A stretch of 64,000 nucleotides of DNA. Origin: Bdellovibrionales bacterium (GTDB lineage: Bacteria; Bdellovibrionota; Bdellovibrionia; Bdellovibrionales; JAGQZY01). The notes beneath the pieces were generated by a model. The model saw nothing but the letters and a program-made list of their open reading frames with translations. It had not been told where the DNA came from and did not search any database. The stretch's first letter is position 1; each line of letters starts with the position of its first letter. Positions 1-64,000 of this stretch are shown here, one piece after another. The position numbers and the translations under genes are program-made. The stretch spans positions 672,001 to 736,000 of the forward strand of contig CAXRHT010000002.1 in assembly GCA_964230645.1 (NCBI GenBank), in the 5' to 3' direction.

Positions 1-351
1 GAAAAGATCGATCAGTTTATAGAGCTTTTCTCTCAGTCACGCTCCACAGTGAAATCCTTTTTAAGAAGAGGTGAAGACACAGAAATGGACCTAGTGGCCT
101 CAGCCATTTACCTAAAATTCTACTACGCCCGTACTGGCTTTTACTACAATCCCCATTCTCGCGCAGCTGGCGCCTTATCTCTTTACGGAGAGGGCTCCTC
201 TTACGCTACACAGGCGATGAACACCATCAATCAGGTCAACTACACCTGCAGCGAGAATGACCCCTATTTACTTGATATTGAAGATACCAGTTGTGAGCTT
301 TCTGATGATCCGGCGGCCTGCCATCTCACAACTCCGACCTACGATATTTAA
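1..351 (+). CDS. Hypothetical protein, C-terminal part (truncated by window start)
   Basis: Frame is open from base 1 to TAA at 349-351 and is followed by a terminator hairpin. Confidence 0.7.
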   Translation, partial: EKIDQFIELFSQSRSTVKSFLRRGEDTEMDLVASAIYLKFYYARTGFYYNPHSRAAGALSLYGEGSSYATQAMNTINQVNYTCSENDPYLLDIEDTSCELSDDPAACHLTTPTYDI

Positions 352-381
352 ATAATATCGTAAATTCCCAAATCCCATCCC

Positions 382-418
382 AAGGCTGAGGCTCGGATCC
401 CCTCAGCCTTTCCTTTTT
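382..418 (+). terminator. Rho-independent terminator
   Basis: AAGGCTGAGG(382-391)/CCTCAGCCTT(401-410) stem followed by a T-rich tract. Confidence 0.7.
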
Positions 419-1199
419 GCACTTTTCAATTTATCCTAATGTTGTGAACAAATCAGCCCTCAAAAGACTTTTACAGCTCTCCTTAGCCATAAGCCTTTTA
501 ACCCTAGGCTATCTCGCATTGGCCTATAATAAAGCCGAGAAAAAGCAAGAAAAGCTCACACAATCAAGACGCCTAATCAATAAACCAAAACTTTCAAAGA
601 AAAGATTTGAAGAGCGCATGAAGGATCTTGAGTCCTCTGTTGCCGCGAGAGTGAAAACAGAACTTCAGACCATCAATAAACACGATAAAAAAATAGCCAT
701 CTTGGTTTATAAAAAGGAGCGCGTCTTAGAGCTTTGGACCAATGACAAAAATAAGGAGCTTATTAAAAGTTACCCCATGACCGCCTACTCCGGAATGCTA
801 GGACCTAAAAACCAAGAGGGAGACTTTCAAATACCCGAAGGGATTTATAAAGCCACCTTCCTTCACCCAAACAGTCAGTACCATCTTTCGATCAAAGTGG
901 GTTACCCCAATAAAAACGATAAAAAGCGGGCCAAGAAAAACAATATCAAAGACCCTGGAGGGGAAATTTTTATCCATGGCAGTAATGTCACTATTGGTTG
1001 CGTCCCCATCGGGGACCACAATATCGAGGAACTTTTTTATCTTGTGGCAAAAGCAGGCCTTAGTAACACAAAAATTCTAATCGCCCCACAAAAGAGGCCC
1101 TTTCCAAAGCTTGAAAGTCTTCTAGAGCTTTCCGCTGGAGACACTCTTTTGCAGGAGAAGTACAAGAAGCTTGAGGAAGCCCTTAAGGATTACCAGTAG
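417..1199 (+). CDS. L,D-transpeptidase (YkuD family) with N-terminal membrane anchor; true start may be GTG at 444
   Basis: K..EGD..IPEG.Y and IFIHG...TIGC catalytic His/Cys motif. Confidence 0.85.
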   Translation: MHFSIYPNVVNKSALKRLLQLSLAISLLTLGYLALAYNKAEKKQEKLTQSRRLINKPKLSKKRFEERMKDLESSVAARVKTELQTINKHDKKIAILVYKKERVLELWTNDKNKELIKSYPMTAYSGMLGPKNQEGDFQIPEGIYKATFLHPNSQYHLSIKVGYPNKNDKKRAKKNNIKDPGGEIFIHGSNVTIGCVPIGDHNIEELFYLVAKAGLSNTKILIAPQKRPFPKLESLLELSAGDTLLQEKYKKLEEALKDYQ

Positions 1200-2460
1200 A
1201 ATTTTGATTTAATTTACACTGAATTTTAATTCGTTTTGAAAGCTGCAAGAAAGTTTTGAAATTTCTTTCATAGCCCTTCATTTTCTTTAGCTTCTGATCA
1301 AGACCCCATTGAAAAATCTCGTCCCCACAGATGACCTCTTGAAGGACCGTCTGCTCGCCTTTATAAAGATAAACCCAATTGCGCGCATCATAACCAAAAA
1401 TTTTGGATTCTTCATCTGCCATCACCTGACGGCGGAAATTACTGGCAAAATGCTTTTTTCTTTTCTCAAAAGAGTTCTCCGCATCTTTGAGCTTTCTTAC
1501 CGAAAGAAAGACCTTAAGGGGGTCATTCTTTTTTTCCTTAACAAGGTAGCCTTGCCTCGCCTTAGTATCGATCACATTTTTTATAAAAAAGCGTCTTCGG
1601 TCGATATCAAATTGAATCTTCCAATTTTGAGTTTCAATCTCAAAGGCCTCTTTATTGGCTTTATTAAGCTTTGCTTGCGAGCCATACTCCATGGTGTAAA
1701 AACCTGAAACGACAAGAACACTTATGAAAGCAAGACTTGTCAGAACTAAAGAAAGAGAAAGCCTTTTACCATCGCGGTGGTTAGAAAAATAAAACTTGGT
1801 GTATAGGCTTGCCATAAAAAAAGTGGAGACAAACATAAGGGCCGTAAAAAGAGTGTGTATTAACTGTTGGCTTAAAAGTGGCGGCACTTCTTTTAAACTC
1901 TGTACTAAGTGGTAGCTTGGAAAAAAGCCACCAATTGGCACCTGATCGGACAAATTCTCCATGGCGTCTCCCATGGCAAAAAAGATCAGAAGAAAGGGAG
2001 CGAGTACACTCATCTCTTTTTCATTTTTAAAAAAGACCCCTAAAGTGTAGCCAAAAAAACAGGTGGTCCCTGCAAAGAAGAAACAATTAAGAAGAGCAAA
2101 GGGCCTTGTCAGCAAATCAAAGCGGTTATTTAAAAGCATACTCAAAAGTGTAAAAGTCAGGCACAAAATAAGGTTAAAGAGAAATTTTCCTAATAAAAGC
2201 TCTGAGCCCTTTAAAGGGGTTGTCAGCAAAGAAACCAGTGTTCCTTTGTTTTTCTCTTCGGTGATTAAGTAGCTCGTAGAAAATATCCCCACAAAAGCAT
2301 TAATAAAGGAAAGAGAAAAACCAAAGGTACCACCGCTATCAAGCCTTGAGAAAAAAAGCATAAGGAAAACTGGCATCACCATAAGTGCCAAAAGTTTTGA
2401 GTTTTGCTTGGCCCAATAGAGATCTTTTTGCAAAATAATGAAGGCTCGCTGGAAAGACAT
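1183..2460 (-). CDS. ABC-2 type exporter permease with C-terminal soluble extension
   Basis: EEKNKGTLVSLLTTP motif, multiple TM helices, abuts the ATPase gene. Confidence 0.85.
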   Translation of the reverse strand: MSFQRAFIILQKDLYWAKQNSKLLALMVMPVFLMLFFSRLDSGGTFGFSLSFINAFVGIFSTSYLITEEKNKGTLVSLLTTPLKGSELLLGKFLFNLILCLTFTLLSMLLNNRFDLLTRPFALLNCFFFAGTTCFFGYTLGVFFKNEKEMSVLAPFLLIFFAMGDAMENLSDQVPIGGFFPSYHLVQSLKEVPPLLSQQLIHTLFTALMFVSTFFMASLYTKFYFSNHRDGKRLSLSLVLTSLAFISVLVVSGFYTMEYGSQAKLNKANKEAFEIETQNWKIQFDIDRRRFFIKNVIDTKARQGYLVKEKKNDPLKVFLSVRKLKDAENSFEKRKKHFASNFRRQVMADEESKIFGYDARNWVYLYKGEQTVLQEVICGDEIFQWGLDQKLKKMKGYERNFKTFLQLSKRIKIQCKLNQNSTGNP

Positions 2461-3311
2461 TAGTGGGCACTCCCCACAAGCTTAATAAAAATATCCTCAA
2501 GCTTTGGCTCATGGGAATTGATACTTAAGATCTCACCCTCGTTTTCCATTTGGGCAAGCTCTCTCACCCAATTCTCTTTCTTTTCAATGGAGTGGTAACG
2601 AATCTCTTCGCCAATTTTAATTTGCACATCAACAGTGGGAAGAGAGTACTTTCTTTTAAGCTCCCTAGGGCTCCCCTCTTCCACTTTCTCCCCTCGATTA
2701 ATAAATACGATCTTATCACAAAGCCTGTCCACATCGTTCATCAAATGGGTGGTAAGTAAAAGGGTTGTGCCCTCTTTTTTAAGACCTTCTAAAATTCCGT
2801 AGATGGCTTCTGCTGAACTTGGATCAAGACCCGTTGTGGGTTCATCCAGAAGAATAAACTTAGGTCTATGCACAAGAGCCCTTGCGATAAGAACTCTTTG
2901 CCTAAGGCCTTTAGAGAGATTTTTAATCTTCTCTTTTTTCTTTTCAGTCAGTTGAATCTGCTCGATGATCCACTCGGTCTCTTTGGCCCCTTTGCCATAG
3001 AGCTTGGCAAAGATTTCAATGTTATTAAACACACTGAACTCTTCATAAAGAGCCTGGTTATCAGGGATATACCCAATATAGGGATGGATCTTTTTAGGCT
3101 CCTTGGAAGGGTCTTCCCCCAGCACATTGATGTGCCCACTGGTGGGCCTCATTTGCCCTGTGATAAGCCTAATCGTGGTGGACTTCCCCGCCCCATTTGA
3201 GCCCAAAAGCCCCACACACTCGCCCGCAGTGATCTCAAAGTCCAAATGATTGAGAGCCTGGAATTTTCCATAGGTTTTACAAAGCCCTGAGATTTCTAAC
3301 ACTTTTTCCAT
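2460..3311 (-). CDS. ABC transporter ATP-binding protein
   Basis: Walker A GSNGAGKS, signature LSKG, Walker B ILLDEP. Confidence 0.95.
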   Translation of the reverse strand: MEKVLEISGLCKTYGKFQALNHLDFEITAGECVGLLGSNGAGKSTTIRLITGQMRPTSGHINVLGEDPSKEPKKIHPYIGYIPDNQALYEEFSVFNNIEIFAKLYGKGAKETEWIIEQIQLTEKKKEKIKNLSKGLRQRVLIARALVHRPKFILLDEPTTGLDPSSAEAIYGILEGLKKEGTTLLLTTHLMNDVDRLCDKIVFINRGEKVEEGSPRELKRKYSLPTVDVQIKIGEEIRYHSIEKKENWVRELAQMENEGEILSINSHEPKLEDIFIKLVGSAH

Positions 3312-3493
3312 TTACAAGATTTGTAGGTGAAGCCACCCCAAGGCGCAAACAAAAAAGCCCCGAGGACCAGGACAAGCCCCTAAGGTGATGAGACTTTAAG
3401 CAAAACCCCACTAATTCTCTCTATTTCCAAAAGATTTTGTTGCAAAACCCTTTACAATCAGTACAAATCATTTTATCACTACTTTTCTTTCGC

Positions 3494-3570
3494 GGGGTTG
3501 TAGTAGAGTTGGTTACAACGCTGGCCTGTCACGCCGGAGGTCGCGGGTTCGAGTCCCGTCAACCCCGCCA
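3494..3570 (+). tRNA. tRNA-Asp(GTC)
   Basis: Acceptor stem GGGGTTG/CAACCCC, anticodon loop CTGTCAC, T-loop GGTTCGAGTCC, encoded CCA end. Confidence 0.97.
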
Positions 3571-3574
3571 TTAT

Positions 3575-3651
3575 AAATCTGATATCAGATATCAAATATC
3601 CGTTATCAGATATCCGACCAGTCACCTGAAACCCTGAATATCCGATTTCAA
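3575..3651. repeat. Degenerate 7-mer tandem repeat (ATATCAG/ATATCCG) running into the 3' end of the four-helix-bundle gene
   Basis: atatcag atatcaa atatccg ttatcag atatccg ... atatccg atttcaa. Confidence 0.75.
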
Positions 3652-3936
3652 TAACTTATAAAGACAAGCCCCTAAATGATCCGCCGCTTTGTGAATCTCA
3701 GGATTTTCAATCCTAGCCAGCCTAAAAATACTCTGACACTCTCTCAGTGAGCCATAGGCCGTCTGAAAAAATCTCTTTTTATCCTTCACCGAATTCTTAC
3801 CATTCCCCTCCGCCAAATTCAGCGCAATGGAACTCGAAGCCCTCAACAACTGATCCCTCAAATTCCCTTTAATCTCCGCCTCTACGGACAAATGATAAAA
3901 CTTCTCGGCCAATTCCAATGTTCTAAACGTTTTCAT
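3622..3936 (-). CDS. Four helix bundle protein (23S rRNA IVP/bAvd-like family)
   Basis: DQLLRASSSIALNLAEG...FF..AYGSL.EC motif; ATG at 3936 with AAGGAG RBS. Confidence 0.9.
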   Translation of the reverse strand: MKTFRTLELAEKFYHLSVEAEIKGNLRDQLLRASSSIALNLAEGNGKNSVKDKKRFFQTAYGSLRECQSIFRLARIENPEIHKAADHLGACLYKLLKSDIQGFR

Positions 3937-4074
3937 ATGACTCCTTTGGTTAGGTATTGGTTTCAATCAAAAAATGGACCAACATCATTTTAAAGGAAGG
4001 GAACGGCACCACGTTCTATTTTGATTTTCTTAGAATATTTTCAAAATTGGTCTTGGTACCCTGAAAGGAAATTA

Positions 4075-5292
4075 ATGTCTGTTGAATCTTTTTTAGGTAA
4101 AGTTACTGCTCTTGCAAATATGTACACCGATATTAGAACTGATTCTTGGTTTGAGTTATACAATCTAAACGAAAAAGCCAGCTGGTCTGTTAAATATTTA
4201 CATAAAAGTAAAAGATTATTTTATAAAGAAACTTTGAGAGAATTGACTCTACTCTGTAAAGAACTGAATTTTATTGGCATTGAAGAAAGACAAAGTATTT
4301 TAGATACCCTACTCATTAAAGCTGTTGATAACTGCCTAGAGAGGAAGGATATCGAACAAATATTTGTTGATGCAAGACAGTCAAAATCTAAAAAGTATAC
4401 TCTTTTTAAGCCAATCTGGGGATTATCCAATGTCGAGAGATGGGAGATGGGTAAAATCAAAATTTTAGATCTAAAGCAATTTAAGAATGTCTTGAATAAA
4501 GATTGTCAAACTGGACCCCAAATACTGTATTCAATACAAAATTTCTTAAATAGTCCCAATTATGAGTTAACTCACTTTATAGGTTATACTAACACTACGA
4601 GAAGCAATGAGAGGCTAAAGGAAATTGCCTTATCCGACATTGAAATTTTTGAAAATATCTTGCGCTTCATTGGTGGTCCGTTCACTTTCAGCTACTGCTC
4701 TTCAACCAATCGTCAACCACCGAGAGGATGGGGTGATTTGTTCATTGGCGAAATTGACTCTTCTTTCCAAGCTGAAGGGAACATTCCAAGAAGACCATTT
4801 GATTTTAAAGCTTTATTAAACATAGGAGAAGATCTTCGCCCCCTAGTCGATTTTGCAAGTGGTACTAGAAAAACAAATTCTTACCAACAAAGAATTTTAA
4901 ATGCAGCATCAATGATCGGCAGTGCGATGTCCGAAAATAATTATAGCAATGGCTTTCTAAAATGCGTTATTGCTCTTGAGTCATTGTTTACACCAAGTAA
5001 AAATGATCTAATTTCACCTTCCATTAATGAACAGATTTCTCTAGCACTTTCATATATTCTCCACTCAGATTTGACCTTGAGGCAGTTACAATACAAAGAA
5101 ATGAAGAGTATTTATAATTTGCGAAGTAAAATAGTCCATACCGGGTACGGGAGTGTTCTAGAAGATGATTATTATTCAATATTGGACATGACCCACTCAG
5201 TTATCAAAATATTGATTTCTAAAAATCCATTCACTACATTTAAAAGCTACGACAACCTTAATGACTGGATTAGAACACAAAAACTTTCCTAA
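4075..5292 (+). CDS. HEPN domain protein (Apea-like), putative defence RNase
   Basis: ALESL followed by YNLRSKIVH (RxxxxH); AT-rich; next to tRNA. Confidence 0.75.
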   Translation: MSVESFLGKVTALANMYTDIRTDSWFELYNLNEKASWSVKYLHKSKRLFYKETLRELTLLCKELNFIGIEERQSILDTLLIKAVDNCLERKDIEQIFVDARQSKSKKYTLFKPIWGLSNVERWEMGKIKILDLKQFKNVLNKDCQTGPQILYSIQNFLNSPNYELTHFIGYTNTTRSNERLKEIALSDIEIFENILRFIGGPFTFSYCSSTNRQPPRGWGDLFIGEIDSSFQAEGNIPRRPFDFKALLNIGEDLRPLVDFASGTRKTNSYQQRILNAASMIGSAMSENNYSNGFLKCVIALESLFTPSKNDLISPSINEQISLALSYILHSDLTLRQLQYKEMKSIYNLRSKIVHTGYGSVLEDDYYSILDMTHSVIKILISKNPFTTFKSYDNLNDWIRTQKLS

Positions 5293-5567
5293 AATTCAGA
5301 TCTTGTATAAAATATATGATTCAGAATTCCTAATCTCACGTCATTTCTCTTCTAAGGGTACCAAGCCTCTTTTCCGGCATTTTGTTGAGTTTCAGGTTGC
5401 CAAACTATTAGTGCGAAAAAGCGTATGACTTACTTAAACCAGTAGAATTTAACAGTCCGGTCTAAAAACTCCTTCGCGTATTATCGTCTTTTGAAAACTT
5501 TGCCACTTTTTACTTCACAAATTAAAATTTTACGACTGAAGATCAATTCAGCCGTAAATTTTGATAA

Positions 5568-6851
5568 TTAGTCTGCATTACTTGTTGTACAGCAAGGTTG
5601 AGTAATGGCCGAACCTGCTGTGACTTCAATAGTGGCGTGGCCATCTTCATTTTCAGTCATCACGCCAGAGCTCGATGTATAACCGATCACGCAGATGTTA
5701 GGAATCGTTCCCATTGGACATCGGTTAAAATTTGGTTGGATAACGTTCTGAATCGGAGGAAGGGTAGGTGTTGGTGGGGTGTTCCCTGGAGGGTTATGCT
5801 GGTTGCAGTAATCTTTTATTTGTTGTGCTATAAAATCACCAAATCCAGAAATAGAATCCTCGGCAGCCTGACCACGTGGTAGGTAAAAATACAGAGCTCC
5901 GATACCACCAGAAACCCCTCCAACAAATCCTCCTAAAGTTCCTAAAACCAAGGACGATCCCCCTCCAGTTTCTGGGGCGATTGGTGCGCCAGCAGTAACT
6001 CCTGAAGCAGCGCCTGTTAAGCCACCAATAATTGCGCCAGATATAGCTGCAAGCATTCCACCATTAAACCTTACCATCTCACCAAGTACATCGAATGTTA
6101 ATTCAGTACCGTTAGCGACAGCACGACATACGTCACGCCCTGAAAACATGGGAATAAGGGGCATGGGCTGTTCGACACTCGTAATAATTTCCCCACTATC
6201 TTTTTTAAAGTCGACACGAACCACAGCGTGACCAAGCTCATTTGTAGCACTCAAGATGCTTCTCTTCATTTTTACAGGTATTACTCTGTTGTTTTTATTC
6301 GTTACATTGAACTGGATTTGTGTATCTATATTAATACTATTCATAGACTGAACCGATGTTAAATCAGATTCCATATAGGAAAGTACACTATAATTTCCAA
6401 TGCATCGTTTATGACTGCTTCCTCGACAAGATTTGTCAGTAACGTAATATTCTTGCAGCATTTTATTTGTAGAATTAAATTTAGCGACATATAAACAACT
6501 CAAAAACTGACCCTGTGTTTGAGTTTGTACTGAAGGCATCACTGTTACAGGTTGTGCCACACCATCAATGAAGCGCATTGAACAATTGCTCCATGCAGCA
6601 GGTTTTTGACCAAGTATACTTTGAGCTAAACCTTCTGAATACACCTTTTTATCAAACCTGATAGCGAGTGCGGGGCTGATCGTAGGCCGACTGGCAGTGA
6701 TCTCACGAATTCGTTGAGCTCTTTTTTGTTTGAAATTTTCAATTCGCTCTTTAGTTTCTTTACTGCTTAAGTTCTTTCCATTTTTTTTATTCGAAGTGGT
6801 ACAGGAGGTTGTTCCGAGTACCATTAAAAAAATTACTATGTAGCGAATCAT
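5568..6851 (-). CDS. Lipoprotein with glycine-zipper hydrophobic segment and Cys-rich C-terminus
   Basis: Lipobox-like TTSC; GxxxG-rich stretch; Pro-rich linker. Confidence 0.65.
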   Translation of the reverse strand: MIRYIVIFLMVLGTTSCTTSNKKNGKNLSSKETKERIENFKQKRAQRIREITASRPTISPALAIRFDKKVYSEGLAQSILGQKPAAWSNCSMRFIDGVAQPVTVMPSVQTQTQGQFLSCLYVAKFNSTNKMLQEYYVTDKSCRGSSHKRCIGNYSVLSYMESDLTSVQSMNSINIDTQIQFNVTNKNNRVIPVKMKRSILSATNELGHAVVRVDFKKDSGEIITSVEQPMPLIPMFSGRDVCRAVANGTELTFDVLGEMVRFNGGMLAAISGAIIGGLTGAASGVTAGAPIAPETGGGSSLVLGTLGGFVGGVSGGIGALYFYLPRGQAAEDSISGFGDFIAQQIKDYCNQHNPPGNTPPTPTLPPIQNVIQPNFNRCPMGTIPNICVIGYTSSSGVMTENEDGHATIEVTAGSAITQPCCTTSNAD

Positions 6852-7157
6852 TGGTGCAGTCTCCTTAAAAATGTAAATGGGTGAATACCGAAGGTATAAC
6901 CTATTTTAATTTAGTTGATTAGTTTTTTTAATTTTCGCTGGATATTAGCCTAGGAAGATGTAGTGAAGCCTACTTTTAAATCTTACAATTAGACTCAGGT
7001 CACTTTGAAAACAGATTTTTTGCTATCAAAAATATCTGAGGCTAGTCATATCATCGATCATTTTTGTTAACACTGCATATATTCAAAAGATATTATGTTG
7101 GGTTGCTAGCTCCATGGCGAGATTGTCGTAGGCCAAACCCGTAGGGGGCCTGGCACC

Positions 7158-7862
7158 TTATTCAAATTCTGTGGTGGTGACACAACCCTGATAGACCATT
7201 GAATCTTCGTCATAAGTTGTGTCGTCTGAAACCAAAAGTTCGATATCGCTCATAAGTTGAGAGAGATCGGCTTCGGTGGCCGCACGATTGGCATCGGACA
7301 TAAAAAAGAGCGGGCAATAATACTCGGGGTTGTCATTGCCAGGGTCTTGTATCTGAATTTCAATAATACCAATTCCTGCACCGGGATCCCAAGGACCAGG
7401 GGTTCCTATGAGGTCCCCAACTTTGATGCTGTCCCCTTCTGAAACGGCGACATTTCTAATATGGTCGTAACTTATCTGACATCCATCCACGTCAATCACG
7501 ATCTCATAATCAGAATCTTCAGCTTGGAATTCAATTTTAGTTACTTGGCCATTGATAGGTGAATTGACTTCAGCATCATCTTTTAAAAAGAAATTCGAAG
7601 CAACATTCACTCCCTTTTCACCACTTTCGCCAAAAGCGTTGAACAAAGGTGTCGGAGGTGATCCCATTTGGCTAAACTTAAAATCGCCAGCGACTGAATC
7701 TGCCATTTGGTCCCACGCTTCGATCTCAAAACCAAGACCAACGAATTCCAACGACGTGTCTCTACAACTGATTTTTTCAGTGGTTTCAGTGCTTGTTTCA
7801 CTCGAGCATCCTAAAATAAGACAAATTAATGTCATTGCAAAAATAGAAATGGGTTTTGTCAT
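7158..7862 (-). CDS. M23 peptidase-like lipoprotein (probably degenerate active site)
   Basis: LGC lipobox; SPING.V, YDH, V..GD.I..GD.IG pattern; HxH motif not evident. Confidence 0.65.
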   Translation of the reverse strand: MTKPISIFAMTLICLILGCSSETSTETTEKISCRDTSLEFVGLGFEIEAWDQMADSVAGDFKFSQMGSPPTPLFNAFGESGEKGVNVASNFFLKDDAEVNSPINGQVTKIEFQAEDSDYEIVIDVDGCQISYDHIRNVAVSEGDSIKVGDLIGTPGPWDPGAGIGIIEIQIQDPGNDNPEYYCPLFFMSDANRAATEADLSQLMSDIELLVSDDTTYDEDSMVYQGCVTTTEFE

Positions 7863-7975
7863 ATTTGGTCTTCGGAAAATCCAATTAGAAGCTTTAATTG
7901 GCAAAATACTGTCCGTTAAGCTACTAAAATATGAATACTTTTATAGGTATTATTTGTCTAAGTTATGATCTCACA

Positions 7976-8437
7976 TTAAGTCGGAAAGACTTTTTCAAAT
8001 TCTTCAAAAACAATGGGTGTCGTCTCTTCAAATAAAAACCCAAATTGTTCTAGCTCTCGTTCAAAGAAAGGTTTATGAACACTTCTCCAATATCCTAGGG
8101 ACTTGTCACCCTCCCCTTCTCTATAAGCATTTTCCTCTGAAATTTCATTGTATGGAATAATAGAGACTTTTGTTGTTTGAACAACACAAGTGGCCTCGCC
8201 GTACCAATCGGTCACGACAAATACGTCACCAACCTGAGGCATTTTAGAGGAGCTATTTTCAATGACTGCCAAAGAGGTGGCTGTTGCTCTTTTTATACCA
8301 AGATCTACTAATTTCGCACACTCATTGGCGTCTTTTTCGTTGTCACAAAAATGGTCAAAAATAGGCTCTGGAATATTTTTTGCGCCGATTGACTTGTGGT
8401 AGCTCTCCCACATTTTTATAATAGATTTAGAGATCAT
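7976..8437 (-). CDS. ASCH domain protein
   Basis: G.KRATAT, A..EGEGDKSL.YW..VH..FF motifs. Confidence 0.9.
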   Translation of the reverse strand: MISKSIIKMWESYHKSIGAKNIPEPIFDHFCDNEKDANECAKLVDLGIKRATATSLAVIENSSSKMPQVGDVFVVTDWYGEATCVVQTTKVSIIPYNEISEENAYREGEGDKSLGYWRSVHKPFFERELEQFGFLFEETTPIVFEEFEKVFPT

Positions 8438-8567
8438 GTCCTAGTTTACATTTTAGATAAATTTATGACAAGAGAGAGATGAAGCTTCTTAAGATTTTGC
8501 TGACTTGGAGCTCGTATTCTGACACTTCAAAGCAAAAAAACTCTTAAGTATGGCTCTGATTATAAAA

Positions 8568-8933
8568 TCACTCAACAGAATCGGGTTCTGGATTCTCTAC
8601 AAACTGAACCGCTTGAATACTCTTTAAACCATCAAGACGAGCTTTTAGAATTCGATGAACCCCATCCATAACCAGCCCCTCTTTACTGAGAATTATAGGA
8701 AACTTAAGGTCTGCTTTTTTGATCCGTTCCATGTGATGCAGCACACGGGTGACTGTTGGCTTCTTGTATCCACAAAACCAAATATCTTCATCAAATTTGT
8801 CAAACGAGGACACTTGGTAATCAAAGGTCGGAAGCTCCCTAGTGAGCTCCCAAAGCCTTTTTATTTTCCAGGTACGTCTTCTACCCTTCTCATTCATGGA
8901 AAAGGTATGCTCATCAAAAAACTGCGAATCCAT
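8568..8933 (-). CDS. Stand-alone ParB/Srx-like domain protein
   Basis: ADLKFPIIL...G.VMDGVHR motif; start codon uncertain (ORF open to 9020). Confidence 0.7.
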   Translation of the reverse strand: MDSQFFDEHTFSMNEKGRRRTWKIKRLWELTRELPTFDYQVSSFDKFDEDIWFCGYKKPTVTRVLHHMERIKKADLKFPIILSKEGLVMDGVHRILKARLDGLKSIQAVQFVENPEPDSVE

Positions 8934-9038
8934 AAAAAATTGAGTATCACAGCTAATATTTTGGACAAAGCGCTTTCTTATCGAATGTATAGCAATCAAT
9001 TCAAAATGTAGCTCGCGCAATATTGCGAGCCCATGGAG

Positions 9039-10844
9039 TTATCGCGATGGGAGAACGGAAATTGTCGACAGATCGAAGTTTTCTAAAACTAAACCTGTAT
9101 GCCGGCGGAAGCCAGAATCGGTTTCCACCAGGACACTGTATTCCCCTCGTGTATTGGGCGCAAGCAGACGACCAGTGAGAGAATTCCCGTTGTAATTAAC
9201 ATTTATGTTGTTACCAACAAACTGATCGAAGGCTGTGGCTACAGAGGTGCGTGTCTCCGGGTGAGGTGAAAAATAGAAAGAATGGACGGCATTGAGGGTA
9301 ACAGGTCGTGCTTGCAAAGGCTCGCTTGCGACATCGTCGACCACCAGTGTCCCATCAGCTTGTCTGAGCACTCTCTGAGCGGTTCCCCCTCCCTCAATGA
9401 TAAGAGCACGTAAGCTTCCATCAGGATTACGCCCGACAATTTGGGTCTGAACAAAGCGCCCATCTATATAAGTTTGACCGATCCTTAAGTGGGTGGGTAT
9501 TTCCTCACCGTTTACAAAGGCTAGTCGGAAGGCATCGTCTGGCAGGCTGGGATCCATTCGACTGAAATCAATGCCGATGTCTCGACCAAGTCGCTCAAAA
9601 CCTTCTATTACCGAGGGCCCTTGGGGGGCTGAGGTGCCACCCCGTAAGGCTCTCGCTCCCCGAACCAATGCAGGACGACCTGCCGCTACGACAGCACCTC
9701 CGGTTGGAAGAGCAAACATTCCTTGCAGAAAGTTTTCAGCAAATTCTTGATCTCGCTCAGCTTCTGATGAAACCCCTGAAACAAAAGCTCCTTGGGCGGA
9801 TCTGGAATCCACAATAGCATCGATTAATCCGATCACAGGTAGATTATCTTGAAAAAAGCGATTCACTCGCGCGGTACACTCTCCCGCTGGTAATAGGTTT
9901 CTTGCAATGGGATTAAGGTTAAGACTGGTCTCGGCCAAACCGACTGGATCTTGTAGGCAATTTCTTCCGAAGTTTGATTCGCTTCGGCAGGCTTCAATTT
10001 GAGAGCGTTGACTCTCGGGTTGATTGGCTAAGAACTCTTCAAAATGACGGTTGAACTCGTAAAACTGATACCTCTCAGCAGGAGGCCAATTCTCTGCTCG
10101 TCGTAGAAACTGTCTCGACCGGCTCCAGGCTGTATTGTAACGGCGATAAAACAAATCGCGGAGTTGTTCACCATCGAGTGGATTTTGCAAAGCCCAGTCA
10201 TCACCGAGGATTTGCATCAAATTTGAATTACGAAATTCAAGGATTGCGCTAAATTCCTCTCCTCCTTCGGGATAGGCCTGTCCCGAATCATAGGCTCTTC
10301 GAGAGGGAGCTGTATACGTGCCCCAACGAGTGAGCAACCTTTGGCAAACAACATGTTCGGTTTCCCGAGAATCCCTAGTCGGAGAAATATGCAGACCGTT
10401 AACGACACCATTAAAAACAATGGCGGAATCCTCGCGGCTTGCCTGCTGATCAATAAAACAATTTTCAGCATGGCGTCTTTGTTCAGCATCAAGGGTTTGC
10501 GTCCACTGAGGAAAGAGATTCCTGTAGTAATCGTGAACCTGCTGTTGGTGAGCCAGAGCTTGATCGAGCATTCTTTGGGTCTCTTCCTGATGCTGCCGAC
10601 AATAGGACGATCGTGTTGAGGGAGTTCCCGGCTCAGCAAAGCAGGCTTGGATTTCCCCCAAATTGGACGCCGCTCCTCTCGTGGTGGTTAAAACCGAGTC
10701 TCGTAAGCTTGAGACAACATTTTCACAGTTGAAATGGGACTCGGCTGGGCCAGGCACTATGGAGCCAGACAGATCGGTTGTCTCGGCAAAAATTTCGAAT
10801 GTAAAGAGTATTGTCGCTAAAAAATATAAACTGCGAATCGGCAT
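9039..10844 (-). CDS. Large secreted hypothetical protein
   Basis: About 600-aa ORF with signal peptide after ATG 10844; several Cys. Confidence 0.7.
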   Translation of the reverse strand: MPIRSLYFLATILFTFEIFAETTDLSGSIVPGPAESHFNCENVVSSLRDSVLTTTRGAASNLGEIQACFAEPGTPSTRSSYCRQHQEETQRMLDQALAHQQQVHDYYRNLFPQWTQTLDAEQRRHAENCFIDQQASREDSAIVFNGVVNGLHISPTRDSRETEHVVCQRLLTRWGTYTAPSRRAYDSGQAYPEGGEEFSAILEFRNSNLMQILGDDWALQNPLDGEQLRDLFYRRYNTAWSRSRQFLRRAENWPPAERYQFYEFNRHFEEFLANQPESQRSQIEACRSESNFGRNCLQDPVGLAETSLNLNPIARNLLPAGECTARVNRFFQDNLPVIGLIDAIVDSRSAQGAFVSGVSSEAERDQEFAENFLQGMFALPTGGAVVAAGRPALVRGARALRGGTSAPQGPSVIEGFERLGRDIGIDFSRMDPSLPDDAFRLAFVNGEEIPTHLRIGQTYIDGRFVQTQIVGRNPDGSLRALIIEGGGTAQRVLRQADGTLVVDDVASEPLQARPVTLNAVHSFYFSPHPETRTSVATAFDQFVGNNINVNYNGNSLTGRLLAPNTRGEYSVLVETDSGFRRHTGLVLENFDLSTISVLPSR

Positions 10845-11001
10845 GGAGTCGCCCTTTCCATACCTTAAGAATAGCATAGCGTAAAAGAGATCTCGATATA
10901 ACAACGAAGAACTTCTCAACTTGAGACATAATGTAAATCTAGACGTGCAACTCGCTATCATCTTTATTTTTTAAGGCTTTCTACCGATTAGGACTTATAT
11001 T

Positions 11002-11520
11002 ATGAAAATATTTTTATTTATTTCTTTTTTAATGTTTACCGAAATCTCCTCAGCAATATTTATTGGTATTGCCGAGGACTGTCGACGGCGCCAAGAAGTG
11101 CCAGAAATATTCACAACTTCAGAACACCAATCTTTAGCCAACCAACTCTATTGGTGGCTCCATGGAGCAGCAGTGATGGCTGAAGGGGCAAGAGCCAGTG
11201 GTGAGAACGAGGCTTGTTTTGAATATGACTTAGAACGTCTTAGATCTAGCAACCCTTATCCAGCCTTCATGAACTATGCTCAGCAAGGTTGTGTTCCCGC
11301 TATTTCCCAAGTCATTGGGAGAATGACTCAGACTATCAATTACGAAAGAGGGCAAAGGTCGCAACAGGGGTTTTGCACCTATTTGCGTGAGCGGATGAGC
11401 CATTACAATGAACGGGCTAGCGTCAATTTTCAAAACTACATCCTCAGTGAAAATCCAAGGCCAGCCATTCAAAATCCTGAAGGCGCTGAGACCCCTCAAT
11501 CTGGATTGGTTTCCCAGTAA
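11002..11520 (+). CDS. Secreted hypothetical protein
   Basis: Signal peptide MKIFLFISFL; 4 Cys. Confidence 0.7.
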   Translation: MKIFLFISFLMFTEISSAIFIGIAEDCRRRQEVPEIFTTSEHQSLANQLYWWLHGAAVMAEGARASGENEACFEYDLERLRSSNPYPAFMNYAQQGCVPAISQVIGRMTQTINYERGQRSQQGFCTYLRERMSHYNERASVNFQNYILSENPRPAIQNPEGAETPQSGLVSQ

Positions 11521-11644
11521 TTTCAAATAGAAAATTAAACCCCAGAACCAATTAATCCACCACTCATTCACTGAACTCTTATGTTCTAGCCCTTTCCTGC
11601 GGAGAGACTTTCCTACTACGTTCAAAGGGTCTAAACTTAGCGGC

Positions 11645-12373
11645 ATGTTAGTTCGCACATTTTTTTCATTTAGTTATCTCAGTGACGTTAAATCTTTACC
11701 CGGCTTTACTAAAGGGGGAAAGGACAAGGTTCCAAAAGATCTCAGTGATTATAACCATGGACTTATTGCTGATTGGGCCGACCCTATCATCAAAGAGCAT
11801 ATAGAAGACGTCGCAACCAAGTCCAAAAATGAGCTAGAAATCTCAGCGAGGAACTTTAAAACACCAAGCTACCATCCTGGCACCGGCAGCTTTGAATGTC
11901 CTTATTTTCGGTATGATTTCACCGTGACTCAATCAGAGGAGGATTTTAGCAAATGTGTTTTTACTGGAATTCTGGAAGTTGAAAATCTTGAAGTTTTTAA
12001 TGAAATTGAGAATGTCATCGATAATTGTTTTGATTTCACCTTTGATAAAGTCATTTGTAGCCTGCCTAAAGGTGAGCGTGATTTAAAGGAGCTTATTTAC
12101 ACTTTGGATGACAACAAAAAACTTTTGAGTGCTGTTTTTGATTTTTCTTATGAAAACGATTTCTCAAGCTTTCAGCTCGTCCATAAAAAAGGAAAAAGAG
12201 TAATAACGGTTAGTGACAAAGCTTTAGAGGTTAAATTCGGCTCCTCCGAATCTATTCCTGAAATGATTGAGGCCTTAAAAGAAGTGAATAAAAATGTTTT
12301 CCTAGCCACTTCAAAAGAAAAATTCTTACTTGCCGATAGTGAAATGAGTGACTTGGGCGGCCGCCTCTTTTGA
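11645..12373 (+). CDS. Hypothetical protein
   Basis: 242-aa ORF with globular composition; no confident family. Confidence 0.65.
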   Translation: MLVRTFFSFSYLSDVKSLPGFTKGGKDKVPKDLSDYNHGLIADWADPIIKEHIEDVATKSKNELEISARNFKTPSYHPGTGSFECPYFRYDFTVTQSEEDFSKCVFTGILEVENLEVFNEIENVIDNCFDFTFDKVICSLPKGERDLKELIYTLDDNKKLLSAVFDFSYENDFSSFQLVHKKGKRVITVSDKALEVKFGSSESIPEMIEALKEVNKNVFLATSKEKFLLADSEMSDLGGRLF

Positions 12374-12439
12374 GCACTCACACACGCTTCAAAATTTCCT
12401 TTAACTCGTTGCAACTGACTTCAAAAGAGGCCCCAAGCT

Positions 12440-13021
12440 GTGTCTGATAATAGTCCCTCTAAAGCGGTAAAAAAAACAGTCCTTTCCTTCCCAGGGAAAA
12501 TCCACCTTATTTGTAATGACCAGGAGCTTTCAGCAGCTACCAAAAGCTTGAGCTCGGCCAAGGTGTTAGGCTTTGATACTGAAACCAAGCCCAGTTACGT
12601 TAAAGGTCAGGTTTTTAAAGTGGCTCTACTGCAGCTATCGACTGATAGGGACGCTTACCTCATTCGACTGCACAAGGTTTCTCAATTTCAAGGCCTAGTC
12701 AAAATCTTTGAAAACCCAAAAATTGTAAAAACGGGCGTGGCTATTCGTGACGACTTAAAAGCCTTAAAAAAGCTTTTTAAATTTGAACCCAACCAATTTG
12801 TTGAATTACAGAATTTAGCGAAAAAAGAAGGTCTCACTAAATTTGGTTTAAAAAGCATGAGTGAAGAATTATTAGAAGGCACCGTTTTCAAGGGGCCGAA
12901 GATGACTAACTGGGAGCGCCAGACTTTAACCGACCCGCAGCTCCTTTACGCTGCAACAGACGCTTGGATTGGACTTAAGCTCTATGAGCAACTGATTTCC
13001 TCTACAACGACCAAAGATTGA
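12440..13021 (+). CDS. 3'-5' exonuclease (DEDDy, WRN/RNase D-like)
   Basis: LGFDTE, LLQLS, NW....L...Q..YAATDA motifs. Confidence 0.92.
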   Translation: MSDNSPSKAVKKTVLSFPGKIHLICNDQELSAATKSLSSAKVLGFDTETKPSYVKGQVFKVALLQLSTDRDAYLIRLHKVSQFQGLVKIFENPKIVKTGVAIRDDLKALKKLFKFEPNQFVELQNLAKKEGLTKFGLKSMSEELLEGTVFKGPKMTNWERQTLTDPQLLYAATDAWIGLKLYEQLISSTTTKD

Positions 13022-13178
13022 TCAAAAAACGATGTACTTTCTTCAAATAAACGGCAAGCAGTCCCCTACTTCCACTATCAGTTGAATCGACAGGCTTTTC
13101 TCGAAGATCTCTTGGTAAAGAGTTCCTAGTTGGAGGCTATTCGTAGCTTTAGCATTGTTGAGATGTTAAGACCCCAGA

Positions 13179-14657
13179 ATGAAAACATTTACTGAATTAG
13201 AACTAAGTGCTCCTATTGTTCAAGCTGTTGCTGAATTAGGTTTTCAAAAACCCAGTGCTATCCAGGCACAAACACTGCCGATCCTCCTTGGTGAGCCTAC
13301 TGACTTTATCGGACAAGCTGCTACCGGAACTGGAAAAACAGCGGCATTTGCTATTCCTCTCCTTGAGAAGATCGATCTTAAGTCAAAGACCGTCCAGGGG
13401 ATTATCCTGTGTCCTACCCGCGAGTTGGCCAAACAGGTGGCCACTCAAATTGAGTTACTGGGTAAATTCTTGGGAGTGGGAGTACTTCCGATCTATGGTG
13501 GAGCTGGTTATGGCGAGCAGATAAAGGGTCTCAAAGACGGTTGCCAAATTGTGGTGGGAACTCCTGGCCGAGTGATCGATCACCTCCAAAAAGGAACGTT
13601 GAACCTATCTAAAGTTCAGACCATCATCCTTGATGAAGCTGATGAGATGATCTCAATGGGATTTAAAGACGACCTTGAGACTATTTTAAAATCTTCCAAA
13701 AGAGATTCCAGCCAAATTTGGTTGTTCTCTGCCACTTTGAGCGGAGAGGTGCGCCGTGTAGCCGATACCTATTTACATAAGGCTCAGAAAGTGTCGGTTA
13801 ACAAAAAGGAGATGCTTTCTGACTCGGTTGAACAAGTTTTTTATGCCGCTCGTGAATCCGACAAGCCTGAAGTTCTTTGTAAAATCATAGAAGCCGCCGA
13901 TGATATTTATGGAATTATCTTTTGTCAGACGAAGTCTCTGGTCACCGACCTTACCAAATACCTCACCGAGCGTGGTTATAAAGTGGACTCTCTCCACGGA
14001 GACAAAAATCAAAACGAACGTGAGAGCACGATGCAGTCTTTTCGGGAGCGAAGATTAAACCTTCTCGTCTGCACAGATGTGGCCTCTCGTGGCATTGACG
14101 TGAAGGAACTCTCCCATGTGATTAATTACTCCATCCCAAGAGAGCTTGATATCTATGTCCACCGCATCGGTCGTACCGCTCGTGGTGGCAACACTGGCAC
14201 AGCGATTAGTCTTGTGACTCCAAAGCAGCGTACAATCATTCCCCGCATTGAGAAAATGACAAAAAGTCGCATAAAAGCAGGAGCAATTCCCACACGTAAG
14301 ACGATTGCAGCAAAAAAGGTTTCCCAGATACTAGAGAAATTCAAAGAACAAAAGTACTACGCACGCGCCATTCAGCATCTGGATGAAAACTGGGAGGAAG
14401 CTATCAAAGACATGCCAATTGAAGAGATCCTTGGACGATTTATAACAATGGTTTCACCGGAGTCCTTTGATGATCAGAAACGTCAACCTATGGTGTCGTC
14501 TTTAGGAATGGGAGGCCGATCAGGCTCTTCCTCAGAGAATCGTCGCCTAAGCAGTGGGCGAAAAGATCGTGAAAGAGGACGTGGTGGTCGAGGACGTAAA
14601 GATCGTAAGGGCCGCAGCTCATCTCGTACATCAAAAACTCGAAGTCGACGAAAATAA
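13179..14657 (+). CDS. DEAD-box RNA helicase (DeaD/CshA-like)
   Basis: ATGTGKT, PTRELA, DEAD, SAT, HRIGRTAR; basic RG/RS tail. Confidence 0.95.
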   Translation: MKTFTELELSAPIVQAVAELGFQKPSAIQAQTLPILLGEPTDFIGQAATGTGKTAAFAIPLLEKIDLKSKTVQGIILCPTRELAKQVATQIELLGKFLGVGVLPIYGGAGYGEQIKGLKDGCQIVVGTPGRVIDHLQKGTLNLSKVQTIILDEADEMISMGFKDDLETILKSSKRDSSQIWLFSATLSGEVRRVADTYLHKAQKVSVNKKEMLSDSVEQVFYAARESDKPEVLCKIIEAADDIYGIIFCQTKSLVTDLTKYLTERGYKVDSLHGDKNQNERESTMQSFRERRLNLLVCTDVASRGIDVKELSHVINYSIPRELDIYVHRIGRTARGGNTGTAISLVTPKQRTIIPRIEKMTKSRIKAGAIPTRKTIAAKKVSQILEKFKEQKYYARAIQHLDENWEEAIKDMPIEEILGRFITMVSPESFDDQKRQPMVSSLGMGGRSGSSSENRRLSSGRKDRERGRGGRGRKDRKGRSSSRTSKTRSRRK

Positions 14658-14904
14658 CCCTATAAAACTCATTAATGGCCAATCCTTGAGACTTTCATTC
14701 TGAAAAATATCAGCTGTTAATTTTTTTAACACCTATCAAATAAACCTACGATGAGAATAGAGTCGTTGGTCCTTTACGATCTAAAAACGAATCCTTTTGT
14801 TTTCACTCTCTTTTAGAATTGAACTCTTCTCAATCCGAGATTCATTTTTGCATTATCTCAAAATAGAGCTAATCTATCACTGGGCATAATTAAAAATAAA
14901 ATGG

Positions 14905-15798
14905 GTGAGGGTCATGATCAAAAAATCGTTTATTTCAATTCAAATACTATTGATAGCAATATTTCTACAAGGCTGCGGCTCTAGTTATGAAGGAGCGAAT
15001 TCAAACTCAAGTACGACAACCACGTTTTATGACGGGAATCCAAGTAATTTGTACTCTGAAAATGAAGCGAACCAAGAAACAACAGATTTCTTAGCTTCCC
15101 GGGTGGGCTGTTTGACCAATGACTGTGAAATGACACCGATGTTAAATGTTATTGAAGGCACAGAACGCGGCAGAGTTCTTCTTGATGAATTGGAAGATTT
15201 CTACGATTTGTATCTGCGTCGACAGCCCGATGCCAATGGTCTTAGCTTTTGGGCGGGCCACGTCTTTCTAGGGAATATCTCAATGAAAACGGCTAAAAGT
15301 TATATTCGAAATTCTGACGAAGCTTTGCAACTTGGCCCCAAGCCAGAGGTTCAACATATTCCCTCGCCCGACTTGCAGCACACCACCTGCTCTGCTGAAA
15401 GAACCTGGATTGGACGAGAACTCTCATCAAGAGAAGGCTATGTCACACGATTTACAAATATCAGGGGATCTAGCTACCCCGGCAAAGGTCGCTACAAAGA
15501 AGATTTTACCTATTACTGTGCAAAACAACGAATTCGTTGCTGGGCAGGCCAGGTTCGAGCACGTACAGTCAATATTGTGCCTATGGCCCGCGGAGGTAAC
15601 TGTAGCGCTTTAAACTTCATTGGAAAAATTGAGTCAGACTACAACTACATCCAAAAGCTTGATGCAGATTTGGAGGCAATTTATCAAACCTGTTTGCAAA
15701 GAGAGCCAACACGGTCTGAGATCGATCAGCATATCACATCAATCGTTGAGTCTGGTGGCACCCTTTACGAAAAGGCTCAAGCGATCTGTGGGTGGTAA
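14905..15798 (+). CDS. Lipoprotein with DUF4214-like helical repeats
   Basis: LQGC lipobox; Y..YLRRQPD..GL.FW and Y..CLQREP motifs. Confidence 0.65.
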   Translation: MRVMIKKSFISIQILLIAIFLQGCGSSYEGANSNSSTTTTFYDGNPSNLYSENEANQETTDFLASRVGCLTNDCEMTPMLNVIEGTERGRVLLDELEDFYDLYLRRQPDANGLSFWAGHVFLGNISMKTAKSYIRNSDEALQLGPKPEVQHIPSPDLQHTTCSAERTWIGRELSSREGYVTRFTNIRGSSYPGKGRYKEDFTYYCAKQRIRCWAGQVRARTVNIVPMARGGNCSALNFIGKIESDYNYIQKLDADLEAIYQTCLQREPTRSEIDQHITSIVESGGTLYEKAQAICGW

Positions 15799-15902
15799 AA
15801 AGTTAAGGTGCAAGGCAAATCTTAAAAAAGTTCATCGCCACTTAACTTTCTACCAATAATTCCCATTCCAAGATGAACAAGTCCTTAAAGGCCGTTTATT
15901 GA

Positions 15903-16652
15903 CTATTTGCTCGGTACCTTTCTAAAAAAAACATCGAAATTAGGTTCCGATTTTGAAAGCAAAGTGACACCTAATATCTCAATTTTTTGACAGTGTAGGA
16001 ACATACGACTCACTCCGTAAAGTTCCTTGATTTTTTGATTCAGAGTTTGGCTTCCATAACGGCTATCTCCCACCAATGGGTGTTTGGCTAAAGCCGCATG
16101 CTTTCGAATTTGATGCTGGCGCCCTGTTATTATGCGAAACTCACAGAGGCTCAAATGAGCCGACTCTTTAATCACCTTATATTCAGTCTGGCAAGGGACT
16201 CGGTTTCTAGATAGGCCTTGGGGAGAGCGGCGCCCTTCGGCTTTGTCTGTTAGGGGTTTATTCCAAAGACCGGTCTTCATCTTAAACGCACCTTTAACCA
16301 GTCCTCGATAGATTTTATTAACCCGGTTTTCTTGAAATTCTTGAGAGAGTTTTTGAGCACTTTTTTTATGAAGGGCAAAAATCTGCACTCCACTGGTCTC
16401 TTTATCCAATCGGTGCACAGGCAAGAGGTCCTTGATTCCACATTGAGCTGATAACTTTTGAATCAAATTCTCAGGATCTTCATTGTTGTGAACCGACAGA
16501 CCACAGGGCTTATCAACCACTAGCCAGTCTTTATCTTGCAACAAAACTTGAATTTCAGACACACTTTCTCCATTTTTTTCACTCAATATTAACTTAGGTA
16601 AGATTGAGGAGCGAGTAGAAACTTCAAAGCAATTATTCATTAAACTGTTCAT
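15903..16652 (-). CDS. RluA-family pseudouridine synthase
   Basis: VDKP.G, VHRLDKETSG, TGRQHQIRKH, GD.RYG. Confidence 0.92.
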   Translation of the reverse strand: MNSLMNNCFEVSTRSSILPKLILSEKNGESVSEIQVLLQDKDWLVVDKPCGLSVHNNEDPENLIQKLSAQCGIKDLLPVHRLDKETSGVQIFALHKKSAQKLSQEFQENRVNKIYRGLVKGAFKMKTGLWNKPLTDKAEGRRSPQGLSRNRVPCQTEYKVIKESAHLSLCEFRIITGRQHQIRKHAALAKHPLVGDSRYGSQTLNQKIKELYGVSRMFLHCQKIEILGVTLLSKSEPNFDVFFRKVPSK

Positions 16653-17451
16653 GCTCTCTTATTGTTTTTTTAAGAGCCTTTTCATCCTCACACAGCGGAG
16701 GAAAGGGATTATCCGAACGGCTCCAGCGCTGAAACCAACGTTCATCTAAAGGGCGGTCTAAGTCTTTTAGTTGGCAAGCCGCTTGGGTCGTAGTCTCTTT
16801 CTCCCCTATAGGAATACCATATCCTACATAAAAGCCGGCCTCCAAGAGAGCCGCACGAACCGGTGTAGCCTGACTATAATTATAAAAAGTGGCCGAATCA
16901 TCACATTTTTCTCTCAGTTTCTTAAAACATGACGTCGTCCACATTTCTTGGTTATGATTAAGAGAATAAGGGTCATAGAAGACCAAATGACATTTATGCT
17001 CAAGTTCATTAATACATTGTAAAAAGTCACCTTCTAATAATTCCCAGTAAATGTTTTCGTGGCTCCAACTACCTCTGGATATAATGGATTCAATGGCGCT
17101 TTCATAGCCTTTAAAATGTTCAAACTCATGACTATGCTTGAGAGCAAATTTAAGAAGACTCATGTCAATTTCAAAGCTAATAATCCGCAGAGGCCTGCTT
17201 CTTGATTTGGCACAATGTAAAGCAGCTAAGGCATTGGCACCGGCCCCAAGTCCCACATCAAATAGAATAAATTCTTCTTGGGTATCTTTTGATAAATGTT
17301 TTTTTAAATTGGATTGATTAATGTAAAGTTTATTAGCTTCTTCCCAAGGGCCTAGAGGAGCGTGCATGACTTCATTCACTAAATTATTTCGAATCGAGGT
17401 CACTCCCAAAGTGGTTTTCACCACTTCAAATAGCTCTTGTTCTGTCTTCAT
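16633..17451 (-). CDS. MnmC/MnmD-type tRNA methyltransferase domain protein
   Basis: DVGLGAGAN, FYDPYS, EMW, YS....VR..L..AGF motifs. Confidence 0.8.
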   Translation of the reverse strand: MKTEQELFEVVKTTLGVTSIRNNLVNEVMHAPLGPWEEANKLYINQSNLKKHLSKDTQEEFILFDVGLGAGANALAALHCAKSRSRPLRIISFEIDMSLLKFALKHSHEFEHFKGYESAIESIISRGSWSHENIYWELLEGDFLQCINELEHKCHLVFYDPYSLNHNQEMWTTSCFKKLREKCDDSATFYNYSQATPVRAALLEAGFYVGYGIPIGEKETTTQAACQLKDLDRPLDERWFQRWSRSDNPFPPLCEDEKALKKTIREHEQFNE

Positions 17452-17726
17452 AATAAGTATTTCTACCCTATCTCCAAATTAAACAACCAAAAGCACTTTG
17501 ACTCAAAGCAAAAGGCTCCAAACCCGTCAATCTTGCCACTATTCTGAGTTGAACATTTTCAGCGATCAGTTGAAACACCTAATTGAAGGCAAAATTCTCT
17601 ATTAAGCTGTAAAAAGTTTGATCAGTTTAAATTGACAATTATGTAATTAGTATAAGCGCCCGTTTTTTTTCGGAAGGTAAAGCCTAATTTCATGTAGTTT
17701 ACCCATAACACATAAACTGTAATTAA

Positions 17727-18101
17727 TTGGAGATTCCTATGAATTTGATCAGACTATCTTTTGTATTGCTCCTCTTCCCGAATTTCGCCTCAGCAAAAAC
17801 TAAAATTTTCTGTACAAACCAAGAGACTTCACTGTCAGTAGAAATTAAAGAGGATCAATCGGCTCTGATACAATTAGGTCAGTCAGAGAAAGAAAGATTA
17901 AGCTTTCAAAGCGCAGCATTGTCATCAGATCATAATCGAAATTATTCTTTTTACGTCGGCACAATTCAGGAAGATGAAACCAAAGGGCAACTTGAAATTG
18001 TCCGTGGAGTGGAAAATGAATTGATCACACTTCAATTCGTTATCGTTAATCCAAATGGAATGGACGAATATTTCAATTATGAAGTGGATCAGTGTGAGTA
18101 A
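17727..18101 (+). CDS. Secreted hypothetical protein
   Basis: Signal peptide ending in ASA; terminal Cys pair. Confidence 0.65.
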   Translation: MEIPMNLIRLSFVLLLFPNFASAKTKIFCTNQETSLSVEIKEDQSALIQLGQSEKERLSFQSAALSSDHNRNYSFYVGTIQEDETKGQLEIVRGVENELITLQFVIVNPNGMDEYFNYEVDQCE

Positions 18102-18170
18102 AAAGCTTCACCTAAACCGAAGAGTTGAAGTTTACTTCTTAGCTTTCTCACACTGAAAGATTATACTCTT

Positions 18171-18836
18171 ATGAAACGTCTTTTTACCTGTATATTGATA
18201 GTTCTTTTTTCCAAGTCTATTTTTGCCCAAGTACCGATCCATGAGTCGGTACCACCTAGTCTTGAAACCAAGATTCGCGAAGGTCTGCAGCAGGTCATCA
18301 GCATGGAGTGGTCGCAACAGTCACCCTCTCACCGAGAGTTTTTCGGAGACTCAAGTGGAGGAGAAATCTATCTCAAGTTTTTAGAGCCAGTGGCTGGTGT
18401 TTTTTTTGATTCGAGTGACTCCCGTGGCTTTTTTGCCTATGCGGAACCAGGATATAATGTGGTCTATTTTACCTCCCTTATCGATGATCCCGACGTTCCC
18501 CCTTTAGAGCTTGTTTATGCTCTTCTTCATGAGGTTCATCATTTTGGAGAGCTTTTGATTTCCCATCGTCATGAAGCTTGTCCAGCGCTAGACGTCTTAG
18601 GAGAGCCCTTGGTGCATCCAACACTTGGTCACTCCTATGAAGGAAAGTTTGCTTGTGACGATTACCCAGATGGCGCTTTCGGTCTTGGAGTCATCATGAT
18701 GGGACAAATAGTGAAGCATTGTGAAAACTGTTCGCAAGAGACAATCAACGCCGCTCGCAAATTGGGTAAAAAACTTCTCCGTCGAATAATTTCTCCCCCC
18801 GATTTTCTAAGGTATCAGGAAGAGTACTCGTTTTAA
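18171..18836 (+). CDS. Secreted protein with HExxH zinc-metalloprotease-like motif
   Basis: Signal peptide; LLHEVHH; H..CP and ACD motifs. Confidence 0.65.
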   Translation: MKRLFTCILIVLFSKSIFAQVPIHESVPPSLETKIREGLQQVISMEWSQQSPSHREFFGDSSGGEIYLKFLEPVAGVFFDSSDSRGFFAYAEPGYNVVYFTSLIDDPDVPPLELVYALLHEVHHFGELLISHRHEACPALDVLGEPLVHPTLGHSYEGKFACDDYPDGAFGLGVIMMGQIVKHCENCSQETINAARKLGKKLLRRIISPPDFLRYQEEYSF

Positions 18837-19026
18837 TAAGACTGATTCATTCGATCGAAATCCTCCTAACACAATAAATGTAGTTTATTCAGTAAACTAG
18901 GTTTTAATAGATAAAATTCAACCTTTTTGGTATCTTTATTCCTGAAGATCACAGTAAGGCATCTAGTATTCTTTCCGCTTTTTTAATTTAGGTCGACTCA
19001 ACGAATTCTAATAGTGAGGTTACTCA

Positions 19027-19512
19027 ATGAGACGTTTAATTTTCGTAGTTTTAGGTTTTTTCCTAATCTCATGTAATGATGATGCTACCTCTCCCAAAAC
19101 AACGCCAGAAAATAACAGAGGAAAGGTTGAAAGTCCTGAAGCCCTAGTAAACGTTGATATTGCAGAACTAGAAGAATTAGGTTTCACTTATTTGGTTAAT
19201 AATGAGGAAGCCAGAGCCATTCGCCTGTGGGCCAGCCGGTGTCGACCTTCATTCACAAACGAATTAGCTGCCATGGAATTTGCTGTGAAAGAATTTGAGA
19301 ATGGAGACCAGCTTCTCTACCGCTTCTTTCCAATTTTTGGTATTATTGAGAGTACCGACGTTATAGAAGAGTCTACTATCGGCAATCCTAGAAATTACGA
19401 CATTGATTTACCTGCAATTGCCGAAAACCATGAGACAGCTCCATGTGATATTCCAGAGGATTACACAATCGTAGGCTACGTTTCGGCCCTAGAACCATTG
19501 GATCGGAATTAA
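19027..19512 (+). CDS. Lipoprotein, hypothetical
   Basis: LISC lipobox; GAGG RBS. Confidence 0.7.
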   Translation: MRRLIFVVLGFFLISCNDDATSPKTTPENNRGKVESPEALVNVDIAELEELGFTYLVNNEEARAIRLWASRCRPSFTNELAAMEFAVKEFENGDQLLYRFFPIFGIIESTDVIEESTIGNPRNYDIDLPAIAENHETAPCDIPEDYTIVGYVSALEPLDRN

Positions 19513-20660
19513 GGACAATTGCTTTTAAAAGGATGAGCCATGGGGAGATCACCTTGAAGTCCCCACTTGCAAGCAAGATAACCTTCAATGATTTCTGTTT
19601 CAGCAGCCCCTTGGGTGGAAGAAAACACAACGATCTCTGCAATCTGGCCACCGAACTGATGCACACCGATCCCGAAATTAGGTACTAAGCTTCCTAAGAC
19701 TTGCCGAGTGATATTAAGGTCATTCGTGAAGACCGTTCTTACCATTTCGAAGTTATTGTAAACCCAAGCCTGGGCGTTGCTGCCTGTGGTTGGGCCAGAG
19801 AGAGCATTACCATTCACTCCATAAAAAGCCGATTGACCCGCGTTACCGTCAAAACTCCACAGGCCTGTGTTTCGAGGATCCGGTGCCACATGCCCCACAC
19901 TGTAAAGTCCCCAGAGTTGTGCGAGATCTGAAGTTTGCTGGAGGACAGAGTCCATGCGGTAAATGATGTAGACCGTGCGAGCGGTATAGGAATGATTGTC
20001 ATCATAAAAATCATTGGTACCATCAAATTCGATCGAACCTTGATTGAGACCCAAATTAAGGCTTGGGATTTGAGAAGCGACATTCATTGTTGCATGAAAG
20101 TCATTGCCACTTTTATCCATCCAGCAACCGACAGGGTCTCCACCATTAATGGTAGGAGTTAAACAATTGGAGTCTTGAAACCAGGTAGAGTCATCAGCCC
20201 CATCGTGCCAGGCCGTAAGATTAGCAAACACTGTGGGATTAAATAAGACTTCAAGTGTTACATCAACAGAGTCAAAAGCCTCCCCGTCTGTTACCTGCAG
20301 GGTCAGGGTCGCTGAACCGTACTGATTCATTTTAGGAGAAAAGGTGGCTAAACAATTCGGAGCACTTCCTGAAAGCGTAAAATCCAACCCTTCAATTAAG
20401 CTCATATCATCTGAGGTCACAAGAACACTTGAGTTACAATTTAAAAGGTCTTCTTCGTCAGAAATTTGAAATGAAAAGCTATTAGCCGTAGAGTTGGCTT
20501 GAACGGATTGAGGGGCTACAGCACTGATGTCAGGAGCCGTATTCTCCTCAGGTGGATTAATGATACTTTCCTGTTCTCCCGACTGACTTTTTAAAGGTGT
20601 CAGTGGGTTGCAGGCTGAGATGATTAAATACAAAAATAGAAGCCCTAGGTACTTTCTCAT
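19509..20660 (-). CDS. Lipoprotein with cadherin/Ig-like and LamG-like domains
   Basis: ISAC lipobox; N.AP.I...G.A.LTL.VTDG; W.D..D...W.DKSGN; G.IAE.V.F...EGYLA.KWG. Confidence 0.75.
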   Translation of the reverse strand: MRKYLGLLFLYLIISACNPLTPLKSQSGEQESIINPPEENTAPDISAVAPQSVQANSTANSFSFQISDEEDLLNCNSSVLVTSDDMSLIEGLDFTLSGSAPNCLATFSPKMNQYGSATLTLQVTDGEAFDSVDVTLEVLFNPTVFANLTAWHDGADDSTWFQDSNCLTPTINGGDPVGCWMDKSGNDFHATMNVASQIPSLNLGLNQGSIEFDGTNDFYDDNHSYTARTVYIIYRMDSVLQQTSDLAQLWGLYSVGHVAPDPRNTGLWSFDGNAGQSAFYGVNGNALSGPTTGSNAQAWVYNNFEMVRTVFTNDLNITRQVLGSLVPNFGIGVHQFGGQIAEIVVFSSTQGAAETEIIEGYLACKWGLQGDLPMAHPFKSNCP

Positions 20661-21793
20661 AACCCTGCCTCATAGATCATATTAAACATCAAAATTCTCT
20701 GCTTAAAAGAAAAGAGGTCGGTCTCAAAAAATCCTTCACTGTATTGGATGCGTCCTTTCAGCTTGGATTCTTTACGATTGTGACCAAGCTCTACACCCAA
20801 CCCAAGCTCATAACCTCCCTCATAAACGGCATCACTTGAGATCACTGACTGGCCTTGAAGAAAGCCTGAAAGAAAAAGAGGTCCTTTTTCCATAAATCTT
20901 TGCTTCAATTCCAATTGAGGTTTAAAGGCTTGAGCCTTTTGAATGGAATAAATATCGTTCTCATCTTTTGAGTAGTAAACAGACTCTCCAAAACCCAATG
21001 TGCTTTTAAGAGTAAGAGAATTTAGTAATGAATACTCGATTCCTAGAAAAAGATTCCCTTGATTGAGTTTTAAATTTTCAGCGGTAGTGACGTCATCTCT
21101 AAAATTCGTGTAACTTTTGAAAATGATTTGGGCCTGGATAAAGCTCTTCCAACCAGGCGCCCAAAGTTGAATCCATTTAAGATCGAGTGCTGGCTGCAGC
21201 TCACTCACAAAAATTGTGGAACTATTTTTAGTTCCCTCAAGGGTATCAAAGACTCCCCCTAGTGAAACTGAGTACATGGAGCCTGGAGTGAAAGCTTCTT
21301 TCATGTCAACCGAACTGATTTCACGCTCTAGCCTCTCACTCGATGCCCTTTCTTCATGAGGTCGATAAGAATATAAAAAGTAATCCCCACGGTCTTTTTG
21401 AACGTAAGTGTTCACTCCGAAGTGAGGCGATTCCACCCGTAAAAGCTGATTACAGGCCAGTATTTTTTCAGTTGCAATGGAATCTTTGGTTTGCAGAACA
21501 ATTGGGATCTGCACAAACTCACCTTTTTCAAGTTCATTGATATCTTGAATTCCGCCGTTCATTTCCTTCACTAGATCAGTGAGCGTGTAGACAAAGGGAT
21601 CAGTGTAGCCAAAGTTCCTTAACACTTTTAGAAGCCAGTCTCCTTCTTGGATTTCATAGTTACAAGTGGTGGCTTTTAAACCCTCCTCGGCTACAACATG
21701 GGCCGGAACCAAATGGGCGAAAGAATTCGAACTCCCAAAGATAAGAGTCAAAAATGAAAAACCAACTAGAATGTTAATGCTCATTTTTGCCAT
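20657..21793 (-). CDS. LysM-like domain plus outer-membrane beta-barrel protein
   Basis: Y.IQEGDWL..V...N..I.D.N.L..G; alternating beta-strand C-terminal half; 4-bp overlap with the downstream lipoprotein. Confidence 0.65.
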   Translation of the reverse strand: MAKMSINILVGFSFLTLIFGSSNSFAHLVPAHVVAEEGLKATTCNYEIQEGDWLLKVLRNFGYTDPFVYTLTDLVKEMNGGIQDINELEKGEFVQIPIVLQTKDSIATEKILACNQLLRVESPHFGVNTYVQKDRGDYFLYSYRPHEERASSERLEREISSVDMKEAFTPGSMYSVSLGGVFDTLEGTKNSSTIFVSELQPALDLKWIQLWAPGWKSFIQAQIIFKSYTNFRDDVTTAENLKLNQGNLFLGIEYSLLNSLTLKSTLGFGESVYYSKDENDIYSIQKAQAFKPQLELKQRFMEKGPLFLSGFLQGQSVISSDAVYEGGYELGLGVELGHNRKESKLKGRIQYSEGFFETDLFSFKQRILMFNMIYEAGL

Positions 21794-21895
21794 ATATAGA
21801 TATCGGACAAAATTAAGAGATTATAAAGCAGCGTCCTAGCCCTAGACCCAGAGATCTCGACTAAAATCACCACCTAGTAGTTCAATTTTTGTTAT

Positions 21896-22963
21896 TTAAT
21901 CCTCACGGCCCTGAATTTGTGAAGGATTATCGGACTTTAAGTCCAAAAACTGACCGGGAATGAGTGATATGAAAGCTTCCTCACCTAGACCGGCATTCTT
22001 AACCTCTTGCTTTAAAAGCCTCGTGGGCTCATCAATTTCCTCGGCTGTGAGTTGGAAGGTGCCAAAGTGCATGCCCATTGATTTTTTTGATTTCAAATCC
22101 AGGTGAGCTTGTACAGCTTGTTTAGGATCTACATGCACGGGCCCCATAAATTCCCGAGGGGCATAGGCTCCGATGGGGATAAGAGATAAATCCATAGGGC
22201 CAAATTTCTCATAGGTTCTCAGGTAGTGACCGCCGTAGCCGCTATCGCCACCAAAGTAAATTTTCCTACCAATAAGCTCAATTACAAAACCTCCCCATAG
22301 CGTGGAATTTCTATCCCAGGGATAACGCCCGGAGAAATGTTGAACTTCCACAAAATGAATACGTAGATCCTTTGAGATTTCCACATTCTGCCACCAGTCA
22401 AGTTCGGTCACATAGGCTTTATCTTTAAAGCGACTCTTGACCCCAAGACCGACAAGAAATTTCGGCTGATCTCTTGTCTGAAGCTTTTCAATACTTGGCA
22501 AATCTAAATGGTCATAGTGATCATGACTAATAAGCACAATATCAATGGGGGGAAGGTCCTCAAACAACACACCTGGAGCGTGCACTCTTTTGGGCCCGGC
22601 AAAAGAAACGGGGCTACATCTTTTTGAATACTGTGGGTCAGTGAGAATATTAAATCCTCCGGCTTGAATCAAAAGGGTGGCGTGATTGATATAAGTCACC
22701 CTCACCTCACTCCCCTCAACTCTCTGGGGAGGTTTAGGCTGCTTTGGAAATTCCCTATGCTCAGGCCAACTTGCCCATTCAGTGGTGGCTCTCGTCTTTA
22801 AGAATTTCCATAAAGACTTACTTTCGATATTTTCAAAGTTATGAAATTGACCATTTTTAAAGTTCGGAGATTTTTTCATCTTTTGACTCGTTGGCACACA
22901 GGCCGGACTGCTAAATATTAAGCTGATTAACGCTAACAAATTCCATAAGACTTTTTTATTCAT
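21896..22963 (-). CDS. MBL-fold hydrolase (NAPE-PLD/RomA-like)
   Basis: SHDHYDHLD, H.SGR, GDSGY, PIGAY.P, MHFGTF. Confidence 0.92.
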   Translation of the reverse strand: MNKKVLWNLLALISLIFSSPACVPTSQKMKKSPNFKNGQFHNFENIESKSLWKFLKTRATTEWASWPEHREFPKQPKPPQRVEGSEVRVTYINHATLLIQAGGFNILTDPQYSKRCSPVSFAGPKRVHAPGVLFEDLPPIDIVLISHDHYDHLDLPSIEKLQTRDQPKFLVGLGVKSRFKDKAYVTELDWWQNVEISKDLRIHFVEVQHFSGRYPWDRNSTLWGGFVIELIGRKIYFGGDSGYGGHYLRTYEKFGPMDLSLIPIGAYAPREFMGPVHVDPKQAVQAHLDLKSKKSMGMHFGTFQLTAEEIDEPTRLLKQEVKNAGLGEEAFISLIPGQFLDLKSDNPSQIQGRED

Positions 22964-23088
22964 TTGGACACCTACAAAATAAGTCTAGAACTCAGTGGAA
23001 AAATAAGTCTAAGATAGATCGATTGAATAATCTATTTTTTCCTGCGCTTAAAGTCTAAATTAACATTTCTGAAAAAGATCTCTAAAGC

Positions 23089-23781
23089 CTAATCACCCGA
23101 GACCTTTTTAAAACTTTTAATTTCGCTAATAAAATGATCTCCATACTGACTCACCTTCTTGGGACCCACTCCTTTTATTTGTCGCAAATCGGCTTTTGTA
23201 AGGGGCATCTTTTCTGCCATTTCCTCAAGTGTACTGTTTTTAAATATCATATACACAGGTATTCCCTGCTTTGTAGCCAGGCGTTTACGGGTGCTCTTTA
23301 GCTCAATTAAAAGTTTCCCTTTTTGCTTAGGAGAGTTCGAAGTGACTTTTTTGGGTTCTTTTCTGATTTTCGTTAATAAGACACCACCATATTCCTTTTC
23401 GAGTACAATTTTTTGCCTTTTTAAGCTTGGATAGCGACCACTTTTTTCTTTCTTCCACTTAAGCCAAGCGTGGAAGTGCTCATGCTTCTCGTTGTTCATT
23501 AAACACAAATTGCTAATGTCGTTATCAGCTCTTGCGCCATTTATATGATGAACAACCTCATACTTTCTGAGTTTGCGTCCCAGTTTTTGCCTTGCTAAAT
23601 ACCGGTGCTCAAGCTCACCTGTGTCTGTTAGAACGACATAGCCTCTCGAATTGATTTTTCTATTAGAATGGGGCTTAAAAATCCATCGCAAGAGCTCTAA
23701 AGGAGCGGTCAAAATCCAAACTAAGACTTTTCCAACTAACCTCAGGAGAAATTTTTGTATTTTTCGTTCTAATCGACCCAT
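23089..23781 (-). CDS. HNH endonuclease-HRDC fusion with N-terminal hydrophobic helix
   Basis: EHR.LA...LGR.L...EVVHHING...DN...NL; C-terminal R..LA....IP.Y.IF...TL...GVGP.K...YG. Confidence 0.8.
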   Translation of the reverse strand: MGRLERKIQKFLLRLVGKVLVWILTAPLELLRWIFKPHSNRKINSRGYVVLTDTGELEHRYLARQKLGRKLRKYEVVHHINGARADNDISNLCLMNNEKHEHFHAWLKWKKEKSGRYPSLKRQKIVLEKEYGGVLLTKIRKEPKKVTSNSPKQKGKLLIELKSTRKRLATKQGIPVYMIFKNSTLEEMAEKMPLTKADLRQIKGVGPKKVSQYGDHFISEIKSFKKVSGD

Positions 23782-24045
23782 GATCATTTTTATCGGTGAT
23801 TCTATAATTTTTATTTAAATATTTAGAAAGATTCATCATTTTCTAATTTTGAGATATAAAAATCCTTTCACCAGGTTTGGAACTGAATCTAAAATGTCCC
23901 ATAATCAGACCAAGGCCTAAAGAGATTTGAGCTAGCAAGAGGCATTTAAATGTGTAGAAATAAAAATGAGCCAAGGTCCAAAAAGAAAAGATCGCTTTTT
24001 GATTGGAGAAAGTGAGGCTAAGCTAGTTGAAATTAGGAGATCTCT

Positions 24046-24855
24046 ATGAAAAATGGGTTTTTACTACTTTCCGTCTTATTCCCTTCCCTACTTTTTGCAC
24101 GCGGACCCTCTGGAGACAATTCCAATTGGCTTGGGATCTCGCAAGGAACCTCTTCACCCACAAGAACTTCTACTCTTAATTTCTCTAATGGCTTTATGCC
24201 TGAAAACCCGGTGGGAGTGATTTATCAACAAGGAGTCAGACTCACTGGAGAAGGTGACCATGGAGATGACAGCCAAGGTAATGATAACGCAGGCTTTGGA
24301 GGAGAGCTCGGTATTGGTGACGGCCAGTACGGTTTAGCTGTCGGCTATTACAATAGAGACTGTGAAAGCTGTGATGGAGACTTCGTTGGCGCCCTGGGGG
24401 TAAGTTTTGCTGATGTGGGTCTAGGGATTCGTTTTGCTGAAGAACTCTACTCCGCTGGACTTATCTTTAATACCCATGGCAAACACCGCTTTGGTCTTAT
24501 GGCTCAACTCAACGATCCCGATGGCGACGACAACAACATCAGCTCCTTTGGAGCCGGATACTCCTACAATGGAGATCGCATCACTTTTTCTGTGGATGCC
24601 GCAAAACGTAGCTTTGAAAATGACTCAGCCTTTGATGATACAATTTTGGTGACCCCCGGACTAGCCGTTCACTTCCAAATGCTTAGCTTTTCTCTATCCT
24701 ACGATCATTTTGTCGATGAGGACCCGAACGACCCCAATGGCCGCGGTGATGACCTTTGGTTTGGCGTGGGCTTTGGTGATAAAACCGATTGGTACGTGGC
24801 CATATATCACGACTACGTTAATGAGTGGTCAGTGAGTGCCTCCTTCTTTTTCTAG
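24046..24855 (+). CDS. Putative outer-membrane beta-barrel protein
   Basis: Signal peptide, Gly/aromatic alternating strands, C-terminal Phe; AGGAG RBS. Confidence 0.7.
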   Translation: MKNGFLLLSVLFPSLLFARGPSGDNSNWLGISQGTSSPTRTSTLNFSNGFMPENPVGVIYQQGVRLTGEGDHGDDSQGNDNAGFGGELGIGDGQYGLAVGYYNRDCESCDGDFVGALGVSFADVGLGIRFAEELYSAGLIFNTHGKHRFGLMAQLNDPDGDDNNISSFGAGYSYNGDRITFSVDAAKRSFENDSAFDDTILVTPGLAVHFQMLSFSLSYDHFVDEDPNDPNGRGDDLWFGVGFGDKTDWYVAIYHDYVNEWSVSASFFF

Positions 24856-25003
24856 CAAATGATGAAAGATCAATTCTTAAGCTTGGAAGATCTTTATCAA
24901 ATCAAGTAGTACAGAAAAATCGGCGAAACTTAAGGATCTCATAGCATCCATAAAACTTTTAGAAGTTCAGTGACTGATCTCTCAAACTCTGTAAAATGTA
25001 CCT

Positions 25004-25510
25004 ATGGTTAGCCAAAAAACTGTTTTAAAATACAGCGATCACCGCTGGATGGGCCTTTTCTTTATTGGTGCTGCACTGCTGGCTTATTTCCTTATGGATT
25101 CTCACCAATCACTTGTATTGAAGGCAGCTGTTGTTCTTGGGTGCGGCATCATTGGCTTACGCTTTGTAATTGTGAGATCACAGGATCGGTTGTGGCTTGA
25201 AGAAAATCAACTGTGTTATTCTCAGGTTCGAGGTAAAAAACGAAAAAGTGGCCAAGTCCCTATCGACAGCATAAAAGCTGTTCAGGTTGTATTTTCTGGT
25301 AATCGAAGTAGTGGTCAATCCTGGGTGAGACATAATTGTTTTGTTGTGACCACCGATGGAAAACGCATCAAATTACCCGATGGGATCAAATACTGTAGCT
25401 ACCAATCAAAAGATACGGATCTTAGCTTCCTAGTAGACCCTTTAAAAAAAATAAATCCGAACATATACTTAGAAATTGATGATAGCGCCGTAATGAGTCA
25501 ATCGAAATAG
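25004..25510 (+). CDS. Membrane protein, 2 TM plus PH-like domain
   Basis: Two hydrophobic helices followed by a beta-rich domain. Confidence 0.55.
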   Translation: MVSQKTVLKYSDHRWMGLFFIGAALLAYFLMDSHQSLVLKAAVVLGCGIIGLRFVIVRSQDRLWLEENQLCYSQVRGKKRKSGQVPIDSIKAVQVVFSGNRSSGQSWVRHNCFVVTTDGKRIKLPDGIKYCSYQSKDTDLSFLVDPLKKINPNIYLEIDDSAVMSQSK

Positions 25511-25521
25511 AAAGGATTACT

Positions 25522-25746
25522 TCAGTCTTGGCGGGAGCCTAGAGCTTGATCTTTTAAGGGATCCTTGGGGTGGCGAACGACGTTTTCGTTAATAAACTCT
25601 GAGTCTTCCTCAGACTGAGCTTTCGGAGAAACGGACACCTCTTTAATAAAAGAAGGTAATTCTGGGTGCTCAAGACTCATATGTTCTTTGGCCTCTGAGC
25701 GTTTCTCAAAAATCTCCTCACATTTTCCACACTGATAAGCTGTCAT
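25522..25746 (-). CDS. Small C2H2 zinc-finger protein
   Basis: YQCGKCEEIF......EHMSLEH; purine-rich RBS before ATG 25746. Confidence 0.7.
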   Translation of the reverse strand: MTAYQCGKCEEIFEKRSEAKEHMSLEHPELPSFIKEVSVSPKAQSEEDSEFINENVVRHPKDPLKDQALGSRQD

Positions 25747-25985
25747 TGATCCCTTCCTTTTGGAGTTACTGAGCTTTGCAATCACACACCCGGTTTGTAC
25801 CCTTTAACCTGGGTAGAAGAATTGATCCTTCTTTGTCATCTGATTGTAAAAAACTACAATTTTTAATCTTTTTAGCTGAATGCCCGTTAAATGAAGTGTC
25901 TCCTCGGCCCTAGAGACTGAAATCATTAGCCCATCCTGCTCCTATTTGATAAAACTAGAGAGTAACTACCCTAAGGAGAGTTTTT

Positions 25986-26591
25986 ATTCGATTAAAAAAG
26001 ACCCGCTCTGTTTCTATTACGCCTATTTTAATAATAAACGGTGCTGTTTTTATGATGTGGATGCTTGCCTCCCCTTCCACGGAGTTCATGAAAGAGCATT
26101 TCTTAGTGAGTTGGACCGCCCTGATGGACGGACGCTATTGGACTCTTCTGACCTCGGTCTTCTCTCACAATATGTTTTTTCATATTTTTCTAAATATGTT
26201 TGTTCTTTTAAGCTTTGGACCACCACTGGAAAGTCGCTTAGGCACGAGACGTTTTGTAATGTTTTATATCGTCGCTGGACTGATCTCCTCGTTTGCTCAT
26301 GCAGCGGTGTCTGAGTTTTTACTCGGCCAACCAGGGCTGCCAGCTCTAGGTGCTTCGGGCTCTATTGCTGGAGTCATCACTGTGTTTGCTTTTATTTTCC
26401 CTCGCGCTAAAATCCTGGTTATGGGGATTATTCCTGTCCCGGCACTCATGGGAGTTTTATTACTCATTGGTATTGATCTTTGGGGGTTAATGAGTCAAAT
26501 GCAAGGCTCAGGACTCCCCATCGGCCATGGGGCTCATTTGGGCGGAGCCTTCACGGGCGTTCTTTACTATGTTTGGCTGCGGATAAGGTAA
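25986..26591 (+). CDS. Rhomboid intramembrane serine protease (probable ATT start at 25986; first ATG at 26052)
   Basis: W.LLTS.FSH...H...NM, GASG, AHLGG motifs. Confidence 0.9.
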   Translation: MRLKKTRSVSITPILIINGAVFMMWMLASPSTEFMKEHFLVSWTALMDGRYWTLLTSVFSHNMFFHIFLNMFVLLSFGPPLESRLGTRRFVMFYIVAGLISSFAHAAVSEFLLGQPGLPALGASGSIAGVITVFAFIFPRAKILVMGIIPVPALMGVLLLIGIDLWGLMSQMQGSGLPIGHGAHLGGAFTGVLYYVWLRIR

Positions 26592-26600
26592 CGGAACATT

Positions 26601-27476
26601 ATGGCACACGATCACGATCATCCCACTGATAGTAAAGCCCTCTTTTGGGCCATCCTTGTAAATCTAGTATTAACAGTGGTTCAAGTGATTGGTGGTCTGC
26701 TTTCTGGAAGTTTATCCTTAGTCGCAGACGCTCTTCATAATCTTAGTGATGCGGGTGCTTTAGTTATCGCTTATATTGCTCAGAAAGTTTCAGGTCTTGA
26801 AGCTAATGAACAAATGACCTTTGGATACGGCCGAGCGCAAATCCTAGGAGCATTGATTAATAGCGTGACCCTAGTGGTTGTGGGAATTTATTTATTTTAC
26901 GAAGCTTGGACTCGTTTTAAGGACCCTCAACCCGTCGACGGTTGGCTTGTTATAGTGGTCGCATCCGTAGCACTTGTGGTCGATCTTTTCACCGCTTGGC
27001 TCACCCATGCCGGCTCAAAAGAGAATATTAATATGAGAGCCGCCTTTATCCACAATCTCTCTGATGCCATGGCCTCAGTGGCTGTCATTGTTTCTGGGAT
27101 TCTCATTCTCAATTTCAAAATATACTGGGTGGATCTTTTAGCCACAGTCCTTATCTCAGTCTATATTCTTTACCATTCGCTAGGACTGATAAACTCTTGT
27201 ATTCGGACTCTTATGCAAGCGGTTCCTGAAGGAATGGACCGCACCGAAGTCATAAATAAAATTAGAGAGGTTAAAGGAATACGAGACGTCCACCATGTGC
27301 ACATCTGGGCTGTGCATGAAAAGTTCATTTCTTTAGAGGCTCATATCGTAGTGGATCATATGACTTTAGAGGAAATTGAAGCCATAAAAGCAGAAACCAA
27401 GTTATTATTAAAAAAGGAATTCCACGTAAAGCACTCCACCCTTGAGTTTGAGCTTTTTGGTCTCAAAAACTGCTAA
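26601..27476 (+). CDS. CDF-family Zn/Co/Cd efflux transporter (CzcD/ZitB-like)
   Basis: SL.LVADALHNLSD, TFGYGR, N.RAAF.H.L.D, DVHH.HIW. Confidence 0.93.
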   Translation: MAHDHDHPTDSKALFWAILVNLVLTVVQVIGGLLSGSLSLVADALHNLSDAGALVIAYIAQKVSGLEANEQMTFGYGRAQILGALINSVTLVVVGIYLFYEAWTRFKDPQPVDGWLVIVVASVALVVDLFTAWLTHAGSKENINMRAAFIHNLSDAMASVAVIVSGILILNFKIYWVDLLATVLISVYILYHSLGLINSCIRTLMQAVPEGMDRTEVINKIREVKGIRDVHHVHIWAVHEKFISLEAHIVVDHMTLEEIEAIKAETKLLLKKEFHVKHSTLEFELFGLKNC

Positions 27477-27497
27477 TTCAAAATTTAGATTAATTTT

Positions 27498-27766
27498 CTT
27501 TCGTCCCTTCGTTTAATGTCGTCCCTGAAGGTTAAATGTTGTCCTGGCCTTTTAACGTCGTCCTATCCTTTTAACGTCGTCCTATCCTTCTAACGTCGTC
27601 CTATCCATTTAACGTCGTACTGATTGTTTAATGTCGTCCTGATTTTTTAATGTCGTCCTGAGCGTAGCGAAGGACCTTTGCCGAGGGCTGTGATTGATAA
27701 TGCGGGGCCAGTGGCGATAGATTCTTCGCTACGCTCAGAATGACAATGGGTACGCTTAGAATGACA
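27498..27766. repeat. Palindromic REP/MITE-like element (arms 27651-27677 and 27719-27745) with flanking 19-bp tandem array
   Basis: About 8 units of YGTCGTCCT-N-TTTAA left of the arm TGTCGTCCTGAGCGTAGCGAAGGACCT; one extra right-end unit at 27751-27766. Confidence 0.85.
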
Positions 27767-27884
27767 AAACGAAACACTACATCCAGTTTCGTCTTTTTAT
27801 TTCTGTAACGGTCATTTTTTTTAAAAGTTTTTTTGGAGTGGAAAGAGGCATTGATTTTATGCCTCTCTCAAATAGGATGGGAAT

Positions 27885-28157
27885 TTACTCGGCCGTTGTG
27901 CGGTCGATAACTCTGACGATTTTGGCAACATTGGTGCAAGGAAACTTTCCTTTTTCAGCATGCTCTTTCATTTGTTGCTCATTTTCTGCTACATATACAC
28001 AGAACACTTTATCGCCAGTGACATAGCTTTCAATCCAGTGAACAGGAGGATCCATATCTTTTGCAATTTCATTGGATCTTTGCGCCATTCCTTTGAAATC
28101 ACTTTCTGATAAGTCGCCTGCTCCTGATAAATCACGCTCGATGATAAACTTCGGCAT
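27885..28157 (-). CDS. DUF4242 (SCO4226-like) domain protein
   Basis: MPKF.IER...W.ESYV...K.FC.Y.A......EHA..G.FP; AAGGAG RBS. Confidence 0.88.
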   Translation of the reverse strand: MPKFIIERDLSGAGDLSESDFKGMAQRSNEIAKDMDPPVHWIESYVTGDKVFCVYVAENEQQMKEHAEKGKFPCTNVAKIVRVIDRTTAE

Positions 28158-28275
28158 TTCATTCTCCTTTTTGGTTGTGTTGGGAATTAATAATTTTCAT
28201 TAAGTTTATCGAGTTCCAAAAAACTTGGCTATGCTAGGAGCTTATTATTGACCAAAGTATAAACAAGGTTCGACC

Positions 28276-31200
28276 TTAGTCTTTTCTGACTCGTACAAGT
28301 GTGCAGGTAATATCGTCTTCAGGCTCTACACCTTCGGTCATATCCGTAAGAGTTTCGGCAAACTTTTTTGAGGTCTGCTCCATATCTGGCCCTATGCATT
28401 TATTAAGAGCTTTGATGACTCGTCTGGTACTTATCATACGTCCCTTACTGTTCATAAGCTCATAAATTCCGTCTGTGGCTATAACAATGGTGTCCTCGTC
28501 TTTCAGATCATGTTCGATAGCACCGACTTTGAAGGTCCCGGGACACCCTAAAGGGCTTGAAGCTTCACTTAAGCTTGTGGTCTCCCCGGTTTTGTCCAAT
28601 ACGATGACTGGTGGACCACCGGCCGTCCAAATTTTCATTTTCTTTTCAACAGCATCAATTTCACAGATCACCATGGTCATCCAGTATTTACCGGAGCAAA
28701 CCTCTTGGAAAATGTCATTTAGGTTTTTAAGTCTATCAGCAAAGCTTTCCTCACCGGCTGAGTGCTGTAAGCTTTGAAAAATTCCAGCCACTACGGCGGT
28801 TACCATCGCAGCACCCGCACCGTGGCCTGTCACATCACCGACTGCCACCACGAGTTTGCTTTCTTCTTTATTTTCAAACCACCACCAGTCACCACCGGAC
28901 TGACTTGCGGACTCGTAACGGGTTGCCATATCAAAGTAAGAACTTTTTAATGTCGAGGTTGAAGGAAGAAGGAGTCCTTGCACCGCTTTGGTGACCTCTA
29001 AATCCTTGACCACTTCCCGTCTTTTTAACTCGAGAGCTGTGGATCTTGAAGCCTCAAAAGCCAGTGCGATTTGATTGGCAATTCCCATAAGAAACTGTAC
29101 GTCTTCAGCCACAAAGGCCCCACGATGAATCTGACTATCGAGGTAAAGCACTCCAATAAATTTATTTCCTGCTTTCAAGGGGGCGGCCACAATACTGCGA
29201 AGATCTTGAGCCACCGCACTTTTGGAGCCTAATAGTTCGCCCTCTTCAGTCCCTGTAACAAGAATGGGCTGCTGCTCCTCGACCACTTTTGAAATAATAG
29301 TGCTGGCATAGCCTCTGCCTTCTTTTAAATCTTGCTTTTGACTATCGCGACCAAGGGCAAATTTTAAACCTTTTGAGCCTTGGTCATCGAGTAAAAATAA
29401 GAAACCTCTTTGTGCGCCTAGAATGGATAAGATCTCATCAAGGGCTAAGCGAGCCTGTTCCTTTGGATCAAGAACCGCGCCAGAACCTAAACTGACCTCG
29501 AAAAGAACTTTTAATTTATTGGCTCTTTCTGCTGAATAAAGGAAAACGGCAATAAGTCTTGAAACTGTGTCCAAAACCTTTGCATCCGGTTCTGCAAAAA
29601 GTCCATCGGAGACCTTACTATCAAGGTAAATGGCTCCAACCACTTCATCTTGATGGATCAGAGGGGTGGCGATGACACTTTTTAAGCTATTAGCTACCAC
29701 ACTCTGTGCTCCCATTAGAGCTCCCTCACTGGTGGCAGCAATAATTTGAGTGCTTTTTTCTTCACAGACTTTTTGAATCAGAGTTTGGCTGTAGTTTTCA
29801 ATTTCTCTGACCTCGACTCCGCGAGAGTCTATGCCCTTTTCAAGTTGAAGCTCTGAGCTGCCCGCTTTTTTAAGAAACAAGAAGGCACGATCGGCCACCA
29901 TAGTTTTTAAAAGCTCTGACAAAATATTTTTTGTCATAGACTCCATGTCCGGTGATTTTGCGCATACCTGACTTATCGTCATTAAAGCTTCCATATGGTT
30001 TTCTAAAACTTCCACCGACTTCATATCACCACTGGAAACCTGTTGGCTTCGCGCCTCTTTGATTTTTAGTTGAGCCAACTCTTTTGAAAATTCATTACGC
30101 AATCGTGCACCACGATAGCCCCAACCATGTTCATCAGCCAAATCACTCGCCTGAGTGACATAATCAGTGAGTTCTTCGCTGTTATCTAATCGAGCCAGAT
30201 GAGCCCTTAACCGAAGAACTTGATATACTGCCCATGGATTATCACAGTCCTTGGCTAACTTTTCCACTTCATCGAGTGGCCCCCTAAGGGAGGCTGTTTT
30301 TCCATTAATAAAATTAAGTTCACAGTGAATGATCTGATAGTGACATTTCCAATGAGGAAGGGGGGAGGCCTTTTTCAGATCACTCAGGCAATGTTTTAAT
30401 CTCTTAAGCGCTTTCTTTTTTTCTTTCCCCTCGCTTACGCGGTATTCCTCAAGGGCTGCATAACTCATGTAAATAAACATGATTTTAAAAAACCAGGGAC
30501 TGGTCTCAGGGTTGACTTTGGATTGACGGAACTGAGTGATTAAATCATCGAGATGACTAACCCTCTCCCCTCTTTCCAGTTGATACAAAACTAAGTGTCC
30601 TAGATACCAGCACCAATCCAGATGTCCTTGAGGAACATCTTTGTATCTTTTTTCCAAATCCTGAAGAGTTTCCTTAAGTTCAGATTCGTATCCACCCACA
30701 GCGTAAACACCTAAGGCGACAGCCTCTGTGGCAGCGATAGGACCATTGGATTTCGTTTGATGAGCTGTTTTTAAACCCATATTGATAATTCTTAGAGCTT
30801 CTCTGCTGTAGCCTCTGATCAATAGGTTATTTCCTACCAAATCATTGGCAGTTGCGATCTGCCAACGAGGCGCCATCCACTTGCCATAATTAAAAAGCGT
30901 TTCTTTTTGAAAGTTTTCGGCTCTCAAAACATCACCTGACCAGTGAATACCCCAACCACACATGGAGCGGGTTAAGGCGACCAGTTGATTGTCTCCAGAC
31001 TCTTCCGCCCAACGAACAGCGTAGTCGGCCACACGGTTACAAGTCTTGGTCCACTGCCTCATCCCTAAATATATACAAAGACTAAAATAAGCCGGCAGAG
31101 ACTCTGGTCTTCGACCCACGTAGTGAGCGTGAATTAACATCCGAGGGACAATTTGAGTGGCTAGGTTCCATTTCAGCCCAATAAAAGTGGCGAAAAAACT

Positions 31201-33840
31201 AGGACTATAAAGTTTTAGGATCACTTTACGCTTCTCAAGCTCCTCGCCCGAGGCTTTGCCGTATCCCCACTGGGTAAAATATAAAAAGAGAACCTTTACC
31301 CACAGCCAGGCATTTAAAGTTTTCGCTAGAGGATTTGAGGATTTTAAGCTCTCTCCAAGGGACTTGAGACCCTTTTCACTTTCCTGCCATCCTTTAGCTC
31401 CTTGGTTTTCATTAAAGTAAGTGCTTGTTAAAAGGGAATGAATCCTTCCTCTAGTAAGAGGAGACTGAGCCACTTCGAGCACTCTTTGGCCATGCTCAAT
31501 GGCTTTGGTGCCATTTCCTAAACGGAAGTGAGCCACTCCTAAATTCTCATGGAGCTTTTCAAAATTTTGTCCCTGATCTTGGATATCGTATTTCTTACAA
31601 ACGGAATCGGCTGTTGTTAGTAGACGAACGGAATCTTCGTTAGAGAAATTTTGTAGAGATTGAATACCCGCTTCAAGGCTTGTGGAGTAAACTCGCTCAG
31701 GATTTTTTGAGATTTGTCCGCGGGCATAGTGATAAGCCATAGAATAAATATCTGTGGGTCTTTTTTCATCAAGAACTTCAGCGACTTTCTGGTGAAGCTC
31801 TTTGATATCATCCTGACCGAGCTTTTTAATAATCGCTTCAAGAACCCGGTCATGAACAAATTGAAACTCTTCTTCACTCACCTCTTCAAGGAGGTTGGCT
31901 TGAATTGCCTCATTAAGCGCCTTCTCAACTTGACCTGGCTTTTCGGTTAAAACAAAACCTAGCAATTCTTTATGAAACTTTCTTCCAATCACTCCAGCAA
32001 CAGTCAGCACGTCTAAACCAGCTTGGGAAATCTTGTTAATTCGTCCTATGATTAAATCAACCACATTGGTTGACACCATGAGACTGTCGAGATTCTCAAG
32101 GTCCACAAGCCACTGATCGCCGGCCCGATGAAGAACACCTTTATCAAACATGGAGTAGATGTATTGTGCTAAAACGAAGGGATTTCCTTGAGACTTTTCA
32201 GCCAGACGATTGACCACAGGTTCATCAAGAGGGCTTCCACCCAGGAGGTGAGAAATAATGTCACCAAGAGCCTTGTTTTCCAGAGGCTTTAAGCTCATGG
32301 ATTGGGAAAGAGAGCTCTCCCAGAGTTTTTCAACTTTCTTAAGAGCCGGAAGGCTGTCGGCGTCGTTTCGAGCGGTGAAGAGAATAACAACTCTTGCTTC
32401 TTGCAAACGTTCAAGAAGGTTTGATAGAACCCCACGACTGGCAGGGTCCAACCACTGCACGTCATCAATATGAAGAACCAATGTCCCCTGTTCTTTAGCT
32501 AACTGTATCAGGAATGTAGCGATACCACGAAAAAACTCATCCTGCCCAGCGCCTTCATGTTGGGAATTGGAATCGGAGTTTATAAGCTCACCAAGGTTTC
32601 TTGAGAGTCTCTTTACAAAGGTTTCATTTCCTTGTGAGGCCTGTTTTAATTTAGCGAAGGCTTTTTCACGTTTGTCTTCAGAAATACTATTAAGGGAATA
32701 CAAATAAGTTTCTATAGCTTCGCGCAAAGGCCCAAGAGGTGTTTGCTCAGTCAGATGACTTTTACCAAAGAGGTGCAGACTTCTTTCTGCCGGCAATGAT
32801 TCAATAAACTTTTTAACAAGATAGGATTTCCCCGATCCCGGCTCACCTTTAACAAGATAGGCCACACCCTCTTGGACGTCTTCTACTTTGAGCGAAGACT
32901 GAAGTTTGGCCATTTCACTTTCACGTCCTAGTAGAGGAAGTTCATTCAGTCGTCCCAGACGAAAATCTTTTTTACCAAGAGTGAGTTCCCCTTGCTCTTT
33001 CCAGTCTTGCTCTAAACTTTCAAGACTTGCGAGATCAGCACTTAAGCCTTCTGCCGTTTGGTAGCGATCTTCGGGATTTTTAGCCAAAAGCTTTTTCACA
33101 ATGGCTGTCACCGAGCCTCTTAGGGTCGAATTTTTTTGTTTAAGATTGGGGACCTCAGCTTTTGCATGCAGGTTTAAAAGCTCTGCTGTATTCTCAGAGA
33201 AGAAAGGAGGTTCTCCACAGAAAGTTTCAAAAAGAACAACTCCTAGTGAGTAGAGATCACTTCTTGCGTCCACCTTGTCTTCGCGCATCCCCGACTGCTC
33301 GGGAGCGGCATAAAGAAAGGTACCGACCGCTTCTTGCTTTTCTGTCTTTAAGACTTCTGACTTCTCAGCAAATCCAAAATCGATAAGCTTAGCTTGCCCG
33401 TCTTCACAGATGAAAATGTTTTGGGGTTTTACGTCGCGATGGACGAAGCCATTGCGATGCACCTCTCCGAGAGCCCCTGCTATATCACAAGCTAAGCGAA
33501 GAGCTTGGGTCTCAGAGAAAGAGGATTTTTCCAATTTATCAGAGAGTTCTTCGCCGTGAAGGATCTCCATGACCACAAAGGGTTGATCATTATGCTCGCC
33601 AAGTTCGATCACACGGGTCAGTGCTGAGTGATTGAGACGGCTGAGGATTTCGGCTTCATAGCGAAAGCGCAAACTGGCAGAAGCATAATCTTCGCTGACG
33701 TCTTTTCTCAAAAGTTTTAATGCATACTCAACACCCTCACGTTCGACTCGATAAACATAGCCTGTCGCGCCTTCGCCGATCTGTTCGATCAAGGTGTAGG
33801 ATCCAATGGTTTCTGCAAGCTTTTTTGCGTCACTAGACAT
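28276..33840 (-). CDS. Ser/Thr kinase-AAA ATPase-helical-GAF-GAF-PP2C(SpoIIE) multidomain signalling protein
   Basis: IGEGATG, HRDVKPQN, DFG, APE; GEPGSGKS and DDVQWLD; two GAF repeats; GGDW, GDVTGHG, TDG, DD. Confidence 0.92.
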   Translation of the reverse strand: MSSDAKKLAETIGSYTLIEQIGEGATGYVYRVEREGVEYALKLLRKDVSEDYASASLRFRYEAEILSRLNHSALTRVIELGEHNDQPFVVMEILHGEELSDKLEKSSFSETQALRLACDIAGALGEVHRNGFVHRDVKPQNIFICEDGQAKLIDFGFAEKSEVLKTEKQEAVGTFLYAAPEQSGMREDKVDARSDLYSLGVVLFETFCGEPPFFSENTAELLNLHAKAEVPNLKQKNSTLRGSVTAIVKKLLAKNPEDRYQTAEGLSADLASLESLEQDWKEQGELTLGKKDFRLGRLNELPLLGRESEMAKLQSSLKVEDVQEGVAYLVKGEPGSGKSYLVKKFIESLPAERSLHLFGKSHLTEQTPLGPLREAIETYLYSLNSISEDKREKAFAKLKQASQGNETFVKRLSRNLGELINSDSNSQHEGAGQDEFFRGIATFLIQLAKEQGTLVLHIDDVQWLDPASRGVLSNLLERLQEARVVILFTARNDADSLPALKKVEKLWESSLSQSMSLKPLENKALGDIISHLLGGSPLDEPVVNRLAEKSQGNPFVLAQYIYSMFDKGVLHRAGDQWLVDLENLDSLMVSTNVVDLIIGRINKISQAGLDVLTVAGVIGRKFHKELLGFVLTEKPGQVEKALNEAIQANLLEEVSEEEFQFVHDRVLEAIIKKLGQDDIKELHQKVAEVLDEKRPTDIYSMAYHYARGQISKNPERVYSTSLEAGIQSLQNFSNEDSVRLLTTADSVCKKYDIQDQGQNFEKLHENLGVAHFRLGNGTKAIEHGQRVLEVAQSPLTRGRIHSLLTSTYFNENQGAKGWQESEKGLKSLGESLKSSNPLAKTLNAWLWVKVLFLYFTQWGYGKASGEELEKRKVILKLYSPSFFATFIGLKWNLATQIVPRMLIHAHYVGRRPESLPAYFSLCIYLGMRQWTKTCNRVADYAVRWAEESGDNQLVALTRSMCGWGIHWSGDVLRAENFQKETLFNYGKWMAPRWQIATANDLVGNNLLIRGYSREALRIINMGLKTAHQTKSNGPIAATEAVALGVYAVGGYESELKETLQDLEKRYKDVPQGHLDWCWYLGHLVLYQLERGERVSHLDDLITQFRQSKVNPETSPWFFKIMFIYMSYAALEEYRVSEGKEKKKALKRLKHCLSDLKKASPLPHWKCHYQIIHCELNFINGKTASLRGPLDEVEKLAKDCDNPWAVYQVLRLRAHLARLDNSEELTDYVTQASDLADEHGWGYRGARLRNEFSKELAQLKIKEARSQQVSSGDMKSVEVLENHMEALMTISQVCAKSPDMESMTKNILSELLKTMVADRAFLFLKKAGSSELQLEKGIDSRGVEVREIENYSQTLIQKVCEEKSTQIIAATSEGALMGAQSVVANSLKSVIATPLIHQDEVVGAIYLDSKVSDGLFAEPDAKVLDTVSRLIAVFLYSAERANKLKVLFEVSLGSGAVLDPKEQARLALDEILSILGAQRGFLFLLDDQGSKGLKFALGRDSQKQDLKEGRGYASTIISKVVEEQQPILVTGTEEGELLGSKSAVAQDLRSIVAAPLKAGNKFIGVLYLDSQIHRGAFVAEDVQFLMGIANQIALAFEASRSTALELKRREVVKDLEVTKAVQGLLLPSTSTLKSSYFDMATRYESASQSGGDWWWFENKEESKLVVAVGDVTGHGAGAAMVTAVVAGIFQSLQHSAGEESFADRLKNLNDIFQEVCSGKYWMTMVICEIDAVEKKMKIWTAGGPPVIVLDKTGETTSLSEASSPLGCPGTFKVGAIEHDLKDEDTIVIATDGIYELMNSKGRMISTRRVIKALNKCIGPDMEQTSKKFAETLTDMTEGVEPEDDITCTLVRVRKD

Positions 33841-33847
33841 CAGTGTT

Positions 33848-33875
33848 TTATCGGCAAAAGCTGTAGGATTATTTA
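33848..33875 (-). promoter_or_regulatory. Sigma-28 (FliA)-like promoter; transcript probably leaderless
   Basis: TAAA-N16-GCCGATAA ending 7 nt before ATG 33840; no SD sequence. Confidence 0.6.
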
Positions 33876-33955
33876 CGCAACCAAAAAGCTCTGGTCGTTG
33901 GTCGGACTTGCCTTAGGGAAGTGGTGCTGAGGGCTCAAAAAAGTTAAGATATTCT

Positions 33956-34849
33956 GTGATGATACAGTTTTCCAAAAATCTTATGCCCAGGCCCTATCGT
34001 CGAGTCAGTGTCCAAAAAATAGAGGGCCCACTGGATGAGAAAAATCTAGTAAATTACTTTAATGGCAAAGAAGCTTTCATGGCGACCGATTATATTGTGG
34101 TCAAAGGACAGGGCACAGCCGTTTTAATGGTTGAAAAAGAGGAGAGAAAAGAAGCTCTCTTTTCAAAAATAGTTAAGACACAGATCATTTCCCTCCCTAA
34201 AAACTGTCACTATATCCAGGATGAGGTAGTGGATGTTGGGAACCCCTCTCACCTCACCCGAAAGTTTTGGGACCTTAATCTGAGCGAGGACTCTACCTTA
34301 GTTGTGGAGGGTGCCTATGGGCATGTTAATTTTATTCATAAGCCCTCCCCTCTTAAACTGAAAGTGATAGATCTAGTTCCTCCTAAAACATCAAGACTTT
34401 ATGATCTTGTTTTAAAAGCCATTGAGTTGGCGGACCTCCCTCCTATTCTTTTGGAGGCTGATTTCATTGACGTCAATGATATCGCAAAAGAGTCAGGTTT
34501 TAAGGACTGTATATTTCCCTGCCGAGCCTCTGGATTAGAAGCTCCGGGAGAAACTTTTTTTCTCGACGAGCATCCGGCTAAAAACAAAGCCCCACTTATA
34601 GGCTGTGAGAGAACAGAGCAAATTTATCAGCACTTTTACGGTGAAAAACCCCAACGGGTTGAAACCTGTCCCCAAAAAATTAAAAGCAAAGGCAAAATTG
34701 CGCAAATCACTCGCTGTTGTCTTTTGCAAGACTCTACAAATATGGAAGAGAATCGTGGAATTATCCCTTGGGGAGGAAATGTGCATCATGTGATCTCTGT
34801 TTTAGAAAAGCTTTGTGAGGTGAATCAGATTCCCTGGGAAAAGAATTAA
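33956..34849 (+). CDS. Cys-rich conserved protein (DUF7714-like); candidate XcbA-type final enzyme of bacterial coenzyme M synthesis
   Basis: FPCRASG, LIGCERT, CP and RCC motifs; stop codon overlaps the end of the xcbE-like gene; family and role inferred from recollection and context. Confidence 0.6.
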   Translation: MMIQFSKNLMPRPYRRVSVQKIEGPLDEKNLVNYFNGKEAFMATDYIVVKGQGTAVLMVEKEERKEALFSKIVKTQIISLPKNCHYIQDEVVDVGNPSHLTRKFWDLNLSEDSTLVVEGAYGHVNFIHKPSPLKLKVIDLVPPKTSRLYDLVLKAIELADLPPILLEADFIDVNDIAKESGFKDCIFPCRASGLEAPGETFFLDEHPAKNKAPLIGCERTEQIYQHFYGEKPQRVETCPQKIKSKGKIAQITRCCLLQDSTNMEENRGIIPWGGNVHHVISVLEKLCEVNQIPWEKN

Positions 34850-35826
34850 GCGCTAAAAGTACCCTCTTGGTAACGGTCTGAAAAAAGTGCTGCCTCCCCG
34901 CCTGTCATCAATAGAACCAGGTTTTCATTTTTACTAAAATGATTGGAATCAATCAGAGCTTTTGTTCCCATCATGGCTTTTGCGCTAAAAACAGGATCAA
35001 GGAGAATTCCAAACTTTCTCAAGAAATCCTTACTAAACTTTGCCACATCCGGAGTGACAACTCCGTAGCCTTCCCCAAGGAACTCATCGAAAATTTCAAT
35101 TCCCTCAAGAGAATTGGTGGTTTTATCAAGCTCACCAACAAGGCTTAAAATTTTTTCAAGACTTTTAGTTTTATTTTTACTGGTCGCAAAACCGGTGACT
35201 TTCCAGTTAGCTGGGTGCGCTCTTTTACCTTGGTGAATCCCAGCGATTGTGCCGCCACTTCCGACAGGAAGGATAAGCCGATCCATATTGATTTTTAGAT
35301 CTGCTGTTTGCTCTTTGAGCTCTTTAACGAAGTCGATCCATCCCAAGGCTCCGGTGGCTGAAGCCCCTCCTCGTGGGATGAAATAAGGTTTCTTACCTTT
35401 TTTAGTGAGTTCCTCACAAAGCCTCTTTGCCAATTCATCGGCTGAAGTTCGTGGATCTTTCCCTGAAAAATTTAGGTGCGCTCCGCTCATTTTTGAGATG
35501 AGAAGGTTGCCTGTAGGGGTCGCGACCTCTTTTCCGTAAAGTGCCAAATGGCATGCTAGTTTAGATTTTGAGGCGGCCCCTGATATAATTCGTAAGTGAT
35601 TGGACTGTGGTCCTCCAGCAGCAACAATGTCGGTAGCCCCTTGGGAAAGAGCTTCCGCAATGAGGTACTCAGCCTGTCTTACCTTATTGCCACCACCCAT
35701 AAAGCCTGAGAGGTCCTCACGCTTGAGCCAAATGTTACGATTCCACACTTTTGAAAGGGACTCACAAAAGTGAAGTGGGGTCGGATAAAGACCCAGATCC
35801 ACTTTTTTAAAGGACGTGCGACTCAC
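34846..35826 (-). CDS. PLP-dependent D-cysteine desulfhydrase/ACC deaminase family (XcbE-like)
   Basis: KRED...GGNKVR, G..QSNH, GSGGT.AG, LDPV. Confidence 0.88.
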   Translation of the reverse strand: MSRTSFKKVDLGLYPTPLHFCESLSKVWNRNIWLKREDLSGFMGGGNKVRQAEYLIAEALSQGATDIVAAGGPQSNHLRIISGAASKSKLACHLALYGKEVATPTGNLLISKMSGAHLNFSGKDPRTSADELAKRLCEELTKKGKKPYFIPRGGASATGALGWIDFVKELKEQTADLKINMDRLILPVGSGGTIAGIHQGKRAHPANWKVTGFATSKNKTKSLEKILSLVGELDKTTNSLEGIEIFDEFLGEGYGVVTPDVAKFSKDFLRKFGILLDPVFSAKAMMGTKALIDSNHFSKNENLVLLMTGGEAALFSDRYQEGTFSA

Positions 35827-37220
35827 TCAAGCTCCCCTTTTATTTTCTCTAGAAACTCTTGGTCTCGATGGTCTTCTTTTTCTGAAATCTCAAGGGCCCT
35901 TTCACATAGCTTCAAACTCTGGCCGAGGTGGTTGTTGTAATCTAGAAATTGTGAACATTCTGATTCGCTAAGCACGGCCCTAAGGCTCTGATCCCTTGTA
36001 ATAACTGATTCTAAGGACTGTGAGCTGGATTTTGATTGATGTATTTTGTCTCGAACCCACTGACGGGCCGAGGCTAAGCCCCACTCATTAGCGAGTCTCA
36101 TCATGAGAGCCTCGCTTAAAATAAGACCTTGAGTGGATTTTAGATTCTCAAGCATCCTTTCTTTTTTGACCTCAAGGTTTTGAAAAAGCTCACCAGATAT
36201 TTTTAAACAGGCCGAAGTCATCGCTAGAATTTCTGGCCAAACCGCCCATTCCACTTTCCAAGCCTGCCCGTCTCTTTCATGTTCATGAACTAATGACTCT
36301 TGTAAAACAGCCGCCTTATGTCTGATGATTCGTGCGAGACTGCCGATTTGCTCTGACTTTTCAGGGTTTCTTTTTTGGGGCATCGTCACACTTCCGACAC
36401 TCTCAGGCTTTGAGCCCTCTAAGACTTCTCCGATCTCTGTTCGTTGCAAATTGTAGATCTCATGGCCCATTTTAGAAAGACTTCCGCATATCGATGAGAG
36501 AATGAGGGCAAATTCTAAAAGTGAGTCTCTAGAGTTTGTCCAAGCAAGTGTGGGCACTTTAAGTTTTAACTCTTGCGCGAAGCTTTTTTGTAAGTCAAAT
36601 GCACTTGATCCATAACCACTCATGACTCCGACACTTCCTCCCAATTGAACAAAACCAATACGAGGGTGAAGGTCTTTGAGGCGATCTAAATGTCGTCTGA
36701 TTTCCTGTAACCAAAGGCTTACTTTATAACCAAAGGTAATCGGAGCGCCCCACTGACCGTGTGTTCTACCAATCATGGGTGTTTTTTTATGCTCTTTTAT
36801 CAATGTTATTAAACTCTTTTCGATTTCCTTTAGTTGCTTAAACGAGCTTTCCCAGAACTTTACTAATACTCCAGAGAGCCAAGTGTCCGTGATATCTTGT
36901 ACTGTGCAACCGTAGCCAATGTATTCCCCCTCAGGGCCGAGGTGCTTGCGTAGTTGATCAAAAAGTCCTTGAAAGGAGTGGCCATTTTCTTGGTAGGAAG
37001 TTCTCAACTCCTCCCAATTCACTTTATAGTCTGTTAGGCCCTCTTTGATCTTATTTCCCGTGTTTTGGGGGATTATATTGAGTTTCTCTTGATGGGTGGC
37101 CAAAATAACAAGAATCTCAACCCAGGCCTGTAGTTTTGTTTCCTCATCCAGTAATTTCGCCACTGATGGATCCACCCAACTTTGAGAATAAATCTTGGAA
37201 TCTAAGATCGATAAACTCAT
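35823..37220 (-). CDS. Adenylosuccinate lyase-family C-N/C-S lyase (XcbD-like)
   Basis: T.QDI.DT, GRTHGQ, GSVTMPQKRNP, HERD. Confidence 0.85.
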   Translation of the reverse strand: MSLSILDSKIYSQSWVDPSVAKLLDEETKLQAWVEILVILATHQEKLNIIPQNTGNKIKEGLTDYKVNWEELRTSYQENGHSFQGLFDQLRKHLGPEGEYIGYGCTVQDITDTWLSGVLVKFWESSFKQLKEIEKSLITLIKEHKKTPMIGRTHGQWGAPITFGYKVSLWLQEIRRHLDRLKDLHPRIGFVQLGGSVGVMSGYGSSAFDLQKSFAQELKLKVPTLAWTNSRDSLLEFALILSSICGSLSKMGHEIYNLQRTEIGEVLEGSKPESVGSVTMPQKRNPEKSEQIGSLARIIRHKAAVLQESLVHEHERDGQAWKVEWAVWPEILAMTSACLKISGELFQNLEVKKERMLENLKSTQGLILSEALMMRLANEWGLASARQWVRDKIHQSKSSSQSLESVITRDQSLRAVLSESECSQFLDYNNHLGQSLKLCERALEISEKEDHRDQEFLEKIKGELE

Positions 37221-38647
37221 AATAAGGCCTCTTTAGCCTCAGAGACTATTTTTTTCTTTTTATTTTTCCAATCTTCATTCTGCTTGTTGGAGAGTTCTTC
37301 TAACCTTTGACTCCAACTTTTAAAATTAGACAGACTTTTCAGTAACGATGGGCTTGAAGCTCCGCCTCGATCCTTACGCCGCTCAACACTTTTTTGGGAA
37401 CTCAATACTGTCTGCCACTGCTCAGCACTCCAGTTTAAAGGCTGGCCGGTCTTTTCCGAAAAAACCTTACTAAAGGTTTTAGAAAAATCTCTCACTCCCA
37501 CCCCTCTTAATGCTTCTCCCACAAGAGAGTGAGCTTGGGAGTGACTCATCTTTTTGTTAGCAACCAGTTCCTCCACCAAATCCATAGCTAAAAGGGAGGA
37601 TTCTTCCCCTCGGCTTTTTAGGCGTTGGGTGTTCACTTGCAGCCCCTCTAACACCCGAGTTAACTTTTGATAAGATTCCAAAACTAGATCCAAGCTTTCG
37701 GGTAATTCGTTATAGAGAAAAATACGGTTATCAATCTGATTGGTTCCTGTCCTACCGAGGCAAAGAGCTCCTGAAACTCGGCCAGAAAGCAAACTAGCAA
37801 CTCCACGAGCAAAAGTCAGATCATAGGGATTCTTTTTTTGTGGCATCGCCACACTTCCGCGACAAACTTCGTCGGAAAAACCAAAATAATCAAACTCCTG
37901 AGTGGCCCACACGAGGAAGTCTTCACTCAGGCGGGCTAATACTAGCGAATCACTGGCAAGGAGCCAGGCCACTTCCAAAGCGACATCACTCTGCCAGACC
38001 CCATCGCGACTGTTCTCAACACAGTCCTCAAATCCAAGGCGGTTGGCTAGTTTCTCTCGATTTAAAGCCATGGTGGAGCCATTGGTACTACCCACTCCTG
38101 CGGGAGAGAGATTGAGCCTTTGAAAACAGGGTTGAGCGCGATCCGCATTCCTTAGAATGGGACCGAGAAAACTTGATAAATAATACCCAAGAGTTGAGGG
38201 CTGAGCCGGTTGCAAGTAGGTGTAGTCAGCCATAGGAGTGTCTTTATAAGAGTGTGATTTTTCCAGTAAGACCTCAACAAATTTCAGACGCGCTTGCATC
38301 AGTGCAAGGCTTTTTTCTTTAATAAGTAAGTGGAAAGCCACGGTGGTTAACTCCCGACGGGCCCGTCCCACACCGTACCACTGAGCCGCCTCTTTACTTC
38401 TTTCTTTAATCAGTTGCTCGCGATTTTTATAGAGGTCTCCCCATTTCTCACTAAAGGGAACGCTATTAGGATTCATATCCTGCAAAACTAAAAGAGCCTT
38501 GAGAAGGGACTCTCCCACCTCTTGAGGAATCAATTGATTTTCTAAAAGATTCAATACATGAGCGAGATCGCTGTAGCCAAGGTAAGGCCAAAAACTTTGC
38601 GCTTGCTTGAGCTCCCATGTTGTTGCTGCCGTAAAGGTGTCTTCCAT
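37217..38647 (-). CDS. Argininosuccinate lyase-family enzyme (XcbC-like phosphosulfolactate lyase candidate)
   Basis: GSVAMPQKKNP signature; DYTYLQ replaces the ArgH GYTHLQ. Confidence 0.85.
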   Translation of the reverse strand: MEDTFTAATTWELKQAQSFWPYLGYSDLAHVLNLLENQLIPQEVGESLLKALLVLQDMNPNSVPFSEKWGDLYKNREQLIKERSKEAAQWYGVGRARRELTTVAFHLLIKEKSLALMQARLKFVEVLLEKSHSYKDTPMADYTYLQPAQPSTLGYYLSSFLGPILRNADRAQPCFQRLNLSPAGVGSTNGSTMALNREKLANRLGFEDCVENSRDGVWQSDVALEVAWLLASDSLVLARLSEDFLVWATQEFDYFGFSDEVCRGSVAMPQKKNPYDLTFARGVASLLSGRVSGALCLGRTGTNQIDNRIFLYNELPESLDLVLESYQKLTRVLEGLQVNTQRLKSRGEESSLLAMDLVEELVANKKMSHSQAHSLVGEALRGVGVRDFSKTFSKVFSEKTGQPLNWSAEQWQTVLSSQKSVERRKDRGGASSPSLLKSLSNFKSWSQRLEELSNKQNEDWKNKKKKIVSEAKEALL

Positions 38648-38654
38648 ATTAAGC

Positions 38655-39482
38655 CTAACAATCCTTAAAAGTGTCCCAACGTAAACCCATGCGCAGGGCT
38701 TCAAGGCCCAGTAGATCACTGGGAGCCACATTGCCAAGGTTGACGTTGGTGCCGAACTTTTTAATCAGCAGGGCTTGTTGTCTTTTTTGGGGAGCCTCCC
38801 AGATCAGTTTTTCCGGTTGATCGAGTTGTGAAGTTAAACGTTGAAACAGTTTGTTATTCACTTCCCCATGTTCATCAAAAATTCCCACACCCTGCCCGGA
38901 CTCCCTGGCTTCAACAACCACAAACTCAACACCATTTTCCAAGTCCTGTTGGATTTGTTCGGCTAAGAGCTCGGGCTCTGGCTGAAGTTTAGGATCTTTC
39001 TTCCCCACTTCACTGATCACTCTTAGGCCTAAATCTTGCGCTCTTTTTTGAGCCTCTTTTCGATCGGCCAAGGGGATCTCAAAAAAGCCATCGGAGACTT
39101 CCACCATATTGAATCCAAGGGATTTAATTTTTTTAAAAAAGGCCGGCAAGGTACCGGCACGGTAGGAGATTTCGAACAAAGACCCACCGGGGAGCACATC
39201 GACTTCAGCCGCTCTTAAAACGGCAATTTTCTGTTTTAAAAGGGGGGAACTTATTAAGGCCGGAGTGCCAAAACTTAGTTTGACCTGATCAATGTAGTGA
39301 CTCAGATAGCTGACAAAGTGCTCACTCTCGCTCACTCCGAGTGTTCGATCAAGGATCATCGTGAGTCCGTCTTGTCTTGGTTTTACAGAGCGTTGTGGGA
39401 GATGAGGGAGAATTTCTCTCCACTCCTCATGAGGCAGAGATTGACTATAGGGTAAAACATTTTTTTGACGAATGGCGCTCAA
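38655..39482 (-). CDS. comA: (2R)-phospho-3-sulfolactate synthase (ComA/XcbB)
   Basis: KPR..GLTM.LD, K...GT, GG.LFE, EVSDG, SEVGKK, EARESG, WEAP...QQ, NLGN...LEALR.GLR.DT; TTG start with GGAG RBS. Confidence 0.93.
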   Translation of the reverse strand: MSAIRQKNVLPYSQSLPHEEWREILPHLPQRSVKPRQDGLTMILDRTLGVSESEHFVSYLSHYIDQVKLSFGTPALISSPLLKQKIAVLRAAEVDVLPGGSLFEISYRAGTLPAFFKKIKSLGFNMVEVSDGFFEIPLADRKEAQKRAQDLGLRVISEVGKKDPKLQPEPELLAEQIQQDLENGVEFVVVEARESGQGVGIFDEHGEVNNKLFQRLTSQLDQPEKLIWEAPQKRQQALLIKKFGTNVNLGNVAPSDLLGLEALRMGLRWDTFKDC

Positions 39483-39518
39483 GGCGGGCTCCCCTTCTTT
39501 ATGTTTCTTCAATTATTA

Positions 39519-39549
39519 AAAAGGTTTAGAGACCCTCTCTAAACCTTTT
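39519..39549. terminator. Hairpin terminator between the decarboxylase gene and comA
   Basis: AAAAGGTTTAGAGA-ccc-TCTCTAAACCTTTT perfect stem with T tracts on both strands. Confidence 0.65.
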
Positions 39550-39582
39550 CATGACGCCTTAAAAAAGCCTGCTAGTTTAACT

Positions 39583-41016
39583 CTAGGCACTTTTCTTTAG
39601 ACTCAATTCTCTGCCACCTTCTCTGAGATGCTCTAATAATGCGTCCACATCTTTTTGAGTGACCCGATGGTTCACACAGCAAATTCGAAAAGCAAATTGA
39701 TCATTTAAAACTGTTCCGCCAATGAAAACCTCACCCTTAGCTTCTGCGCGCTCAAGAAGTCTTCGGTTCAATTGATCGAGATCCTCGCCCGAATTTTCTC
39801 CCCGGTATCGAAAACAAACGACGGAAAGACCTGAGTCACCGACAACTTCAAATTCATCATCTGCGGCCAATTGTTTTTTAAACTCATCCATTAAGTGAAT
39901 GTTAGTTGAGATCGCGTCCCTAAAACCTTGGGCTCCGTAAATGCGAAATGCCAACCAAAGTTTAAAGGCTTTAAACCCACGAGAGAGTTGGAACCCATAC
40001 TCCATATAGTCCATGCGTCCGGCCTCTACGTCTGCAGAAAGATAAGGAGGAAGAAGGCTATTTACCTGACGCAAAAGTTTTGGCTCTTTTAAAAGGGCAC
40101 AACCCGCTTCGACAGGAGCGTAAAGCCATTTGTGTGGGTCAATGGCAATGGAGTCACATCGATCCATACCCTTAAATAAGGGAGCCAGATGAGTGGCGGC
40201 CGCCGGAGCCCCGTAAGCTCCATCAACATGGAACCATAAATTATGTTTTTCACAAAGATCGGCCAGAGCCTCAAGATCATCGACAGCCCCTGTGTTGACC
40301 GTTCCGGCATTTCCCACCACACAAAAAGGCTGCAGACCTTGTTTTTTGTCAGCGACAATCTTTTTTTCAAGTTTATCTAAATCAATTTTACAATCGGAGT
40401 TTGCCTGAATTTTCACAAACTGATCTTTTCCCATACCCAGAGCACTTAAACTTTTATCAACACAGGAATGGGTTTCAGTGGACCCATAGATCACTAAATT
40501 ATGAAGACCTTCTTTTAAGGTCAGGCCGGCTCGATCAAGAGCAATGTCACGTGCGGCATGCAAGCAAGTGAAATTGGCATGAGAGCCTCCAGTGGTAATA
40601 ATCCCGCCGTAGTTGGAAGTTAATCCTGTGAAGTCAGCAAGCCAACTGACCACGGTTTTTTCAATCTCTGCGGCAGCCGGTGCAATATGCCATTTGCCAC
40701 AATTTTGATTGATCGCTGCGGCCAGCATATCTCCTAAAATCCCAGCTTGATGACCACAAGAGGTCACGTAAGCAAAAAATCGCGAACTAATATTCCAAGT
40801 AGAGCGTTCAGAAATGGTTTTCATGGCTTCACGGATAATACTCTCAGCATCCCCACCTTTGTCGGGTAAAGTCTGATGATAGGGCTTGGCGATTTCCTCA
40901 GGGGTTTTATCGGGAAAAACTTTTCTTTGGTCGAGTGACTCGTAAAGGTCCGCGATCTCATCTGCGGCAACATGTAACAAATTGCGAAATTCCTTATGAG
41001 AAAAGTCTAAAGACAT
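39583..41016 (-). CDS. Group II PLP-dependent amino-acid decarboxylase (aromatic/DABA decarboxylase-like)
   Basis: GGS.AN, H.C..K, AGT.NTGA.D, HVDGAYG, DPHKW. Confidence 0.92.
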   Translation of the reverse strand: MSLDFSHKEFRNLLHVAADEIADLYESLDQRKVFPDKTPEEIAKPYHQTLPDKGGDAESIIREAMKTISERSTWNISSRFFAYVTSCGHQAGILGDMLAAAINQNCGKWHIAPAAAEIEKTVVSWLADFTGLTSNYGGIITTGGSHANFTCLHAARDIALDRAGLTLKEGLHNLVIYGSTETHSCVDKSLSALGMGKDQFVKIQANSDCKIDLDKLEKKIVADKKQGLQPFCVVGNAGTVNTGAVDDLEALADLCEKHNLWFHVDGAYGAPAAATHLAPLFKGMDRCDSIAIDPHKWLYAPVEAGCALLKEPKLLRQVNSLLPPYLSADVEAGRMDYMEYGFQLSRGFKAFKLWLAFRIYGAQGFRDAISTNIHLMDEFKKQLAADDEFEVVGDSGLSVVCFRYRGENSGEDLDQLNRRLLERAEAKGEVFIGGTVLNDQFAFRICCVNHRVTQKDVDALLEHLREGGRELSLKKSA

Positions 41017-41099
41017 GGCCTACCCCTCTGGTATTTTAACTCCTTAATTTTAAACGAGGGGCGGTGCAATTTGTATAGCTCCAAAGACTAGTTTTAGCT

Positions 41100-41126
41100 T
41101 TAAGTTCCTATAATTAGGGCCGATAA
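41100..41126 (+). promoter_or_regulatory. Sigma-28-like promoter
   Basis: TTAAGTTC-N11-GCCGATAA upstream of the dehydrogenase gene. Confidence 0.6.
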
Positions 41127-41167
41127 GGGTATAACACCCAATCCTGAAATTTTAACAAGAGGACATT

Positions 41168-42295
41168 ATGTTAAACGCCAATCATGAAAAAGTTTTTGAA
41201 GTGGTCGATACCGAACTTGATTTTAAAGGTTGGATTGCCATTCATACATTAAAAAACAATATCGCTTTTGGTGGCTGCCGTTTTGACCTATCAGTGGATA
41301 AAGAAATGGTCATGGAACTGGCTCGTTGTATGACTCTTAAACTAGCCTCTCATGGATTACCTACCGGAGGAGCAAAGGGCGGTCTCTGCGTGGACCCTCG
41401 CCGTCCTGACATCAAAGAGGTTATAAAATCTTTTGCGCAGAAATCAAAAGAGATACTCACCTCACAGGTCATTTTAGGAAAAGATCTCGGCGCTACGGAT
41501 GAAATGATGGTAGCCCTTTACCAGGCTCTTGATGTTCCTCAAATGCACCTAAGTCAAAAACACTGGCCCCATCGCAACGTGCCTGATCGCTTGAATTTAC
41601 TTCGTGGCTATCGCAAACATATGACAGGACTGGGAGTGGCCTTTTCAGCGCACTCACTGTTTAATTCTCGCCTGAGTGAGCGCAAAGTCATTATCCAAGG
41701 AGCCGGAGCTGTTGGAATGGGAGCGGCCTTTCGCTTCGAAGAGTTTGGAGCCAAAGTTGTTGGGATCAGTGATGCCAAACACTGCATTTATCGGTCCGAA
41801 GGTTTTAGTTTTTTAGAACTGCAACAATGGGTGGAGCAAGGGCAAATTCAGACAACCCGTCTTCCCGAAAACGTGGAGTGCTTAGAGAACTCAAAACTTT
41901 TTGAACAAACGGCTGACATTTGCGTTCTTGCCGCCACTTCTAATAGTGTAACCAGAGAGCATGCCAGTAGTATGAAAGTTGAAGCTGTGATAGAGGGATC
42001 AAATTTTGGTTTACAATCTGAGGCCCGAAAGTGCTTACAAGACCAGAAGGTCGTTGTTGTGCCTGATGTGATTGCAAGTAGTTCCAGTGCTGCTATGGTC
42101 TGCCATCAAATTTCTCAAGGGAATTTATTCACCCAGGGGGAGCTGTGGGACAAGATTCTTAGCTCCATCAAAGAGGCTGTGCAAAAATCAGCCGAGGTCG
42201 CAAGCATTGAAAATTGTGATCTAAGACAAGCCTATACGGAAATCGTTGCGCCTGAACTTCTTGAAAAGTCTCAGACACAAAAACAAGTGGCTTAA
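41168..42295 (+). CDS. Glu/Leu/Phe/Val amino-acid dehydrogenase
   Basis: GG.R, M..K, GGAKGG, D.G, TG.GV, QG.GAVG, EG.N, V.PD. Confidence 0.9.
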   Translation: MLNANHEKVFEVVDTELDFKGWIAIHTLKNNIAFGGCRFDLSVDKEMVMELARCMTLKLASHGLPTGGAKGGLCVDPRRPDIKEVIKSFAQKSKEILTSQVILGKDLGATDEMMVALYQALDVPQMHLSQKHWPHRNVPDRLNLLRGYRKHMTGLGVAFSAHSLFNSRLSERKVIIQGAGAVGMGAAFRFEEFGAKVVGISDAKHCIYRSEGFSFLELQQWVEQGQIQTTRLPENVECLENSKLFEQTADICVLAATSNSVTREHASSMKVEAVIEGSNFGLQSEARKCLQDQKVVVVPDVIASSSSAAMVCHQISQGNLFTQGELWDKILSSIKEAVQKSAEVASIENCDLRQAYTEIVAPELLEKSQTQKQVA

Positions 42296-43378
42296 TTAAA
42301 GCTGAGCAATGTAAATAAAAGAGCCCCCTGCACGCACGCCGGGCTCAATGATTTTGCAACCAGACTCTTTAAAGATCCCGTGCCAGTCATCCTGGGTTCT
42401 GGGAAGTCCTTGCCTTGAAAGGTAGTGAATCAAACGGTAATCAAGACGTCCAAAGTGTTTCAATGGAGCCCCACCGGGATTAAAAGCATCAAAGTCCTCC
42501 ACTTCTATGGCAAGAAGATTCTTACCCTTAAACTGGGCCTGAAGGGACTTTATAACTTTGATGATGGCGTCCCGACCATCCCGACCAAATTCATGCAGCA
42601 TATACATCGCAGTGATAAAATCCACTTTTTCGACTTCTTCTGCACTCAAGGGCAAATCCTCAGCCCCCACCTCGGCCTGATAAAAAGACAATCGGTTTTC
42701 AAGCTCAAAATTCTTTGAGTTGCCATTGGCCTGAGAGAGGGCCTCTTTGGACATATCCACACCCACTCCTGAAATTTCTGGATTTAAGCGTAAAAGCTGC
42801 ATCAGAAAATCACCGGTACCACAACCAAGATCTAAGACACATTCAACGCCATGGTTCTGTAGAGTGTCCAAAACTTTGGGAATGGTAAAGGCACAAGTCG
42901 CATAAGCCGTTCCTGCAGCCGCGTGACGAGTGGATCTATCGAAGTAGGGATCATCAAGGGGTCTTTTCTTAGCTAAAATATCGGTAAGATCGGTGAGAAC
43001 TCTTTTATAGGCTCCGGGATAAATATTAAGAACCCCTCGGGTGTAAGCATTAAAATAACGCTGTCCTTTTTCTGTGGGAATGAATTCATCACCTTGGACT
43101 TCAAAGGCCCCACAGCCGGTGAGATAATTCATCAGATGTTCCATTGTGGTTTCATCAGCATCCAAAGCCTTTGCGGCCTCACTCACCTTAAATCGACCCT
43201 TTTCACGCAGATACTCGTAAAAACCGCAGTCTGACAATGCCAGCAGGACATTGGTCAAGATAGACTGGGAGATCATATTGCGAGCCTCAACGATGGGATC
43301 CACTGGACCTTGCTGTTGTTCACGCACAATGGCGGCCTCTTTAAGTATGTCGTAAGAATTTGAATCTTTTTTGCTCAT
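42296..43378 (-). CDS. SAM-dependent methyltransferase, MppJ/MrsA-like (alpha-keto-acid C-methyltransferase type)
   Basis: N-terminal wHTH; LDLGCGTG; YMLHE and LIH histidine pair; W..IF..SG. Confidence 0.8.
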   Translation of the reverse strand: MSKKDSNSYDILKEAAIVREQQQGPVDPIVEARNMISQSILTNVLLALSDCGFYEYLREKGRFKVSEAAKALDADETTMEHLMNYLTGCGAFEVQGDEFIPTEKGQRYFNAYTRGVLNIYPGAYKRVLTDLTDILAKKRPLDDPYFDRSTRHAAAGTAYATCAFTIPKVLDTLQNHGVECVLDLGCGTGDFLMQLLRLNPEISGVGVDMSKEALSQANGNSKNFELENRLSFYQAEVGAEDLPLSAEEVEKVDFITAMYMLHEFGRDGRDAIIKVIKSLQAQFKGKNLLAIEVEDFDAFNPGGAPLKHFGRLDYRLIHYLSRQGLPRTQDDWHGIFKESGCKIIEPGVRAGGSFIYIAQL

Positions 43379-43467
43379 GATGTGACTCCCTCTTGCCTAG
43401 GAATTTATTGTAGGAAAAAATCAAACCACTGAGGAGTCCAATTTTTAAAGGATCTTTATTGATCGTG

Positions 43468-44325
43468 TTAAGCCCCCTGCCGACTTTTGATATTCACATC
43501 TTCTGTCCGCCGGGGTTTTGTGATCTCTAAAACAGAAATAGCCTTTAAAAGATCAATAAACTCCTGGGCCTCGGGTGTTTGAGCCGATGATCCCTCAAGG
43601 CGAACTTTATTTTGAATTTGATGATAAAAGGTTTCATCACTCTTCCCCTCAAATAGGGAATTAAAAGTTTCTTTGAGCCCCTTGCAGTTGAGCAAAAGGT
43701 TTTTGTAGTTTTCCGTGATAGCCACAAAATCATCAACGAATTCATTTTTACCTTCTAGCTCCTCTTGTCCCACATAAAGAAAATTGGGTTTGAGTAAGCC
43801 TTTTCGAATCGCAGCAGAAACTCGAGGATTTGATGTGCCCAAGTGAACACCTTTTAGTTTGGGACCAAAAAGTTGTTGGCAGAACTCAAAGCGATGCCGC
43901 AACAGTGTGTGATAAAAACGGTTACTACGAAATTTTTTTAAAGTGTAGCAACGAGAAATGACTGGAAATCCTTCATGACTAAAACTATGACATATCTTTT
44001 CTGCGACAGCTCCCGCGGCAAAAAAAACTCTTTCTCCACTCCCCGTCTCGCCATAGTAAAAAAACAAATGAGTCGGACGTCTTTGATTTTCAAAGACCTT
44101 CAGATTGTTTAGAACCGGGCCAGAATTGAGTGCATCAAACCACTTCCAGGTATGGGAGTAACCGCCCTGCTTCAACTCGCTAAACAAACGAATGAGATCT
44201 TCGCAACGAGCTTGTGAAGTGGCCACCACTCGGCGCCACCCTAATTTAAATAATGTTTCCTTGGGAACTTGGACCTGCACTTCATAGGATGTTTCGGGTA
44301 AACTTAATTTTAAAGCAACACTCAT
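43468..44325 (-). CDS. Hypothetical protein, possible GNAT fold
   Basis: ISRCYT...FRS.RFY resembles GNAT motif A; start set at ATG 44325, downstream of the promoter motif. Confidence 0.55.
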   Translation of the reverse strand: MSVALKLSLPETSYEVQVQVPKETLFKLGWRRVVATSQARCEDLIRLFSELKQGGYSHTWKWFDALNSGPVLNNLKVFENQRRPTHLFFYYGETGSGERVFFAAGAVAEKICHSFSHEGFPVISRCYTLKKFRSNRFYHTLLRHRFEFCQQLFGPKLKGVHLGTSNPRVSAAIRKGLLKPNFLYVGQEELEGKNEFVDDFVAITENYKNLLLNCKGLKETFNSLFEGKSDETFYHQIQNKVRLEGSSAQTPEAQEFIDLLKAISVLEITKPRRTEDVNIKSRQGA

Positions 44326-44369
44326 AAACGACCTGCTTGATGGCTTGGTAATTTTTCTTGATAGTTTTT

Positions 44370-44397
44370 TTATCGGAGTGGCTGGGATCAAAGTTTA
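44370..44397 (-). promoter_or_regulatory. Sigma-28-like promoter
   Basis: TAAACTTT-N12-TCCGATAA. Confidence 0.6.
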
Positions 44398-44541
44398 GCT
44401 ATTTCTATTGATTCTTTTAACGAGACAATCCCTGTGAGCGAACGTTTAAGAAAGAGACAGTTTGCAAAGACTCGTAAATGTGTCATGATTAATAGACGCA
44501 TCAATTGGCTCTAATTTGTTCTCAAACTATTATCAACGGGA

Positions 44542-44964
44542 GTGCTCATGATCAAAATTACAGCTCGTATGCAAAATCAATTGCGTTGTGAATTAACTCA
44601 CAAAAATTTAAACAGTTCATTAACCACAGACGCTCCTAAAACTCTCCAAGGCCTAGAGGAAAACTTCTCTCCCACTGATTTAGTGGCAAGCGCTCTAGCC
44701 ACTTGTGTACTCGTGAGCATGGGTGTGGTCGCCAGACGTCATGATATCAACCTAGAAGGTACGGTGGCCGAAGTACAAAAGAAAATGACAGACACTCCAA
44801 AACGACGCATTGAAAGCCTTGATTTGGTCGTAAAAATAAAAACAAATGTACTTAGTAAGCAAAAAAAGCTTCTGGAAGCCGCCGCTCATTCTTGTCCCGT
44901 GGCCTCAAGCCTTCATCCCGACACCAAGCTTTCTTTACGTTTTGAATATGAGGAACAGTCATGA
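44542..44964 (+). CDS. OsmC/YhfA-family protein
   Basis: TDAP....G....FSPTDL...AL..C and A..CPV..SL. Confidence 0.9.
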   Translation: MLMIKITARMQNQLRCELTHKNLNSSLTTDAPKTLQGLEENFSPTDLVASALATCVLVSMGVVARRHDINLEGTVAEVQKKMTDTPKRRIESLDLVVKIKTNVLSKQKKLLEAAAHSCPVASSLHPDTKLSLRFEYEEQS

Positions 44965-46007
44965 AAAAAGACTTTGAATCTCCTGAGAATTGGTACCACA
45001 CAGTCGGGGCTCACTATTTAGCCGTACAGATATATTTCCACCTCAATCAGGTGGGAGTTATGAATTATATCTTAGATCATGCTCCGGTAAATTCTGAGGA
45101 AATCGCGAAAGAGTTAAAATTAGATCAGCGTCTTGTCACTGATCTTTTATTATACATCGCCCATGTCGATGTGGTTATCGAAGTTAACGATAAAAACGAA
45201 TTCCAATACACCGATTTTGGACAAGAGGTGATTAAGCGCTACAGTCGTGTAGAAAATAATAAAACAACCCTCAACTTTCACAATGTGCGTGTGGGTGGTT
45301 TTAGTCCCATCTTTAATTCTATGACCGAGATGCTAAAGATGGAAAAAAGCTATGGTAAGGATATTTTTCGAGATGGTGGCGCCATTGAAGAAGGCCTCTA
45401 TACAATTAGTGATCGATTTGTTGGTGCTGTGCACACGGCTATTAGTAGACTTAACCCATCGGCCATTGTTGAACTTGGAACCGACACAGGCCTTATTTGG
45501 AAGGCTCATGAAGCCGCCCCAAACACTCCCCTTTTTGGATTGGATAAAAGCGAAGCTGTCATTAAAGAGGCAAAACAAAAACTGGCAACCTCGCAGTCAA
45601 AGGCTCAGGTCACCTGGTTACAAGATAACCTCTACAATGTTGATCAATGGGCTTCAAAAATTGAACCCAAAGATAAAGTCTGCTTTTTTAGCGTGCATTT
45701 TCATGAATTTGTCAAAGAAACCAAAAAAGATGTGGCAAAAGCCATTGAGGAAATGAAACGTTATTTTTCAGGCTCACACATTATCGTGTTAGAGCAGCCC
45801 ATGCACTCTTCAAGTGACAAAAACAAAATGTCTGAGGCCCTGTGGCTCTATTCCCACTCCAATGTTCTCATTCATCATCTTATTAACAGCGGACGCATTT
45901 TACCTATTAAGGAGTGGATTGATCTTTTTCAAGACTCCGGGGCCAAGCTTGTGGACCAAAGGGAAACCGGTTATTTGGGATATGAGGCTCTTGATTTTAA
46001 ACTCTGA
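44961..46007 (+). CDS. SAM-dependent methyltransferase, MppJ/MrsA-like paralogue
   Basis: N-terminal wHTH; VELGTDTG (degenerate motif I); HFHE and LIHH; EW..LF..SG. Confidence 0.72.
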   Translation: MKKDFESPENWYHTVGAHYLAVQIYFHLNQVGVMNYILDHAPVNSEEIAKELKLDQRLVTDLLLYIAHVDVVIEVNDKNEFQYTDFGQEVIKRYSRVENNKTTLNFHNVRVGGFSPIFNSMTEMLKMEKSYGKDIFRDGGAIEEGLYTISDRFVGAVHTAISRLNPSAIVELGTDTGLIWKAHEAAPNTPLFGLDKSEAVIKEAKQKLATSQSKAQVTWLQDNLYNVDQWASKIEPKDKVCFFSVHFHEFVKETKKDVAKAIEEMKRYFSGSHIIVLEQPMHSSSDKNKMSEALWLYSHSNVLIHHLINSGRILPIKEWIDLFQDSGAKLVDQRETGYLGYEALDFKL

Positions 46008-46012
46008 GGTCT

Positions 46013-46930
46013 TTAGACCCTCACTGCTAACTCATAAATTGACTTTGGAAGCTCTCCTAGAACTTCCCCCTTTTTATTGCGCTGGGGGTATTTAGGGAAG
46101 AGTAGAAAACCATCCTGTGGAACTTCGATCGACTCATTCCTTGAGTTCGCTCCGATCACTTCTCCCGCCTTTACCTCAGTAAAGTTTAAGTAACCGGGCT
46201 TAAGAGCCATTTTTGAATCATCGAATTTTTCTTGATAAATTATTTTGAGGCGCTCAAATGGCTCATGGGAATTATTATCCAGAGAAAGGTTGCAATTTAA
46301 ATCAATCATCTTTTTTAAATGAAGAAGGGTTAATTCGGTCACCTCATCACTAAAACCCTTCTGATACATTTCTAGACATATATGAGCCACTCCCTCATTC
46401 ATAGCAGCGCCCATAAAAGTCCCATAATCTTTATTCAGTTTCGCTGGTACTTCGATTAAATAAGGGGCCCCACTCAAATAGGCAGCTAAAGAAAGAGATT
46501 TCTCTTCATTCTCAGCCAGATAAAAGCAATGACGACTGGCCTCGATGGTTTGATGTAAGTCAAGATGATAGTCCACCCCGCTTAAGAGTGACTGCAATTG
46601 CCGAGCACGCTTAGCCTCTGCATGGTCGCCTTTGTTATTACCAAACTGACGATTTAAATCCGCTTGTAAGAATCGCTTTTCTGCCAGGATAGCCTTAGGA
46701 TTTCCTAAGGCGAAAACCAATGATCCACTCAGGCTCCACCTTTCCTCATTTATGTTTTTGATAGTCTCAATCACCCCCGGTAAAGAGCCCACTTCATCAC
46801 CATGAACACAAGCCGTGATAAGCTTTCTTGGCCCAGGACTTACCCCTTTGATCTCAATGGATTCAGAGATGGGCCCGGGATATTGCTCAGTCCACTTCTT
46901 AAAATGAATCAGGCATTCCTCAAGGTTCAT
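46013..46930 (-). CDS. Succinylglutamate desuccinylase/aspartoacylase (M14) family deacylase
   Basis: VHGDE, GNP.A, DLNR.F, LDLH. Confidence 0.88.
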   Translation of the reverse strand: MNLEECLIHFKKWTEQYPGPISESIEIKGVSPGPRKLITACVHGDEVGSLPGVIETIKNINEERWSLSGSLVFALGNPKAILAEKRFLQADLNRQFGNNKGDHAEAKRARQLQSLLSGVDYHLDLHQTIEASRHCFYLAENEEKSLSLAAYLSGAPYLIEVPAKLNKDYGTFMGAAMNEGVAHICLEMYQKGFSDEVTELTLLHLKKMIDLNCNLSLDNNSHEPFERLKIIYQEKFDDSKMALKPGYLNFTEVKAGEVIGANSRNESIEVPQDGFLLFPKYPQRNKKGEVLGELPKSIYELAVRV

Positions 46931-47619
46931 TAAACGCTCTCTTTCCTGCGAACAACCAGCATAGGAAGGCGCTGATGGACACTCCAACCAAATCTTTTAT
47001 ACATCGCTACGGCAGGATCGTTGGGCTCCACCACATGCCCAAAAGGAAGAAGATTCTTATCCATGCACCTTTTGGTTAAATAGGAGAAAATATATCGTCC
47101 TAAACCTTTGCCGCTAAAATCAGGATGAGTACACAAAGTGCTCACTTCCTCAAAGCCTGGTATTCGCATTCTGATTCCAACCATGGCTATGAGGAGGTCT
47201 TCCTGGAAAATTCCAATATAAGGGCCCAGTGCCATGGAATTGGGGCGAAAATACTCGGGGAAAACTTTATTGGTTAACTCAATCATCTGAGGAATATCAT
47301 CCGTAGTTAAGAGTTTAATTTCCCAATCAGCCTCGGGTACCTCTACTTTCTTCTCGCAAATCATTTGAGTGACATAGGTTTCTTTGAGAACTTCCCATTT
47401 TTGACTCAACTGGGGGATCTCACCCACGAAGATTGCCTTCTCATTTTCTGAGAGCAGATTTTGCAATTCTCTTTCATCAAAGGTCTCTTTGTTCTCAACT
47501 GCCGTAAAAAAAGCCATATCACTCGGATACTTTTTAACCTGCTCACCCAGGGCTAAACTTTTGTGATCACTCACCAGGGAATACCAAATAGGATTCTTTA
47601 ATTTTTCAAGACTCATCAA
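46930..47619 (-). CDS. GNAT acetyltransferase (FR47-like)
   Basis: L.NP.W.SL...H, EVS..CTHP...GKG.G, N..A...Y.R.G. Confidence 0.88.
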   Translation of the reverse strand: MMSLEKLKNPIWYSLVSDHKSLALGEQVKKYPSDMAFFTAVENKETFDERELQNLLSENEKAIFVGEIPQLSQKWEVLKETYVTQMICEKKVEVPEADWEIKLLTTDDIPQMIELTNKVFPEYFRPNSMALGPYIGIFQEDLLIAMVGIRMRIPGFEEVSTLCTHPDFSGKGLGRYIFSYLTKRCMDKNLLPFGHVVEPNDPAVAMYKRFGWSVHQRLPMLVVRRKESV

Positions 47620-47638
47620 TCATCTCCTCAAAACTTTT

Positions 47639-48982
47639 TTAGGCAGACCTTTTTAGTGGTTTTTTCACCTCGGATGTAGTTACTGGCATTTCTTCTTTTT
47701 TCAGTGACGCTCCCCCTTTAAAAATCAGCACGAGAGAGCCGAGCAGCATCAAAGTAGCAAAACCAATTTCTGTGGTGAAGGCTTCTTTACCGACAAGACA
47801 ACCCACTAAAACGGCAAAAACAGGCTTTACGTACATAAAACTTGAGGCCATTGTTGCTGACCCTTCCCTCAACATCCAGGCAAACATAGAGTCAGCCATG
47901 ACTGTCGCAAAAACCAATAGAAATAAAAAGCTAACAATAGACAATTCACTCACTTCATTCCAAGAAAACTGACTCCAACTTTCAAAAAATGGGGATATAA
48001 GTAAAACCATCAGACCACCGCTTAACATTTCATAACAAACATGATGGGGTTGTACTTTTTTAGCCACCATTTGGGTCCCAACGGCATAAGAGAGCGCCGC
48101 CCCAAGTACGAGAAGGTACTCCCATTTAAATTCTGAAGAGGCTCCTCCAGAGAGAAGTAGCACAGCTAAACTGCCAATACCGAGCAGGAGGCCTGTTGAC
48201 ATCTTCAAATCAAAAATACGATTGGAGCGCATCTGGCCGACCGCAACCACCACAGGATAGATTCCCAAAAGAACACCAGCCACACCGGAAGACACTGACT
48301 GCAGGGCCATAGCTAGACATCCATAAGCCACGGCTCGAAAAAAAAGGCTGGCTAGTAGAACATTTTTAAGCTCATGAGTTTTAATACTGATTTTTCCCGA
48401 AAAACTTTGAAAAATAAAGATCACCGTTCCGGCCAGAAGAAACCGAATGCCTGTCATCAAAAGAGGAGGCAAACTATCAACCGCGTATTTTGTGGCCAAT
48501 AATGAAAAACCACTTACAATATAAAGAAACAAAAGGGCAAAGATTTCTAGATGTTTTTTGTACTCTTGCAGTCTTTCGTAGGCAATCTGTTTTTGCTCAG
48601 CTTCGGCTTTATATTTTTTAACCATCCGTATTTCAACCCCGACGGGGTTGAGATAGATGATTCGATGGAACCTTTCTTTACTTTCTTCGCGCTGAACACA
48701 GGTCATAAAGGTTTCACTGGACCCATCCGCTTTTGTGATTGTCATCTCTGTCATTCGCTGAAGATTTGATTTTTTGACTTTGAGTTTCTTTCGTTGATTC
48801 TTATCTGGCATAACTCGGTCAAGACTAACCTTCCCTTTGCGTTTTAGCCTTTTCTCCGAGAGAACAAAAATCTGGCAAGCCATTGGATTGGCGTAAATCA
48901 CATGATCATTGTCATCGAGGACAAGGACCGCCTCACAGGCTCCTTCAAATAATTCATATTGGCTTCTCACGGCTGCTGACAC
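47639..48982 (-). CDS. PAS domain-EamA/DMT transporter fusion
   Basis: N-terminal LFE...EAV.VLD....VIYAN..A PAS motif and coiled coil, then about 10 TM with P......RFL.AG and Y..PV.AV..G...G.E. Confidence 0.8.
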   Translation of the reverse strand: MSAAVRSQYELFEGACEAVLVLDDNDHVIYANPMACQIFVLSEKRLKRKGKVSLDRVMPDKNQRKKLKVKKSNLQRMTEMTITKADGSSETFMTCVQREESKERFHRIIYLNPVGVEIRMVKKYKAEAEQKQIAYERLQEYKKHLEIFALLFLYIVSGFSLLATKYAVDSLPPLLMTGIRFLLAGTVIFIFQSFSGKISIKTHELKNVLLASLFFRAVAYGCLAMALQSVSSGVAGVLLGIYPVVVAVGQMRSNRIFDLKMSTGLLLGIGSLAVLLLSGGASSEFKWEYLLVLGAALSYAVGTQMVAKKVQPHHVCYEMLSGGLMVLLISPFFESWSQFSWNEVSELSIVSFLFLLVFATVMADSMFAWMLREGSATMASSFMYVKPVFAVLVGCLVGKEAFTTEIGFATLMLLGSLVLIFKGGASLKKEEMPVTTSEVKKPLKRSA

Positions 48983-48999
48983 TTACTAGAACTCCTCAA

Positions 49000-50196
49000 T
49001 CAATAATAAGAGGTTTGAGGTTTCTCTCCCACAAGCACCCTACCAAAAAGCTCTTTTGCAACACGAATGTCAAAAGCCGGGTGAGCTTTCATAGCCTTAT
49101 AATCAAGAAAAAAGCGAGTGAGTTCACTTGATGGATTTACAACCTTTACTCCGAGGAGACCCTCGATCCGATCAATGACATTGCCATTGAGTGCAAAAGC
49201 ATAAGCCATATCCAAACGGGTCTTGGCTCTTTCTAAAGTAGTAAATGATTTTTTTTGTTCCATGTGTTCATTGAGCTTTTCACCTATTGATTGATTTAAC
49301 GCTTGAGCGGCGTCGATCTGCGCCTGGGCTGTGGCAAGCTCAGCCAAAGCCAGCGGACTTTTACTTTGAGGTCTTCCTTCATGGGGAATAAAACTTTGCG
49401 CCAATCGACTTTTGGCTTCTTCAAGGACTCGAACCGCTACACCGGAGCAAACCTGAGCCATGAGCCAATTAGCCATAAAAGCCGGAAGATAAAGAATTGG
49501 GGATTGCTTTAGTTGCTCCTCCTCAACCTTAGAAAAAACACGGGAAAAACTAATACCGCGATGCTCAGGGATAAAGTGATCGTTCAACACAACGTCCTTA
49601 CTCCCTGTACCGTGAAGTCCAACAGGAGACCAGGTGCTTTCAATCTCGCATTTTCCTGTAGGCACCAAAAAAGACATCACTTCATTTTTATCGTCGTCTG
49701 TGTTTTTTGCTGTTAGCATAACCCAGTCTGCCGCTTCACAACCACTGGCCCAGCGCCAACGCCCGCTCAAGCGGTAACCACCAAGTACTGAAGTGACTTT
49801 TCCCGTGGGTGCTGAAACTCCGCAAATTATATTATTGACTCCTTTTGGCTGAACTTCCGCTACAGCTTCGTCTGGGAAAAAATGCAACACCCAGCTTGAA
49901 AACGACATATAACTGGCCAGGCACCAGGCAGAGGAGGGGCAGGCCGTCGCCATTTCTTCAATCACTCTTTGAGCCAATAAAAAGTCAGGACTTCTTCCAT
50001 CACGATAAGGAGATATGATTTTCAAAAATCCTGACTCCTTAAAAAGCTTGGCGTTTTCTGGCAGCAGTCGACGAGCCTCAAAAGTTTCTTCATTCAAATC
50101 CGCTAATTTTTTCCTGAGAGGAACAATGCTGTCTTGCACACTTTTCAAGATCATGTCTTCGTTTTCCAAAATTTTTTGCTGAGCCCTTTGAGACAT
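49000..50196 (-). CDS. Acyl-CoA dehydrogenase-fold flavin-dependent monooxygenase (HsaA/DszC-like)
   Basis: ACPS.AW, GGY.LSG.W.WASGC, W...GL.GTGS.D; ATG 50196 with AAGGAG RBS. Confidence 0.88.
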   Translation of the reverse strand: MSQRAQQKILENEDMILKSVQDSIVPLRKKLADLNEETFEARRLLPENAKLFKESGFLKIISPYRDGRSPDFLLAQRVIEEMATACPSSAWCLASYMSFSSWVLHFFPDEAVAEVQPKGVNNIICGVSAPTGKVTSVLGGYRLSGRWRWASGCEAADWVMLTAKNTDDDKNEVMSFLVPTGKCEIESTWSPVGLHGTGSKDVVLNDHFIPEHRGISFSRVFSKVEEEQLKQSPILYLPAFMANWLMAQVCSGVAVRVLEEAKSRLAQSFIPHEGRPQSKSPLALAELATAQAQIDAAQALNQSIGEKLNEHMEQKKSFTTLERAKTRLDMAYAFALNGNVIDRIEGLLGVKVVNPSSELTRFFLDYKAMKAHPAFDIRVAKELFGRVLVGEKPQTSYY

Positions 50197-50221
50197 TTGC
50201 ACTCCTTCAATAGACTCTAGC

Positions 50222-50248
50222 TTATCGGAATTCTTAATAAATTTCTTA
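50222..50248 (-). promoter_or_regulatory. Sigma-28-like promoter
   Basis: TAAG-N15-TCCGATAA upstream of the four-gene operon. Confidence 0.55.
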
Positions 50249-50392
50249 AAGCATGAAGAATAGACTGTTATCTAAATTTGAAACAAAAAGACTTGGTTTA
50301 ATGAAGTAATGTCCTATTCAAAAGAGCCTCATTTTACGATGTCTACCTACAGGGATTCTCGCCGAAGGTCTTGGATCTTTGCTTGGGGCTTA

Positions 50393-50908
50393 TCACTGAC
50401 TTTGCTGATTTTGTACGTCTAAAAGAAGACTGGCAACATCCTCGGGTCGAAACTCTGCCATTGCCTTTTCGGAACAAGTGCGACAAGGAACTTGTCTTAT
50501 CTCCTCAATGACCTGAGAGCGTTTTTTATCGTCTGGTTTGTAGTCGCGAGAATGCAAAGTCACCTCAAGTTCTTCATCACAGGACTCACAAAAATAAAGC
50601 ACAATAAGTGACTGAATTCGATAGGCCAGTGGAACAAAGCCGGAGATATAATTTTGAGTCTGAATGATACTCAAGCGTATATTGGAAAAAAAGAGTTCTA
50701 AGTGATTTTTGTCTTTAAAGTTAAATTCCATCCACTGCATCCAACTTCTAATTTCTAGAGAATAGAAATGGCGCACATGGAGCATATCAATTTCGACTTG
50801 CCCAATATCTTTGAGATCCAAGGGTGGAATTGGGTTGGGAAGCTCAGCGGGAAAGAGAATCTTAAGCTCTTTATCTCTGCGATGAATTTCAACTTCTTCA
50901 AGACTCAA
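50393..50908 (-). CDS. STAS-like protein with C-terminal Zn ribbon
   Basis: ID...V...YS..IR.W..W; Y.C..C ... C..C. Confidence 0.65.
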   Translation of the reverse strand: MSLEEVEIHRRDKELKILFPAELPNPIPPLDLKDIGQVEIDMLHVRHFYSLEIRSWMQWMEFNFKDKNHLELFFSNIRLSIIQTQNYISGFVPLAYRIQSLIVLYFCESCDEELEVTLHSRDYKPDDKKRSQVIEEIRQVPCRTCSEKAMAEFRPEDVASLLLDVQNQQSQ

Positions 50909-51732
50909 ACATTCCCTCCACCATTTTTACTATCAATATGTATACTTTTTGCATTGCGCGGACGTATCAGCGAGCGACGATCAGTGGGAAATGTAAAGCC
51001 AATGAGAGTTTGTTTGTTTTTCTGAACGCCTATTACCATTGAAGAGGCAAACTCAAACATTAAAAATGAGCCAATTCCAGCCCCCCCTTCATCATCCAAT
51101 TGGATAGAGTTACGAACACCATTGGTAAGGCAATGAGAGATTCTCTCTAGGAATTTTTTAACATCGAGAGTCCCGAAAGAGTCACGACAGCACACAAAAA
51201 TTTGGTCCTGATTGATTCCAATACTGATGGACGCCTCCTGCTCCTTGGTTAGAGGAATCGCATCAGTGCGGGAGCGATTAGCCTTTAAAGTTTCTGGCGA
51301 ATTGAAAATCACGTTTGTAAAAAGCTCATCCGCAACAAGCATAATTCGATCAATGAGCAAAGAAGATAAACGCCTTTTTTTCATAGAGTCGTCAATATTC
51401 ATAAGAAAACTTTTTTTCTCTTCAAGACTGCTAAATTTTTCTTTAAAGAGGATTAGTTCTTCTTCATTCTCAGCACTAATTTTTTCCGGAGTTAGAATGG
51501 TTGAGAGCGGATAATTGTACAAGTGTTCGGGATTATCTAGTATTTGGCATCCAGCCTTTAGTGCCACCTGAAAAAATTCGGACTCTGCTTGCACGACATG
51601 TCTTGTTTTCTTGGTTTTTAACAGATCGAAAACCACCTCTGGTGTAAGGCCGTGGCCTAGAGTTACACGATCATTCTTAAGATCTGCCAAGCTGTTATTA
51701 TGAACAATCTGTACTTTTTCTTCACTCTCCAT
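50905..51732 (-). CDS. RsbW-like HATPase (anti-sigma kinase-like) protein
   Basis: DEL.TN..F, D.FG.L, GGAG.G. Confidence 0.75.
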   Translation of the reverse strand: MESEEKVQIVHNNSLADLKNDRVTLGHGLTPEVVFDLLKTKKTRHVVQAESEFFQVALKAGCQILDNPEHLYNYPLSTILTPEKISAENEEELILFKEKFSSLEEKKSFLMNIDDSMKKRRLSSLLIDRIMLVADELFTNVIFNSPETLKANRSRTDAIPLTKEQEASISIGINQDQIFVCCRDSFGTLDVKKFLERISHCLTNGVRNSIQLDDEGGAGIGSFLMFEFASSMVIGVQKNKQTLIGFTFPTDRRSLIRPRNAKSIHIDSKNGGGNV

Positions 51733-51890
51733 GCAACGGACTCCTTAAAACTTCATTATCAACGAGGACTTAAATGATAATGCAGGTTTTCTATAAAAAA
51801 TAGCACTAGGTCGAGCCCATACTAAAATGAGTCAGTTCTTATTTCATTCCTGGGCGTTCTGACGTATGCTGAGACAAATACAGCAAAGTT

Positions 51891-52406
51891 TTGGGATTTT
51901 TCATGAGTGATTTCAGCTATGACTTAAAAAGGGAAAAAGGAAGTATTTCTCATCTGAAACTAAGGGGTTTCTTGAATGAAAACTGCACTCTCCCCGACCC
52001 CGATCTTTTCTCCAAAACCAAAGAGCTCTATATTGATTTTTTCGAATGCCTTTACATGAATTCATCGGGTGTAAAAAAATGGCTTATTTTTTGTGATCAA
52101 CTCAATAAATTTGAACAACTTGAAACAGTTTTTCAGAAGTGTCCGATCATGTTCATTGAACTTGTTCAATTAATTGAAGGCCTTTTACCCAATAAAGCTC
52201 GGATTGAATCAATTTCAGTACCTCTTTATTGCACAAAATGTGAAGAAGAGTTTAATGTCATTAAATCCGCTCGTTACTGCGAGGAGAACATCGATAGCCT
52301 TATCTATGATCTCAAAGAATTAGGATGCAATTGCGCCTCCACTAACAAATCCAATATCGAAATTGATTGTTCCACCGAAATCTTTAATAACCTTCCTAAA
52401 AAATAG
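51891..52406 (+). CDS. STAS-like anti-anti-sigma protein with Zn ribbon
   Basis: L.G.L.E, MNSSGVKKW (phospho-acceptor Ser motif), P.YC..C. Confidence 0.7.
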   Translation: MGFFMSDFSYDLKREKGSISHLKLRGFLNENCTLPDPDLFSKTKELYIDFFECLYMNSSGVKKWLIFCDQLNKFEQLETVFQKCPIMFIELVQLIEGLLPNKARIESISVPLYCTKCEEEFNVIKSARYCEENIDSLIYDLKELGCNCASTNKSNIEIDCSTEIFNNLPKK

Positions 52407-52426
52407 ATTAAAAAATACAAACATTA

Positions 52427-53566
52427 CTAATTGGGATGAACATGAGAGTTCACCTCTAATGTTTTACGATATCGACTGGGTGTGGTGTTAGTGACTTTCT
52501 TAAAAGCCGTGTTAAATGACGATTTCGACTTGAAGCCTGCTGAATAGGCCAAGTCTAAAATGTTGTAGTCCTTATAGGCTGGGTCTGTCATTTTATCTTT
52601 AATATCTTCGACTCGGCACGAATTAACATACTCGAAATAATTAGTATTCAAGCCAAAGCGCAGAGTTTGAGTCAATAAATAATTAGGCACTTTCAATTCT
52701 TTTGCTAACTTGTCTAGACTCAATTCAGGCTCGCGATAAAGTTGTTTTTCATTCATCAGTTTCTGAAGTTGAATTGCTAATCGTGAGAGCCTTTCTTCGT
52801 CGATACTACTTTCTTTGTACTTTTCAGTGATCTCATCTTTGCTCTCTGGCTCAACTTCTTCAGCGAAAACAAGATAATTCATTCGAAAAGCTTCAAAAAA
52901 GTTACTCAAATAGAGTACCGGTACAAAAAATTTGACCGTAAATGGTAACAGGAGCATCTCTGTACTCGAAGCTATAATAGTAAATATTAGGCCGAACACT
53001 AAGAAAATATCTCTAGAGCTCTTTTGGATTCTAATTAAAATAACCGTTGCTAATAATATATTAAGCGCACTTGAAAGAGAAAGGATTATATGGGGAAACA
53101 TCTGGGCTTGCCCAAGCCTCAATGTGTAAGAGTTCATAAAGAAATTGCCTGTATCAATTTTAGCAGTTTCATCGAAAAAAATGGAGTCACCATAAGCAAT
53201 TAAATGAATGATCGGCAGAAAGGACAGAACGGCTAAGATGATCTGGCCAGAGTAGAAGAATCGTTTAAGCCATCTTGGCACAATAATAAAATAGGACATG
53301 GATTTGAGATAAAAAATAGGACACAAAAAAACGACCGGGAACAAGGCTTCTCCGTAGTACTTAAAAACCTCAAGAGGTAAACTTCGTGTGTGAGCCATGG
53401 ACTGAGACATAGCAAACCACCCTGTGAATAAACAGAATAGGGCCAAGTCTCTAGAACGGTTGTCCTTATTTTTTAAAAATAAACGGACCTGCCCACCCGT
53501 TAGCGCGAACATGGTAAAGCCACACAGTAGTGTAAACCCTGGCACGACGACTATTAAAAATTCCAT
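52427..53566 (-). CDS. Membrane-bound AraC-family regulator
   Basis: About 6 TM; Y..P.L.L..LA, N..RV, AGF.SKSSFN.AFKK....TPS.YR. Confidence 0.92.
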   Translation of the reverse strand: MEFLIVVVPGFTLLCGFTMFALTGGQVRLFLKNKDNRSRDLALFCLFTGWFAMSQSMAHTRSLPLEVFKYYGEALFPVVFLCPIFYLKSMSYFIIVPRWLKRFFYSGQIILAVLSFLPIIHLIAYGDSIFFDETAKIDTGNFFMNSYTLRLGQAQMFPHIILSLSSALNILLATVILIRIQKSSRDIFLVFGLIFTIIASSTEMLLLPFTVKFFVPVLYLSNFFEAFRMNYLVFAEEVEPESKDEITEKYKESSIDEERLSRLAIQLQKLMNEKQLYREPELSLDKLAKELKVPNYLLTQTLRFGLNTNYFEYVNSCRVEDIKDKMTDPAYKDYNILDLAYSAGFKSKSSFNTAFKKVTNTTPSRYRKTLEVNSHVHPN

Positions 53567-53754
53567 TATTTATTCCTGACAGCCAATAATAATAATGGCA
53601 ACCAGCAAGTTTCAATTTTGGTATTTAATTCTTATTTTTCTCGCTAACTAAACTTTGATTATTTATTTTTCCGTAAAAATCGAATTCTTTTCTTGAAAAA
53701 ATCGAAAGACATTCACACTCCCCAAAAAACAAGAGTCGATCGCCTTTAACTTAG

Positions 53755-54241
53755 TGTCCTCCTGAGTAGAAAACCCAATGTCTTCCCGAATGGAAAACCC
53801 AATGTCTTCCCGAATGGAAAACCCAATGTCCTCCCGAATGGAAAACCCAATGTCCTCCCGAATGGAAAACCCAATGGTCGCACTGAGCGTAAAACCCCAT
53901 GTCGTCCTGAGTGGAAACCCCATGTCGTCCTGAGTGGAAACCCCATGTCGTCCTGAGGCGAAGCCGAAGGACCTAAGAGCTCGGTCAAAGTCCTCGCATA
54001 CCGTGCCCCCTGTTTGTGTCTCACCATGCAGGGGAAAACACCTTACCTTACAAGAGTCCTTGTTAGAATTATTATAAATTGAGCCATGTGGATCGTGGTG
54101 CTCGAACGAGTTTCCTAAGGTCCTTCGGCTTCGCCTCAGGACGACAATGTACTTGCAGGACGGCAATACGCTTTCAGAAAGACAATACGCTTTCAGAAAG
54201 ACAATATGCTTTCAGAAAGACAATATGCTTTCAGAACGACA
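53755..54241. repeat. Palindromic REP/MITE-like element (perfect 29-bp inverted arms 53946-53974 and 54118-54146) with 23-25-bp left array and 19-bp right array
   Basis: 8 left units of TGTCNTCCYGARTGGAAAACCCMA type; 5 right units of ATAYGCTTTCAGAAAGACA type. Confidence 0.9.
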
Positions 54242-54410
54242 TTGAGCTTTCCATAATCTAGCACCTAGAAAAAGAAAGAGGGGCATAGCTGATAAATCCT
54301 TAAACAGTCATGCAAACTTTTCAGCCACCGGGTCACTTTGCCCCCATTGCCCCACTATCTGTGATAAATTCTAGATCTTGAAATAAAATAAAAAATGGAG
54401 CCATAGTCTT

Positions 54411-54857
54411 ATGAAAAAGCTTTTGTGTTTTATCTTAGTCTTTCACGTCTCAAGTGTTTTTGCCAAAGACGTCACAGTTCTTGATAACTTAATTCCCGAT
54501 CATCCAGGTCTCAGTCGGATCGTGATGAGTATCATCCTTAGCCATGACGGGAGGTCCCAAGCGAACGATGTTCAGCTAGGGGAAGGGCTTTGCAAATCCG
54601 CGAGTGGAATTAATTGTTCTTCTGTTAATAGTTTGGGTGAAGGCATCTGTAAGGCGGCCAAAGGAATTAATTGTGGTTCCGTGAATAGTCTTGGCGAAGG
54701 AATCTGCAAAGCGGCCAAAGGTATCAATTGTAGCTCTGTGAATAACCTTGGTGAAGGGGTATGCAAAGCGGCTAAGGGCATCAACTGTAGTTCTGTCGAC
54801 AGTCTTGGAGAAGGACTTTGCAAAGCCTCAAAAGGTATTAACTGTAGCAGTATATAA
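54411..54857 (+). CDS. Secreted protein with five 19-aa Cys-containing repeats
   Basis: Signal peptide; (LGEG.CKA.KGINC.SV.S) x5. Confidence 0.8.
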   Translation: MKKLLCFILVFHVSSVFAKDVTVLDNLIPDHPGLSRIVMSIILSHDGRSQANDVQLGEGLCKSASGINCSSVNSLGEGICKAAKGINCGSVNSLGEGICKAAKGINCSSVNNLGEGVCKAAKGINCSSVDSLGEGLCKASKGINCSSI

Positions 54858-54895
54858 ACAGCTCCTCACAACAAGGAATCTTAGAAGCCTCCTTA

Positions 54896-55034
54896 TTCCT
54901 ATGATCGTGGGAATCAATATCAAAATGACCCGATTCCTAGGAGAAAGTCGAGATGATTCCTATGTTCGTAGGAATTTTTTGCATTTTTAAGATTTCAGCC
55001 TTATCTTTTAAGAGTATTCACACGATCATAGGAA
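54896..55034. promoter_or_regulatory. Three 18-bp palindromic operators upstream of hipBA
   Basis: TTCCTATGATCGTGGGAA (54896), TTCCTATGTTCGTAGGAA (54957), TTCACACGATCATAGGAA (55017). Confidence 0.75.
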
Positions 55035-55042
55035 AAATACTC

Positions 55043-55279
55043 ATGAGCACGAAAACTTCAAAAGCCTTTAAAACTCTTGCAGAGCACCTAAGAGCAGAGC
55101 GAAAGTCCCAAGACCTTTCTCAAACTCAACTGGCCCAACTCTCTCAAGTCAGCCTTAATTTTCTAAGCCAGCTTGAAAGTGGCAAGAGCACTGTTCAACT
55201 GGATAAAGTACTACAAGTCATGAACACTCTTGGACTGGAATTCAAAATCCAGTACGGCAAAAATGGGATCAGCCAATGA
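55043..55279 (+). CDS. hipB: HipB-type XRE HTH antitoxin
   Basis: R...LSQ..LA....VS...LS.LE.GK.TVQL.KVL; overlaps hipA by 4 bp. Confidence 0.88.
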   Translation: MSTKTSKAFKTLAEHLRAERKSQDLSQTQLAQLSQVSLNFLSQLESGKSTVQLDKVLQVMNTLGLEFKIQYGKNGISQ

Positions 55280-56502
55280 CTCAGCCGACTTCCAAAGATA
55301 TCAAACATATTGCGGAGCTAGAAATTTTTCGAGGCTCAAAGTCCGTCGCCCATCTACGAAGGACCAAACAGGGCTGTGAACTTGAGTTAAGTGACGAGTT
55401 TCTAGAGGATTCCTCCTTTAAGCACCTCACCTACACCATTGGCAAAAATAGAAAAGTCATCCAACATCGCGGAGTGAATCTTCCCGCCTTTTTTGCGGGT
55501 CTGCTTCCAGAAGGCCTGCGCTTAAAAGCTTTAGTGAGTGAATTAAAAACTTCTGAAGATGACCTCTTCTCTATTTTAGCTGCCACCGGCGAGCACACCG
55601 TGGGCGACATTTACACTCTGGCAAAACCTTTTGAGCGTTCTCCCCTTAAAACTCTCGCAGTTAAAGAAGTGGACTTCTATCAACTCTTTGAAGAGGACAT
55701 TAGCAAAGGTTTTCGCACAAGAGGAGAAGAAGGTCTCTCTGGAGTGCAAGAAAAAATCTCAGCCTCGATGATTAGTTTTCCCGTCAATGTGGCCAAAAAA
55801 AACAAATCCTATATTTTAAAACTCAATCCAAAAGATAAGCCCAACTTAACGTCCAATGAGTCCCAATGCCTTAAACTGGCTAAAAAATGTGGCCTAAAAG
55901 TCAACAACGCAAAAATCGTTTACGATAAGAACAAGAACCCAGGCCTTCTTGTCGAGCGCTTTGACCGTGTGGAAAAAAATGGAACACCAATAAAAGTGCA
56001 TCAAGAGGACGCTTGCCAATTTCTTAATCGCTACCCGGCTGACAAATACCGACTTTCCTTTCAAGAAATTGCTAAAGGCATCGAAGAGATTGCAACCGCT
56101 CCAAAAATTGAACTCCTCAAGCTTCTCCAACTCTATGTATTTTCCTATCTAATCGGCAATGGCGATTTGCATGCAAAAAACATCAGCCTACAAACAGATT
56201 TAAACACCGGTAGAATCCAGTTAACCCCAGCCTATGATCTCATTTGTACCTATATCTACAAGGACCGCAAGATGGCCCTAAAACTCAATGGCCGTGATGA
56301 TGAGTTTAAAAGAGAGGCTTTTTTAACATGGGGTGAAAACTTTGGGCTTACTAAAAGTGTGGTCAATAATATGATTGATGACTTAGTTGAGCGTCTTAAG
56401 AAAAACCAAGCTCTCCTCTTTTCGATAGCTAACTTATCCGAAAAAGACCGAAGCCTGGTCGAAAAAATGTTAAAATCTCGCATGGAAAAGCTCGACCAAT
56501 AA
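55276..56502 (+). CDS. hipA: HipA-family kinase toxin
   Basis: FF.GLLPEG, LSGVQEK, LVERFDR, HQED.CQ, GNGDLHAKN, PAYD. Confidence 0.93.
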   Translation: MTQPTSKDIKHIAELEIFRGSKSVAHLRRTKQGCELELSDEFLEDSSFKHLTYTIGKNRKVIQHRGVNLPAFFAGLLPEGLRLKALVSELKTSEDDLFSILAATGEHTVGDIYTLAKPFERSPLKTLAVKEVDFYQLFEEDISKGFRTRGEEGLSGVQEKISASMISFPVNVAKKNKSYILKLNPKDKPNLTSNESQCLKLAKKCGLKVNNAKIVYDKNKNPGLLVERFDRVEKNGTPIKVHQEDACQFLNRYPADKYRLSFQEIAKGIEEIATAPKIELLKLLQLYVFSYLIGNGDLHAKNISLQTDLNTGRIQLTPAYDLICTYIYKDRKMALKLNGRDDEFKREAFLTWGENFGLTKSVVNNMIDDLVERLKKNQALLFSIANLSEKDRSLVEKMLKSRMEKLDQ

Positions 56503-56576
56503 AATATTGTTGGAGCCAAAATTCAGGTAGCTTTACCAAAGGACTAACGAACTAAACTTCGAGGCCGACGCAGATT

Positions 56577-56873
56577 TCAAACTGGCTTATCCTCATGGGA
56601 AATGACTCGGCCTAATGCTCGACTCACCTGCGCCGAATCTCTATAAGTTTGCTCTGGTAGTCTTTCGATAAGACGAGTCAGGGCATGGTCTTCTAAAACG
56701 GGGGCGTGATTGATCAAATCTTTTTTCTTCGCTGGATACTTAATGCCTTGGAGGTGCCCCTGAAGATCAGCGGCCGAAAGGGCTTTCTCGGGGTGAGAGG
56801 ATTCTTTATGTTGTTCGAGTTTGGACTTTTGCTGAAACCCTAGATCACAGATTTTACATTTAAATTGAGCCAT
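56577..56873 (-). CDS. C2H2 zinc finger plus DUF2795 protein
   Basis: FKCKICDLGF......QHKESSH; L.G..YPA.K.DL..A ... LP...Y; GAGG RBS. Confidence 0.75.
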   Translation of the reverse strand: MAQFKCKICDLGFQQKSKLEQHKESSHPEKALSAADLQGHLQGIKYPAKKKDLINHAPVLEDHALTRLIERLPEQTYRDSAQVSRALGRVISHEDKPV

Positions 56874-56874
56874 T

Positions 56875-57876
56875 TTAGCGTACCTCCCCGAGGCCTTTTT
56901 GCACATCGGCCATGGTTTTGTAGTTTCGATCCGGTAAGTTTTTAATGATTTTAACAATATCATCATTTCGACTGTTCTCTTTTGCGTAGCTGACAAGACC
57001 GCTTTTACGACGAGGCAGGTTAATACCCTTAAGAGCTTTCGCTACGCCAGAGGCAGAGTCCGTTTTTTGAGCCTTGACTCCCCCAATCCGTCCTCCCTTG
57101 GTCCTACTATTCTCTGGCGATTCACTCTTCATATCATGATCGGCTTTAGCAAAACGCCCCTTCTCCAGGGACTCCATGGGCCATTGAGCCTTAGACATTT
57201 TAAGAGATTTGAACAGACTAGAACGTCCCGTCACATTCACCTCATGAGCTTTCAAATCCGAATGAGCTCCTATAAGAAGAAACTGCGCATTTTCGTAATT
57301 GAGAAACTTAGGGTCTTCTATCGAGAGCCAACGTTTTTCGGCAAACTTTTTTTCCAGACTTTTAGGAAAGCCAGGATCTTCATCACTGAAACCTGGGGTT
57401 TTAACTTCAGGATTTTTTACAGAAATTATATAGGACGCCTCAGACAAGATATTGAGCTCTTTTTGCACTTTACCGGTCCTCTCAGGACGGTCCAATTTGT
57501 AAGCTAGCTCGGTGGAGCCTTCTTTTTTGAATATATGGTATCGCCCCGTTCCCGCACAAATCGCACCAGGCTCGGTTCTGAGACCCTTGGTTTTTGTTTT
57601 GTAGGAGATGGGTTTAAGTGCCTGAAGCATCTTCTCGGAGCTCTGTCGACTTTCATTCCTCATCCACTCTTTGGCAGCGCTCTTACTCTTCCCTTTTTGA
57701 ATTTGAGGCATTTTCTTTTTTCCGACAAGAAAAAGTCGTGCTTGGGAGTCTTCATCTGGATTGAGAACCAGATAGAACCGCGCGATATCTTCAATTGAAG
57801 ATCCTTTTACAGTATCAACCTTGTAGCGATAGAAGAAATAAATATCACCTTTCTCTACGGATTGGATTCTTGCCAT
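56875..57876 (-). CDS. Conserved hypothetical protein with KGG-like stress motif and C-terminal DUF2795
   Basis: VEKGDIYFFYR; KGG..GG; L.G...P..K..L..YA ... LPD..Y..MADV; AAGGAGG RBS. Confidence 0.75.
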   Translation of the reverse strand: MARIQSVEKGDIYFFYRYKVDTVKGSSIEDIARFYLVLNPDEDSQARLFLVGKKKMPQIQKGKSKSAAKEWMRNESRQSSEKMLQALKPISYKTKTKGLRTEPGAICAGTGRYHIFKKEGSTELAYKLDRPERTGKVQKELNILSEASYIISVKNPEVKTPGFSDEDPGFPKSLEKKFAEKRWLSIEDPKFLNYENAQFLLIGAHSDLKAHEVNVTGRSSLFKSLKMSKAQWPMESLEKGRFAKADHDMKSESPENSRTKGGRIGGVKAQKTDSASGVAKALKGINLPRRKSGLVSYAKENSRNDDIVKIIKNLPDRNYKTMADVQKGLGEVR

Positions 57877-58023
57877 TATGAACCTCCTTAGTTGTTGACT
57901 GTGATTTCCTGAGCTTAGAGTTTTTAAAGGGAAAATTCATATCAGACTCATGTTGATAATTTGAATTATTCTAAAAGGCTTGCGGAATTCTAAAATCCCA
58001 CGATGCGAGATCCTCTTTTCAAT

Positions 58024-58054
58024 AAAAAAAGGGCTGATGGATATCAGCCCTTTT
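58024..58054 (-). terminator. Rho-independent terminator inside a divergent intergenic region
   Basis: AAAAGGGCTGAT/ATCAGCCCTTTT stem; T7 tract on the minus strand. Confidence 0.7.
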
Positions 58055-58408
58055 CGTCGTCAAGTTAGACTAATCTCATTACAATCAAGCAATGAGTAGT
58101 CAACCTAACTAATTCGTAAAACCATGTCGGTCTTACTTTTTTTAAAAATGATTAGTTGCTCAAAATTTAAATTTTGATCCTAGATCATTTTCAAAAGGAA
58201 GTTTTGTTTATCATGCTCGCTTTCTTCCTTTCGAGCACCTTCACTATAACCAAAAATATGATGGAATTCTTTACTCTATATTTTATTAAATGTGTAAAGG
58301 TATTCAAAACCTCTTTGACTCGACAGTTTCCGAAATAATTCTTCCAAAAGTTGATTCGATAAAATAGAAATAGGAAATAGACGAATTTAGATCTTCGCCG
58401 GGATTAAT

Positions 58409-59008
58409 ATGGTCGACTACTTAAACTTCATTTTATCCAATTATGGTTTTATCGCTCTATTCCTGCTGATGTTTGCAGAACATCTGTTTCCTCCAATCCC
58501 CTCTGAGATTATTTTGCCTCTAGCGGGTTATAATCTCGCTCTCGGACATGGTAACACTTGGACTTATCTCTCTCTTGCCACACTGGGCTCTTTTTTAGGA
58601 ACAACAGCCTGGTACCTTGTGGGCTTGAAACTAGGGGAAAAGAGACTCAAAAATTGGACCTCTCGCCATGGACGCTGGACCGGGCTTACGACAAGAGACA
58701 TTGAAAGGTCCTCACGCCTTTTTAAAAAGCATGGAGGCAGCGCTCTTTTCTTTTCAAGACTAATTCCCACATTGCGCACTTATATCTCTGTGCCTGCTGG
58801 CCTCCACCTCTATCCCTTTTGGAAGTACAGCATCTACACTCTCCTTGGGACCATTTTTTGGAATAGTATTTTGCTGACACTTGGCTACACCTTGAAGACG
58901 AATTTTCAGGAGGTTTCTGATTGGCTAGGCCCGGTTAGTTATTTTGTGGTTGGAAGCCTACTGCTACTCTATGCCTTCCGACTCCTAAGCCCCTCAAAAA
59001 GCTATTAG
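58409..59008 (+). CDS. DedA-family membrane protein
   Basis: E..FPPIPSE..LP.AG, F.R.IP..R..IS.PAG. Confidence 0.93.
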   Translation: MVDYLNFILSNYGFIALFLLMFAEHLFPPIPSEIILPLAGYNLALGHGNTWTYLSLATLGSFLGTTAWYLVGLKLGEKRLKNWTSRHGRWTGLTTRDIERSSRLFKKHGGSALFFSRLIPTLRTYISVPAGLHLYPFWKYSIYTLLGTIFWNSILLTLGYTLKTNFQEVSDWLGPVSYFVVGSLLLLYAFRLLSPSKSY

Positions 59009-59078
59009 TGCTGCCGCCTAAGGCCTCAGGAATATTCAGCGCATCTCATTTGAATATCTTACATTTTGATGCTGAGAC

Positions 59079-59924
59079 TTGGACGAACTATTAGATCTCA
59101 ACTATCTAGCACTCATGACAAAAAAATGGACCTATCATTTTATATTTTTTCTGTTTTTACAGTTTTTCTTTTTAGATATAGCGAGAAGTCAAAGTTGTGA
59201 CCTTATTTTTCAAGATCACACCTCTTCGCTGGTTAAAAAAGAATTACAAATTCTGCAGAAACTGAATTCAAGCTTGGTCACTCGATATTACTCCTCTTCT
59301 CAACATCCCGACTTATTGAGCCTTTATCTTTTGTTGAAATCAGAAGCCTGGCTTTATCTACCTCAAGGGCTCGTGCCTTGGAAAAATACGCCCGAACTTC
59401 CTCAAAGCGTGATCCGCAATATCAAAGAGAACTCGCCTCAAGTTTATGAATTGGAAAATCTTGAGAATAAAGATTTTTATTTGTTCTACGCCAATGCCTT
59501 GCAGGGACGCTATCTAAAAGTTTTACAGTTAATCCGAACTCAATCGATCCGAGCGGAATTGGAAAACCTTAATCCCGAAGCCCGTGAGTTTCTAGAGCTT
59601 GTTTTCGATGACCTTATGAGCACGGATTTAGGTAGACCGGAAACTCCTCCCGACCGAGCTCAAGAAGCTTTCAATGAATATGTGCAAACCGATTTTCCTT
59701 GGGAGGTATTTCAGAGTTTAGCACTGCGTTTTTTTGATCAATCCGATGAGCTTTCTCCTCAAGAGTGGCTGAAACTACAGCCGGAACAAGAGGTTCTCAA
59801 CGAACAACAAATGAGACTATTTGAAAGAAATATCAATCAAGAGCGAGACAGAAGACGATACTGCTGTTTAACAAACCCAGGCTGTATGTTTTGCCCTAAC
59901 AATCGTCATTTTTTAAGAGACTGA
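59079..59924 (+). CDS. Secreted hypothetical protein with C-terminal CC....GC..CP motif
   Basis: Signal peptide from ATG 59115; Cys cluster at C-terminus. Confidence 0.6.
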   Translation: MDELLDLNYLALMTKKWTYHFIFFLFLQFFFLDIARSQSCDLIFQDHTSSLVKKELQILQKLNSSLVTRYYSSSQHPDLLSLYLLLKSEAWLYLPQGLVPWKNTPELPQSVIRNIKENSPQVYELENLENKDFYLFYANALQGRYLKVLQLIRTQSIRAELENLNPEAREFLELVFDDLMSTDLGRPETPPDRAQEAFNEYVQTDFPWEVFQSLALRFFDQSDELSPQEWLKLQPEQEVLNEQQMRLFERNINQERDRRRYCCLTNPGCMFCPNNRHFLRD

Positions 59925-60037
59925 CCCTTTGTCAAAATTTATTCATTTGACCTCTGAATTCAATTCTAAGGATTGTTCTTAAAATTAGTTCCTATATAGC
60001 TTCCAATGAGGGCCTTTCTATTGTAAGTGTTCGGCCA

Positions 60038-60679
60038 TTGCATATTTGTGGGGCGGGAGTTTCTATGAAACACATCATTTTTGGATTCTTGAATTTTACT
60101 ATTTTGACACTCAGTCTAAATGTATCAGGTAAGCCTCCCACCATTCTCAAAGATCAATTTACAATAGGAGATCGTTGGGTTTGGTCTTATTCGGAGTGGA
60201 GTCACGAAAAGAATGATTTTCTTCGCCCTTACCTATTTGAAACCTATGAGGTGACGGCCGTTAGGGATGCTGAGATAACTATTGAAATGTCGAGCAGCCC
60301 AGACATTGATCAGAAAGAGCCTTCTCATCATAAGTTTATCATCGATATTGATCGCTGCCTGACTTTAGGAAAGGCCAAACAAAGTCTAAGAAATTTAAGA
60401 ATTCATTTTTATACAAAAAGTTTGGACCAAAATTGGAAACTCTTATCTAAAAACCATAAAGCCCTAGCTTTCACTGAAAAGTTTAACTGCCTTTCAAGCA
60501 ACCAGGGCGCTAATATTGACCTCAATGATTTTCAAAACTCGCAACTACCAAGCTTTCAGTGGACCGATTTTTCACCAACATCTTGGTATGCTTACTCTGA
60601 GAAAGCCCCTCTTAGAGGAGTAATGGTCAAACGTAATGCAGGTGATATTTTAGTTAGACTTGAAGAGGTCTCTTACTAA
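60038..60679 (+). CDS. Secreted hypothetical protein
   Basis: Signal peptide from ATG 60065; GD.W.W.Y beta-rich pattern. Confidence 0.6.
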   Translation: MHICGAGVSMKHIIFGFLNFTILTLSLNVSGKPPTILKDQFTIGDRWVWSYSEWSHEKNDFLRPYLFETYEVTAVRDAEITIEMSSSPDIDQKEPSHHKFIIDIDRCLTLGKAKQSLRNLRIHFYTKSLDQNWKLLSKNHKALAFTEKFNCLSSNQGANIDLNDFQNSQLPSFQWTDFSPTSWYAYSEKAPLRGVMVKRNAGDILVRLEEVSY

Positions 60680-60801
60680 TTCCACTTTTACACTCTCAGT
60701 CAAAGCTAAAACTCCTGAGCATTCAGGGGGGCTGGACCCATGAGCTCAATTTCAAACCTTCGTCCCGCTGACTTCCTTGGGCTCATTTTATAGACTTTTT
60801 C

Positions 60802-61005
60802 TTGGAGTTTTTTATGAATAAAAAAGAGATTTTGGAAAAAGTTCAGGTTGTTTATGAGTTTCTTCGGGAGGACTTTCAGGTCCTACAATCCCGTTACGAA
60901 GAGTCAAAAGATGTGGAAGATAAACAAAAAATCTCACAATTTTCTCAGTTATTTAAAAAACTAGAGAATCTCCGAATCGTTCTTGAAGGAGAGCTCCAGG
61001 CCTAG
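60802..61005 (+). CDS. Small hypothetical helical protein
   Basis: GGAG RBS before ATG 60814; coiled-coil composition. Confidence 0.5.
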   Translation: MEFFMNKKEILEKVQVVYEFLREDFQVLQSRYEESKDVEDKQKISQFSQLFKKLENLRIVLEGELQA

Positions 61006-61052
61006 AAAACAAATCCCTCCTCCCTGAGTGGATTCAATTAAGCTTTAAAACT

Positions 61053-61415
61053 TTAAAGAGCTTCTTTTTTTCTGAGTGCTTTACTTCTCATATTGGCGAT
61101 ATTTCTCATATTAAAGAAATGCATTCCGCCAAGTATTATAAGTACCACTCCAAACTTGGTTGCTAGAAAACGTATGGCTACCGTGAGGTCAGCGATCTCG
61201 TTGGCACCAAAAGACAGGAATAGAAAAACAATTCCAAAATTCACCAAGTAAAATCCTACTAGCAACAGCTGATTGACTGAGTCGGCCTTCTCCTCGATGT
61301 TTTCAAAGGCGTCGAGTAAAAAGGTCCGACCATTTCTGAATAGATTTTTCCCCACCCAAACTGTGAAAAACAAACTCACAGTGATATAGATTGTGTAAAT
61401 ATAAAGCATCATCAT
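61053..61415 (-). CDS. Conserved 3-TM membrane protein
   Basis: T.WVG..LF.NG..FL, VN.LL.VGFYL.N.G, LG.MHF.N. Confidence 0.8.
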   Translation of the reverse strand: MMMLYIYTIYITVSLFFTVWVGKNLFRNGRTFLLDAFENIEEKADSVNQLLLVGFYLVNFGIVFLFLSFGANEIADLTVAIRFLATKFGVVLIILGGMHFFNMRNIANMRSKALRKKEAL

Positions 61416-61416
61416 T

Positions 61417-62112
61417 TTAAACCTCCTTTTTCGGGTTTTGAATTTCGTTGATATTAAATCGCTTTAAAACTTGCAGTATGGGCTTACGAACAAAACCACT
61501 CATGGGATTGAGCATGAGTTTGTTCATCTCGACAATCAGTGGCACTGTTTGATCGATTAATTGAAAAGTTCGTTTTGATTTTGGGGACGTATCGTAAATC
61601 CAGAATAAAATGATTCCCATCTGAAAAAGCCAGAGGTAGGCCGGCAGCTCCTTTTTAACATCACTATGGAACTTGTTATTACTCTCAAACACTATTTCTT
61701 CAAAAAGTGCTTGGGACTCTTCTCTTAATTCTTTTGATTCCTCACTAAAAGGAGAAAGAGGGCTCTTTGGGTCTGCGGCCACCCGGAAAAGGGCTCTTGC
61801 CATATCTTTATAAGGTTCGGCGATAAGGATTTTATCAGTCACGACCTTATGAAGACGCTTTTGGAAGTCTTTTTCTGATTTCAAAAAATCACCCACTTGA
61901 TTCAGATGATCTTCATGGGAGCGTTTGTAGTATTCAAATACCAGCGCTTCTTTACTTGAAAAGTGATAATAAATCCCACCGGCAGCAATGCCAGCTTCTT
62001 TGGCGATCATCCTCATACTGGTCTGATCAAAACCTCTCTCAGCAAAAAGGCGAACAGCGATTTCGTAGACCTGAGATCGAGTGTTTTCCGACTTTGCAGT
62101 TTTAGTGGCCAA
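61417..62112 (-). CDS. TetR-family regulator
   Basis: LF..RGF..TSMR.IA..AG...G..YYHF.SKE; TTG start with GGAGG RBS. Confidence 0.92.
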   Translation of the reverse strand: MATKTAKSENTRSQVYEIAVRLFAERGFDQTSMRMIAKEAGIAAGGIYYHFSSKEALVFEYYKRSHEDHLNQVGDFLKSEKDFQKRLHKVVTDKILIAEPYKDMARALFRVAADPKSPLSPFSEESKELREESQALFEEIVFESNNKFHSDVKKELPAYLWLFQMGIILFWIYDTSPKSKRTFQLIDQTVPLIVEMNKLMLNPMSGFVRKPILQVLKRFNINEIQNPKKEV

Positions 62113-62123
62113 GACGCCTCCCT

Positions 62124-62193
62124 TTTTGAACGTGTTCAAAACTTAAAAGAGCTGTGCCTATTTGTAAAGAGCTTTTTTGAACATGTTCAAAAA
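62124..62193. promoter_or_regulatory. Two palindromic TetR operators
   Basis: TTTTGAACGTGTTCAAAA (62124-62141) and TTTTTGAACATGTTCAAAAA (62174-62193). Confidence 0.8.
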
Positions 62194-62257
62194 TATTTAT
62201 AAGTGACTGTTTTTACTGCGAGTTAGTTTTCCACGCATAATGCTGTCCGGTGGATTC

Positions 62258-62503
62258 TCCACTACCGGCTTAAAACTTGTTGTCTTAGCTGAAAACATGT
62301 CGTCCCGAAGGAAAGCTTGTGGTAGTGGCCTAAAACTTGTCGTCTTGACTGAAAATATGTTGTTTTGAAGGAAAGCCTGTCGACTTGAGCGAAAAAATGT
62401 CGTCTTGAGCAAAGCGAAAGACCTAAGATCCTTCGCTCCGCTCAGGAGGACTCTGCGCAGGGGGACTGGGGCAATGAGGTCCTTCGCTGCTCTCAGAAGG
62501 GTC
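62258..62503. repeat. Degenerate third copy of the palindromic element (arms 62398-62424 and 62426-62451) with a 20-bp tandem array showing a 60-bp higher-order period
   Basis: Units beginning TGT at 62278, 62298, 62318, 62338, 62358 and 62378; extra decayed right arm at 62477-62503. Confidence 0.75.
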
Positions 62504-62538
62504 CTGGGCTGTACAAACCAGAGTGATTCAATATTCGC

Positions 62539-63084
62539 CTAGAATCCCAGAAGATTTGGAATTGAGTCATCCCAGTTCACATCACCACTAAGGCCCCCTT
62601 GATCTTTTCCTAAAGGCACAAGAATCTTTTTATTCTTAATTTTATCATTCTTCCCCTCAGGTAAATAAACACCGATTATGGGGTTGACTTCAAAACTGGA
62701 ATTTCGATTGTTAGTCTCGAGTGTGGGCCGTCCTTTTTCATCTCTTATTTTAGTGGAGCACTGCTCTTGCAGAGCCGAAATAAAGACCAACTTCCTTTTA
62801 AAAAGTTTTAAGCTCGCTTCAATGAGTTGTTCAGACTTCCAACCCTCCGGCCTATGGCAAAGAGCCATCGGAACCTCATCTTTTCTCTCTAAAGTTTTAA
62901 AATAAAAAACCTCACCGTCGGTTTCAATTTTTTTATATTTTACTCCATCAATACTGACGTTGTACTCCTTGGTGACCACTTGAGTGTTTTTCTCAAGCAT
63001 TCGCTGCATTGGGTTTTTGACTGCACTGTCTTGTGCCAGAAGAATAAAGCTTATGAAACAAAATTGAGACACCATAGATAGCAA
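62539..63084 (-). CDS. Secreted hypothetical protein
   Basis: 181-aa ORF with hydrophobic N-terminus. Confidence 0.55.
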   Translation of the reverse strand: MLSMVSQFCFISFILLAQDSAVKNPMQRMLEKNTQVVTKEYNVSIDGVKYKKIETDGEVFYFKTLERKDEVPMALCHRPEGWKSEQLIEASLKLFKRKLVFISALQEQCSTKIRDEKGRPTLETNNRNSSFEVNPIIGVYLPEGKNDKIKNKKILVPLGKDQGGLSGDVNWDDSIPNLLGF

Positions 63085-63162
63085 TCTATAGAAAAAAATA
63101 AAAAAGAAAAAGCACTCCCCACTCCATTGGCGCTCTAATAAAAACCAGTGGGTGGTGTTTTT

Positions 63163-64000
63163 CTACTCAAAAGACATCTTCTCAAATTTTTCTAAGCGAA
63201 CGTCATCAAGACGAACCAAAACGTCCTCTAGTATGATGGAGCGACAAAGGATCTCACCCTTACAGCTAAAATTATTCGAGGGACCTATTACCCTTAGATC
63301 CACGATATATGTATCAGGGAGTGGACCAGGAGATTTGATTTTCACATAATTATACTCAAGATCTCCGGTGGACATGAACTCTCCTCCCTCTAATGTCTCC
63401 AAAACACTGTACGACTCTAGGCCCAGTACGGTCTGCTCAACAGCCAAATTTCTCAATGCATCGAGCTGCAAACTTTGCACATCAGAAATTAATTCTCTTA
63501 ACGCCCCCCTATTCTTAGAAGTAAGAATATTTTCCTGCTTACGAACTAAAGACCTCTTAAGTGAATTAAGATTCCTTAATTCATCTTCAAGCCGATCTAG
63601 ATCTTTTAAAATTTCATCGACCTCTTCTATAGCTATATCTTTCTGGATTTGGAAAACTCTCGTTTGAGCTTTATCCCCTAACCACTTGGTCGGTAAAAAT
63701 TCATCTTCCAATAGGTCTTCATCCATAGCGGCAGCAAAAAGAGAATTGTAGGAAAAGTCTCGACTGGAATTAATTCCCAAAAGCTTCCACTGGCCATCAC
63801 TTTCACACATAAGAGGACCACCGGAGTCTCCGACCTCTAGCAGGGCCCCTGGACTTAGCAATCCTTTGGCACCTATAATGTTTTCTTCTCTAAAAAACCA
63901 ATCCAACACGTTTTGGGACACTTCCCAACCTTTAACGATAGGGGCTTGGCTATTTTTGTCGTGAAAAGCCATTTTCGAATAACCAAAGAAGGCGCATCGA
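63163..64000 (-). CDS. Trypsin-like (S1) serine protease, C-terminal part (truncated by window end)
   Basis: GDSGGPL.C......L.GI.S; frame open to the window edge. Confidence 0.8.
   Translation of the reverse strand, partial: RCAFFGYSKMAFHDKNSQAPIVKGWEVSQNVLDWFFREENIIGAKGLLSPGALLEVGDSGGPLMCESDGQWKLLGINSSRDFSYNSLFAAAMDEDLLEDEFLPTKWLGDKAQTRVFQIQKDIAIEEVDEILKDLDRLEDELRNLNSLKRSLVRKQENILTSKNRGALRELISDVQSLQLDALRNLAVEQTVLGLESYSVLETLEGGEFMSTGDLEYNYVKIKSPGPLPDTYIVDLRVIGPSNNFSCKGEILCRSIILEDVLVRLDDVRLEKFEKMSFE

Follow-up and report, generated by a model that had tools for sequence, protein, structure and literature searches.

A predicted set of coenzyme M genes in Bdellovibrionales

Within a 64,000-nucleotide stretch of a Bdellovibrionales genome (the window; its genome is designated G000), five adjacent genes very probably form a complete, divergent xcbABCDE set for the synthesis of coenzyme M (CoM), as judged from their sequences. 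Each of the five open reading frames has the corresponding Xcb/ComA model as its top NCBIfam match, with E-values ranging from 6e-76 to 1e-148, and the five-gene match is therefore far beyond chance. All five families are thus accounted for, in agreement with a first-pass annotation that had described a complete-looking cassette.

33956..34849, plus strand: xcbA, 297 aa, [2Fe-2S]-type thioaldehyde reductase family (DUF7714; NF052538, PF24830)
34846..35826, minus strand: xcbE, PLP enzyme with D-cysteine desulfhydrase fold (top model NF052537)
35823..37220, minus strand: xcbD, PurB-like 3-sulfopropionylcysteine synthase (top model NF052536)
37217..38647, minus strand: xcbC, ArgH-like phosphosulfolactate phospho-lyase (top model NF052535)
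38655..39482, minus strand: xcbB/comA, phosphosulfolactate synthase (TIGR03849)
39519..39549, no strand: perfect A/T-rich inverted repeat with 14-bp arms and a 3-nt loop, just upstream of comA

The ORF coordinates bear out the tight coupling already described for the four minus-strand genes: comA/xcbB, which begins with a TTG codon preceded by GAAGGGGAG, lies 7 bp from xcbC, and 4-bp overlaps join xcbC to xcbD and xcbD to xcbE. The xcbA gene is inverted, diverging from a giant kinase gene and converging on xcbE, with which, as had been noted, it overlaps at the stop codons through a common TTAA. The description of the 297-aa product as Cys-rich refers to eight Cys residues. A chimeric assembly is unlikely, given that a 26-kb contig from sequencing run X1 spans 27721-45999 with 0 differences; X1 may be the source sample of the window, and shorter matching pieces occur in runs X3 and X4 of the same study. 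Base composition does not point to recent transfer (GC 44.4%, versus a genome value of 42.9% with an sd of 1.6%). The inverted repeat overlies a weak sigma70-like match and is a putative operator or terminator; a regulon built on it was dropped, as the genome holds no second copy with fewer than 4 mismatches. Promoter scanning and terminator scanning both stayed at shuffle level (24 versus 24.6 and 23 versus 19.8, respectively).

Inspection of the individual proteins supports these assignments. XcbA passes the cut-off of its model (NF052538, 294.8 bits; cut-off 150) and is 37.6% identical to the Xanthobacter autotrophicus pXAUT01 copy, which confirms its earlier nomination as the XcbA candidate; four of its Cys residues (C189, C217, C238 and C254) do not vary among 84 homologues, a fifth (C255) hardly varies, and its closest relatives are P0001 (72%) and P0002 (54%). 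XcbB/ComA also passes (TIGR03849, 297.7 bits; cut-off 280) and aligns with PDB 1QWG (E 5.5e-52), with the EVGKK, ARESG and EVSDG motifs in register. The XcbC, XcbD and XcbE models are 'exception' models with curated cut-offs of 575, 600 and 450, and the window's proteins have them as top matches at scores below these values (403.9, 495.6 and 255.7 bits, respectively, with the CuyA model scoring 235.8 on XcbE).

Phylogenetic comparison with housekeeping lyases places XcbC inside the XcbC clade (SH-aLRT 99) and XcbD inside the XcbD clade (98), both apart from ArgH and PurB; XcbC, XcbD and XcbE all occupy long basal branches. XcbC contains the DYTYLQ stretch reported previously and shares YTYLQ and GRARRE with X. 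autotrophicus XcbC, not ArgH, in support of the proposal that it is probably not a true ArgH. XcbD carries RTHGQ and GSVTMPQKRNP, and XcbE carries GPQSN and PRGGA, as in XcbE, together with LDPVF (Tyr to Phe), as in its Nocardioides and Mycolicibacterium counterparts; in the XcbE tree, Escherichia coli DcyD nests among the XcbE rows and is not separated from them, and xcbE is the only DcyD-family gene in G000. A housekeeping argH/purB reading was rejected, since the lyases fall in the XcbC and XcbD clades and separate ArgH (348 bits) and PurB (474 bits), both above cut-off, are encoded elsewhere in the genome, as is a FumC that passes its own; a housekeeping dcyD reading of xcbE appears improbable.

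By homology to X. autotrophicus (PMC9457059), XcbB would add sulfite to PEP, XcbC would eliminate phosphate to give sulfoacrylate, XcbD would add cysteine to sulfoacrylate, XcbE would cleave and decarboxylate the adduct to a thioaldehyde, and XcbA would reduce the thioaldehyde to CoM.

None of the CoM-using enzymes searched for is detected in the genome

The xcbABCDE set of X. autotrophicus Py2, on pXAUT01 (Wu et al. 2022, PMC9457059), comprises the same five families at 34-44% identity, and has in common with the window the B-C-D-E order, the coupled frames, and the YTYLQ, RTHGQ, PRGGA and XcbA Cys motifs. In the window, however, xcbA is inverted and follows xcbE, the set is chromosomal and tied to a kinase-phosphatase, an OsmC-like gene and a HATPase/STAS pair, and the genome is without detected xam/xec genes. 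The ethene/vinyl chloride CoM clusters of Nocardioides JS614 (pNOCA01) and Mycolicibacterium NBB4 (pMYCCH.01) likewise contain the five families (31-37% identity) and the Phe at the LDPxY position of XcbE, but are ordered B-A-D-E-C and, unlike the window, adjoin alkene monooxygenase, CoA-transferase and 2-KPCC-like genes. Methanotroph epoxide-detoxification clusters, such as that of Methylohalobius crimeensis, resemble the window in carrying CoM genes without an alkene monooxygenase and in being patchy and probably transferred; they keep EtnE and CoA-transferases (PMC11507031), neither of which was found in the window's case.

G000 is 99.6% complete. In this genome and in two xcb-bearing relatives of the same order (G639 and G640), searches that detected their positive controls recovered neither an epoxyalkane:CoM transferase (XecA/EtnE; EaCoMT query, pXAUT01 control; 0/3) nor an alkene (diiron) monooxygenase (PF02332; 0/3), and the EaCoMT/MetE family is absent from all three. 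Matches to 2-KPCC in G000 reach only 24-27% and are LpdA-like, three of the four being LpdA. No MtaA/CmuA-family methyltransferase was found in G000 or G639, and G640 gave 21 bits against 228 bits for the control, G683; the sole URO-D match in the genome is HemE-like. The reported absence of alkene and epoxide genes nearby thus extends genome-wide. The novelty claimed for the locus stands as regards epoxide-carboxylation genes, which were not found anywhere in the genome, but G000 is not the only genome to carry xcb without alkene genes.

Among 384 genomes of the order Bdellovibrionales, xcbA exceeds its cut-off in three (G000, G639 and G640), and these keep the full set even though Xcb identity to the window's copies is just 30-43%. 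The order-level label derives from a genome of the same order whose XcbA matches P0023, a protein that carries this label at its source. Three other ComA matches occur among 301 genomes of the phylum, with no xcb genes in the surrounding DNA examined.

A giant kinase-phosphatase, partner-switch-like genes and an OsmC-like protein accompany xcb

28276..33840, minus strand: Ser/Thr kinase-AAA-GAF-GAF-SpoIIE (PP2C) protein, 1,854 aa (Pfam), divergent from xcbA
39583..47619, no strand: second, separate-looking cargo
44542..44964, plus strand: OsmC/Ohr-like protein (PF02566)
47639..48982, minus strand: predicted PAS-EamA fusion exporter (Pfam)
49000..50202, minus strand: flavin-dependent aromatic hydroxylase (HsaA/C2 type)
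50393..50908, minus strand: STAS-like and CxxC zinc-ribbon protein (anti-anti-sigma-like), with a Ser conserved in the alignment
50905..51732, minus strand: histidine-kinase-like ATPase (anti-sigma-kinase-like; weak Atlas HATPase_c_2 lead)

Close orthologues of the giant kinase (42-45%) occur in exactly the three xcbA genomes among the 384, the next best match reaching at most 26%; the xcb-linked proteins are 45% identical over their full length and form a clade of their own (support 100), and the SpoIIE domain is a firm Pfam match. The anti-sigma-kinase-like/STAS-like pair lies beside xcb in all three genomes, where the best-match homologue of the ATPase adjoins xcb in G639 and G640, although its family is widespread in the order, with members in 99 of 151 genomes. 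The STAS-like assignment derives from a weak STAS_2 match in the G639 homologue (E 7e-4), and a paralogue lies at 51891-52406 (plus strand). Since G639 and G640 share a genus, the 3/3 linkage counts as about two lineages; the linked genes may represent one inherited module. No comparable linkage of xcb to a giant kinase in a predator turned up in our literature look-ups. The kinase, OsmC-like and partner-switch genes all lie outside the region covered by the first-pass annotation, where they were missed.

Sets of PP2C, HATPase and STAS proteins run stress responses, as in the partner-switching modules RsbU/RsbV/RsbW and SpoIIE/SpoIIAA/SpoIIAB. The putative partner switch of the island resembles these in having a PP2C (SpoIIE) domain, a HATPase-like protein and a STAS-like protein with a conserved Ser. 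It differs in that its PP2C domain belongs to a larger fusion that also contains Ser/Thr kinase, AAA and two GAF domains, in that a zinc ribbon is present in the STAS-like protein, and in that no sigma factor is seen in the island.

An OsmC family member adjoins xcb in all three genomes of the order, lying directly 5' of xcbA in G640 and in G639, where its stop codon overlaps the xcbA start (translational coupling). The family also accompanies 21 of the 98 other xcb loci, equivalent to 21 of the 52 that extend at least 10 kb. Because epoxide-type xcb loci are among those so accompanied, the protein may serve synthesis only. Ohr/OsmC peroxidases are recognized by a Cys pair ~60 residues apart and catalytic Arg and Glu; in the window's protein, C55 and C118 are invariant and Asp46 stands where Ohr/OsmC has Glu, a pattern that fits the third, 'Ohr-like' group of PMC5384416. 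According to that source, monothiols do not serve as reductants of Ohr, and Ohr-like proteins without the Arg/Glu pair may not be peroxidases. XcbA takes a two-electron thiol reductant (PMC9457059); complex prediction for XcbA and the OsmC-like protein returned a score of 0.00, which speaks neither for nor against a complex, and the island holds no disulfide reductase.

G000 yielded no gshA or gshB match, and GCS2 is absent from all five genomes of the order examined; PF02955 matches of 63 and 23 bits were rejected as glutathione synthetase, being partial, and an E. coli GshB query matched nothing. Relatives without xcb also lack GCS2, indicating that missing glutathione does not require CoM. 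As to a sulfite source, G000 shows no cysDNCHIJ, only a marginal PAPS-reductase-family match, no cysteine dioxygenase and, with the queries used, no TauD or mercaptopyruvate-sulfurtransferase match.

Possible roles for CoM

The lack of any tested CoM-using enzyme, together with linkage to the kinase-phosphatase and the OsmC-like protein, leads us to favor, tentatively, a role for CoM as a free, regulated protective thiol, and possibly a signal, rather than an alkene cofactor. Under such a scheme, the kinase-phosphatase and the HATPase/STAS pair would act as a partner switch that activates the xcb module, the OsmC-like dithiol protein would take up electrons, probably from lipoylated proteins, and pass them either to the XcbA step or to CoM disulfides, and CoM would replace glutathione, whose synthesis genes were not found. 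CoM is an antioxidant in Methanosarcina, and a glutathione-like use of the thiol has been proposed for M. acetivorans, which also lacks glutathione synthesis (PMC12713407); there, however, the pathway is archaeal and the role secondary to methanogenesis, whereas in the bacterium described here such use would be the principal one.

We rank this protective role ahead of one in which CoM, or a compound simply derived from it, acts as a signal or specialized metabolite sensed by its cognate kinase-phosphatase, the xcb genes being interchangeable cargo of islands that combine a giant kinase, biosynthetic genes and a PAS-EamA exporter. This alternative appears rather unlikely, but draws on the separate clade of the xcb-linked kinases and on distant kinase paralogues, whose neighborhoods were inspected in 3 of the 12 genomes that have them: one (G002) adjoins AMP-ligase, KS-III, TauD, dehydrogenase, methyltransferase and PAS-EamA genes and another (G543) a polyketide synthase and an amine oxidase, whereas the neighbors of the third (G010) show no clear biosynthetic family. 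PAS-EamA is present in all three xcb genomes and in xcb-free G002 (4 of 20 chosen genomes), but adjoins xcb only in G000 and G640 and sits with other cargo in G639 and G002, so CoM export by this protein is not required. A more specific proposal, that in predatory Bdellovibrionales CoM, familiar as a catabolic cofactor, is a signalling thiol, with the kinase-GAF-phosphatase sensing CoM or redox state to drive the partner switch and the pathway being one cargo among sensor-coupled small-molecule islands, we consider unlikely.

It is quite unlikely that the divergent enzymes yield some other sulfonate, halt before the last step or represent an idle acquisition: they are just 30-44% identical to their Xanthobacter, Nocardioides and Mycolicibacterium counterparts, three proteins score below cut-off and a sulfite source was not found in G000, but the five frames are intact, retain diagnostic motifs and persist as a full set in three diverged genomes. 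We hold it very unlikely that the neighboring cargo turns CoM, sulfoacrylate or sulfopropionylcysteine, as a building block, into one natural product. The tailoring genes would be those for an aromatic-amino-acid-type PLP decarboxylase (co-oriented with comA, 100 bp upstream), a Glu/Leu/Phe/Val dehydrogenase, two MppJ/2-ketoarginine-type C-methyltransferases and two GNAT(-like) proteins, besides the hydroxylase; the cargo further includes an AstE-like deacylase. The tailoring genes sit between comA and the OsmC, EamA and HATPase genes, and in G640 a flavin hydroxylase likewise neighbors xcb, although it is of HpaB type and unrelated to the window's. Against this, the xcb neighborhoods of G639 and G640 contain no tailoring-gene homologue, methyltransferase 42296 has no counterpart in either genome, four cargo homologues (including PAS-EamA) cluster without xcb in G002:C94, and the closest solved relatives of the tailoring enzymes have aromatic amino acids and 2-oxo acids as their substrates. 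It is equally doubtful that CoM is the cofactor of some unrecognized enzyme encoded outside the island, such as one detoxifying epoxides or other electrophiles: a FAD disulfide oxidoreductase (G000:C1:454980, PRK06370-like) lacks an adjacent E2 partner, and methanotrophs keep CoM and EtnE without alkene monooxygenase (PMC11507031), but the OsmC-like protein is the only candidate metabolic enzyme common to the three xcb neighborhoods.

Some bacteria have been noted to carry CoM genes of archaeal type whose use is unclear (bioRxiv 10.1101/2021.03.22.436540). Here, near-complete Bdellovibrionales genomes combine all five Xcb genes with a specific sensor and with none of the CoM consumers searched for, which suggests a non-catabolic role for CoM in bacteria, either as an additional low-molecular-weight thiol or as a signal. 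Wu et al. left open what reduces XcbA physiologically; the OsmC-like protein is a candidate for this reductant, and the GAF domains of the kinase are candidates for sensing CoM.

A five-gene xcb set in a Bdellovibrionales genome

The coenzyme M (CoM) genes proposed in the first-pass annotation lie beside a giant kinase gene and a further group of biosynthetic genes:

28276-33840, minus strand: 1,854-aa Ser/Thr kinase-AAA-GAF-GAF-SpoIIE(PP2C) protein, divergent from xcbA
33956-39482: xcbABCDE (xcbB = comA)
39583-50202: decarboxylase, dehydrogenase, MppJ-like methyltransferases, GNATs, deacylase and hydroxylase

The window sequence bears out the proposed five-ORF layout, with its 7-bp gap, two 4-bp overlaps and a TTAA common to the convergent stops. 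XcbA and ComA score above the cut-offs of their best NCBIfam matches (294.8 bits against 150, and 297.7 against 280), and XcbC, XcbD and XcbE below theirs (403.9 against 575, 495.6 against 600, and 255.7 against 450). When G000, the genome that holds the window at C2:672001-736000 (3.78 Mb, 3 contigs, completeness 99.59%), was searched with X. autotrophicus XcbB, C, D and E, the top match to each was the window gene (34-44%); window XcbA matches the pXAUT01 copy at 37.6%. In pXAUT01 itself (CP000782.1, L017 19801-20900), the xcbA frame by xcbB1 shifts midway and has no CDS annotation.

Separate ArgH, PurB and FumC genes score above their cut-offs at other places in G000. In a tree of 50 selected rows, the window lyases group inside the XcbC clade (support 99) and the XcbD clade (98); their branches there are long and basal and adjoin the two other Bdellovibrionales copies, at a point flagged by the tree software as a meeting of long branches. 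Window XcbC carries the XcbC features YTYLQ and GRARRE, whose ArgH counterparts are THLQ and GRSRND. XcbE has the motifs GPQSN and PRGGA, and its LDPxY position is occupied by Phe, likewise in XcbE of Nocardioides and Mycolicibacterium, but its tree does not set it apart from E. coli DcyD. The step chemistry assigned to the Xcb enzymes follows PMC9457059. The gene set likely makes CoM, by a pathway that is itself already known; in the literature searched, whose coverage excluded most subscription papers, neither a CoM pathway in Bdellovibrionales nor a link to the kinase was reported.

Distant XcbA/DUF7714 homologues (P0026-P0058, plus a control row of the xcbA distribution searches; ~25% identity) include two labelled Methanosarcina, and the five XcbA Cys are retained in those aligned. 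For Methanosarcina, PMC12068725 attributes the last CoM step to marker protein 16.

A 26-kb contig from sequencing run X1, possibly the source sample, covers window 27721-45999 without differences, and two further runs of that study, X3 and X4, contain shorter matching pieces. Just past the kinase gene, at ~27650-27770, lies a repeat with many diverged copies; in four runs, read depth rises sharply there and contigs show loose ends.

The xcb genes travel with a kinase module

xcbA was found in none of 40 relatives and none of 400 phylum genomes, and exceeded the cut-off in 3 of 384 order genomes (G000, G639 and G640), a fourth match, at 21 bits, being at noise level. The order's label, Bdellovibrionales, comes from P0023, a protein to which the XcbA of G640 matches. 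G639 and G640 belong to one genus, in a family different from that of G000. In G002 and G008, from the genus of G000, the homologue of the window AraC gene at 52427 lies ~5 kb from homologues of the window 8.5-17.4 kb genes with no xcb between them, indicating that the xcb region is variable. Near the right side of this region, at 55276-56502, is a HipA-family kinase of a toxin-antitoxin pair.

The complete xcb set is present in both G639 and G640, with an OsmC-like gene immediately upstream of xcbA (its stop overlaps the xcbA start in G639) and an adjoining HATPase-like and STAS-like pair, whose HATPase has window 50905 as its top G000 match. The G639 kinase-AAA-GAF-GAF-PP2C protein (1,861 aa) matches the window protein at 44.8% over 1,853 aa, and its gene is divergent from xcbA in the same arrangement; the G640 copy sits on a separate short contig rather than the xcb contig. 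A query with the central 491 kinase residues matched 15 of the 384 order genomes: besides G000, matches at 42% (433-456 bits) were limited to G639 and G640, and the remaining 12 genomes gave at most 26% and 116 bits. In a 6-row tree the three kinases form one clade (support 100). PAS-EamA occurs in the three xcb genomes and xcb-free G002 (4 of 20 author-chosen genomes). The linkage calls for a cautious reading: the HATPase family occurs in 99 of 151 order genomes, OsmC-family genes occur in 9 of 11 tested genomes, at one to three each, and the three xcb genomes, from two genera, may carry one inherited module rather than the products of repeated recruitment. G640 also has, at a contig edge 9 kb from its full xcbD, the C-terminal portion of a second PurB/XcbD-like lyase (C45 24-485, L127).

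The genes at 39583-50202 are, in our reading, a second small-molecule module within the same island. Homologues of its decarboxylase, dehydrogenase, methyltransferases, GNATs, deacylase and hydroxylase are missing from the xcb neighbourhoods of G639 and G640, and an xcb-free G002 cluster holds homologues of the dehydrogenase, methyltransferase 44961, the GNAT-like protein and PAS-EamA. The same cluster also encodes an AMP-ligase, KS-III, TauD and a distant paralogue of the kinase. The decarboxylase is closest to PDB 4OBU and the hydroxylase is HsaA-type; a possible product is a beta-methylated, hydroxylated, N-acylated aromatic amine. A G639 operon (C7 7468-14716, L146) encodes an adenylation-carrier protein, AurF-like, HMGL-like and PAS-EamA proteins, an aldo-keto reductase and a split TPP decarboxylase, which we take to be ComDE or phosphonopyruvate-decarboxylase-like.

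CoM-consuming enzymes and xcb loci elsewhere

The first-pass annotation noted that epoxide-carboxylation genes elsewhere in the genome would remove the novelty; none were found in G000 with PF01717 (0 matches; controls positive in 9 of 14), PF02332 (also absent from G639 and G640; pXAUT01 control positive) or XecA, EtnE, XamA/E and EtnC queries (0 matches). An epoxyalkane:CoM transferase (EaCoMT) query returned nothing in the three xcb genomes, and MtaA-type models gave no real match. Within these families of alkene-, epoxide- and methyl-transfer enzymes, G000 thus showed no known CoM consumer. Four of its disulfide oxidoreductases comprise three LpdA and one PRK06370-like FAD protein (C1:454980-456419), the latter a candidate CoM-disulfide reductase.

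Among 98 other xcb loci, 49 have EaCoMT or CoA-transferase genes, 8 have MtaA/RamA/MtrH-like genes and 41 have neither, many of these 41 being short contigs and a number having 2-KPCC-like genes. A true EaCoMT (74%) occurs in 1 of 14 Chloroflexota genomes, the other 13 giving weak, partial or no match. At eight Chloroflexota loci, mostly from Anaerolineae (L002-L004, L007, L009, L010, L012, L014), the xcb neighbours include a corrinoid protein, an MtrH-like protein, a RamA/AcsV-like activase and either one or two methyltransferases of the MtaA family, one of which exceeds the PRK06252 cut-off; no true EaCoMT was found in their genomes. These loci suggest that CoM is a methyl carrier in bacteria. 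On a Methylocystis iwaonis plasmid (L020), xcb adjoins OsmC and a Nit1C/DUF1116 cluster, the sole etnE being a broken fragment ~20 kb upstream. Metagenome loci L087, L095, L115, L117 and L119 have carbamate-kinase-like neighbours in common.

Possible roles of CoM

Searches for a sulfite source in G000 gave no more than a marginal PAPS-reductase-family match; matches to this family are stronger in G639 and G640. Next to an OxyR homologue (C1 ~976160-978330, L027) lie a peroxiredoxin-glutaredoxin hybrid and a disulfide reductase, although no glutathione-synthesis genes were found in the genome.

One close rival among the readings, on balance unlikely, is that CoM is a signal or specialised metabolite, since kinase paralogues mark other biosynthetic islands. 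Members of the giant kinase-AAA-(GAF)-PP2C family occur in Bdellovibrionales at G002:C94 (L144-L145), G543:C197 (L143), G640:C126 (L141) and G010:C4 (L142), with neighbours that differ: AMP-ligase, KS-III and TauD; a polyketide synthase, which adjoins the G543 paralogue; and MmgE/PrpD with a haem-oxygenase-like diiron enzyme.

We tentatively rank first a use of CoM as a regulated protective thiol, because the searches turned up no glutathione-synthesis genes, OsmC-family genes accompany 21 of the 98 other xcb loci, and CoM protects Methanosarcina against peroxide, according to PMC12713407. Ohr enzymes, as described in PMC5384416, take dithiols or lipoylated proteins as reductants and do not use monothiols; the OsmC-like protein would therefore more probably donate electrons, either to XcbA or to the disulfide of CoM, than have CoM as its own reductant.
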